Source: Candidatus Lindowbacteria bacterium RIFCSPLOWO2_12_FULL_62_27
GTDB lineage: Bacteria > Lindowbacteria > 2-12-FULL-62-27
Assembly (NCBI GenBank): GCA_001784175.1
Contig: MFPR01000038.1
Coordinates: 1-40,189, forward strand
Length of the DNA stretch: 40,189 nt
Direction of reading: 5' to 3'
Below are positions 1 to 40,189 of the stretch, one piece after another. The notes beneath the pieces are model-generated. The model was not told where the DNA came from and did not search any database. It was given only the letters and a program-made list of their open reading frames with translations. Both the position numbers and the translations under genes were made by a program. Position 1 is the first letter of the stretch. Each line of letters starts with the position of its first letter.

Positions 1-1554
1 ATCGTCCACGCCGCCCAGCCAGAAATGCACCTTGCCGCTTCGCGTCACCGACCCCAACGGCAGCGTCGCTTCGATCGGCCACGTCCCGTTGCCTGCGTTC
101 TTCTCGCTCATCGCGGCGCTGCCCGTGATCGGGCCGTTCCAGTACAGCGTCACGGTGCCGCTGCCGTCGATGCCTGCGCCCGAGTCGAACAAATACCCGA
201 ATACCCGCGTGTCCGCCGGGTCCACCAGCCATCCGCTCTGCGCCGACGTGTCCCCCAGCGCCGACAGCCTCGGATGCGTCGTGTCGTACCGGACGGTGAT
301 CGTGTCCTCGGCGCGCGAGTAGTAGCCGCCGAGAACAAAAAGCCGGGCCACGACCGACTCGCCGCCCACGTCCTGCAGGCTGACGCCGGTCGCGCTCCAG
401 ACGCCCGCGCCCGAATGGGTCGCCGTCAACGAGTCGGCGCCGTTCACCGTCACGAGCACCGTGTCGCTCGCCGAGCCGGACGACGTGCCGCGCAGGGTGA
501 AACTCGCCGCCGTCGTCTCGTGGTCGTCCGCCGGAAGCGAAATCGCGATCGTTTCGCCCGCAACCACGGTGACGGTGGCCGAATCGGTCTTCGACAAATA
601 CGGCGACAGCGCGCTGCTCAGGCTGTCGTTGTTCACGTCGTCCCGGGCGCCGATCCAGAAGTGGACTTTGCCGGTCTTGGCGACCGCCGACAACGGCACG
701 GTTTCCTCCACCCGCCACGCGCCGCCGCTGGAGTCGTACTCGCTCATCAGCGCGGAACCGGCCACGGCGCCGTTGTAGTAGAGCGTCACGGTGCCGCCTC
801 CGTCAAAGCCGGAACCGGTGTCCGTCAGGAGCAAAAATACCCGCGTGTCCGCGGCGTTCACCACATGGCCATGCCGAAGCGACGTCTCGCCGTACTCGGA
901 GATTCTCGGATGCGTCGTGTCATACACAATGTTCGTCAGCGTGTCGCTCGTCCGAAGCGTTCCCAGAATGAAAAGGCGGGACACCAGCACTTGGGCGCCC
1001 TTGTCCCGCAGCGGGATGCCGGACACGGACCACAAGCCGGCGCTCGTGTGCGTGTTGGTCGCCGTGTCACCGCCGTCGATCCAGATCTGGACCGTGTCGG
1101 CCGCGCCGCCGTTGGAGTTTCCGGTCACGGTGATCGTGGCCACGCGGGTCTCGTGATTTTCAGCGGGAATGACAATGACGATGCTGTCGGTGACGTCGAC
1201 CTGGAGGGTGGCCGAATCCTCAAACGTCACGTACGGGGACAGGCTGCTGCTGTAACTGTCGTTGTTGACGTCGTCCGTGATCCCGAACCAGAAATGCGCC
1301 TTGCCGGAGTCCGACACCGACCCCAGGGGCAGCGTGGCCTCGAACGTCCACGTGCCCGACGCGTTGTCTTTCTTGCTCATGAGAACGCTGCCGGTCAATA
1401 CGCCGTTGTAGTACAGCGTCGCTGTCCCGGTGCCGTCAAAGCCCACGCCGGTGTCGTAGACGTAAATGAAAACTCGCGCGTCGACGTTCCCCCGCGTGTC
1501 GCCGTGCTGCACCGACGTGTCCGCGAATTTCGTCAGGCGCGGATTCACGGTGTC
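1..1554 (-). repeat. About 2.4 copies of a ~213-aa bipartite coding repeat (PR...DTRVF...DTG.GFDG.GT.TL...LPLG...HFW module plus an Ig-like module); another copy of the first module lies at ~5080-5420
   Basis: Equivalent GTGCCG segments at ~155, ~791 and ~1430 give a 636-639-nt period; the translations align by eye. Confidence 0.8.
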
Positions 1555-4500
1555 GACGACGAACGCCCCGAGGGCGGCGTAGGGGCCGCCGTTGCCCAGA
1601 TCATCGATCGCGCGAATGCGCCAGTAGAAGGAATCGCTCGAAAGGCCGGTCAGCGTGTCCGTCGTCTGCGAGCCGTCGATCGTGTCGGTGAATACCGGGC
1701 CCGTGAACGCGGCGGTTCGCGCAACTTCGACGGCGTAGGAATCCACGCCCACGCTGTCCGTTACGGCGCTCCACGTCGCCACCACGCGGCCGACGTTCGT
1801 CTCGTGGTTGGCCACGGGCGTGCTCAACTGAACCTGGTTGACGATCGTGTCGGTAATAAATCCGCGCGTCGACGAAAAGACCCCTCCATTGCCCAGATCG
1901 TCCAAAGCCCGGACGCGCCAATAGTACGTATCGTTATAGAGCCCCGTGGCCGTGTCGTTCGTCCACGTGCCCTCCACGGTGTCGGTGAAGGCGAACGACG
2001 TAAACGCCGTGGTCTTCGAGATCTCCACTGCGTAGGAATCCACGCCCACGCTGTCCGCGGTCGCCGCCCAGCTCACCACCACGTTGTTGGCCGTCGTCTC
2101 GTGGCCGTCCGCCGGCTGGCTCAGGACCGTCTGGTTCACGATCGTGTCGGTCACGAATCCCCGCGTGTCGGAATACGGGCCGCCGTTGCCCAGATCGTCC
2201 ACCGCCCGCACCCGCCAAAAGTACGTGTCGTTGTACAGCCCCGTCACGGTGTCGCTCGCCTGGCCGCCGTCGATTGTGTCGGTGAAGGCGATCGCCGTGA
2301 ACGCGGTCGTTTTCGACACCTCCACCGCGTACGAATCCACGCCGACGCTGTCGATCACCGCCGTCCAGCTCACGAGAATGTCGATCGCCGTTGTCTCGTG
2401 GCCGGTCGCCGGCTGCGACAGCGACGACTGGTTTACGATCGTGTCCGTCACAAACCCTCGCGTCGCCGAATACGCGCCGCCGTTCGCCAGATCATCCACC
2501 GCCCGCACCCGCCAGTAGTACGTGTCGTTGTACAACCCCGTCACCGTGTCGCTCGTCTGCGTGCCTTCGATCGTGTCGGCGAAGGCCATTGACGTGAACG
2601 CCGTGAGCTTCGAGACCTCCACCGCGTAGGAATCCACGCCCACGCTGTCGGCATTGGCGGTCCAGCTCACGAGAATGTTGATCACGCTCGTCTCGTGGCC
2701 GTCCGACGGCTGGCTCAAACTCACCTGGTTGACGATCGTGTCGGTGATGAACCCACGCGTGTCCGAGTACGGGCCGCCGTTGCCCAGATCGTCAATGGCG
2801 CGCACGCGCCAGTAGTACGTGTCGTTGTAAAGGCCCGTCGCGGTGTCGCTCGTCCGCGTGCCCTCCACGGTGTCCGTGAACGCCAGCGCCGTGAACCCCG
2901 TATTCTTCGACACCTCCACCGCGTAGGAATCCACGCCGACGCTGTCGCTGACCGCCGCCCAGCTCGCTACCACATTGTTGACGGTCGTTTCGTGCGCGTC
3001 CGCCGGCTGGCTCAGACTCACCTGGTTGACGATCGTGTCCGTCACAAATCCGCGCGTGTCGGAATACGGGCCGCCGTTGCCCAGATCGTCGATCACGCGG
3101 AGGCGCCAGTAGTACGTGTCGTTGTACAGGCCCGTCACCGTGTCGCTCGCCTGGCCGCCGTCGATGGTGTCGGTGAAGGCCATGGCCGTGAACGCGGTTG
3201 TCTTCGATACCTCCACCGCGTATGAATCCACGCCCACGCTGTCGCTGACGGCCGTCCAGCTCACCAGGAAATCGATCACGCTCGTCTCGTGGCCGGCCGC
3301 AGGCTGCGACAGCGCCGCCTGGTTCACAATCGTGTCCGTCACGAACCCCCGCGTCGCCGAATACGGCCCGCCGTTCGCCAGGTCGTCGACCGCGCGCACG
3401 CGCCAGTAGTACGTGTCGTTGTACAGGCTCGTCGCCGTGTCGTTCGTCCGCGTGCCGTCCACAGTGTCGGTGAAGGCCATCGACGTGAAGCCCGTATTTT
3501 TGGAAACCTCCAACGCGTAGCTGTCCACGCCCACGCTGTCCGCGTTCGGCGTCCAGCCCAGCACAATGCCGGTGGCGGTCGTCTCGTGCCCGTCCGCGGG
3601 CAGCGACTGCGTCACCTGGTTCACGATCGTGTCCGTCACAAACCCTCGCGTCGCCGAATAGGCGCCGTAATTCGCCAGGTCATCGATCGCGCGCACGCGC
3701 CAGTAATACGTGTCGTTGTACAGCCCCGTGATCGTGTCGCTCGTCCGCGTGCCATCCACAGTATCGGTGAACGCCATCGCCGTGAACGCCGTGTTCTTCG
3801 AGACCTCCAACGCGTATGAATCCACGCCCACGCTGTCGACCACCGCCGTCCAGCTCGCCACGATATCGATCACGCTCGTCTCGTGGCCGTTCGCGGGCTG
3901 CGACAGGCTCACCTGGTTGACGACGGTGTCGTAGACGAGACCCTTGATGGCCATCGTCTCGTATTTGTTGTAGGTCGGATACTGGTTCGCCGCGCGCGCG
4001 ATGACCCGCCAGTAGTAGGTGTCCGGATCGGGCAGGTTCTTCTTCAGCGTCGCGACCTTCGTGTCAACCGCGCTGTCCACGATCGTCGTGAAGGCGGCGG
4101 TCTTCGAAAGCTGCCACGTGAACGTGTCCGCGCCCGAGGCCTTCCACGTGAACGTCATCTGCCTCGACGTCGTTTCGAACCCGTCCGACGGCGACACTGC
4201 CTTGACCACCAGCGGCGCGGCGGTCCAGCGCGACATCTTCAGGTAGGATATGGTCAGCGTTTCGCCCAAAGCGTCGGTCGAAAACGTCACGCTGACGGTC
4301 TTGGTGCCGTTGTCGGAAATGTTGTAGATCATCGAGTCCGGCGAAGTCGTGATCCCGTTCGTCAGGCTCAGGACGATCGTCTCCCCAAGATCGCCGAAAT
4401 CGGCCACCAGATAGCCGTTCGGGTCCCGCACCGCTACCGTCACGCTCGCCGTGTCCAGTCGCGCCCCCGTGTCCGGGCCGGTCGAATTGAAGATGAACTC

Positions 4501-7500
4501 CATCGCGCTGTTCGTCGGGCCCGTGTCCACATCGCCCGTACGGTTCGTGTTGCCGGGCGTTGGCCACGCGAACATGTCGTCCCCCGTGCGCAGGTTCGGC
4601 GTCGGCCAGCCGTCCAGAAGACGCGCCCAGCTCCGGTTCGCGCCCGAGTCGTCCTCCGACCGGTTGTAATCCTGAAACACGATCACCTGGCTGTTCTTGT
4701 TCAATATCCGTACCCGGTCCTCCTCCAGGGTCTGGTTCCCGCCCTCCGAATTGTCGAGCGCCGACCACGTCCCGCTCATCGTGAACGTGTCCCGGACCGT
4801 GCCGTCCACGTTGTACCGGTAGGCCGCCAGGCTCTGGTACACGGTCACGATCATCCGCGGACCGAGCGTCGTCCCGATCGGAAAGGAACAGCCGACGCCC
4901 GCGGCGCCGCCGTCGTCGTCGATCATCCACTGCGAGATGTCCACGGTGTCCGATTCGTAGGCGTTGATCAGCTCGACAAACTGGTCGTTGCCGCCCGCGT
5001 TGCCGTCGTTGTTCCAGTCGGTCGTGCCGTCGTTGATGAGAAACTCGTTGATCGTGACCGTGTTCACGAAAACCGTGATGACGGCCGGGTCACTCGTGAG
5101 ATACGTGGGTGAGAGCGCGCTCGTCAGGCTGCCGTTGCCGTTGTCGTCCTGCGCGATTACCCAGAACGTGACCTGGCCGGTCGTCGTCAGCGTGCCCAGC
5201 GGAAGAATCCCCTCGGCCGCCCACGTGTCCGTGCCCACCTTCGAAAGCGTCATGTTCGCCTCGCTGCTGAAGGCGCCGCTCCACTTCAGGACCGCCGTGC
5301 CCGTGCCGTCAAAGCCGGAACCGGTGTCGTATAAATAAATGAGGACGTACGTGTCCTCGTTCACCACCGACTGGCCGTTCGACAGGGACGAGTCGGCGAT
5401 CTTCGTGATTCTCGGCGAAAGGATGTCCAGAACGATCGTCCGCGAGGCCGAGTTGGCGCCGATGTTGCCCAGGTTGTCGATCCCCCGCACCCGCCAGGCG
5501 TAGGAGTCGCTCGACAGGCCCGTCACCGTGTCGTTCGTCCGCGTGCTGTTGACGGTGTCGGCGAAGACCGTCGTCGAAAAGAACGTCGATCTCGCCAGCT
5601 CCAGCACGTACGAGTCCACGCCGCTTGAGTCCGGGACCGCCGTCCATTCGAGGACCGGGCTCATGTTCGTCGTCTCGTGAAGGTCGGCCGGGGCCGAGAG
5701 CGTCACCTGATTGACGTCCGTGTCGATCAGGAACCCCCACGTGTCGGACGAGGCGCCGAAATTGCCCAGATAGTCGATCGCGCGGACTCGCCAGTAATAC
5801 GTGTCGTTGTACAGGCCGCTCAGCGTGTCGCTCGTCTGGCCGCCGTCGATGGTGTCGGCGAAAATGATCGACGAAAACCCCGTCGTCTTGGAAACCTCCA
5901 CCGCGTACGAGTCGACCTGCGGGCTGTCGTCGTCCGGACGCCACCGGACCAACAGCGTCACGTTTGTGGTTTCGTGGCCGTCCCGCGGCTGCGCCGGATT
6001 GCTCAGCGCGACGAACTTGATCAGCGCGGTGTCGACGTTCGTGTCCGACGCGGAACTCTGGTCCGTGTAGGTCACGTGCAACGTGTCGTGCTTGCGGACT
6101 TCCAATAGACCGTTCAGGGGCGTCGGCGAGATGAACGTGTCCGTAAAATTCAGCGCCACGCTCCGGAACACGCCCGAGGCGGCGCCGCTTTCCGTCAGCA
6201 CCCGCGTCTCCGTGTCACGCACGAGGCCCGACGTGTCGGACACGTAGATCGTGACGGTCACGGTGTCCAGCGCGCGCGGGTCCTTGTTCTCGTCTGTGTC
6301 GATCACCTGGATGTACACCGAATCCGACCGCGCCATGAACGTGTCCGTGAGGTCCACGCCCGAGTCCTTGTCGAACAGGCCGATCTCCGCGCCGATCGAC
6401 GTGTCTCCGATGCTCGCCGAATCCTCGGCCACGTCCGGGGCGTCGTATACGTCGATGTACCGCACCACGACCGAGTCGTTGATGCCCGTCAAAAGCGTCC
6501 GGTTGTTCGCGCCGTTGCCCAGATAGTTCGAGGTCGGCAGCGAGTCCGACCGGAACACGATCGAGACGTCGCCGGTGGCGGTCAGGACCAGCGTTTCGGT
6601 GTCGCCGACGCCGTAGTTGTACACCGTGACCGTCACGGTCTCGACGAAATTCGTCGGGCGGCGGTTGGCGTTGGCGTCTGAGACTTCGATGTAGAGACTG
6701 TCGAACAGCGTGTAGACCGACACGTCGGCGCCAGCGCTCGTGATGAACCGCGTCACGCCCGATTCCCAGATGACGGGCGTCGTGTCGAAGCCTGAGTCCG
6801 TCGGGTCGTCCGGATCGTAGTAGAAGGCGCGCAGCGTGTCGCCCTTCGTGACCCACAACGCGCCGTTGCCCACGGCCTGGCCGAAGGCCGTGTCCGTCGT
6901 CACCCACAGAGTCGCGTCGAAAATGCCGGCGGTCGCGCTGATCTCCGTCACGAGAAACGTCTCCGAGTCGCCCCCCAGCGCGCTCTCCACATGGATCGAC
7001 AACGTGTCGGCGTAGGTGTCGGCCTTGTTCTGGTCCAGGTCCTGCACCCGGATGTACAGATATTGCCGGCCGGCCGGAAAGGTGTCGAGCGTCGTGCTGT
7101 CCGGCGCCACCATCGTGATCTGGCCGTCGTCGATCAGAGAAATGTTGGCGCTGTCCTGGCTGTTGAGGGTCGAGGTGAAGGGGTCGGTGTAGTAGACGGT
7201 GATGATGTCGTTGGCCGCGACGAACAGCTTGCCGCTGTTGCCCGTCGAGTCGTTCGTGTTCGTGCTGCTCGGCAGAGGATTGATGTTCGTGCGGAAAATC
7301 AGGCTGCTGTCCGTCGTCTCCGTCAGCTCCCATCGCTCCGTGTCCTTGCGCTGGTAGCCGTACACGATCACCGACACCGTGTCCCGACGGCGGAAATCGA
7401 CGTTCGCGCTCATGTGCTCCACCTGCAGATAAATCGACGCGCCCGTCGTGTAGGTGTCGGTGTTGTCGAAGGCCGCGCTCTTGAAGAGAACCACCGGAGT

Positions 7501-10500
7501 CGTGTCGTGAATGTGCAGCGTGTCCTGCACGGTGGTCTGCCCGCCGGAGCCGGGGAAGGAATCGCCGTAGAAGACCGTCAGCGAGTCGCCCCACGTGCCC
7601 TGGATATGGTAATTGCCCGCCACCGGGCCCGTGTTGCCCTTCGTCAGCAGGACCGGCAGGCCCCGCCCGATGAAGATGCCCGCGGTCTCGCCCTCCTCCG
7701 TCAGCGTGAAGACCTCGCTGTCCTGCGTCTGCACGTTCAGCACACGCACCGCCACCGTGTCCAGACGGTTCGGATGAAGGTTCGCGTCCGTGTCGATCAC
7801 CTCGATCCACACGCCGCCGCTGTCGCCCAGCCATACGCTGTCCGCGTCCTCGCGGCCCGACAGGTCCCGCACCCACCGCGCGCTGCCGGTCGTCGGCAGG
7901 CGGTTGCCCAGCGCCGTGTCGGACGCTACGTCCGACGGCGCGTTGTGGTCCTGATACGACACGCGGATCACGTCCGTGCCGCCCACGGTCAGCGTTCCGT
8001 CCGCAAGCGCCGCCACGATCCGGTCCGAAAGCGGGAGTCCGGCGCTCCGGAAAATGCCCGTCGTCTCGCCGCTCTCCGTCAGAATCACCGTCTCCGTGTC
8101 GAACTCCAGCGTGCCCTGATCGTCCACGGCCGCCACGGTCACCGAGATCGTGTCCTTCGACTGCGGGTTCCAGTTCTCGTCCGTGTCGCTCACTTCGATG
8201 TAGGCGCTGTCCGAACGCGTGTAGTACGTGTCGGTCACGCCGGTGTAATCGGACTCCCAGTAAAACCGCACCGTGCCGCCCGTCGTGATCTCCACCGCCA
8301 CCGCCGTGTCGATCGACGTGTCGGTCGAGTTCGGGTCCACGTCGTCGTAGCGCACAAACAGCGTGTCCGTCCGGCCCCAGCTCAGGCGGCCGTCGCCGAC
8401 CGAGGGATACTCGGTGTCCGTCAGCGTGATCGCGACGCTCCGAAACTCCCCGCTCGTGTCCGTCGACTCCGTCAGCGTGTAGCTCTCCGTGTCCAGCACC
8501 AACCCTTGCGCTCCGCCGCCCAGGGGAACGTTGCCGGTTCGGACGACGACCACCATCGTGTCTTTCTGGAACGGATCGCGGTTTTCGTCCGTGTCAAAGA
8601 CCGCAATGTACATGAGATCGCGCGTCTGAAAGGTGTCGACGTCGTCGATGAACGAGGCGTCCTCGTACAAAACTACCCCGGACGCCTCCTGACGGTTATA
8701 GACCGTCGCCGAGTCCTGCGACGTGTCACTGCCGTCGCCGCCGATGTTGTCCCACAGATCGTTGTAGATCACCGTGATTGAGTCCTTGTGGCCCACGAGC
8801 AATATCCGGTCGGCGAAACTCGACGGAATGGGACCCGTGTTCGAAAAAACGATCGGCAGGCCCGGCGCCGTGAAAATGCCCGAGGCGGCGGCGTTTTCCG
8901 TCAGCACGTACGTCAGGCTGTCGCCTGTTTCGGCGTTGCGCACCGTTACGCGGATCGTGTCGGCCGCGGAAAAATCGACGTTCGCGTCGGGATCGGTCAC
9001 CTGAAGATGCCCGGAATCGATGACGGTCGTGTACGTGTCCGCATTCGCCGTGGCCGCGCCGTTTCGCCACTGAACGTCCGACGAAGGGAAATGCACGATC
9101 ATGCTGTCGCTCCATACCGTGTCGCCGTACGGGTCGGTCGCGTCCACGTACTGGAAGAAAACGCTGTCGCCCTCCTTGACGTACAAAAGCCCGTTGTTCT
9201 CCCCGCCCCCGATCGCTTCGCTGGCCGTCAGCGGAAGGCCCGTTCCGGTGTCACGGAACGGGATCGAAAACCCGGTCAGGCCCGTCGCGATCTCCGTCAG
9301 CGTCCACGTCTCCGTGTCGCCGCCCAGCTTCGAGTAGACCGTCACCGTCACATTGTCCTGCGTGCCCGCGGCGGCGTTCTGGTCCGTGTCGTGCACCTGC
9401 AAATACAGGCGCGTGCCGGCGTAAACGGTCGTCGTGTCGCCGCCCGACACCGAGATCACGCGGGCCTTGGCGTGCGTCTGAATATATAGGTAGGCGTAGC
9501 CCGTACAAAATGCGTCCTTGTACTGGATCACGTGCTGCGAACTGTCCGTGACCGCGTACGTCCATGTGTCCCCCAGGGCGGACTGCGTGTACAGCCCGAT
9601 CACCGACGAGCAAACGCCGCCGACGAAGAATGCCTCGGACCGCCGCGACCCCCGAGACCCGCTCGTGTCCCGCAGGTCGCCGCTCTGGTAGAAGAAGGAG
9701 TTCGTGTCGTTCAAAAGTACATTTGAAAACGCAAAGGGGCCGAACGTGTCGGCCGAATAATCCTGGACGACCGTGTCGAACCCCTCCCACGGGTCGAAAA
9801 ACCACAGGTCCTGCTCCGACGACACCACATACCGGCCCACCGCCGTCACCGCCACCGTGAAGGTGTCGTTCATGTACACGGTTTTGACGAGGGGCGCCAC
9901 GTGAAAGATCATCCGCTCATGCGGCGAAGACGTCGTGTGCGGCCGGCTGTCGCTCACGGCGCCGCCGGTGTCGATCTCGAAATTGCCGGCGTCCGTGTCC
10001 GCATTGATGCCCGCGCCCGCGCGCCAGGTCGTACTCCGCCGGCGGCCCGGCAAACGGATCACGACGCTCCGAGACGACAGCGCTTGCCGCAGAATACCCG
10101 TGCCGTACGTGCTCTGGATCGCGATCTCGTCCATGTCAATCGTGACGTCGTTCACCCACTCAAGCTGCAGGCGCTGGGAGGTGCCGATCGCGTTGTTGAT
10201 CAACAACTCGTCGGCCGCATCGAAAACGCCGTCCCGGGTGGCGGCCAAGTCCCCGTCGCCGCCGGTGATGCCGGTGGTCTTGCCGTATTCGTTTGTTTGC
10301 ACTGTGTTCGCGTCCGCCACATCGCTGTCATGCACCAAATACCAGCCAAACGGTGGAATCACGTCAACACCGCCGGCGTCCAAGTCCGGATCCTCGCCGA
10401 CGCCCACCTGGCCCCCGGTGCCGTTCACTTCCAACTGCATCCCAGTCAAATCCACCGTGTCCTTCGTCGGATTGTAGATCTCAATATATTGCCCGTCCGC

Positions 10501-10623
10501 GTCCACCGTCGTCGGCGGCTGCGCATACAACCGGCTCATCACCAGCGTGTCCGACATGAGAAGCGCCCAAGCCCGTTCCGGACACCCGGCCACCGCCCAG
10601 ACAGACAGGAGTCCCGCCACCAT
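1..10623 (-). CDS. Giant multidomain secreted/surface protein, 3'-truncated (>=3541 aa): two lamin-tail-like domains, 9 DxDxN...LTE...GIF modules, 11 Fn3-like repeats, Ig-like modules
   Basis: Manual translation of the minus frame from ATG 10623 (alternative in-frame ATG 10716) is open to base 1; absent from the ORF track because no stop is reached. N-terminus MVAGLLSVWAVAGCPERAWA is signal-like. Lamin-tail motifs YIEIYNPTKDTVDLTG and INEFL...DQFVELIN...TVDISQW. Repeated DTYYWRVRAIDDLGN. Confidence 0.92.
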   Translation of the reverse strand, partial: MVAGLLSVWAVAGCPERAWALLMSDTLVMSRLYAQPPTTVDADGQYIEIYNPTKDTVDLTGMQLEVNGTGGQVGVGEDPDLDAGGVDVIPPFGWYLVHDSDVADANTVQTNEYGKTTGITGGDGDLAATRDGVFDAADELLINNAIGTSQRLQLEWVNDVTIDMDEIAIQSTYGTGILRQALSSRSVVIRLPGRRRSTTWRAGAGINADTDAGNFEIDTGGAVSDSRPHTTSSPHERMIFHVAPLVKTVYMNDTFTVAVTAVGRYVVSSEQDLWFFDPWEGFDTVVQDYSADTFGPFAFSNVLLNDTNSFFYQSGDLRDTSGSRGSRRSEAFFVGGVCSSVIGLYTQSALGDTWTYAVTDSSQHVIQYKDAFCTGYAYLYIQTHAKARVISVSGGDTTTVYAGTRLYLQVHDTDQNAAAGTQDNVTVTVYSKLGGDTETWTLTEIATGLTGFSIPFRDTGTGLPLTASEAIGGGENNGLLYVKEGDSVFFQYVDATDPYGDTVWSDSMIVHFPSSDVQWRNGAATANADTYTTVIDSGHLQVTDPDANVDFSAADTIRVTVRNAETGDSLTYVLTENAAASGIFTAPGLPIVFSNTGPIPSSFADRILLVGHKDSITVIYNDLWDNIGGDGSDTSQDSATVYNRQEASGVVLYEDASFIDDVDTFQTRDLMYIAVFDTDENRDPFQKDTMVVVVRTGNVPLGGGAQGLVLDTESYTLTESTDTSGEFRSVAITLTDTEYPSVGDGRLSWGRTDTLFVRYDDVDPNSTDTSIDTAVAVEITTGGTVRFYWESDYTGVTDTYYTRSDSAYIEVSDTDENWNPQSKDTISVTVAAVDDQGTLEFDTETVILTESGETTGIFRSAGLPLSDRIVAALADGTLTVGGTDVIRVSYQDHNAPSDVASDTALGNRLPTTGSARWVRDLSGREDADSVWLGDSGGVWIEVIDTDANLHPNRLDTVAVRVLNVQTQDSEVFTLTEEGETAGIFIGRGLPVLLTKGNTGPVAGNYHIQGTWGDSLTVFYGDSFPGSGGQTTVQDTLHIHDTTPVVLFKSAAFDNTDTYTTGASIYLQVEHMSANVDFRRRDTVSVIVYGYQRKDTERWELTETTDSSLIFRTNINPLPSSTNTNDSTGNSGKLFVAANDIITVYYTDPFTSTLNSQDSANISLIDDGQITMVAPDSTTLDTFPAGRQYLYIRVQDLDQNKADTYADTLSIHVESALGGDSETFLVTEISATAGIFDATLWVTTDTAFGQAVGNGALWVTKGDTLRAFYYDPDDPTDSGFDTTPVIWESGVTRFITSAGADVSVYTLFDSLYIEVSDANANRRPTNFVETVTVTVYNYGVGDTETLVLTATGDVSIVFRSDSLPTSNYLGNGANNRTLLTGINDSVVVRYIDVYDAPDVAEDSASIGDTSIGAEIGLFDKDSGVDLTDTFMARSDSVYIQVIDTDENKDPRALDTVTVTIYVSDTSGLVRDTETRVLTESGAASGVFRSVALNFTDTFISPTPLNGLLEVRKHDTLHVTYTDQSSASDTNVDTALIKFVALSNPAQPRDGHETTNVTLLVRWRPDDDSPQVDSYAVEVSKTTGFSSIIFADTIDGGQTSDTLSGLYNDTYYWRVRAIDYLGNFGASSDTWGFLIDTDVNQVTLSAPADLHETTNMSPVLEWTAVPDSSGVDSYVLELARSTFFSTTVFADTVNSTRTNDTVTGLSSDSYAWRVRGIDNLGNIGANSASRTIVLDILSPRITKIADSSLSNGQSVVNEDTYVLIYLYDTGSGFDGTGTAVLKWSGAFSSEANMTLSKVGTDTWAAEGILPLGTLTTTGQVTFWVIAQDDNGNGSLTSALSPTYLTSDPAVITVFVNTVTINEFLINDGTTDWNNDGNAGGNDQFVELINAYESDTVDISQWMIDDDGGAAGVGCSFPIGTTLGPRMIVTVYQSLAAYRYNVDGTVRDTFTMSGTWSALDNSEGGNQTLEEDRVRILNKNSQVIVFQDYNRSEDDSGANRSWARLLDGWPTPNLRTGDDMFAWPTPGNTNRTGDVDTGPTNSAMEFIFNSTGPDTGARLDTASVTVAVRDPNGYLVADFGDLGETIVLSLTNGITTSPDSMIYNISDNGTKTVSVTFSTDALGETLTISYLKMSRWTAAPLVVKAVSPSDGFETTSRQMTFTWKASGADTFTWQLSKTAAFTTIVDSAVDTKVATLKKNLPDPDTYYWRVIARAANQYPTYNKYETMAIKGLVYDTVVNQVSLSQPANGHETSVIDIVASWTAVVDSVGVDSYALEVSKNTAFTAMAFTDTVDGTRTSDTITGLYNDTYYWRVRAIDDLANYGAYSATRGFVTDTIVNQVTQSLPADGHETTATGIVLGWTPNADSVGVDSYALEVSKNTGFTSMAFTDTVDGTRTNDTATSLYNDTYYWRVRAVDDLANGGPYSATRGFVTDTIVNQAALSQPAAGHETSVIDFLVSWTAVSDSVGVDSYAVEVSKTTAFTAMAFTDTIDGGQASDTVTGLYNDTYYWRLRVIDDLGNGGPYSDTRGFVTDTIVNQVSLSQPADAHETTVNNVVASWAAVSDSVGVDSYAVEVSKNTGFTALAFTDTVEGTRTSDTATGLYNDTYYWRVRAIDDLGNGGPYSDTRGFITDTIVNQVSLSQPSDGHETSVINILVSWTANADSVGVDSYAVEVSKLTAFTSMAFADTIEGTQTSDTVTGLYNDTYYWRVRAVDDLANGGAYSATRGFVTDTIVNQSSLSQPATGHETTAIDILVSWTAVIDSVGVDSYAVEVSKTTAFTAIAFTDTIDGGQASDTVTGLYNDTYFWRVRAVDDLGNGGPYSDTRGFVTDTIVNQTVLSQPADGHETTANNVVVSWAATADSVGVDSYAVEISKTTAFTSFAFTDTVEGTWTNDTATGLYNDTYYWRVRALDDLGNGGVFSSTRGFITDTIVNQVQLSTPVANHETNVGRVVATWSAVTDSVGVDSYAVEVARTAAFTGPVFTDTIDGSQTTDTLTGLSSDSFYWRIRAIDDLGNGGPYAALGAFVVDTVNPRLTKFADTSVQHGDTRGNVDARVFIYVYDTGVGFDGTGTATLYYNGVLTGSVLMSKKDNASGTWTFEATLPLGSVSDSGKAHFWFGITDDVNNDSYSSSLSPYVTFEDSATLQVDVTDSIVIVIPAENHETRVATITVTGNSNGGAADTVQIWIDGGDTATNTHTSAGLWSVSGIPLRDKGAQVLVSRLFILGTLRTSDTLTNIVYDTTHPRISEYGETSLRHGHVVNAADTRVFLLLTDTGSGFDGGGTVTLYYNGAVAGSALMSEYDSSGGAWRVEETVPLSAVAKTGKVHFWIGARDDVNNDSLSSALSPYLSKTDSATVTVVAGETIAISLPADDHETTAASFTLRGTSSGSASDTVLVTVNGADSLTATHSGAGVWSATGVSLQDVGGESVVARLFVLGGYYSRAEDTITVRYDTTHPRLSALGDTSAQSGWLVDPADTRVFGYLFDSGAGIDGSGTVTLYWNGPITGSAAMSEKNAGNGTWPIEATLPLGSVTRSGKVHFWLGGVDD
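1555..3930 (-). repeat. Eight tandem 297-nt (99-aa) Fn3-like coding repeats
   Basis: The Trp codon of the WR(V/L/I) motif recurs at 1621, 1918, 2215, 2512, 2809, 3106, 3403 and 3700, an exact 297-nt period. Consensus DT.VNQ..LSQPA.GHET....SW....DSVGVDSYAVEVSK...F....FTDT..G....DT.TGLYNDTYYWRVRA.DDLGN. Confidence 0.95.
6030..9480 (-). repeat. Nine diverged ~120-140-aa coding repeats (Y(I/L)xVxDxDxN...DT(V/I)xVxV...D(T/S)E...LTE....GIF)
   Basis: Motif recurs nine times in the translation, e.g. YIEVSDTDENWNPQSKDTISVTV...DTETVILTESGETTGIFRS and YIQVIDTDENKDPRALDTVTVTI...DTETRVLTESGAASGVFRS. Boundaries approximate. Confidence 0.85.
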
Positions 10624-10637
10624 CGGCCTATAGTATT

Positions 10638-10677
10638 TCCTCTCCCCTCCTCGCGGGGTAAGAAAGTGAATAGCTGC
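10638..10677. repeat. Degenerate copy of the CCCTCTCCC/GGGAGAGGG palindromic (REP-like) family
   Basis: CCTCTCCCC...GGGGTAAGAAAGTGAATAGCTGC parallels CCTCTCCCCCC...GGGGGGAGAGGAGGTGAATAGTTGC at 30250-30288. Confidence 0.5.
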
Positions 10678-10729
10678 AAGAAACGCATTTAGTAATATAC
10701 GGTTATTTATATACATATAATAATAGGGT

Positions 10730-10747
10730 TTGCAAAAACTGTACCTG
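10730..10747 (-). promoter_or_regulatory. Putative sigma54 (-24/-12) promoter for the giant gene
   Basis: Minus strand reads CAGGTACAGTTTTTGCAA: GG-N10-GC spacing with a TTTGCA -12 element, pointing at the giant ORF and next to an enhancer-binding protein gene. Confidence 0.7.
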
Positions 10748-10763
10748 TATTAGGACTGTGGTT

Positions 10764-10776
10764 TAATTAGTTGATA
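10764..10776 (-). promoter_or_regulatory. Putative IHF binding site
   Basis: Minus strand TATCAACTAATTA matches WATCAANNNNTTR exactly, about 45-55 nt upstream of the predicted sigma54 start site. Confidence 0.6.
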
Positions 10777-10785
10777 ATGAAGATA

Positions 10786-10828
10786 TTAGATGCCATCATG
10801 GTCTGCATGGTTCATTTCTGGCATCTGA
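10786..10828. promoter_or_regulatory. Inverted repeat, candidate upstream activator sequence
   Basis: AGATGCCA (10788-10795) and TGGCATCT (10819-10826) are perfect 8-bp arms with a 23-nt spacer, upstream of the IHF site. Confidence 0.35.
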
Positions 10829-11150
10829 AGTGAAGCCTGGTTGATAAATATTTCTCTATTCAGAAAGTTGTCGTGGATTTTCCCCTATGAAAAGTTCAGA
10901 AACAAGCATGCAGGCATCGAACAGCATAATCTGATCACGGCATCCGAATCGAAGGGCAAATCGCCATTGCGGCGGAGGAATAGGAATATTCTATTATTAT
11001 TAGATGTTGTGTCTATTACGACACAGCCAAAAAATCCGGTTGCAAAAATCGATGGCATGAGGGCGGCGTTGTGAGAAATAATTCTCTATACATGCGCCGA
11101 ACTTATCATGAGCGCCGGACAGTTGATGTCACGGAACGGATGCGGAAAGA

Positions 11151-11228
11151 TTATTTGTTATTGGTCATTTGTTGTTTTCTATTTGTTATTTGGAAATATC
11201 CAATAACCAATAACAAATGACAAATAAT
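11151..11228. repeat. Inverted arms of degenerate 7-nt repeats (ATTTGTT/ATTGGTC ... AATAACC/AATAACA/AATGACA)
   Basis: Directly visible in the AT-rich intergenic region. Confidence 0.75.
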
Positions 11229-11260
11229 CATTCATGCTTATAGGGTTGCAACATAGGGCC

Positions 11261-11304
11261 GAGTCTAGGCGAGTCTAGGTGCCGGACATAGACTTATAGA
11301 CTTA
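11261..11304. repeat. Short inverted-arm repeat (GAGTCTAGG x2 ... TAGACTTA x2) at the stop codon of the enhancer-binding protein gene
   Basis: AGTCTA and TAGACT are complementary and each is duplicated. Confidence 0.55.
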
Positions 11305-12453
11305 TTTCATCAGTCTATGCCGTTTCATTCTGAACCGCAGCGTGTCCCGCCGGATGCCCAGTATTCTCGCCGCCTCCGATTGGTTTCCCTCCGCCAGCTT
11401 CAGCGCCGCCTTGATCCGGTCCTTCTCGAATCGCGCCACCTGACGGTCCAGGTGCTTCAGGTCCGCCCGCGTCAGGGGGTCACGTCCGTCACCCGAATCC
11501 TCGGCCGGCGTCGGAGACGCCGGCACTTGGGGCGCCGGAGGCGCTGACCCGGCCGGCGGCGCGGGCGCCGCGGGCGCGCCGGGCAAAACGGCAGGGGCGG
11601 AAGGAGCCGGGGACTGGAGGAGGACCGGGGGTTCCTCCTGTATTTTTGCAGTCCCCCGGGGGATATAAATTTCAGGGTCCGCGGTCGGAAGGCGCTCGAC
11701 GCCGGTGATGACTTCCAGCGGCATTTCCTCTGGCCGGATCCGGCCCTCGCTTCGCAGGATCATCACGCGCTCGATGGTGTTCCGAAGCTCCCGGACGTTG
11801 CCGGGCCAGGGGTAGTTCAGCAGAATCTGCTGCGTCTCCTCCGTCACGCCCTCCACCCGCTTGGCCATCTCCCGGTTGAAATGCTCGATGTAGTGCGCCG
11901 CCAGACTCACAACATCCTCCGGACGGCGGCGAAGCGGCGGAATTTCGATCGGGAACACACTGATCCGGTAGAACAAGTCCTCGCGGAACTTCTTGTCCTC
12001 CACCAGCTTCTTCAAGTCCTGGTGCGTTGAGGCGATCAGACGCACGTCCACCTCGATCTCGGCCTCGCCCCCCACCCGCCGGAATCGCCTCTCCTGAATT
12101 ACCCTCAGAAACTTCGCCTGCAAGCCCAAATCCAGCTCCGCCACCTCGTCCAGAAAAAGCGTTCCCCGATGCGCCTGCTCAAAAAGTCCCCGGTGCCGGC
12201 GCTGCGCGCCCGTGAAGGCGCCCGGCTCATAGCCGAACAGCTCCACTTCCAGAAGCGACCCCGGAAAGGCGGCGCAGTTGACGGCCACAAACGGACTCCT
12301 GCGCCGCCCGCTCTGCTCGTGGATCAGCCGCGCCGCCACCTCCTTGCCGCTCCCCGACTCCCCCGTGACCAAAACGGTCGAATCGGTCGGCGCCACCTGC
12401 CGTATCTTCGACTGGACTGCCTTCATGGCGGGACTGGCAAAAATGTATTTCAT
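11302..12453 (-). CDS. Sigma54-dependent enhancer-binding protein (AAA+ plus Fis-type HTH) with no N-terminal sensory domain
   Basis: Walker A GESGSGKE, GAFTGA loop, Walker B LFLDEV, FREDLFYRI, WPGNVREL, C-terminal GNQSEAARILGIRRDTLRFRM. The AAA+ domain starts within the first few residues. Confidence 0.95.
   Translation of the reverse strand: MKYIFASPAMKAVQSKIRQVAPTDSTVLVTGESGSGKEVAARLIHEQSGRRRSPFVAVNCAAFPGSLLEVELFGYEPGAFTGAQRRHRGLFEQAHRGTLFLDEVAELDLGLQAKFLRVIQERRFRRVGGEAEIEVDVRLIASTHQDLKKLVEDKKFREDLFYRISVFPIEIPPLRRRPEDVVSLAAHYIEHFNREMAKRVEGVTEETQQILLNYPWPGNVRELRNTIERVMILRSEGRIRPEEMPLEVITGVERLPTADPEIYIPRGTAKIQEEPPVLLQSPAPSAPAVLPGAPAAPAPPAGSAPPAPQVPASPTPAEDSGDGRDPLTRADLKHLDRQVARFEKDRIKAALKLAEGNQSEAARILGIRRDTLRFRMKRHRLMK
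11502..11547 (-). repeat. Twin-hairpin 46-nt intragenic element, copy 1 (in the AAA+/HTH linker)
   Basis: Reverse complement of TCAGCGCCTCCGGCGCCCCAAGTGCCGGCGTCTCCGACGCCGGCCG; read as SAPPAPQVPASPTPA. Confidence 0.9.
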
Positions 12454-12584
12454 GCGTAATCCGCCGCGTCACAACGTGAGAATTTTTTCACAGTCCATTT
12501 ATACCACGCCGGCCCGACGGAATCAAATCCGCCCACGTGGGCTTGCATATGCGCGTGAAAAAATCTACCCTCGACCGCGTTCCC

Positions 12585-13643
12585 ATGCGTGACAACGTTC
12601 TATGGATCGCTCTGTCTTTCTGCGCCCTCTTCGCCGCACTGTCCCGGCCGGCCGCGGCCGGGTCAGCGCCTCCGGCGCCGGCCGACTCCGCCGTGGCCGT
12701 TCTGAACCGGGAGTATCTGCCGGCGGTGCTTGACATGATCGGCGACGCCCGGCGGAGCGTCCGGATCATCCAGTACGAGTATGTGTCGTATGGTGCCGTC
12801 CGGGAAATCGAAAAGGCGATTCTGGCCGCCGCCCGCAGAGGCGTGTCCGTCCGGATGCTCGTCGACGACTCGGTCCGCGCCAGCCGGAAAAACGTTGAGT
12901 GGCTGGCCAAAAAAGGCATCGACGTCAAACTGGACGAGACGCGCGAGTACCGGGAGCCCGGCGACAGGACAACGCATGCCAAGATGATTCTGGTCGACCA
13001 TCAACGCGTGATGGTCGGGTCGACCAATTTCAGCGACAAGTCGATCTCCGACAATAATGAGGCCAATGTGCGGCTCGACCATCCGGCAGCGGCGAAGGCG
13101 GCGGGCGCCTACTTCGACGAGCTGTGGAACGATGCATCGAAAGAGCCGGCCGTTTCGCCGTTTCGATCGGCGGACGTCGACCTGATATTCAACCGGCAGT
13201 ACTTGCCGGCCGTCACGCAACTCTTTCAAACCGCGAAACGGCGGGTATACGTTGTTCTCTACGGCGCCAATGTCGGCCGCCCAGGGTCATCGGTCCGGGA
13301 ATTGATCGACGCGCTGGCGAGTGCCGTGCGGCGGGACGTGGATGTGAGAGTGATTCTGGACAAATCCGGCGGATCTTTCGCCGAAAAGACGCTGAAGTTC
13401 AGTCAGGAGGCGGCCGGCGCGATGGAGAAGGCCGGAGTCGCCGTGAAATTCGATTCCGAAGAGGTGATCACCCACGCCAAGGTGCTGGTGGTGGACGACG
13501 CGGTCGTGGTGGGCGGAACCAACTGGGGATACGGGCCATTGCATGAGTACAATGACATCAACGTGATCGTCCGCCGGCCGGATGTCGTCGGGCGTTTCGC
13601 GGAACGGTTTCTGGCGATGTGGAAGGGAGATCAGCGGTTTTAA
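12585..13643 (+). CDS. Exported phospholipase D superfamily protein with two HKD motifs
   Basis: HAKMILVD...GSTN and HAKVLVVD...GGTN; hydrophobic signal-like N-terminus. Start 12585 chosen; 12549 is possible. Confidence 0.9.
   Translation: MRDNVLWIALSFCALFAALSRPAAAGSAPPAPADSAVAVLNREYLPAVLDMIGDARRSVRIIQYEYVSYGAVREIEKAILAAARRGVSVRMLVDDSVRASRKNVEWLAKKGIDVKLDETREYREPGDRTTHAKMILVDHQRVMVGSTNFSDKSISDNNEANVRLDHPAAAKAAGAYFDELWNDASKEPAVSPFRSADVDLIFNRQYLPAVTQLFQTAKRRVYVVLYGANVGRPGSSVRELIDALASAVRRDVDVRVILDKSGGSFAEKTLKFSQEAAGAMEKAGVAVKFDSEEVITHAKVLVVDDAVVVGGTNWGYGPLHEYNDINVIVRRPDVVGRFAERFLAMWKGDQRF
12663..12684 (+). repeat. Half copy of the twin-hairpin intragenic element (first hairpin only)
   Basis: TCAGCGCCTCCGGCGCCGGCCG; CGGCCG occurs at 12655 and 12679, 24 nt apart; read as SAPPAPA just after the signal peptide. 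Confidence 0.7.
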
Positions 13644-13650
13644 CGTTCGC

Positions 13651-14193
13651 TCAGAAGGGTTTCTTGATGAGCCCCCGCCGAAGCAATTCCTCTTTCATGA
13701 TCTTTCGCTCGCGCCGCGCGTATTGCTTGTAATTCTCGCCATGTTCCTTCAATAGTTCCTGGTCTGACATCTCCCGGATGACCTTCATGAATCCCTCCGG
13801 GCTGGGCAGGTCCACCGGCGGGATGGCCGATGGATGGGGAGGTTCCACGAGTTTGGTCCTGCTCACCGGCTCCCACTCGTCCCAGTCCGTATGTTTCACC
13901 ATATCCTCGCCGCTCACCTCGCCGGATTGGATCATCTCCGCAAGCGCGCCCCTCGCAAACGGCCCGAGGATGGCCCCCGAACCCTCCAGCCGCACCATCC
14001 AGCCGACGCTCGGCGGAAGCTCCACGGGAACGCCACTCCACAAAAAGGAGAGCTCCGGGAAATCCTGGGCGCCACGCCATTCCTCCGTGCCCTCCCGGCA
14101 CAACCTCGTCTCCGGCCGGATGAACTCGGACAACTGCTCCGGAAGATACGGGCCGTAGAGTTTGTCGTCCACCCACGCGTACCATCGGTTCAT
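13651..14193 (-). CDS. GYF_2 (DUF4339) domain protein with two GYF_2-like domains
   Basis: WYAWVDDKLYGPY...ETRLCREGTEEW...FPEL and WMVRLEG...LGPF...DMVKHTDWDEW. Confidence 0.8.
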   Translation of the reverse strand: MNRWYAWVDDKLYGPYLPEQLSEFIRPETRLCREGTEEWRGAQDFPELSFLWSGVPVELPPSVGWMVRLEGSGAILGPFARGALAEMIQSGEVSGEDMVKHTDWDEWEPVSRTKLVEPPHPSAIPPVDLPSPEGFMKVIREMSDQELLKEHGENYKQYARRERKIMKEELLRRGLIKKPF

Positions 14194-14230
14194 CTTTGTT
14201 TCGCCAGCCTACGCCGAAATGCCGGCGCTG

Positions 14231-14911
14231 TCAACAAAATCCCGCGCGCCGCAGGTCCTTCAAGGTGTCGATGTCATACCATGGATCCAGGATCGCCGCG
14301 CGAATCCGCCGCCGGATCGCGCGTTCGAGGGTCATTCGAAACACGGTGGGACCGCCCCAGCGGATCCGATAAAACAGGTCCCGGCCGGCCTTCCGAAATC
14401 CTGCGCGCGTCAGCCCGATCAGATAATATCCGCCGTCCTCCGCGGGCCCCAGCACGAGGTCGTGGTCGCGGAGCCGCGCCGCCGCTCGCCGGATGAATCC
14501 CGCCGGCAACGTGGGACTATCGCTGCCGATCAGAATCACGGACGGCGATTCGGCCAGCATCTCAGCGAACGCCCAACGCATCCGCGCGCCCAGCGTCCGG
14601 CCCCTCTGGCGGGACATGACGCCACGAATCCCAAACCGCAACCGCAGCCGCCGCTCCGCGCCGGCCGGATCAGCGCCTCCGGCGCCCCAAGTGCCGGCGT
14701 CTCCGACGCCGGCCGGCGTGTAAAACACGCGCCACGCCAGCCCCGCGCGCCCGGCCAGCCGCAGCGTTGCGTGGACGAACCCCTCATACAGATCGCACGC
14801 GCGCCCCTCGCCGACCTCCCGGGCCAGCCGCCGCTTGACCCGGCCGGGCACGGGCTCCCGCACGAACACGCCAAGCGCGACGCCCCCCACGCCCGCGGGC
14901 GCGCGGGGCAT
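14231..14911 (-). CDS. DUF2064 / TIGR04282-type glycosyltransferase-like protein
   Basis: VFVREPVPGRVKRRLA, QRGRTLGARM, ILIGSDSPTL, LVLGPAEDGGYYLIG, WYDIDTLKDL. Start approximate. Confidence 0.88.
   Translation of the reverse strand: MPRAPAGVGGVALGVFVREPVPGRVKRRLAREVGEGRACDLYEGFVHATLRLAGRAGLAWRVFYTPAGVGDAGTWGAGGADPAGAERRLRLRFGIRGVMSRQRGRTLGARMRWAFAEMLAESPSVILIGSDSPTLPAGFIRRAAARLRDHDLVLGPAEDGGYYLIGLTRAGFRKAGRDLFYRIRWGGPTVFRMTLERAIRRRIRAAILDPWYDIDTLKDLRRAGFC
14670..14715 (+). repeat. Twin-hairpin 46-nt intragenic element, copy 2 (antisense within the glycosyltransferase)
   Basis: Identical 46-mer; CGCCGGCCGG direct repeats at 14659 and 14707, 48 nt apart; read as AGVGDAGTWGAGGAD. Confidence 0.9.
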
Positions 14912-14923
14912 TACAAGACGGCG

Positions 14924-14973
14924 GGAAAACATTGGCCACGAACGAACACGAACGAACACGAACTTGCACGAAC
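14924..14973. repeat. CACGAAC ~10-nt-period repeat, single arm
   Basis: GGAAAACATTGGC followed by CACGAACGAA x2, CACGAACTTG, CACGAAC; nearly the same lead-in as at 23140. Confidence 0.8.
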
Positions 14974-15020
14974 AAAAACGTTTTCCCAGGGGGATGAAAT
15001 ATCAGAAGACATCGTCTGAT

Positions 15021-15123
15021 CCCCTCTCCCCCGAAGGGGGAGAGGGTCAGGGTGAGGGGGTTCTTCGGCGCCAGAATGGCCACCCTCACCCCGGCCCTCT
15101 CCCGCCAAAGGCGGGAGAGGGGG
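15021..15123. repeat. REP/REPIN-like inverted doublet of CCCTCTCCC..GGGAGAGGG hairpins (intergenic; may also terminate or stabilise the uvrC transcript)
   Basis: CCCTCTCCCCC-GAA-GGGGGAGAGGG and CCCTCTCCCGCC-AAA-GGCGGGAGAGGG with GGGTGAGGG / CCCTCACCC tails facing each other. Confidence 0.85.
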
Positions 15124-15193
15124 GAAATCCAGGAGACGGCGCATCAAATTTCCAGTCTGTGCGCTTCAGCGCACAGTGATTGAACACCGCTGT

Positions 15194-16963
15194 TCACCGA
15201 ATTTCTCGAGGAGCGGGTCCGGGCGCGGGCCGGCCCGGCTCGGCCCGGGCCAGCATTTTTCGGCAGGCCCGGGTGGAGAGCAGGCGGCGGCTGAAGCGGT
15301 GGGCCTCGTCGCGGATCCGCTGGAGGAGCTGAAGCGCGGGGTCCGTTTTTCGGAGCCGAACGACCCCCCCATCCTCGAGGACGATCAGCTCCTCCTCCTT
15401 GGCCAAGCCTACGATTTCGAATCGGAGATTTTGGATTTTCGATTTTAGATTTTGGATTGTGGAGCCAGAGTTCCTGAGGGGTGAAGACGGCGGAGAAGCA
15501 GGAGCACACGGCAGCGCCAGGGCTTTGCGGGCGGCGCGGACGTGGCCCAGGCCGCCGTCGACGAGGATCAAGTCGGGCGCCGCCGGCGATTCCTCCTCGA
15601 GGGCGCGCCGGATCGAGCGCCGGACCAGTTCCTCCATCGCCGCGTAGTCGTCCTTGATTTCCAGGGTCTGCAGGCCGAAGGAGCGGTACAGCGATTTGTC
15701 CGGCTTGCCGCGCCGGAACACCACCCGGGCGCCGGTGACGATGGCCGGGCCGAGGTTGGCGACGTCATAGCCGTGAATGCACTCGGGCCGGCGCGCGAGC
15801 TGCAATTTTTCACGCACGCGGTCCAGTACCTCCTCCGCCTGCGGGTCGGCGCGCTCGTAGAGTCTGGCCCGCGCGTTTTTCTCCGCCAGATCCAGAAGAT
15901 CATGCGCGTATCCCCGGCCCGGGGACCACAGCCGCACGGGATGGCCGGACCGTTCGGCCAGCCACCGCTTCAGGCTCGACATGTCCGGCGGTTCGGCCTT
16001 GATCGCGATTTCCCGGGGCACGCCGCCCGGCAGTTTGTAGTATTCCATCAGAAACTGGCCCAGCGCCTCCGGCTCGGATCCGCCGCCGGCCGGAAAGACA
16101 AATCCGGAGCTTCCGGTGATGTGACCCTTTCGGACTTTGAACACGCAAAAACAGATTCGGGCGCGGTTCGGATCGGACACGAACGACACGGCGTCCATGT
16201 CGCGGGCGCGCGCGGTCGCCGCGCGCTGTTTCTCCGACAGTTCCCGGAGGGCCGCGATCCGGTCGCGGCAGAGCGCCGCGAGCTCGTAGGATTTCGACGC
16301 CGAGGCGGCGCGCATGCGCGATTGTTGGTCCCTCAGAAGCGCCTCGTAGTCTCCGCGCAAAAAGCGTTCCGCCTGCGCGGCCTGCACGGCATACTCGGCC
16401 TTGGACACCAAACACTCGCACGGGCCGTCACAGCGCTTGATGAAATACTGGAGGCACAGGGGCGGACTTTTCCTTCCTTCCACGAGCTTTCGCTTGCACG
16501 TGCGGATCTTGAAGAACCGGTGGACCATGTCGAGGATCCGGCGCACGTTGAATCCCGACACGTACGGCCCGAAATACCGGGCGCCGCGCGCCGTGTCGTC
16601 CTCGATCCGGCGCGTGAGAACGATCCGCGGGAAGTCGCCCGCCGTGATTTTGATGTAGGGATAGCGCTTGTCGTCGCGAAAGACGATATTGAACGGCGGC
16701 CGGTGTTCCTTGATGAGCGTGTACTCGAGCATGAGGGCCTCGTACTCGGACGCGCAGATCAGCGTTTCGAGCCGCGCGGCCCGGGCCAGGAAGTAGCGTG
16801 TCTTGTCCGGCGCCTGCGCGGAAAAATAATTGGCCAGCCGGTCGCGCAACCGGGCGGCCTTGCCCACATACAGGACCCGGCCCGCCGCGTCCTTGAACCA
16901 ATAGACGCCGGGCAGACGGGGCGCCGACCGGGCGATGTCCTGAAGAGGCGTGGTGGGTTTGAT
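15194..16963 (-). CDS. uvrC: Excinuclease ABC subunit C (no canonical start codon; no C-terminal HhH domain)
   Basis: GIY-YIG region PGVYWFKDAAGRVLYVGKA extends upstream of the ORF-track start (16867). Also FNIVFRDDKRYPYI, YFGPY, CLQYFIKRCDGPC, YELAALCRD, DDYAAM, PDLILVDGG, LLQRIRDEAHRF. Confidence 0.92.
   Translation of the reverse strand: MKPTTPLQDIARSAPRLPGVYWFKDAAGRVLYVGKAARLRDRLANYFSAQAPDKTRYFLARAARLETLICASEYEALMLEYTLIKEHRPPFNIVFRDDKRYPYIKITAGDFPRIVLTRRIEDDTARGARYFGPYVSGFNVRRILDMVHRFFKIRTCKRKLVEGRKSPPLCLQYFIKRCDGPCECLVSKAEYAVQAAQAERFLRGDYEALLRDQQSRMRAASASKSYELAALCRDRIAALRELSEKQRAATARARDMDAVSFVSDPNRARICFCVFKVRKGHITGSSGFVFPAGGGSEPEALGQFLMEYYKLPGGVPREIAIKAEPPDMSSLKRWLAERSGHPVRLWSPGRGYAHDLLDLAEKNARARLYERADPQAEEVLDRVREKLQLARRPECIHGYDVANLGPAIVTGARVVFRRGKPDKSLYRSFGLQTLEIKDDYAAMEELVRRSIRRALEEESPAAPDLILVDGGLGHVRAARKALALPCAPASPPSSPLRNSGSTIQNLKSKIQNLRFEIVGLAKEEELIVLEDGGVVRLRKTDPALQLLQRIRDEAHRFSRRLLSTRACRKMLARAEPGRPAPGPAPREIR
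15427..15461. repeat. Five tandem GATTTTN-type heptamers inside uvrC
   Basis: GATTTTG GATTTTC GATTTTA GATTTTG GATTGTG, encoding TIQNLKSKIQNL. Confidence 0.85.
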
Positions 16964-18358
16964 TTATTTCAATATCGGATGACGGGCGGCGCGGACATCG
17001 TCCACGCGCCGGACCGGCGTGCGAATCGGCGCGTCATGGAGGCGCTGCGGGTTGGTTTCGGCCTCGCGCAGGATGGTCTGCATCAGTTCCACGAAACGGT
17101 CGAGGGTTTCGCGGCGCTCGGTCTCCGTCGGCTCGATCATCAGCGCCTCCCGCACCAGCAGGGGGAAATAGACGGTGGGGGCATAGAGTCCCTCGTCGAG
17201 AATGCGTTTGGCGACGTCCATGGCCGACACGCCGAATTTGTCCTTGAGCGCGATCGCCGAGGCGACGAACTCGTGCATGCACCGGCCGTGGCCGTAGGGG
17301 ATGGGGAACATCGGCCGGAGTTTTTCCTGAAGATAATTGGCGTTCAGGACGGCGCCGAGGCTCACGCGCCGAATGCCTTCATCCCCGAGGAGACGCAAGT
17401 AGACCCAGGCTTTCAGGAGATTCAAAAAATTCCCGAACGCGCCGTGATACCGCCCGATCGACCGGCGGTCCGCCTCGGCCCATCCCCATGCGCCCTCCTC
17501 CCGTTTCAAAAAGGGGCCCGGCAAATACGGCGCCAAATGCGACTTGACCCCGATCGGGCCCGCGCCCGGGCCGCCGCCACCGTGCGGGATGGAGAAGGTC
17601 TTGTGAAGATTGACGTGGACCATGTCGAAGCCCATGTCGCCGGGCCGGACGCGTCCGAGGATCGCATTCAAGTTGGCGCCGTCGTAGTAGAGGAGGCCGC
17701 CGGCGTCATGCACCGCACGGGCGACATCCTCAATACATGTTTCGAACAGGCCGAGCGTATTGGGATTCGTCAACATGAGAACGGCCGTGCGGTTGGAGAC
17801 TTTCTGCCGCAGGTCCGCGAGATCCACGCGGCCGGTCGCATCCATCTTCACGACGACGACGGTGAGCCCCGACATCGCGGCGGAGGCCGGGTTGGTGCCG
17901 TGCGCGTTTTCCGGAACGAGGACTTCCGTGCGGTCCGTGTCGCCGCGCAGCCGGAAATACTGCCGGGCGGTTTTGAGCGCGCAAAGTTCCCCGTGCGCGC
18001 CGGCGGCCGGATAGAGACAGACGGCCTCCATGCCGGTCACCGCCGCGAGGTCCTGCTGAAGTTCCCCGAGCGCCTGCAGAACGCCTTGGACCTCGGAGTC
18101 CGGCTGCCAGGGATGGGCCTGGAGGAATCCGGGTTCGGACGCGACCGCCTCTCCAGCCTTCGGGCTGTATTTCATCGTGCAGGACCCGAGCGGGTAAAAA
18201 CTCGAATCGACACAGAGATTCTTGCGGGAGAGATTGACATGATGACGGACCAGGTCATTTTCGGGCAGCGCGTCCAACGCGAGCGGCGCGGCCCGGCGCG
18301 CATGGGCGGGCAAGGCGGGGATGCCGGAAGAAACAGCGGTATCAAACAGCCGGCTCAT
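16964..18358 (-). CDS. gcvPB: Glycine dehydrogenase (decarboxylating) subunit 2
   Basis: FYPLGSCTMKY, PAAGAHGE, AHGTNPASA, PLP-lysine motif NLHKTFSIPHGGGGPG, MIEPTETE. Confidence 0.97.
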   Translation of the reverse strand: MSRLFDTAVSSGIPALPAHARRAAPLALDALPENDLVRHHVNLSRKNLCVDSSFYPLGSCTMKYSPKAGEAVASEPGFLQAHPWQPDSEVQGVLQALGELQQDLAAVTGMEAVCLYPAAGAHGELCALKTARQYFRLRGDTDRTEVLVPENAHGTNPASAAMSGLTVVVVKMDATGRVDLADLRQKVSNRTAVLMLTNPNTLGLFETCIEDVARAVHDAGGLLYYDGANLNAILGRVRPGDMGFDMVHVNLHKTFSIPHGGGGPGAGPIGVKSHLAPYLPGPFLKREEGAWGWAEADRRSIGRYHGAFGNFLNLLKAWVYLRLLGDEGIRRVSLGAVLNANYLQEKLRPMFPIPYGHGRCMHEFVASAIALKDKFGVSAMDVAKRILDEGLYAPTVYFPLLVREALMIEPTETERRETLDRFVELMQTILREAETNPQRLHDAPIRTPVRRVDDVRAARHPILK

Positions 18359-19707
18359 CTATTTCCGCTTTTCTCAATTTCTGAAAGCAGCCACTCGACG
18401 TCGGACTCGGTTCTCCGTTCAGTGAACGATACCAGGTAGGTATGCGGCAGGTCGGAATAATACTTGTGCAGATCCAGAACCGGCAGATGATCGAGTTTGC
18501 ATTTCGCGCGGATGGCCACTTCGAAGAGCGACGCCGAGCCGAAGGCCGGGCCGGCCACCCGATCGAGCCGCCGCAGTCCGTCCAGAAACTGCTCCATCCG
18601 CGCCGCCGACGTTTCCGCCACCGCGCGCAGGCCGGCGGCGCCCAGAAGCCGCACGTACGCGCCGGCGTAGATCGCGCAGAGCGTGTGGTTGGTGCAAATG
18701 TTGGACGTCGCCTTTTCGCGCCGGATGTGCTGTTCGCGCGTCTGGAGCGTGAGGCAGTACGCCTCCTGGCCCAGCGCGTCCAGCGTCTTGCCGACGAGCC
18801 GGCCGGGCAGGCGGCGCAGATATTTTTCGCGCGCGGCGAACACGCCCAGCGCAAGCCCACCATAGACCATGGGCAGGCCCAGGGACTGCCCCTCGGCGAC
18901 GGCGATGTCCGCGCCGACTTCGCCGGGCGCCGCGAGGACCGAGAGCGACGCCGGCTCGAAGATATGGACAAACCCCGCGCCGATTGTGTGCGCGGCCGCG
19001 GCGAGCGACCTCATGTCTTCGATCACGCCGAACAGGTTCGGATTCTGGGCGATGACGGCGATCACCGGCGACCGATCATCCGGCCGGAACATCTCCGGGT
19101 TCGTCCGGCCTTCCCCTGAAACAAACGGAATTTCGACCAGGCGCAGCGGCAGGTCCGAAAGATAGGTTCGAAGCACCGCGCGGTAATGCGGATGGACCGC
19201 GGTTGAAGCGTACACCGTGCCCGATTTATGTTCCGACGCGCCGAACAGACACAGCACGGCCTCGGCCAGCGCGGTGGCGCCGTCATAGAGCGACGCGTTG
19301 GCGACGTCGAGCCCGGTCAGCGCGCAGATGGCCCGCTGGTATTCGAAAAGCCCCTGCAGAATTCCCTGGGACGCCTCCGCCTGATAGGGCGTGTACGCCG
19401 AGTAATAATCGGTCCGGCGCAGAATCGTCTCCACCAGCGCCGGCGGTACCATGCGATCGTAGAACCCGGCGCCCAAAAAGGTCGGGCGATCCAGCCGCGT
19501 TTTCCGCGCGAGCGCCGAGCCTTCCGCCAAAATTCCGTTCTGCGATCTGGCGCTCCGGCCGAGGAGCGGACGGGAACATAGAAGATGTTTGGGAATTTCA
19601 GCGAAGACGTCCTCCGGTTGGGACAGGCCGATGGACCTGGCCATCGACTCCATTTCGGAATCCGTATGCGGGACGAACCCCACGCCTTGCGCGCCTTGGT
19701 CAGCCAT
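18355..19707 (-). CDS. gcvPA: Glycine dehydrogenase (decarboxylating) subunit 1
   Basis: FLGAGFY, AYTPYQAEASQGILQ, NASLYDGATALAEA, LQTREQHIRREKATSNICTN. Confidence 0.97.
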   Translation of the reverse strand: MADQGAQGVGFVPHTDSEMESMARSIGLSQPEDVFAEIPKHLLCSRPLLGRSARSQNGILAEGSALARKTRLDRPTFLGAGFYDRMVPPALVETILRRTDYYSAYTPYQAEASQGILQGLFEYQRAICALTGLDVANASLYDGATALAEAVLCLFGASEHKSGTVYASTAVHPHYRAVLRTYLSDLPLRLVEIPFVSGEGRTNPEMFRPDDRSPVIAVIAQNPNLFGVIEDMRSLAAAAHTIGAGFVHIFEPASLSVLAAPGEVGADIAVAEGQSLGLPMVYGGLALGVFAAREKYLRRLPGRLVGKTLDALGQEAYCLTLQTREQHIRREKATSNICTNHTLCAIYAGAYVRLLGAAGLRAVAETSAARMEQFLDGLRRLDRVAGPAFGSASLFEVAIRAKCKLDHLPVLDLHKYYSDLPHTYLVSFTERRTESDVEWLLSEIEKSGNR

Positions 19708-19732
19708 CGCGGTCAGCCGCTCCGGGCCTGCC

Positions 19733-20119
19733 TCACTTGCCGCTGTTGATGTGTTTTTCGTACTCTTGCGGCGAAAGGAGAGACGACGCGTCGGAGGGAC
19801 TCTTGACTTCGATCTCCATCATCCAGCCCCGGCCGTAGGGGTCCGAATTGACCAGTTCCGGCGTCGCCGCAAGGTCCGCGTTCACGCGGGTGACTTTGCC
19901 GGACACCGGCGCGTAAATGTCGGAAACGGCCTTGACCGATTCGATCGACGCCAGTACGTCCGACTGTTTGGCCTCTTTGCCCGGCGCCGGAAGGTCCACA
20001 TAGACGACGTCGCCGAGCTGGTCGGCGGCAAACTGCGTGATGCCGACGACGCCGACGCTGCCGGTCAGCCGCAGCCACTCATGCTCCTTGGTGAATTTCA
20101 AATCCGCGGGCGCACCCAT
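19733..20119 (-). CDS. gcvH: Glycine cleavage system H protein
   Basis: FTKEHEW, VGITQFAADQLGDVVYVDLP, lipoyl motif IESVKAVSDIYAPVSG, NSDPYGRGW. Confidence 0.98.
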   Translation of the reverse strand: MGAPADLKFTKEHEWLRLTGSVGVVGITQFAADQLGDVVYVDLPAPGKEAKQSDVLASIESVKAVSDIYAPVSGKVTRVNADLAATPELVNSDPYGRGWMMEIEVKSPSDASSLLSPQEYEKHINSGK

Positions 20120-20135
20120 GGATGCATCCTCCCTT

Positions 20136-21242
20136 TCACGCCGGATGCCCTTTCACCCGGCCTTTGACGAATCTCCGTGATACCTGCCGCACCGGAATTT
20201 CCTTCCCGCGGCCTTTCACGGCCAGCGCCGCGTCCGGCGGAACGGCGACATCGACCGATCCGAATCCGATGCTGCGGCCCAGGGTCTTTGAGAATACGCC
20301 GCTCGTCACCTGCCCGACCTCGCGGCCGTCCAGGACGATCACGTGGCCGTGGCGGATCAGCGCCGATGGATCGGTCCCCGCGTCCAATCCTGTGAGCCGG
20401 CGGCGAGGGGCGCGGGTCTTGAGCGCCTCGGCGCCCCAGTACCCGCCGGCGGGCGACACGGCGAATTTCAGTCCGCACTCGAATGGACTGACGGTCTCAT
20501 CCATGTCCGAGCCATAGAGACTGTAGCCGGCTTCGACGCGCAATACGTCGCGCGCGCCCAATCCACAGGGAGCGACACTACCAGCTTTTAAAAGCCATTG
20601 CCACATTTTTTCGGCCTGGGCGTTCGGCGCCACCAGTTCAAATCCGTCCTCGCCCGTGTAGCCGGTCCGGGAAATCCACACGGGTCCGAGGCCTGTCCAT
20701 TCCATGTCGGCGCCGCCGAAATACGGGATCGCGGCCACGGTCGAATACGGCGATCCCGTAGCCGGCGGCCGAACGACGGCCGACAGGATCGACTCGGCCT
20801 TCGGCCCCTGCACCGCGATCATGACGGTGGCGTCGGACCGGTCGCGGGCGCGGCCTCCGCGCGCCTCGATCCATCGGAGGATTTTGTCGCGGTTGGAGGC
20901 GTTGACCACCAATAGAAAATCTCCGGAGACTTTCCGGTACAGGATCACATCATCGAGAATTCCGCCCGACTCGTTGAGGACCAGCCCGTATCGGCCGAGC
21001 GCGGGCCGGATGTCTGAAACGCGGCAGGTCAGCAGGCGCGAGAGAAACGGCTCGGCCTCCGCCGGAAACTCCAGACGGCCCATGTGGGAGACGTCGAACA
21101 TGCCGCAGGCGGTTCGAACCGCGGCGGTCTCGTCATAGATTCCGCGATAGAAAATCGGCATGTCGTATCCGGCGAATCCCGCACGACGGGCCTGCAGGGC
21201 GGCGTGCTGGTCGAAGAGGGGGGTGTGGCGCAGGTCGTCCAT
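20136..21242 (-). CDS. gcvT: Glycine cleavage system aminomethyltransferase T
   Basis: TPLFDQH, GMFDVSHMG, GGILDD, SRTGYTGEDGFE, GLGARDVLRVEAG. Confidence 0.97.
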   Translation of the reverse strand: MDDLRHTPLFDQHAALQARRAGFAGYDMPIFYRGIYDETAAVRTACGMFDVSHMGRLEFPAEAEPFLSRLLTCRVSDIRPALGRYGLVLNESGGILDDVILYRKVSGDFLLVVNASNRDKILRWIEARGGRARDRSDATVMIAVQGPKAESILSAVVRPPATGSPYSTVAAIPYFGGADMEWTGLGPVWISRTGYTGEDGFELVAPNAQAEKMWQWLLKAGSVAPCGLGARDVLRVEAGYSLYGSDMDETVSPFECGLKFAVSPAGGYWGAEALKTRAPRRRLTGLDAGTDPSALIRHGHVIVLDGREVGQVTSGVFSKTLGRSIGFGSVDVAVPPDAALAVKGRGKEIPVRQVSRRFVKGRVKGHPA

Positions 21243-22315
21243 CAGGTGAAACTACCGAGGAGCCGCCGGAGGGCCTTGCGAACGAGAATACGGATTTCTT
21301 CGCGGCACCGGCGATACGTTTCGAGATCGCCGCCGATGGGATCGTGCACGTCGGGGCCGGGCTTGCGCGTGGCGTACTCCCTCAGCGTGAAGATCCGGTC
21401 GCGCCGCGCGGGGAAGAGCGCAAGGAGCAGCATGCGCTGGCTGTGTTCCATCGTGAGGATCAAATCGGCCCGGGCGACGTCTTCGGCCATGAGGGGCGCG
21501 CTCAGATGGGCTTGGAGGCTGACCTGGATTTCGTCGCAGACGGCGCTCGCCCCCTCGCTGGCCGTCCCACCGGCGCGCGCCATGAGACCCCGGGAGAACA
21601 CCTGGGCCATGTCCGCGAGCGGCTCGAGTTCGCCGCGCGTGATCGCCTCCGCCATCGGACTTCGGCACGTATTTCCGGCGCAGACGTAAAGGACGCGAAG
21701 CGGATCCGGAAGAACGTCGGGCGGGATCGCGCCCTGACGAATCACGTGCACTTCGTCCCCCTCGACGGCGACCACGGTCGAGGCGACCTTGCAGGAATGC
21801 CGGTCGTCCCGGATGGCCACCTCGACGCCTTCGAATATTCTGGGGTCGATGTCATCAAAGCGCCCTACGGCGCCCCGGCCGGACCGGTTGGCGCTGGTGG
21901 AAACGATGGGACCGATCTGGTTGAGAAGGTCGCGCAGTTGCCGGTGGGCCGGGATCCGCACGGCGATGGTGCCGTCGTCGGCGCAGAGGCTCCGGCTGAG
22001 TTCTTTTTTCGCCGGCAGCGCGACGGTGAGGGCGCCGGGCCAGAAGCGCGCCATGAGGATGCGTGCGCGCTGGGGGATTTCGGATGCGAGTTTTTCGATT
22101 TGCATGCGGGACCCGGCAAGGATCGGAAATTTCTTGTCCGGGCTTCGGCCTTTGAGGTCCATCATCTCCTTGACGATTTCGTCCCGGATCATCCCGCCGA
22201 TGCCGTAGACGGTGTCGGTCGGAAACAGGATCAGCTTCTTTTTGCGGATGGCGGAAACGATCGGTTTCGGACCCGGCGGATCATCGGCTTCCCAGTCCAA
22301 TATCTGCGGCGACAT
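21242..22315 (-). CDS. tsaC: Threonylcarbamoyl-AMP synthase (TsaC/YrdC) fused to a low-molecular-weight protein phosphatase (YwlE-like)
   Basis: N-half FPTDTVYGIG, LKGR, FWPGALT, AVRIP, STSANRSG; C-half YVCAGNTCRSPMAE, ADLILTME, DVHDPIGG. Confidence 0.92.
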   Translation of the reverse strand: MSPQILDWEADDPPGPKPIVSAIRKKKLILFPTDTVYGIGGMIRDEIVKEMMDLKGRSPDKKFPILAGSRMQIEKLASEIPQRARILMARFWPGALTVALPAKKELSRSLCADDGTIAVRIPAHRQLRDLLNQIGPIVSTSANRSGRGAVGRFDDIDPRIFEGVEVAIRDDRHSCKVASTVVAVEGDEVHVIRQGAIPPDVLPDPLRVLYVCAGNTCRSPMAEAITRGELEPLADMAQVFSRGLMARAGGTASEGASAVCDEIQVSLQAHLSAPLMAEDVARADLILTMEHSQRMLLLALFPARRDRIFTLREYATRKPGPDVHDPIGGDLETYRRCREEIRILVRKALRRLLGSFT

Positions 22316-22321
22316 GCGCGA

Positions 22322-23032
22322 TCAGGCCCGATCCGCCGTGTACTTGGAGACATGCCGCCGGGGCGACGGCGGGGCCGGCTCCGCGACGACGACGACCTCG
22401 CCCTTGACGGTCCGCGCGGCGAACGCGCCCGCCGCGTCGGCCGCGGTGCCGGACCAGACTTCCTCAAATTGTTTCGTCAGCTCCCGGCCGATGACCAAGC
22501 GCGCGCCGGGCGCGGCTTCCGAAACTTGCGCGATCGTTCGCGCGAGCCGGCCCGGATGTTCGAAGAACACGGCGGCGGACCCGCTGTGAAGAATCTCGAG
22601 GAGGTCCAGCGCCGGATTTTTCCTGGACAGAAAGCCGACGAACGTCACGCGCCCGGCAAAGACGCCGGCGATGGACAAGGCCGCCGTGAGGGCGGAGGGG
22701 CCGGGAATGGGGACGACCCGCACGGCGGATTCGAGGCAGCGGCGGACCAGAAGCGCGCCGGGATCGGACACGGCGGGCGTGCCGGATTCGGTCACGAGCG
22801 CCGCCTCCAGCCCGGCCTGCAATCTCGGCAGAAGCTGTTCGACGCGCGCCGATTCGTTTCCTTGATACAGGGAATACACGGGCTTCGGCGGCAGGCTGTG
22901 CCGCAGAGACAGCTTCCGGAACGTCCGCGTGTCCTCGGCGATGACGGCCTCGACCTCTTTCAGGATTTTCAGGGCGCGCAGAGTGATATCTTCGAGATTC
23001 CCGACAGGCGTCGCCACAACGTACAGCGCCAG
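22322..23032 (-). CDS. rsmI: 16S rRNA (cytidine1402-2'-O)-methyltransferase
   Basis: LYVVATPVGNLEDITLRAL, AEDTR, SGTPAVSDPG, PIPGPSA, RELTKQFEE, KGEVVVV. Start uncertain; CTG at 23032 follows AAGGGGGA. Confidence 0.93.
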   Translation of the reverse strand: MALYVVATPVGNLEDITLRALKILKEVEAVIAEDTRTFRKLSLRHSLPPKPVYSLYQGNESARVEQLLPRLQAGLEAALVTESGTPAVSDPGALLVRRCLESAVRVVPIPGPSALTAALSIAGVFAGRVTFVGFLSRKNPALDLLEILHSGSAAVFFEHPGRLARTIAQVSEAAPGARLVIGRELTKQFEEVWSGTAADAAGAFAARTVKGEVVVVAEPAPPSPRRHVSKYTADRA

Positions 23033-23139
23033 ACAAATTCCCCCTTGCGATCGTTTACCTGCTCCATGTTCCTGATACCTGCGCCGGGTGAGAGCGTCAA
23101 GGGAGAAATTCGTCAGAGAGAAATGGGGCCGGTAAACAG

Positions 23140-23253
23140 GGAAACCATTGGCCACGAACGACACGAACGATCACGAACAGACACGAATTAAACATTCTTC
23201 TCATGTAAAAATGTTCGTGTTCGTTCGTGTTCCAGGTTCGTGTTCGTTCGTGG
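23140..23253. repeat. Inverted-arm CACGAA/TTCGTG ~10-nt-period element (MITE-like) in a divergent intergenic region
   Basis: Left arm has four CACGAA units and right arm four TTCGTG units, around an AT-rich spacer of about 25 nt. Confidence 0.85.
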
Positions 23254-23315
23254 AGGATGTTTATCATTGACCTGATTGACGGCGCATTTTTCCGATGCTA
23301 ATGACTGGATTCAAG

Positions 23316-23681
23316 ATGAAGCGTTTCTCAGTCTGGTTCATGCTCATGGTCGCGTTCGCATCGGTCGGATGCACGGCCCGACGGGGGGCGTCCAAAGAGG
23401 AGCAGTTTATCCCCCTTGAGCGCGGAATGGCTGTGATCCAGTCCACGCCGCCGGACGCCTCCGTTTACATCAACGGCGCGCTGGTCGGCAAAACCCCGCA
23501 GAAAAAACTATTCTTAATTCCTGGGACTTACGACCTTGAAATACGAAAAGAGGGGTTTGGCCCCTGGAAGGAAAAAATATTGATTCTTGAAAATACCGTC
23601 CACGAAATCCAGGCCAAACTGCCGGGGTTTAGCCCCACCGACACGCCCGTGCTCAAACGGCCCGCCGAGAGGCTGTATTAA
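23316..23681 (+). CDS. PEGA-domain lipoprotein
   Basis: MKRF...FASVGC lipobox-like signal; IQSTPPDASVYING..VGKTP......PGTYDLEIRKEGF..W PEGA pattern. Confidence 0.85.
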   Translation: MKRFSVWFMLMVAFASVGCTARRGASKEEQFIPLERGMAVIQSTPPDASVYINGALVGKTPQKKLFLIPGTYDLEIRKEGFGPWKEKILILENTVHEIQAKLPGFSPTDTPVLKRPAERLY

Positions 23682-23714
23682 TATACTGTATATATATAAG
23701 GGGAACCCAGCCGG

Positions 23715-25265
23715 ATGCAGGTGAGTTTGAGGGCCAAGTTTGCGGGCGTGGTGCTCGGGCTGATCCTGGTGCTGATCTGCGCCATCTGGGCGCTGATGAT
23801 GCGCCAGCAGGCGGAGATGGAGAAGCGCATTTCGGAGCATCAGCGTGGGGTCATGCTGGCGGAACTCAAGAAACGGACCAGCAGCATTTTTGCGTTTCTG
23901 ACGGCCAACAGCGAGGCCCTGTCGATCGAGGACTACCTGACGGTGGACGCATTTGTCCGGGAGATGTCGCGGTCCTCCGACATCCGGTACATTCACATCG
24001 TCGTCGATGGCCGGCTCGTCGTCCCGATGGTGAAAAATCCTCCGATGTACGAGCTTCCCCGAGGCGTCGCGCCGGCGGGGACCGACGTGCGTTTTGACGA
24101 AACGACCGGGCCGGACGGCGAGCCGCTGGTGCTGGTCAGCGGGCCGATCGTGGACAAGACCATCCGCCTGACGGTGGGGTCGGCGTACGTGGCCGTGTCG
24201 AAGCAGCCCATTCTGGAGGCGATCGAGCAGGCCGCGCTGGAAGTCAGCCGCGTCGCGCAGTCGGTCCGGAGGCGGGTGACGCTGATCACGCTGATTTTCG
24301 TCGCGCTCGGCGTCGCCTGCTCGGTCGTGCTGGTCAGCATGATCGTGCGGCCCATCCGGGAACTGGCGGCGGGCGCGCGGGTGATCGGGAGCGGCAATCT
24401 GGACCATCAGGTGGAAGTGCGGTCGAGGGACGAGGTGGGGGACCTCGCGCGGACCTTCAATGAGATGACGCAGGACCTCAAGGCGGCGCAGCGGAGATTG
24501 ATCGAGACGGAAAAATTCGACCAGGAGCTGAAAATCGCGACGGAGATCCAGCAGGCGCTTTTGCCCAAAAGTCTTCCGAAGGTCCTCGGCCTGGATCTTG
24601 GAGCGTATTACAAGTCGGCGAAGGACGTCGGCGGCGACTATTACGATTACATCCCGGTCCAGAGGGACAGCCGCGGAAAAATCGCGGTCGTGGTCGCGGA
24701 CGTGGCCGGCAAGGGCCTTCCGGGGGCGGTGGTCATGTCGATGACGCGGAGCATTCTGCGGTCGCAGGTGACGCTGGCGCTGTCGACGGCCGACACGCTG
24801 CGCCGGACGAACGCGGTGCTGCAGCCGGACATCAAGGCGGGGATTTTCGTCAGCATGTTCTACGGCCTGGTGGACAGCGGCACCGGCGAGACCGAATTCA
24901 GCAGCGCCGGGCACAACACGACGCTGATTTACCGCGCAAAGACCCGAGAGGTGGAGAAGATCGACTGCGGCGGGATGGCGCTGGGCGTGGTGAGTCCCGA
25001 GCGGTTCGACGGGATGATCGAGACGAAGAAGACGGTCTTGTTGACCGGAGACATTTTGATCCAGTATACTGACGGGGTCGATGAGGCGATGAATCCGGAC
25101 CACGAGCAATTCGGGATGGACCGGCTGTACGAGGCGATCCGGAAGTGCGGAACGCGCGGCGCGCAGGAGATGCTGGAAGAAATCCAGGAGCGGATCACCA
25201 CCTTCGTGTCCGGCAACCCGCCTTCGGATGACATCACGATGGTCGCCGTGAAACGGGTGGCCTGA
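23715..25265 (+). CDS. Membrane HAMP plus PP2C (SpoIIE/RsbU-type) serine phosphatase
   Basis: Two transmembrane segments, HAMP (RPIRELA...RDEVGDLARTFNEM), ELKIATEIQQALLP, VGGDYYD, ADVAGKG, YTDGVDEA, SDDITMV. Confidence 0.95.
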   Translation: MQVSLRAKFAGVVLGLILVLICAIWALMMRQQAEMEKRISEHQRGVMLAELKKRTSSIFAFLTANSEALSIEDYLTVDAFVREMSRSSDIRYIHIVVDGRLVVPMVKNPPMYELPRGVAPAGTDVRFDETTGPDGEPLVLVSGPIVDKTIRLTVGSAYVAVSKQPILEAIEQAALEVSRVAQSVRRRVTLITLIFVALGVACSVVLVSMIVRPIRELAAGARVIGSGNLDHQVEVRSRDEVGDLARTFNEMTQDLKAAQRRLIETEKFDQELKIATEIQQALLPKSLPKVLGLDLGAYYKSAKDVGGDYYDYIPVQRDSRGKIAVVVADVAGKGLPGAVVMSMTRSILRSQVTLALSTADTLRRTNAVLQPDIKAGIFVSMFYGLVDSGTGETEFSSAGHNTTLIYRAKTREVEKIDCGGMALGVVSPERFDGMIETKKTVLLTGDILIQYTDGVDEAMNPDHEQFGMDRLYEAIRKCGTRGAQEMLEEIQERITTFVSGNPPSDDITMVAVKRVA

Positions 25266-25279
25266 GGAGCGACGCGGGC

Positions 25280-25750
25280 ATGGCGAAAACACAGGAACGG
25301 AAAAAATCGGCGGGACCCAGACTTAGGAAGACGGTATTGCGGCTGGCCGCGCAGCCGGATGCGCTCAAGGTTGTCCGGAACACCATCCTGAAGGAAGCCG
25401 GAGCGCTGCGGATCCATCCTGAAGAACTCTACTCCATGGTGCTTGCGGTGGACGAGGCCTGCGCCAACGTCATCCGGCACGCCTACAAGGACGGCCCGGC
25501 GAGGCCGATGATCATCGAGATTGAAATTACCAGCCGCCAGATGAGCATCGTGATCCGCGATTCGGGTCAGGCGTTCGATTTCGGCGAGTATCCGCGCATT
25601 CCGGTCCGGGAGGCCATCGCACAGCGGGCCGAGCGGGGATACGGGATTCAGATCATCAAGTCCGTGGTGGACCGCTGGGAACACACGCGCACAAAATCCG
25701 GCGAGAACCGGCTCCGGTTGATCAAGTACTTCCATCCGGCCGGATCCTGA
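25280..25750 (+). CDS. Anti-sigma factor serine kinase (RsbW/SpoIIAB-like HATPase)
   Basis: LAVDEACANVIRHAY, IVIRDSGQAFD, RGYGIQII. Confidence 0.9.
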   Translation: MAKTQERKKSAGPRLRKTVLRLAAQPDALKVVRNTILKEAGALRIHPEELYSMVLAVDEACANVIRHAYKDGPARPMIIEIEITSRQMSIVIRDSGQAFDFGEYPRIPVREAIAQRAERGYGIQIIKSVVDRWEHTRTKSGENRLRLIKYFHPAGS

Positions 25751-25758
25751 GCGGCCGG

Positions 25759-27663
25759 ATGCGAGACCTGCGTGTGCGTGGGCTGCCGGCCGCCATCCTT
25801 GCGATCCTGACGCTGGCCGGCGCCGACCCCGGCCGCGCGGACGACGTGCGGCCGCAGATTGCGGCGAGCGACCGGATTCGGATTCTGCTACGGTCGGAGG
25901 GCCTGGCCGCCCCCGAGGAGGACCATCTCGCGAAACTCCTGGAGGAAGCGCTGGACCGGCTTGACCTCGTCGACGTCAGCCGCGAAATCCGGCGCGGCCC
26001 CGTTTCGTCGGAGGAACTGCGCAAACGCGCGAAGGCCGAGGCCGTCCACGCGTTTTTGATCGTCGACGCCGGACTCGCGGGCGCCGCGGATGCGCGGCGC
26101 CTGACGTTGGACGGAAAATTAATTTTCCCCGAAATTTACGATCCGGTCTGGACGGCGCGGGTCAGCGCCTCCGGCGCCCCAAGTGCCGGCGTCTCCGACG
26201 CCGGCCGGATCCGTACAGGCGGCGCGACCGATACCTCGAAGCCGGCGCGGAATCCCGTCACGACGGAACAGATGCTCGAAGACGGCGCGCGGAGCCTGAC
26301 GGGAGAGTTCAGCCGCGACTGGATGACGCAGGTCGCAAAAAACAAGAGTGAGCAGGCGATGGTAGGACTGCGCGAAAAGCGCAGGGAGTTGGAGAGCCTG
26401 GAGCCCGCGGAGGCCGCGCGCGAGGCGGCACAGCTCGCGCGGGGATTCGAGCGGAGCGCCGAAAAATCTTTTGCATCAGGCGCGCACACCGAAGCGATCG
26501 AATACGCCCGGATTGCGCAGGGCCACTATGAACGGGCCATCGGCACCGCGCGCGGGGAGAGAGAAAAGCAAACGTACCGCCGGGAGCGGCTGAATCTCCT
26601 GCTCGAAGCCATCCGGAACCGGATCGACAGCGTTCCGGTCGAGCTATTGTCCGAGGATCAGCGCCGGGACCTGATCGATCTTCAGGCGGCGCACCGCGCC
26701 GTTCGTTCCATGCAGTCGCCCGACATCGAGCTGGCCATGGCAAAGGTGGAATCGATCGACACACGACTCGCCGCACTTGCGCGGGCCGCGCGCCAAACGT
26801 TTCAGGCCAGGGTCCGGGAGATTGAAATTGCGCTCGTGTCGCTCCGGGAATGGGACGCGCCGCGGATGGATGGAAAGACCTATCAGGAGATCCTCAAGGG
26901 GTTTGACGAGGCGCTCGCCGGCTACGAGCGCGGCGCCTGGCAGCAGGCGCTGATCCACCTGCGGCAGGCGGAACGGGGTGCGCAGATGACGCTCGATTTT
27001 CTGACGCGCCATGCCCGCGAACACGCCGAAGAGGAATACCTTCAAACGGTGGAACGCATGGGGCGGCTCATCAAAAAACTTTATACGGTCGCCGGCGACC
27101 GCAAAGATCTTCTTGAAACGGCGGACGCGGCCTTCAAGAGATTTCAGACCGTCAAGGGCGAGTACACGCGCGAGAAGGCGACGCGAGCGGCGCGGCAGGC
27201 GACCGATCTGTTCCGGGAGTGCGTGCAACTTTTGCAGCAGTTTCAGGAAAAACAGACCGAGCGCGCGGCGGAACTGAAGCGGCGGAAGGAGCAGATGGGA
27301 CAGAGCCTGTCGGGACTGGGTCAGCGGGGCGCGAAGCTGATGTTTCCGGACCGGTGGGTCGATCTCCAAGGGCTCTGGCGCGCCGTCGAGCCGCTGGAGG
27401 GGGAGCGTCTCATCGAACAGGATTCGACCCTCCTGCATCTCAACCGGCTCATCGATCAGATGGACCAGAGCATTTCCTCCATGATCGAACAGCCGATGAG
27501 CGAGTTTTCGCGGGCCATCGTAAAGCGCCGGGAAAACGGGAAGCCGTGGGAGGCGCTGGAGCGCAAGCGCCGCCTGGCGGAGGTCTACCTCCGGGAGGGC
27601 CTCGTCCCGGACGCGCTGGTAATCTTCAAGGAGTTGGAGACGGAGATCGCGGCGGGGCAGTGA
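25759..27663 (+). CDS. Hypothetical exported, largely helical/coiled-coil protein
   Basis: 634-aa ORF 8 nt after the RsbW-like gene; signal-like N-terminus; E/R/A/L-rich helical composition; no family recognised. Confidence 0.7.
   Translation: MRDLRVRGLPAAILAILTLAGADPGRADDVRPQIAASDRIRILLRSEGLAAPEEDHLAKLLEEALDRLDLVDVSREIRRGPVSSEELRKRAKAEAVHAFLIVDAGLAGAADARRLTLDGKLIFPEIYDPVWTARVSASGAPSAGVSDAGRIRTGGATDTSKPARNPVTTEQMLEDGARSLTGEFSRDWMTQVAKNKSEQAMVGLREKRRELESLEPAEAAREAAQLARGFERSAEKSFASGAHTEAIEYARIAQGHYERAIGTARGEREKQTYRRERLNLLLEAIRNRIDSVPVELLSEDQRRDLIDLQAAHRAVRSMQSPDIELAMAKVESIDTRLAALARAARQTFQARVREIEIALVSLREWDAPRMDGKTYQEILKGFDEALAGYERGAWQQALIHLRQAERGAQMTLDFLTRHAREHAEEEYLQTVERMGRLIKKLYTVAGDRKDLLETADAAFKRFQTVKGEYTREKATRAARQATDLFRECVQLLQQFQEKQTERAAELKRRKEQMGQSLSGLGQRGAKLMFPDRWVDLQGLWRAVEPLEGERLIEQDSTLLHLNRLIDQMDQSISSMIEQPMSEFSRAIVKRRENGKPWEALERKRRLAEVYLREGLVPDALVIFKELETEIAAGQ
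26162..26207 (+). repeat. Twin-hairpin 46-nt intragenic element, copy 3
   Basis: Identical 46-mer, read in a different frame as VSASGAPSAGVSDAGR. Confidence 0.9.
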
Positions 27664-27669
27664 CCCCCC

Positions 27670-30345
27670 TCAGCGTCGCCTTTTCCCGCGCTCCGGTTTG
27701 ACCGGCGCGGCCGGCGGAGGCAATCTCGCCTGAAGCTCCGAAAGGAGCGCGCCGGCGTCCTGCCAGTTGCCCAGGCTCAGGGCGCGCTCGGCCAGCCGGT
27801 GGAGCGTGCGGAGATGGGCGGGAAATCCCGAGTCGGTGACGCGGCCGGCGAGGGAGGAGAGGGTTTCCCTGAAAGATTCCTGACAATACGCCTGAACAAG
27901 GATCGTATAATGATTGAGGAGCCTTAAGGCTCGGATGGCCGTCAGCGTGTCTCCTTCCACGTAACTGTTCATGGCCGATTCGTAGAGTTGCTCGAGCCGG
28001 CGGTCCATGCCGGCCGGCGGATTCTGGTGCGCCGGCAACGGCAGATGGGACTTCAGCCATTTTCGGGCCGTTGCGAGGGAGAGTTCGAGCGGCGTGACGA
28101 GAAGCGGCGTATCGGATTTGAGCGAAAGCTCGCGCACGTCGGTCAACTGAAACTGGTCGACCGGCGCGGGCAGGATTTGGGGAGAGGACGGAAAGACGAG
28201 AAGGGGGACCACCAGCCGGCTTCCGGCCTTCACCGGGACGGCGGGATCGAGCCGGTTGATCTGCGCGAGGAAATTCTGAAGGCGCGCGTCCTTGTAAAAG
28301 AGGAGGGCCAGGCGGGACAGCTTATCGGGCTTCGCCGCCACGGTTTCGATGTAAAGATCGAGCGGCTGGGGCCGCCGCTCTTCCCGGCCCAGACGTTCGT
28401 ACGAGGAGAGAATCGAGCGGATCACCATGTCGCCTCCGACCACGGCGCCGGGAACCGCGATGCGGGCGCCATCAAACAGTCCGGGGACGGGCGCATAATG
28501 AACGTCCAGCCGCTGCCGGACCGTCGCCCCGGCAAGATCCCTGGCGGTGACGATGATGGCGTTCGGTCCCTCTCTTAGAAGGAAATCCGCCGAAAATGAA
28601 TCGGCGCCGCCCTGCACCAAGACAGGAAGCGGGTCGAACAGAACCGTGTCCGGAAACCGGTCGATCACACGGCCGGTCACGCGCAGAGCTGGATCGGAGG
28701 TTCTGGCCGGGGTGGAATCCAACGCGAGACGCGGCGGCGCGGAATCCCACACAAGGGTTTCGCGGAATTCGTCCGTGTTGAAGAAACGGTCTTCGGCCGT
28801 GAGGACCATCATCTGCGTTTCGGCGGACAGCGTGGTCTCGATCTCGAATTTTCCGGTCGTCGGATCGAAACGGCGGAGCGCGCCGGCCGGCGACACCGTC
28901 AGCTTGGCCAAGGCGTCGTCCTCCAACTGGCCCTTGATCGAAACGGCCGGCGTTCTGGAAAATCCCGGCCGGTCGAGCCGGACGAGCCGGGGGGGTTCAT
29001 GGTCGACCGGCAGTCTCAACTGGCTTTCATTTCGGTCTGTCCTGATTTTCATCACCGCGACACCGCCCAAACTCTGCCGGCTGTCCAGCCAGACGCTCCG
29101 GCCTTCCACGCGAACGGGGCCGCTGTCCCAACGGTCGGCGCCCGGAAGGCGCACTGCGGCGAGGCGGGTCCGTTCGGTCGTCAACACATCGACCCTGATC
29201 TGGCCCGGAGAAAATATTTCGATGTCGGGCTCAAACTGGATCAGAGGCCGGACGAAGGGCCGCAGGACGAGTCCCAGAGATTCCGTTCCGATCAGCCATC
29301 CCTTTTCAGTGACCAGGATCCGGTTGATCGACTCGGACCGGGAACGGTCCGGAAAGAGATATATTTTTTCCCAGGTTTTCGTTTCCGCGTCGTAGCGGCT
29401 GATTCCGTCGACGGTGGAAACCAGCCGTTCCAGGCCGTTGGCCGCGATGTGCCGGGCCTCGTCGTCCGTCAGTCCCTGCAGCGTCGTGTAGTGCTCCCAG
29501 CGGGTTTCGTCGATATGATACCGGAACACGCCGCGCTCGGCCGAGCCCAGCCAGAGTTCCTGCCCTGCAAGGACGGCCGAGGTGAAGGCCGGCATGGCGT
29601 AGCCTTCCATGAAAGGGATGGATTCCCATTCATCGGAACGCGGTAGATAGCGCCGGACGTCCGCGCGCGTTGCGACAAACAAGTCGGCGGGGCCGGGGGC
29701 AAACGCGGTGATGTCATTCGATTCGCGGCCCTTCCCGAACACGGCGTAATCCAGATCGCCGGTCGACAGGTTCATCCGCGTGATACCCCAGCCCCGCGTG
29801 CCCATCCACAGGTTGCCGCGCCAGGCCGCCAGCGCCGTGAGAAAATTTCCGGAAAGACCATGTTGCTTCTGCAAAACTTTTTTCACCGCGCCGGACCGGT
29901 CGAGACCGGCCAGTCCGCCATCCGTGGCGGCCCACACGGTCCCCCCGTGCGCCAGGAGGCCGGACACGTATCGGCCCGGCAATCCGTGCTCGGGGCCGAT
30001 GCGGCCCACCTGCTCCATACCGGCCGCCGTGTCAACCAGCCGGACCCGCACGATCCCGTCGGTCGTGCCCGCCCAGAATTCCGGGCCGACCTGCGCGATG
30101 GACTTGATTTGCAAGCCCGCCCCAAACGACGCGTCGGACATGGCCCAATTCTTGCCCGGAGCAATCCCCCCTCTCCCGCCTACGGCGGGAGAGGGTAGGG
30201 GTGAGGGTGGCAGGGTTCGATCGCCGCCCTCCGCCCCCCTCACCTCAATCCTCTCCCCCCTGCGGGGGGAGAGGAGGTGAATAGTTGCGTCTGGGGCGAG
30301 CACGATCAGTACGGCGAGGACGCCTGTCATGCGAAAAATTCTCAT
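27670..30345 (-). CDS. Exported beta-propeller (two-component-regulator-propeller-like) + Ig-like + LysM-like + helical protein
   Basis: Blade motifs GLPGRYVSGL..VWAATDGGL, GLSGNFLTAL..LWMGT, LWLGSAERGV; Ig-like LREGPNAIIVTARDLAG; LysM-like PDKLSRLALLFYKDARL...INRL...GSRLVVP. ATGA overlap with the upstream gene. Confidence 0.8.
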   Translation of the reverse strand: MRIFRMTGVLAVLIVLAPDATIHLLSPRRGERIEVRGAEGGDRTLPPSPLPSPAVGGRGGIAPGKNWAMSDASFGAGLQIKSIAQVGPEFWAGTTDGIVRVRLVDTAAGMEQVGRIGPEHGLPGRYVSGLLAHGGTVWAATDGGLAGLDRSGAVKKVLQKQHGLSGNFLTALAAWRGNLWMGTRGWGITRMNLSTGDLDYAVFGKGRESNDITAFAPGPADLFVATRADVRRYLPRSDEWESIPFMEGYAMPAFTSAVLAGQELWLGSAERGVFRYHIDETRWEHYTTLQGLTDDEARHIAANGLERLVSTVDGISRYDAETKTWEKIYLFPDRSRSESINRILVTEKGWLIGTESLGLVLRPFVRPLIQFEPDIEIFSPGQIRVDVLTTERTRLAAVRLPGADRWDSGPVRVEGRSVWLDSRQSLGGVAVMKIRTDRNESQLRLPVDHEPPRLVRLDRPGFSRTPAVSIKGQLEDDALAKLTVSPAGALRRFDPTTGKFEIETTLSAETQMMVLTAEDRFFNTDEFRETLVWDSAPPRLALDSTPARTSDPALRVTGRVIDRFPDTVLFDPLPVLVQGGADSFSADFLLREGPNAIIVTARDLAGATVRQRLDVHYAPVPGLFDGARIAVPGAVVGGDMVIRSILSSYERLGREERRPQPLDLYIETVAAKPDKLSRLALLFYKDARLQNFLAQINRLDPAVPVKAGSRLVVPLLVFPSSPQILPAPVDQFQLTDVRELSLKSDTPLLVTPLELSLATARKWLKSHLPLPAHQNPPAGMDRRLEQLYESAMNSYVEGDTLTAIRALRLLNHYTILVQAYCQESFRETLSSLAGRVTDSGFPAHLRTLHRLAERALSLGNWQDAGALLSELQARLPPPAAPVKPERGKRRR
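30166..30288. repeat. REP/REPIN-like inverted doublet inserted in frame near the 5' end of the propeller gene
   Basis: CCCTCTCCCGCC-TAC-GGCGGGAGAGGG and CCTCTCCCCCC-TGC-GGGGGGAGAGG; same architecture as 15021-15123. Confidence 0.85.
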
Positions 30346-33300
30346 TCGGTTTCGTTCCGTTTCAGTTTCTCAATCTTCTTCCGGGCGCGTTCGATGTAAT
30401 CCCGGGCCTTCACGTTGTCCGAATCGATCGCCAGGACCCGGTTCCAGTCGGCGACCGCTTCGTTCAGGCGGCCCTCCTGGTAGTGGCCGAGACCCGAGAA
30501 GATATACTGGCTGATCGCGCCCGACTTCTCTGTTTTCCATCGTTGCTGCAATTCTTCAAGCCTCCGGGCCCATTCCGTCTCGCCGGACCGCGCCGCCGCA
30601 TGGCGCGCGTCCAGCGTGAGGATCTGGCGGTAGAGAGACAGCACATGCCGGGCACGCTGCATCGCGAGGTCCGTCCGGTTCTGATCCACCGCGAGCTGGA
30701 CTTTCTGACGGTAGCGGTCCGCTTCCTGCAACCATCCGGCGATGTGTTCGGCCGAGCGGTCCACGACGGGCGCGCCCTCGATCGCGATGGCGCGCTCCGC
30801 CTCGGCGCGCGCCATGCTCAAGCGGTCGATCTCGTTCAAGCCGGTCCGGGCACCCGCGTTCTCGGGATCGACGCGCAAGACAGCCCGGAACGCGGCGCGG
30901 GCCGATTCGTACTGGCCGGCGTCGACCGCCGCCCGGCCCTGGTCCATCCACTGGGCCAACTGTGTAGCGAGGCCGCTGCGTGCGTCCGCCAGACGCGTGC
31001 GAACTTCCGGATGGTCGGCATGCAATTTTTCCGCGGCCTGATAGGATTCGACGGCCTTCAAAAGATTTCCCTGCTCGCGCAGCCGGTCGCCCTCCCGCAG
31101 GTGCCACGCGATCTGATCGTCCAGGGACTGCCGGGCGCTCGCGAGATAATTGTTGACGAGCTTGCGCTGCGGATCCGCCTTCCGGACTTCCTCCCAGACC
31201 TCGATGGCCTTCATGAAATTCCCCTGCTCGTACAGGTTGACGCCGGTGACGAATTTCTCCTCAAGGTCTTTTTCGCGCACCGCCTGATCGATGCGGCCCC
31301 GCGCTTCCTCGATCAGCGAGCGGGCGCCGGCCAGGCTCGAATACTCGGACAGCGCCATCTCCCAGACCGCGATGGCTTGCTCGAAATGGAGGTTGCGATA
31401 ATGCGTGAGGCCCGCGTTGAACAACTGCTGGGCCCGCGCCAGATCCGTCTTTTCCTTGTTCCTCCGCTCCGCGTCCGCGCGGAGCTGCCTTGCGCGAACG
31501 TCGTCGGGGTCGACCGAGATGATCCAGTCCAGCGTCGCGATGGCGGGCTCGTATTCTTCCTTCGAGAACCGCCCCAGGGCGTCGGCGTATTCTCTCTCGA
31601 TGCGCGGCAGGAGGAGACTTCGGATCTCTCCGCGGCCTTTTGCCGCGGCCTCGTTGTAGGGATCGACCGCGAGCGCCCGATTGTAGAATTTCAGCGCCTG
31701 CTCCGGATCGCCGCCCGCTTGGAGACGCGACGACTCCGACACCATCGACCGGACGAACGACAGGAACCGTCCGGCGTGGGCCTCAATGCGCTTGCGGACT
31801 TCCGGATGATCGATCTCGCGCGCCAGGATCTCCTGCCAGGCCTTGAGCGCGACATCGACATTGCCCTGGTTCATGGCGGCGTCGCCGAGCTTCAGTTTCT
31901 CCGATATCTCCTCCGCCCGGCGGATCTGCACCTCCTGCAGGATGGCGCGGGCCGGAGCGTAGTCCGGGTCGAGGGCGAGACTGTGAGAGGCGAGCAACTC
32001 GGCCGCGTCGATCTGGCCCTTCAGAAACTCCGCCTGCGCCAGAAGCTCGAACCGCGCCGCCTCCTGCTTGCGCTCGTCCGGTTCCAGTTGCGCCTGGCGG
32101 AACTGCGCGAGCTGTTCGAGCACGGCGGCGGCCTTCGGATGGCCGTCGGCGCGGCGGACGAGAAGCTGGAGCCGGCTCTCGGCCTCGTCCCACCGGCCCC
32201 TCCGATATTCCTCAAGGCCTTTCCGGTACAGCTCGTAGCGGTCCCGGAACTGTTCGCGCTCGATCAGCCGCGTCTTGGCCGCCTCCAGATATCGCCGGGC
32301 GGCCGAGTGGGCCGGCTGGAAGTAGAGGACGCGTTCCATCTCCCGCGCGGCGTCGCTCAGATTGCCGATCAGATATTCGGTCAGGCCCCTCACGAAATGC
32401 TGTTCCACGAATGTGTCGCGCGTCGATTCGATGTGCGCCTTCGCGGTCAGCGCCTTGTCGAACGCCGGGTCGTGCTCGAGGATCGACCGCACGATCCGGT
32501 CGGCCTCCACGAGGTCGCCGGCGGCCAGACGCCGCTCCGCCTCCGACCACGGGGCGAGGACGTTCTGGTCGTAATCCTTGCGCGTTTCCGCCATGTACCG
32601 GCGGGGCATGGGGTTGGACGGCTGGAGTTTCTGCGCCTCCTCCCATTCCTGCATCGCCTTCGGATATTCCTTCTTCGCCCGGTGCGTCAGCCCGCGCTGC
32701 AGCCGCTCGCTCGCGACGGTGCCCTGGGACTTGCCGAACTCGTACGACAGCGACAGCCGCTGGAAGTTGTCGAAGAGGCTCGACGGGAGGATCGCGTAGT
32801 CGAACTTGAGGTCGCTGAACCGGAACCCGAACCCGAAGGTCGGATCGCCGTTGTCGAGGCCGGTGCGGACCGCCAGCCAGGACTTGGGCAGCCACTCGAG
32901 GCCGAAGTGGATGCGGTGGACGTCCACCGTTGTGAGGTCGAGATCGAGCGCGAACTGCAGCCAGTCGAACATGCGGTAGGAGGCGCCGAGCTTGGCGGCC
33001 ATCGGCAGTTTTTCGGCGACCGTCTTGAGCTTGATCTGCGGCTCGATGAAGTTCTGGACGTTGAGGCCGAGCGACAGCTTGTCGGTGATCCCGTCCGACT
33101 GCGCATGGCGGATGACGCCCTCGAAGAACGGAATGGCCTCCCGCAGCTTGCCGGCGTCGTACAGCTCGACGCCGCGGTTGAACCACGCGGACAGCGTCGC
33201 CTCCCGCAAGGACATCGGCGGGTTGGCGCGGAGGAACTCGACCATCGCGCGATGGCCGTTGGTGATCGCCCGCGCCTGGAACTGATAGCCCTTGCGCCGG

Positions 33301-34055
33301 CCGGCGTCGATGGTCCGGTCGCGCAGCTTGCGGGCTTCCTTGTAGTCGCGATCCAGCTCGAGCGCCTTCTCGAGCATCGCGAAGGCCCTCGGCAAATCGC
33401 CGTTCTGGAAGGCCTGCGCGCCCTGGTCGTAGAAGCCCTCGGCCTGGCTGCGAATCTGCGCCTTCGCCAGCGTCAGGTACGCGCGGCTGAACTCGACGTA
33501 GGCGTGGGTGAACCGGTAGAGCGCGCCGACGTCGAGGCCGAATCCGGTGCCGGAGAATTCCGCGATCTGCTCGCGGAGCACGTGCAGGGTGCTGCCGACG
33601 TACAGCGAGTTGGTGATCTGCTTGCCGTAGCCGAGCATGAAATTCATCTTGCTGATGTCGAAGGTCCCGATGTTCCCGCCCGCCGTGTTGCGGCGCGTCA
33701 GGTCGCCCCAGCCCTCCAGCACCATGCCGCCGCCGATCGTGCCGAACCGGCCGACCGGATGCTTGTAGGCGAACATGTTGTACCAGGTCTTGTCGAAGTA
33801 CGTCTTCGAGTACTGCCCGAAGAGTTCGTACCGGCGGTCGAGGTCGAGCGCGGCCGGATTCCAGAAGACGGCGGTCGCGTCGTCCGCCATCGCCATGTAG
33901 GCGTTGCCCATGCCGGCCGGCCGAGCGCCGAATCCGAGTTTCTTGCTCGGCTCCACCACGCCGCCCTTCTGGGCTTCGGCGAACGTCGCGGCCGTCCAGA
34001 CCAGGAGGAACGCCGCGGTGATCAGCACCCGGAACATGCGGTTAACGGTGGTCAT
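30342..34055 (-). CDS. PorV/PorQ (UPF0164, FadL-like) outer-membrane barrel with an internal TPR insertion and ~800 aa of C-terminal TPRs
   Basis: Signal peptide; GFGARPAGMGNAYMAMADDATAVFWNPAAL signature; amphipathic strands ending QRLSLSYEFG; many TPR-like helices. ATG 34055 overlaps the upstream TGA; GTG 34058 is an alternative. Confidence 0.88.
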   Translation of the reverse strand: MTTVNRMFRVLITAAFLLVWTAATFAEAQKGGVVEPSKKLGFGARPAGMGNAYMAMADDATAVFWNPAALDLDRRYELFGQYSKTYFDKTWYNMFAYKHPVGRFGTIGGGMVLEGWGDLTRRNTAGGNIGTFDISKMNFMLGYGKQITNSLYVGSTLHVLREQIAEFSGTGFGLDVGALYRFTHAYVEFSRAYLTLAKAQIRSQAEGFYDQGAQAFQNGDLPRAFAMLEKALELDRDYKEARKLRDRTIDAGRRKGYQFQARAITNGHRAMVEFLRANPPMSLREATLSAWFNRGVELYDAGKLREAIPFFEGVIRHAQSDGITDKLSLGLNVQNFIEPQIKLKTVAEKLPMAAKLGASYRMFDWLQFALDLDLTTVDVHRIHFGLEWLPKSWLAVRTGLDNGDPTFGFGFRFSDLKFDYAILPSSLFDNFQRLSLSYEFGKSQGTVASERLQRGLTHRAKKEYPKAMQEWEEAQKLQPSNPMPRRYMAETRKDYDQNVLAPWSEAERRLAAGDLVEADRIVRSILEHDPAFDKALTAKAHIESTRDTFVEQHFVRGLTEYLIGNLSDAAREMERVLYFQPAHSAARRYLEAAKTRLIEREQFRDRYELYRKGLEEYRRGRWDEAESRLQLLVRRADGHPKAAAVLEQLAQFRQAQLEPDERKQEAARFELLAQAEFLKGQIDAAELLASHSLALDPDYAPARAILQEVQIRRAEEISEKLKLGDAAMNQGNVDVALKAWQEILAREIDHPEVRKRIEAHAGRFLSFVRSMVSESSRLQAGGDPEQALKFYNRALAVDPYNEAAAKGRGEIRSLLLPRIEREYADALGRFSKEEYEPAIATLDWIISVDPDDVRARQLRADAERRNKEKTDLARAQQLFNAGLTHYRNLHFEQAIAVWEMALSEYSSLAGARSLIEEARGRIDQAVREKDLEEKFVTGVNLYEQGNFMKAIEVWEEVRKADPQRKLVNNYLASARQSLDDQIAWHLREGDRLREQGNLLKAVESYQAAEKLHADHPEVRTRLADARSGLATQLAQWMDQGRAAVDAGQYESARAAFRAVLRVDPENAGARTGLNEIDRLSMARAEAERAIAIEGAPVVDRSAEHIAGWLQEADRYRQKVQLAVDQNRTDLAMQRARHVLSLYRQILTLDARHAAARSGETEWARRLEELQQRWKTEKSGAISQYIFSGLGHYQEGRLNEAVADWNRVLAIDSDNVKARDYIERARKKIEKLKRNETE

Positions 34056-37000
34056 CACTTGGCCACCGCGATTCTGTCCGTGGCGACTTCGGACGAGCCG
34101 TCGGTGTACTCGACGGTCAGACGGACGAAATACCCGCCATTCAGGACGACGCGGCCCTGGCCGTTGCGTCCATCCCAGGTCGGCGCCTGGACGAGCGTGT
34201 TGAAGAGGTTCACACCGGCGCCGTAGGTGACCGGGCCGATCACCCGCACCAGTTCCCCGGTGAAGTCATAAATCCGGATCGTCGCGGAACCCGCCTTGGT
34301 CATGTTCCACGCGAACTTGAATCCGCTCCAGGTCGTTCCCTGCTCCGTGTAGCTCTCAAACGGGCTGGCCGGGTTCGGGAATCCCCGGAAGGTCTCCTGG
34401 GCGGACTGGCCGGCGGCGAATTCGAAGACGACGGCGTACATCGAGAAGTTCTTGGACGAGCCTTTGATGGTGGCCGTCTCCCCGTATAGATTCAGCGACG
34501 CGTCGGACACCGACTCCCACAGGCGCGTGGTTTCGTTGTAATGCGAGAGCGTCAGCATGTGGGCCGTCAGCGGCGTGCCGTCGGCCTCGTAGAAGGCCGT
34601 GGGTTGCGTCACGTCGAGTTCGATGCCGAGCGGCTCGGCGAAATCGTCCGGCACGAGCGGGGTCAGGACCGTCGGATTGGCGAGGTTGATCTTCGCGATC
34701 GTGAAGTCGTAGATGGACTGGCCAAGCTCGGCCGGCAGAAGCTCCATGAACGGCATGTTCTTCGCGGTCTCTTTCGACTCCTCGAGCACCACCTTGTTGG
34801 TCGAGTCGGGATCGGTCACCGCCATCCAGACGGGCCCGAGACCCGGCTTGAAGAGGCCCGGCTTCAGCTTCAGCCGCGCCTTGCCGTCCGGCGACGCCGC
34901 CGAATCGATCGAGGCGAGCTGCTCGGCCGAGATGAGCGTGTTGAAGACGGTCGTCGTGGTCGCCTGTTTGTAGTCCGCCGGCTCGTCCTGGTCGCGGACG
35001 CTGGTGTCGACGCGCAGGTAGAACCGCCGGAGCGCCGGCCAGGCCGTGTCCGCATAGACCGCCTGGATCTGCACCGTCCGGCTGTCCAAGACCGTCACGG
35101 ACTGGGTGACGCTCACGCCGGCCGCGTCGACCAGCGCGACGGAGGTCTCGGTGACCGTCGACGAGTCGACCGGGATGTTGAAGGTGACGATCAGCGGCAG
35201 GAGCCGGTTGTCGGTGTCAAACGGCGGCGGCAGGAGATACGTGCCGTCCGTCGGATGCGTCGTGTCGACGGCCGGGTATCGCGTGCGGACCGTGTAGGTG
35301 TCGGACCGCACGGGCGCGCCGAGGACGTTCAGATCATCGAGCGAATCGATCCCGCGGACCTTGACGTCCGAGTTCGACGCGATCTCGACGTAGAACATGG
35401 AGTTGATCGTAAGATTCGCGGCCGTGACATACGCGACGAGCACCGGAACCGTTTCGGCGGCCTGAACCGTGAACGGCGTCCCGCTTAGCGTGGCCGAGGA
35501 ACCGGAGAAGGTTCCGGACCAGAGGAACGTGTCGCGCGTGCCGAGGGATCCGATCGTGTCGGCGTCCATGTAGAGCCGGACCTGCGTGACGGCGGACGCC
35601 GGCATCGACCCGGTGTGGGTCACCTTGACCTGCGAGACCGACACCGCCTCCTGGCGGTCGGCGGCGAAGTTGAAGACGGCGACGGCGTTCGTGTCGCTCT
35701 CCTGGACGGTGAACCGCTTGGGCTGCGTGTCGGACCGGGTCAGGAAGAGCCGGCCGGGCCGGGCCTTGAGCGAGATCGACCGGACGGGCGCGCCGGTGAT
35801 GCGGATCGTGTCGCCGGTCACCACGCCGACCGCATAAACGTCCGCGTTCGCGGCCAACACCAGAGCGTAGGTGTCGCCCGCGACAAGGGTCGTGTCCATG
35901 TTCGCAACCACGAGGACCGAGATGCGGCCCAGGGACGGCACGCGGACGGTGTCGCCGATGTTGCTGAAGGTCGCGATCGAGCCGGCCAGCGCGGCGCGCT
36001 GGACGAACGTGTCGGTCGGGGACGCGTCAAGAACTCCGTCGGAATCGCCGTCGAGGTACAGATCGACAAACTCGATCTCGGTGTCCGGACCGAGGGAGCC
36101 TGTGTCATAGCGGAAGACCATGGTGTCGATCCGGACGGGTTCCGGCGCGCCGGCGGCCGTCAGCGCGAGCTGCAGCCATTCGACGTTCGAGGAATCGTCG
36201 TCGACCTCGGTGTCGACGGGAGGATGGGCGCCCTGGCCCAGCGCGAGGCTGGCCTCGAAGAGGACGCGGATCGTGTCCTGGCTGAAGTTCGACAGCCGGT
36301 CGTGTCCGAAGACGCGGAGGACGTAGATGCCGGCGGTGTTGAGGCTGACGTCCACGGCCCAGCGCGAGTCCGCGCTCAGGATCGCGACGCTGTCCACGAT
36401 CACGCCGTTGACTTCGATGCTGACCGAATCCATGCCCACCAGCGTGTCCCGGGCCGTGCCGAAGAACCGGATCGTCGACTCGATCGTGTCGACGCCGTCC
36501 TCCGGCCCGTCGATCGTGAGGATCGGCGGCGCGGTGTCCACTGTGAACTTGCGGGTCACGGTCGTGTCGAAGTTGCCCGCCGTGTCGATCGCCAGGACGC
36601 GCCAGTAGTAGAAGCTGTCGGCGAGGGTCGCCGGAACGAACGTGGTGTCAAGCACGATCGTCGAGGCCTGGAGGACCGACGCGAAGGTCGTGTCGCCCGC
36701 GATCTGGAGGACGAAGGTCTCGCCGCCGTCGTTGCTTGTCCACGTGAACCGCGGCTGACGGTTGATCGTATCGTGGTTGTCCGCCGGCGTGAGGAGCGTC
36801 ACGATGAGGCTCGTGTCGATGACCAGTGCCCTCGAATCGGAGGCGCGGGTCGGCACGCCCGCCGTGTCGACCGCCACCACGCGCCAGCGGTATGTGCCTT
36901 CCGTCAGGAACGGCGTCACATCCCATTCCGTGTCGTACTGGGTGTCGGACCGGATGGGCGCGGTGAAGCTCGTGTCGTCGAGCGCGGCGACCTGGACGAC

Positions 37001-40000
37001 GTAGAAGTTCAGGCCGGTGACGGTGTCGCGCGACGCTTGCCACGCCATGGTTGGCGTCGTGTCGTTCCGCGTGTAGCCCTCGGCCGGAGACGCCAGGGAG
37101 ACCTCGACCGGGGCGCCGGTATCGACGTAGAGCCGCCGGATCACGGACGTGTCGTAATTGACGGCGCGGTCCTCGGCCAGGATTCTCCAGTAATAGACGC
37201 TGTCGGTCAGGCCCGGCGTCCGGTAGGACGGCACGCCGACCACCTGCGTCGTCTCGGCCACGCGCGTGAAGGCCGAGTCGAAGGCGATCAGGATCACGAA
37301 GGTTTCGCCGTCGCTCGACCAGACGAAGGTCGGCCGCGTGTCGGTCGTGAACGTGTCGTCCGCAGGGGCGGTCAGGACGACCCTCACGCCGGTGTCGAGC
37401 CGGAAGTCGAACGAATCCGAGTAGGGGCCGCGGTTGCCCAGATCGTCGATGCCCTGGACGCGCCAGTAATAGGTGTCCTCCACCAGGATCGTCAGCGTGT
37501 CGCTCGTGACGGCGGCGTCGACCGTGTCGGCGTAGGACACGAACGCGAAGGACGGGCTGGGTGTGACTTCCAGCGAGTAGCTGTCGACGCCGACGCTGTC
37601 CGCGGCGATCGCCTGCCACGTGAAGGTCGGCGTCGTGTCCTTCGTCACGAGGCTGTCCACCGGCGAAAGCAGCAGCACCCGGGCGACGTCGGTGTCGAGG
37701 AGGAACCCGCGCGTGTCGGAGTAGGCGCCGATGTTCGCGAGTTCGTCGATCGCGCGGACGCGCCAGAAGTACGTGTCGTTGTACAGGCCGGTGACCGTGT
37801 CGGCCGTCCGGGTCCCGTCGATCGTGTCGACGAAGTCGGCGGCGGCGAACGTCAGGAGTTTCGAGAGTTCGACCACGTACGAATCGATGCCGACGCTGTC
37901 GGCCACCGACTGCCACGTCACCACGGGCATGGCGTTCGTCGTCTCGTGGGCGTCGGCCGGCTGGATCGCGGAGACCTGCGCGACGAACGTGTCGAGGAGA
38001 ATGATGCGGAAAGTCGTCGTGTCGTAATTGCCCGCCGCGTCCTGGCCGATCACGCGCCAGTAGAACGTGTCCTGCTCCGGCAGGCGCCGCAGGGCCTGCA
38101 GCGCGGCGGTGTCGACGACGGAATCGAGGGTCGTCGAGAAGGCCGGGCTCTTGGAGAGCTGCCACGTGAACGTTTCCGCGTCGGTCGTGCTCCAGATGAA
38201 CATGACGTTGACGTTGGTCGTCTCGTGGCCGTCGGCCGGCGCCACCAGCGAGACGGTCAGGCTCGTGTCGATCACGAGCCGGAACGTGTCCGGCGCAAGA
38301 TCGGTGCGGTTGCCGAGATCATCGATCGCGTGCACGCGCCAGTAATAGGTGTCCTCCGTCAGGAACGGGCCGATCGTGTAGCTGGTGACGGCCATGTCGA
38401 CGGTATCGGCGCGGGCGATCACGGCGAAGCTCGCGCCGGCCGAGACCTCGATGGCGTAACTGTCGATGCCGACGCTGTCGGTCGTGATCGCCTGCCACGT
38501 CAGGGTCGGCGTCGTGTCGTTGGTGCGCGTGCCCTGCGAAGGCGACAGGAGGACAACCTTCTCGACGGCCGTGTCGACGATGAAGCCGAACGTATCGGAA
38601 TAGGCGCCGACATGACCCAGATGGTCGATCGCCCGGACGCGCCAGAAGTAGGTGTCGTTGTAGAGGCCGGTGATCGTGTCGGACGCCGACGTGCCGTCTA
38701 CCGTGTCGATGAGGACCGCCGCCGTGAACGCCGCCGACTTCGATACTTCGACGATGTAGGAGTCCACGCCCACGCTGTCGGACAGCGTCTGCCACGAAAC
38801 GACGGGCGTCGCGTTCGTTGTCTCGTGCGCGTTCGCCGGGCTTGCGGCCACGACCGCGTCGATGTCCGTGTCGACCACAAAACCGCGGGTGTCGGAGAAC
38901 ATGCTGATGTTGCCGAGGTCGTCCACCGCGCGCACGCGCCAGTAGTACGTGTCGTTATAGAGTCCCGTGATCGTGTCGCCGGCGGCCACCGCATCCAGGG
39001 TGTCGGCAAAGATCGCGACCGAGAACGACAGGAAGTTGGAGGCTTCGACGACGTAGGAATCGACGCCCACGCTGTCCGACACCGCCTGCCACGTCACGAC
39101 CGGCGTTGCGTTCGTCGTCTCATGCCCGGCGGCAGGCTGAACGAGGGCGACTTTCTCGACCGCCGTGTCGATGATGAATCCGCGCGTGTCGCTAGTCGGG
39201 CCCACGTTGCCCAGATCGTCGATCGCGCGCACGCGCCAGAAGTACGTGTCGTTGTAGAGACCCAGGACCGTGTCGGCCGTGAAGGCGCCGTCGGCGGTGT
39301 CGACGAAGACGGTCGAGGTGAAGGCCAGAGTCTTTGAAACCTCGACCACGTACGAGTCGATGCCGACGCTGTCGGACACCGCCTGCCAGGAGACGATCGG
39401 CGCCGCGGTCGTCGTCTCGTGGCTGTTGGCCGGCGCGGCGAGCGCCACCGGATAGACCGACGTGTCCAGGACAAGGGTCCGGGCGGCGGCGGTATCGAAA
39501 TTGCCGGCGGCGTCGGACCCAATGACCCGCCAGAAGTACGTGTCCTGGTCCGGCAGGTCGCTTCGGACCTGGATGGCGGAGGTGTCAACGGCGGAGTCGA
39601 TGATCGTCGTGAACGCGGCGCTCTTCGAGAGCTGCCAGGTGTACGTTTCGGCGTCGAGCGAGGACCACAGGAACGTCACGCGTGCGTTGGTCGTTTCATG
39701 GCCGGCGGCCGGGCTGACCAGCGACACCGCCATGCTCGTGTCGACGATGAACCGGAACGAATCGGGGGCAACATCCAGGCGGTTGCCCAGCTCGTCGATC
39801 GCCAGGACGCGCCAGTAGTACGTGTCCTCCACCAGGAAGTTCTGGGCGCTGTCGCTGGTCCGGGATACGTCGAGGGTGTCCGCCAGGATCAGGGACGTGA
39901 AGTTGACATTTCTCGAAAGTTCGATGGCGTAACTGTCGATCCCCACGCTGTCCGCCAGTGCCGCCCAAGTAAAGAGCGGCGTCGAGTCGTTGGTCCGGAG

Positions 40001-40189
40001 GCCATGGACGGGCGCGAGAAGCGTGACGTTCCGAACGGATGTGTCAAGGAGGAACCCGCGGGTGTCGGCGTAGGCGCCGATGTTGCCGAGATCGTCGATG
40101 GCCCGCACGCGCCAGTAGTACGTGTCGTTGTACAAACCCGTCACCGTGTCGCTCAGCCGCAGCCCGTCCACCGTGTCCACAAACTGCGG
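34055..40189 (-). CDS. Giant D-T-rich surface protein, 5'-truncated (>=2044 aa): 13 Fn3-like repeats, Ig-like domains, C-terminal FlgD-Ig / T9SS-CTD-like domain
   Basis: Frame is open to the window end. Thirteen WR(V/I) repeats; Big_5-like PAVDTTHP..IVTFNIPVD; C-terminus FPNP...ATIRIYDFTGELVR...WDGRNGQGRVVLNGGYFVRLTV...IAVAK. Confidence 0.93.
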   Translation of the reverse strand, partial: PQFVDTVDGLRLSDTVTGLYNDTYYWRVRAIDDLGNIGAYADTRGFLLDTSVRNVTLLAPVHGLRTNDSTPLFTWAALADSVGIDSYAIELSRNVNFTSLILADTLDVSRTSDSAQNFLVEDTYYWRVLAIDELGNRLDVAPDSFRFIVDTSMAVSLVSPAAGHETTNARVTFLWSSLDAETYTWQLSKSAAFTTIIDSAVDTSAIQVRSDLPDQDTYFWRVIGSDAAGNFDTAAARTLVLDTSVYPVALAAPANSHETTTAAPIVSWQAVSDSVGIDSYVVEVSKTLAFTSTVFVDTADGAFTADTVLGLYNDTYFWRVRAIDDLGNVGPTSDTRGFIIDTAVEKVALVQPAAGHETTNATPVVTWQAVSDSVGVDSYVVEASNFLSFSVAIFADTLDAVAAGDTITGLYNDTYYWRVRAVDDLGNISMFSDTRGFVVDTDIDAVVAASPANAHETTNATPVVSWQTLSDSVGVDSYIVEVSKSAAFTAAVLIDTVDGTSASDTITGLYNDTYFWRVRAIDHLGHVGAYSDTFGFIVDTAVEKVVLLSPSQGTRTNDTTPTLTWQAITTDSVGIDSYAIEVSAGASFAVIARADTVDMAVTSYTIGPFLTEDTYYWRVHAIDDLGNRTDLAPDTFRLVIDTSLTVSLVAPADGHETTNVNVMFIWSTTDAETFTWQLSKSPAFSTTLDSVVDTAALQALRRLPEQDTFYWRVIGQDAAGNYDTTTFRIILLDTFVAQVSAIQPADAHETTNAMPVVTWQSVADSVGIDSYVVELSKLLTFAAADFVDTIDGTRTADTVTGLYNDTYFWRVRAIDELANIGAYSDTRGFLLDTDVARVLLLSPVDSLVTKDTTPTFTWQAIAADSVGVDSYSLEVTPSPSFAFVSYADTVDAAVTSDTLTILVEDTYYWRVQGIDDLGNRGPYSDSFDFRLDTGVRVVLTAPADDTFTTDTRPTFVWSSDGETFVILIAFDSAFTRVAETTQVVGVPSYRTPGLTDSVYYWRILAEDRAVNYDTSVIRRLYVDTGAPVEVSLASPAEGYTRNDTTPTMAWQASRDTVTGLNFYVVQVAALDDTSFTAPIRSDTQYDTEWDVTPFLTEGTYRWRVVAVDTAGVPTRASDSRALVIDTSLIVTLLTPADNHDTINRQPRFTWTSNDGGETFVLQIAGDTTFASVLQASTIVLDTTFVPATLADSFYYWRVLAIDTAGNFDTTVTRKFTVDTAPPILTIDGPEDGVDTIESTIRFFGTARDTLVGMDSVSIEVNGVIVDSVAILSADSRWAVDVSLNTAGIYVLRVFGHDRLSNFSQDTIRVLFEASLALGQGAHPPVDTEVDDDSSNVEWLQLALTAAGAPEPVRIDTMVFRYDTGSLGPDTEIEFVDLYLDGDSDGVLDASPTDTFVQRAALAGSIATFSNIGDTVRVPSLGRISVLVVANMDTTLVAGDTYALVLAANADVYAVGVVTGDTIRITGAPVRSISLKARPGRLFLTRSDTQPKRFTVQESDTNAVAVFNFAADRQEAVSVSQVKVTHTGSMPASAVTQVRLYMDADTIGSLGTRDTFLWSGTFSGSSATLSGTPFTVQAAETVPVLVAYVTAANLTINSMFYVEIASNSDVKVRGIDSLDDLNVLGAPVRSDTYTVRTRYPAVDTTHPTDGTYLLPPPFDTDNRLLPLIVTFNIPVDSSTVTETSVALVDAAGVSVTQSVTVLDSRTVQIQAVYADTAWPALRRFYLRVDTSVRDQDEPADYKQATTTTVFNTLISAEQLASIDSAASPDGKARLKLKPGLFKPGLGPVWMAVTDPDSTNKVVLEESKETAKNMPFMELLPAELGQSIYDFTIAKINLANPTVLTPLVPDDFAEPLGIELDVTQPTAFYEADGTPLTAHMLTLSHYNETTRLWESVSDASLNLYGETATIKGSSKNFSMYAVVFEFAAGQSAQETFRGFPNPASPFESYTEQGTTWSGFKFAWNMTKAGSATIRIYDFTGELVRVIGPVTYGAGVNLFNTLVQAPTWDGRNGQGRVVLNGGYFVRLTVEYTDGSSEVATDRIAVAK

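Follow-up and report, generated by a model that had tools for sequence, protein, structure and literature searches.

In the available portions of PMC8564354 and PMC12398890, type IX secretion is described as a trait of Bacteroidota or, at most, of the FCB group. PorV is presented as a single, general shuttle serving every type A cargo (PMC12618676, in excerpt), and type B cargo is described in association with PorP/SprF-like partners (according to parts of PMC9143113 and PMC12618676). The accessible part of the 8GL6 record describes a cargo C-terminal domain (CTD) bound in a complex containing PorV, and an excerpted account of PorZ reports that this protein retains its CTD to bind PorQ and hypothesizes further cognate PorV-like barrels (PMC10202324).

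Here we describe a locus within a 40,189-nucleotide stretch of DNA (hereafter the window) from an uncultured groundwater bacterium of Candidatus Lindowbacteria, whose taxonomic placement outside Bacteroidota agrees with what a first-pass annotation of this DNA had considered possible. In the Porphyromonas gingivalis pairs PorZ-PorQ and PorU-PorV, a surface protein keeps its CTD and is held by a barrel of the PorV/PorQ family (PMC10202324, PMC5562754, both in part); the gene pair at this locus resembles them, with the qualification that we infer retention of the CTD here. Unlike in those pairs, the barrels fall under the PorV and PorQ cut-offs and are not equivalogs, 15 cargo-specific pairs are encoded side by side in one genome, a giant repeat protein takes the place of a processing enzyme as cargo, TPR domains are added to the barrel both as an insert and as an arm, PorU was not found in the genome, and the host lies outside Bacteroidota. 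In a literature search covering few subscription journals, we came across no account of modules of this kind beyond Bacteroidota.

Results

A giant cargo gene overlaps the gene of a PorV/PorQ-family barrel

The window belongs to a genome that is 94% complete (G000), which we compared with three related genomes of the same phylum (G001, G002 and G003); open reading frames in the genome come from a naive caller. The cargo gene (34055–40189, minus strand) is an open frame, truncated at its 5′ side by the edge of the contig, that encodes a secreted repeat protein of at least 2044 aa; its signal peptide is unseen because the N-terminus lies beyond the contig end. About 13 tandem Ig/FN3-like modules of 92–101 aa, all bearing a Y(Y/F)WRV motif, occupy 36440–40189 (minus strand), as delineated by motif spacing and by Pfam matches (Ig_Rha78A_N, 91 bits; Big_13, 54 bits; fn3, 47 bits). 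The product is probably a giant surface protein, an adhesin or fibre.

By profiles and motifs, the last 130 aa (34058–34447, minus strand) form a divergent sorting domain of T9SS type-A-like/FlgD_ig-like character. The translated tail reads FPNP...IRIYDFTGELVR...WDGRNGQG...GGYFV...AVAK, which bears out the FPNP...WDGRN...YFV string noticed on first reading, and the conserved motifs PNP, IxIYD..G.LV, WDG.N..G, G.Y and AVxK are all present in what is, as in type A sorting domains, the last domain of the protein. FlgD_ig is the sole Pfam family that the tail passes (27.5 bits against a cut-off of 27); the scores for TIGR04183 (13.9 bits, curated cut-off 23) and PF18962 Por_Secre_tail (12.1 bits, curated cut-off 27) are too low, such that, of the models against which the tail had been proposed for scoring, FlgD_ig holds and TIGR04183 does not. 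The tail further matches CHU_C at 14.3 bits, the PorU tail at E 6e-5 and a CTD profile from its own genome at 75 bits, with the last of these ending at residue 2044 of 2044. When all 47 CTDs encoded upstream of barrels are considered, 45 match TIGR04183 at E ≤ 1 (best, 1.4e-10), 44 the PorU tail and 41 the PorZ tail, and only five match TIGR04131, all at the same threshold.

The cargo frame ends GCC AAG TGA, and the ATG that follows shares the A of this stop, creating the TGATG overlap (34057–34053, minus strand) that the first-pass annotation had seen as joining the two genes. The second gene (30342–34058, minus strand; 1238 aa from GTG 34058) encodes a barrel of the PorV/PorQ family with TPR domains, as recognized by NF033709 and several TPR families. 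Its start is ambiguous between GTG 34058, ATG 34055 and ATG 34037, the last being that of a 1231-aa form on record, and its N-terminus is signal-peptide-like. The match to NCBIfam PorV_fam NF033709, which falls into two stretches on either side of an insert (116.2 bits; cut-off, 90), upholds the PorV/PorQ signature claimed for this gene, and the protein stays under the equivalog cut-offs for PorV (NF033710, 26.9 vs 250), PorQ (NF033711, 72.7 vs 220) and PorV2 (NF052325, 51.6 vs 325). It thus scores nearer to PorQ than to PorV, a trend shared by nine of ten paralogues tested.

The structural model of the barrel (pLDDT 89.5, pTM 0.81) has 14 strands. A plug-like N-terminal segment and strands 1–6 (33504–33953, minus strand; residues ~36–185, PorV_fam positions 9–162) are followed by a TPR-like insert, helical in the model, between strands 6 and 7 (33099–33503, minus strand; residues 186–320), then by strands 7–14, which end in ...SLSYEF (32736–33077, minus strand; residues 328–441, PorV_fam positions 166–326), and, after strand 14, by a C-terminal TPR arm of ~790 aa (30345–32717, minus strand; TPR_2, 128 bits; TPR_1, 104 bits; and others). 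The insert is conserved in nine aligned sequences (the query and eight full-length relatives), and short paralogues skip residues 180–328, where it lies. Both insert and arm would face the periplasm, because of strand parity, which is the one basis for this topology. PorP works with a separate TPR-bearing protein, its periplasmic partner PorE; here the TPR domains are fused to the barrel.

In Foldseek searches, the model retrieved PorV chains as its best solved matches (8gl6_F, E 3e-12; 6h3i_F, E 5e-12), with FadL and TodX ranking below them, so that model and search agree on a 14-strand FadL-type barrel and the earlier description of the protein as PorV/FadL-like holds. Flavobacterium johnsoniae PorV (LptO; 6H3I/8GL6) is thereby the closest structural counterpart, and, as with that protein, the predicted CTD interface lies on the outer loops; unlike the Lindowbacteria barrel, it has no TPR domains, and its identity to the barrel model is only 12–13%.

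Cargo and barrel recur as neighbors and diverge together

Thirty-six proteins in G000 end in a CTD and 19 open reading frames encode PorV-like barrels, 15 of which start −48 to +156 nt from the stop of a CTD gene on the same strand. In other genomes and phyla, 45 of 88 evaluable barrels come directly after a CTD gene, the loci from other phyla having been chosen by likeness to the query and the related genomes not being independent. Because the cargo-then-barrel order recurs to this extent, the junction between the two genes is more than chance. The genome itself holds two sister modules of giant CTD protein and PorV-TPR barrel, on contigs C9 and C13, and PorV-TPR matches occur in all four genomes of the phylum analysed, spanning the whole protein in G000 and G002 and truncated at contig ends in G001 and G003.

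Pairwise identities among CTDs and among barrels are correlated (Mantel r 0.81, reached in 0 of 5000 permutations), and remain so without the three TPR modules (r 0.71, again 0 of 5000); such co-divergence would also be seen if the cargo and barrel genes had been duplicated together, with no specificity between their products. Of the CTDs in the genome, 21 form a homogeneous class that lacks dedicated barrels and 15 a diverse class that has them, a division that mirrors the type A/type B split.

The CTD is predicted to bind the outer loops of the barrel

Models of the complex between barrel residues 31–446 and the CTD scored 0.82, 0.83 and 0.82, and the best of three controls scored 0.00, in line with the CTD-barrel interface anticipated at first pass. 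Among 157 solved complexes, 116 reach the mark set by these three models, as do 2 of the 215 mismatched pairs, rates that apply only roughly here because we used our own alignments. At least 99% of contacts are shared between runs, the partner pLDDT is at least 88, and the conserved motifs of the CTD lie against the barrel loops that follow strands 1, 3, 5, 7, 9 and 13. The CTD is therefore predicted to sit on the outer loops of the barrel; because a like complex has been solved (8GL6), the score may reflect likeness to it and not binding by this particular copy.

The genome encodes a remote SprA homologue and no detectable PorU

Profile searches found no porU, sprA or porKLMN in the window, as had been noted beforehand, and for sprA this absence is a property of the window only. 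Contig C20 encodes a remote SprA homologue of 1825 aa (69.9 bits against the SprA cut-off of 200) with a signal peptide and a final F residue, which aligns to a SprA-like protein from Desantisbacteria (E 1e-54) and, at E 5.6e-28, to a Zixibacteria SprA that passes the cut-off. Of 25 genomes sampled, 23 had SprA matches. The modules therefore elaborate a T9SS-like route, the character proposed at first pass, and are not a self-contained system.

In canonical type A sorting, the domain directs export via SprA and is then cleaved by PorU. The PorU-type C25 sortase (Peptidase_C25) had no match in G000, G001 or G002, in a search that succeeded in 13 of 13 FCB-group genomes, and G003 gave a weak partial match (26.9 bits). 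The PorU model NF033707 matched only CTD-like domains, with 28 of the 31 examined lying at the C-terminal end of their protein. Models for GldL, GldM and GldN (TIGR03513, TIGR03517 and TIGR03523) found nothing in G000, nor did PF12081 (GldM_1st) in 25 genomes including G000; as GldL, GldM and GldM_1st were also silent across 25 genomes, among them Rhodothermales, Cytophagia and Ignavibacteria with full SprA and PorU, these results are uninformative. The GldK model matched only the sulfatase-modifying-factor (FGE-sulfatase) part of proteins in every genome searched. A Cytophagia locus, the strongest GldK-like candidate in its genome, was considered as a source of reference gldLMN genes and rejected because it proved not to be an operon of that kind.

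Gene 3 is not a conserved partner of the pair

The third gene (27670–30345, minus strand) encodes 891 aa from ATG 30345, the form in one sequence collection, or 823 aa from ATG 30141, the form in another. The stop of the barrel gene (TGA, 30344–30342) and the ATG at 30345–30343 do form the ATGA overlap previously reported, followed by a signal-peptide-like start, but the role of this overlap as a coupled start is uncertain because a genome-wide repeat separates it from ATG 30141. This GC-rich palindromic repeat (~120 bp, at ~30164–30289, no strand assigned; 75 additional blastn matches across the genome) lies in frame in the long form of the gene, just after the signal-peptide-like segment. 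The contigs of other runs break at the repeat, and none of the contigs from four DNA runs bridges or skips it (~30160–30257).

In its model, gene 3 has a confident seven-bladed propeller and three Ig-like domains, followed by a poorly modelled tail of ~270 aa; relatives carry Reg_prop above cut-off. The propeller and Ig parts of the propeller/Ig/LysM assignment made at first pass thus stand, and the LysM part is unconfirmed: PF01476 has no match to gene 3 at E ≤ 1, and the region has a pLDDT below 50, although LysM clusters make up most of the structural neighbors that the Atlas gives for the tail, every one of them below threshold. The closest solved look-alikes are sensor domains of Bacteroides hybrid two-component proteins, with PorZ (5m11), of the same superfamily, at rank 29 (E 1e-11). 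PorZ is defined by two beta-propellers, a C-terminal CTD and a match to NF052228; gene 3 has one propeller, does not figure in the set of 36 CTD proteins and gave no NCBIfam match, NF052228 included, at E ≤ 0.1, and is thus not PorZ-like in the strict sense.

Nor did the trio hold up as a conserved unit. No paralogue of gene 3 follows the sister modules on C9 and C13, no orthologue was found in the three related genomes, where only the repeat gives matches, and none of 1.84 billion representatives is a full-length relative; the 5316 that match (E ≤ 0.001) do so through the propeller and Ig repeats only, with none covering the tail. The real unit is the gene pair of cargo and barrel.

Signaling genes accompany the module

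On the plus strand, the window encodes a putative membrane sensor phosphatase with HAMP and SpoIIE (PP2C) domains (23715–25265; assigned by Pfam, by homology and by gene order at sister loci), in which two hydrophobic segments flank a loop of ~150 aa, and an RsbW-like anti-sigma serine kinase (HATPase_c_2, 25280–25750; Pfam, 88 bits) with homologues at sister loci. Next to them is a 634-aa protein of no known family with a signal peptide (25759–27663, plus strand), for which the Atlas gave sub-threshold leads only and whose gene ends 6 nt from the gene 3 stop on the opposite strand. HAMP-SpoIIE genes directly follow the PorV-TPR barrel on C13, on contig C101 of G001 and on contig C105 of G002; the RsbW-like kinase comes next on C13 and C101, and C105 ends after HAMP-SpoIIE. 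A STAS gene completes the partner-switching set (PP2C, HATPase_c_2 and STAS) on C13, and the ORF list of the window shows none between HAMP-SpoIIE and HATPase_c_2. Judged by gene order, the true conserved companion of the pair is this putative HAMP-PP2C/RsbW-like phospho-switch, which the first-pass annotation overlooked, and not gene 3; the same conserved order is what suggests a link between the barrel arm and signaling.

Discussion

We consider it probable, if well short of certain, that the barrel is a dedicated carrier and anchor for the neighboring giant cargo, comparable to PorZ-PorQ or SprB-SprF. Gene 1 would encode a giant Sec-exported surface protein of Ig/FN3 repeats whose last 130 residues serve as a T9SS type-A-like sorting domain, and gene 2 would supply the cargo's own 14-strand outer-membrane barrel of the PorV/PorQ family. 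The cargo would cross the outer membrane via the remote SprA-like translocon, after which the barrel would take the CTD on its extracellular loops and, because this is a lineage without a detectable PorU sortase, probably keep it, forming a non-covalent cell-surface anchor. The helical insert and the ~790-aa TPR arm would hang into the periplasm as a scaffold, where the arm may talk to the membrane HAMP-PP2C phosphatase that would drive the partner-switching cascade; gene 3 would be a lineage-specific, probably periplasmic propeller/Ig accessory outside the core.

The barrel might instead be a transient shuttle, a cargo-specific PorV that only ferries the protein from the translocon until an unrecognised protease cuts off the CTD, leaving the cargo free or fixed at another site. 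PorV of Bacteroidota carries type A cargo to an attachment complex (in the parts of PMC5562754 and PMC10202324 available), the CTD here is type-A-like, and G003 has its weak partial C25 match; however, the searches that missed a C25 peptidase in G000, G001 and G002 had working controls, and one barrel per cargo, 15 times over and with co-divergence, exceeds the needs of a transient carrier, which makes this account unlikely. We think it quite improbable that a single three-part display module is built from the cargo, its shuttle barrel and, as anchor, a PorZ-like propeller/Ig/LysM protein, as the first-pass annotation proposed: although the three genes share a strand and overlap at their stop and start codons, the regulator-type propeller belongs to the PorZ superfamily, the ATGA overlap opens a signal-peptide-like start, the tail has its LysM-cluster neighbors below threshold, and a ~96% identical strain in later groundwater runs also has pieces of gene 3, no relative of that gene follows the modules of C9, C13, G001 or G002, the three related genomes have no orthologue, the CTD and the PorZ and Pfam LysM matches are absent, and the repeat intervenes between the ATGA overlap and the next ATG.

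Two further explanations dispense with SprA or with the pairing itself. The tightly coupled cargo-then-barrel order recalls two-partner systems, and PorKLMN went undetected (in searches silent in positive controls too), as would be expected if the PorV-like barrel exported its neighbor without SprA; yet a protein of more than 2000 aa would be unlikely to pass through a plugged 14-strand barrel of the FadL type, the genome has its remote SprA homologue, SprA matches occur in 23 of 25 sampled genomes, and the 21 CTD proteins without their own barrel would still need a route, all of which leaves autonomous export very unlikely. That the two genes are unrelated neighbors, encoding an ordinary Ig-like (FlgD_ig) domain and a FadL-like uptake channel for hydrophobic compounds, would fit the tail passing FlgD_ig alone in Pfam (27.5 vs 27) and the strong fold matches to FadL and TodX, but the tail is always the last domain, 45 of 47 tails match TIGR04183 (E ≤ 1), 15 adjacent pairs show co-divergence, PorV chains outrank FadL and a high-confidence interface is predicted; we regard this explanation as extremely improbable.

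A dedicated carrier and anchor also has parallels in SprB-SprF and PG1035-PorP-PorE, in which the cargo gene is likewise linked to its own barrel as a specialised shuttle or anchor (PMC9143113, PMC12618676, in part), and giant adhesins are typical cargo of such type B systems. Unlike in type B, the CTD here is nearer to type A/FlgD_ig (TIGR04131 reaches five of 47 at E ≤ 1, and CHU_C 14.3 bits), and the barrel belongs to the PorV/PorQ family and not to PorP/SprF. A tie between a T9SS cargo or surface component and envelope signaling is also described for P. gingivalis PorA-PorXY (PMC12152298, in part); unlike that two-component system, the set found here is a HAMP-PP2C/RsbW-like partner-switching one, placed beside the barrel by gene order.

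More speculatively, PorV-TPR barrels might be the outer-membrane ends of a surface-to-cytoplasm relay within a PorU-less, perhaps PorKLMN-less, T9SS-like pathway in a phylum for which no type IX secretion has been described, a possibility that we treat as doubtful. Cargo occupancy or mechanical load could then be passed through the insert and the 790-aa TPR arm to the periplasmic loop of HAMP-PP2C, a step about which we are equally hesitant, and it is likewise a tentative guess that HAMP-PP2C would in turn flip the partner-switching cascade and thereby alter gene expression. TPR-armed barrels beside a phospho-switch offer a testable path from surface display to signaling.

A candidate phylum outside the FCB group thus encodes, in one genome, 36 CTD proteins, 19 PorV-like barrels and a remote SprA, with PorU not found there, and most of the barrels are private to one giant cargo. 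This suggests that type IX-like surface display reaches further across bacteria than textbooks say. If our reading is true, holding giant adhesins at the surface through a retained CTD that sits non-covalently on its cognate barrel may be an ancient and widespread strategy, and the PorU/A-LPS sortase route would be a later addition.

Gene layout and junctions

Positions 27670-40189 of the 40,189-bp contig (~64% G+C), one of 44 in a 4.39-Mb genome that is 94% complete, are filled by three minus-strand frames: the cargo gene (34055-40189), which is open at its 5' end and encodes a giant repeat protein of at least 2044 aa, the barrel gene (30342-34058; 1238 aa) and a third gene, termed here gene 3 (27670-30345; 891 aa). 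Both overlaps that the first-pass annotation had taken as joining these genes are present, with the TGA of the cargo and an ATG of the barrel frame sharing one base (TGATG, 34057-34053), and an ATG of the gene 3 frame overlapping the TGA of the barrel (ATGA, 30345-30342). The plus-strand block that faces this module begins with a PEGA lipoprotein gene, continues with genes for a HAMP-SpoIIE phosphatase and an RsbW-like kinase and closes, next to gene 3, with one for a 634-aa secreted protein that fits no known family. The last of these genes and gene 3 converge, and because just 6 nt separate the TGA of the former (27661-27663) from the stop of the latter (27670-27672), there is no space for terminators at 27661-27672. 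The remaining genes are housekeeping genes (glycine cleavage, UvrC, Sua5) and a second giant gene at 1-10716 (minus strand), whose 3' end lies beyond the contig and whose product measures at least 3572 aa and matches Lamin Tail Domain and fn3. The stretch of lowest G+C (0.56 at 10001-12000) contains the gene for a sigma-54 activator (11302-12453, minus strand) with AAA+ and HTH_8 domains and without an N-terminal sensor or receiver domain.

The cargo tail and its barrel

The cargo contains a tandem array of ~13 modules, each 92-101 aa long and marked by a Y(Y/F)WRV motif, which match Ig_Rha78A_N, Big_13 and fn3. Scanned alone, its last 130 residues passed FlgD_ig (27.5 against a cut-off of 27) and did not reach the cut-offs of TIGR04183 (13.9 vs 23), Por_Secre_tail (12.1 vs 27) or CHU_C (14.3 vs 27). 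This tail also matched (E = 6e-5) the C-terminal domain (CTD) with which the PorU model ends; that model found 32 CTD-like places in the genome, 28 of the 31 inspected lying at most 16 residues from a protein end. A profile built from 28 of those tails and run against 14,665 naive ORFs recovered 36 proteins whose domain ends at the C-terminus, the cargo among them (75 bits); common to the aligned tails are the motifs PNP, IxIYD..G.LV, WDG.N..G, G.Y and a final AVxK. In our reading the cargo tail belongs to the superfamily of T9SS type-A CTDs as a divergent member, one that falls below the cut-off of the curated model.

The barrel passed the PorV/PorQ family model (116.2 vs 90) and reached none of the equivalog cut-offs of PorV, PorQ and PorV2; all ten of the barrel paralogues tested behaved in the same way, passing PorV_fam and no equivalog cut-off. 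A structure model of residues 1-500 (83-row alignment; pLDDT 89.5, pTM 0.81) starts with a signal peptide, to which a short segment resembling a plug and then 14 strands are joined, with helices from residue 448 on and an insert of six helices (residues 186-320) between strands 6 and 7. The top solved matches in Foldseek were PorV chains from the translocon of F. johnsoniae (8gl6_F, 6h3i_F), followed by FadL and TodX, which, together with the family match, bears out the PorV/FadL-like fold first proposed from sequence. The insert is conserved in nine aligned sequences (the query and eight full-length relatives of 38-44% identity) and is skipped by the short paralogues, which align at ~17-180 and 329-442 of the barrel. 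Since the strand before the insert is even-numbered and the C-terminal tail of the barrel protein comes after strand 14, both would face the periplasm in the usual porin topology. Two other paired barrels of the genome, at loci on contigs C28 (L016) and C10 (L017), carry C-terminal extensions of 513 and 632 aa, one of them with a TPR match; judging from these extensions, periplasmic arms on PorV-like barrels are apparently common in this genome.

We predicted the complex of barrel residues 31-446 with the cargo tail, using a custom alignment for each. The anticipated interface between CTD and barrel was returned with scores of 0.82, 0.83 and 0.82, against 0.00 for the best control, a pass that, because a like complex has been solved (8GL6), speaks for likeness to a known interaction and not for binding by this copy. 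Of 157 solved complexes, 116 reach the mark applied to this score, as do 2 of 215 mismatches. Contacts agreed between runs to at least 99%, with partner pLDDT of at least 88, and involve the loops after strands 1, 3, 5, 7, 9 and 13 of the barrel, i.e., the face opposite the insert, and the PNP, IYD..GELV, G.YFV and AVAK stretches of the tail.

Cargo-barrel pairs recur

The genome contains 19 ORFs for PorV-like barrels. In 15 of these, a CTD gene on the same strand stops close by, the barrel starting at -48 to +156 nt relative to that stop; of the other four, one is a fragment, one directly follows another barrel, one precedes a CTD gene and one lies close to the start of a contig. No cargo is encoded upstream of two barrels (C21:910-1857 and C26:1385-2281), which may be general carriers. 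The 15 CTDs with their own barrel are diverse (median identity 28%), and the 21 without an adjoining barrel are homogeneous (median 61%; contigs in this two-class comparison include C13, C18, C6, C28 and C34). Identities among CTDs and among barrels are correlated (Mantel r 0.81, and 0.71 after removal of the three TPR modules, with 0 of 5000 permutations as high in either case), which shows that a pair duplicates and diverges as one unit and is by itself no demonstration of specificity. Two sister modules lie on contigs C9 and C13; their tails match the cargo tail at E = 8e-42 and 2e-38, and their barrels are also PorV-TPR fusions. The same kind of tail stands at the end of a 22,286-aa open frame on contig C2 (43824-110684, minus strand), 156 nt downstream of which a PorV-like barrel begins; several contigs stop within giant genes of this kind.

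Among 80 loci from other genomes, a sample biased by its selection as best barrel matches, a CTD gene precedes 45 of the 88 barrels with enough upstream DNA. Record titles of these loci include FCPU426, Firestonebacteria, Elusimicrobiota, Zixibacteria, Ignavibacteria, Latescibacterota and others. Where a barrel is unpaired, a CTD protein of ~1000-1090 aa is in many cases encoded 60-2500 nt downstream; from its size and CTD, we take this protein to be a putative PorU.

Gene 3 stands apart from the pair

In the model of gene 3 (823-aa form), a seven-bladed propeller occupies residues 10-300 (pLDDT mostly 80-97), three Ig-like domains follow at 300-550, and the ~270-aa tail has a pLDDT below 50. 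Its relatives match Reg_prop and Glucodextran_B above the cut-offs, and hybrid two-component systems of Bacteroides provide, with their periplasmic sensor domains, its best solved look-alikes; PorZ (5m11) stands at rank 29. The blades and Ig-like domains ascribed to gene 3 in the first-pass annotation are there; it has no CTD and no match to PorZ. We found no paralogue of gene 3 behind the sister modules, no orthologue in the three related genomes and no full-length relative among 1.84 billion representatives. Pieces of it do occur in later groundwater runs: in another study, runs X8 and X10 gave contigs that overlap parts of gene 3 and of the barrel gene at ~96% identity (27900-30110), and 11 of the 20 differences listed for gene 3 fall in third codon positions. 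The feature is real, and cargo and barrel are well supported as a pair; gene 3 as a third member is not supported.

Two starts can be considered for gene 3. From ATG 30345, residues 1-19 resemble a signal peptide and residues ~20-61 are a translated repeat, a GC-rich palindrome of ~120 bp with GGGAGAGG-type arms (30164-30289) that has 75 further blastn matches across the genome; were translation to begin at the following ATG (30141), the propeller protein would lack a signal peptide. We lean, with some reserve, towards the long form, in which the repeat is translated in frame. A second, weaker copy (75% identity) is intergenic at 15023-15125.

A phospho-switch neighbour

A HAMP-SpoIIE gene lies directly 3' of PorV-TPR on contig C13 and in two related genomes (G001:C101 and G002:C105). 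On C13 the next genes encode, in turn, a STAS protein, an RsbW-like kinase and a fusion of SpoIIE with HATPase_c_2, which makes the partner-switching set complete there (locus L105, 17356-20000); the kinase and fusion are also present at G001:C101, and the G002 contig ends after HAMP-SpoIIE. The contig under study encodes a homologue (549-559 bits to the G002 and G001 copies) and an RsbW-like kinase at 23715-25750, on the plus strand and facing the module; the 634-aa gene and gene 3 separate them from the barrel, and no STAS ORF lies between phosphatase and kinase. Because two hydrophobic segments flank a ~150-aa loop (residues ~33-183) in the phosphatase, it could sense something in the compartment in which the TPR arm is expected, the periplasm.

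Host, remaining machinery and known systems

The host's phylum, Candidatus Lindowbacteria, stands among the unplaced candidate phyla (NCBI), and PorV-TPR matches occur in all four of its genomes in the collection searched, full-length in this one and G002, and truncated at contig ends in the other two, G001 and G003. Of 25 genomes, 14, among them all 13 from the FCB group, had SprA model scores above the cut-off; this genome (69.9 bits), G001 and G003 matched weakly. The SprA-like protein of this genome (1825 aa, encoded on contig C20, with a signal peptide and a final F) is collinear with SprA from Zixibacteria at E = 5.6e-28 and with an SprA-like protein from Desantisbacteria at E = 1e-54, and we read it as a remote SprA homologue. 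Peptidase_C25 (PorU) was present in 16 of the 25 genomes, including 13 of 13 from the FCB group; the same search gave no match in this genome, G001 or G002, and a single weak partial one in G003. The searches for PorKLMN carry no weight either way: the GldL, GldM and GldN models had no match in this genome, GldL and GldM also came up empty in genomes with full SprA and PorU, and GldK matched in its sulfatase-modifying-factor part only.

A cognate PorV-like barrel that holds a retained CTD is described for PorZ-PorQ in PMC10202324, and cognate barrels are proposed for type B cargo with PorP/SprF in PMC9143113 and PMC12618676. Unlike the latter, the tail here is type-A-like; unlike both, the modules occur in another host phylum, with an apparent lack of PorU, numerous private barrels, a TPR insert and arm on the barrel and a phospho-switch neighbour, and the literature searched yielded no published description of cognate barrel modules with these differing features.
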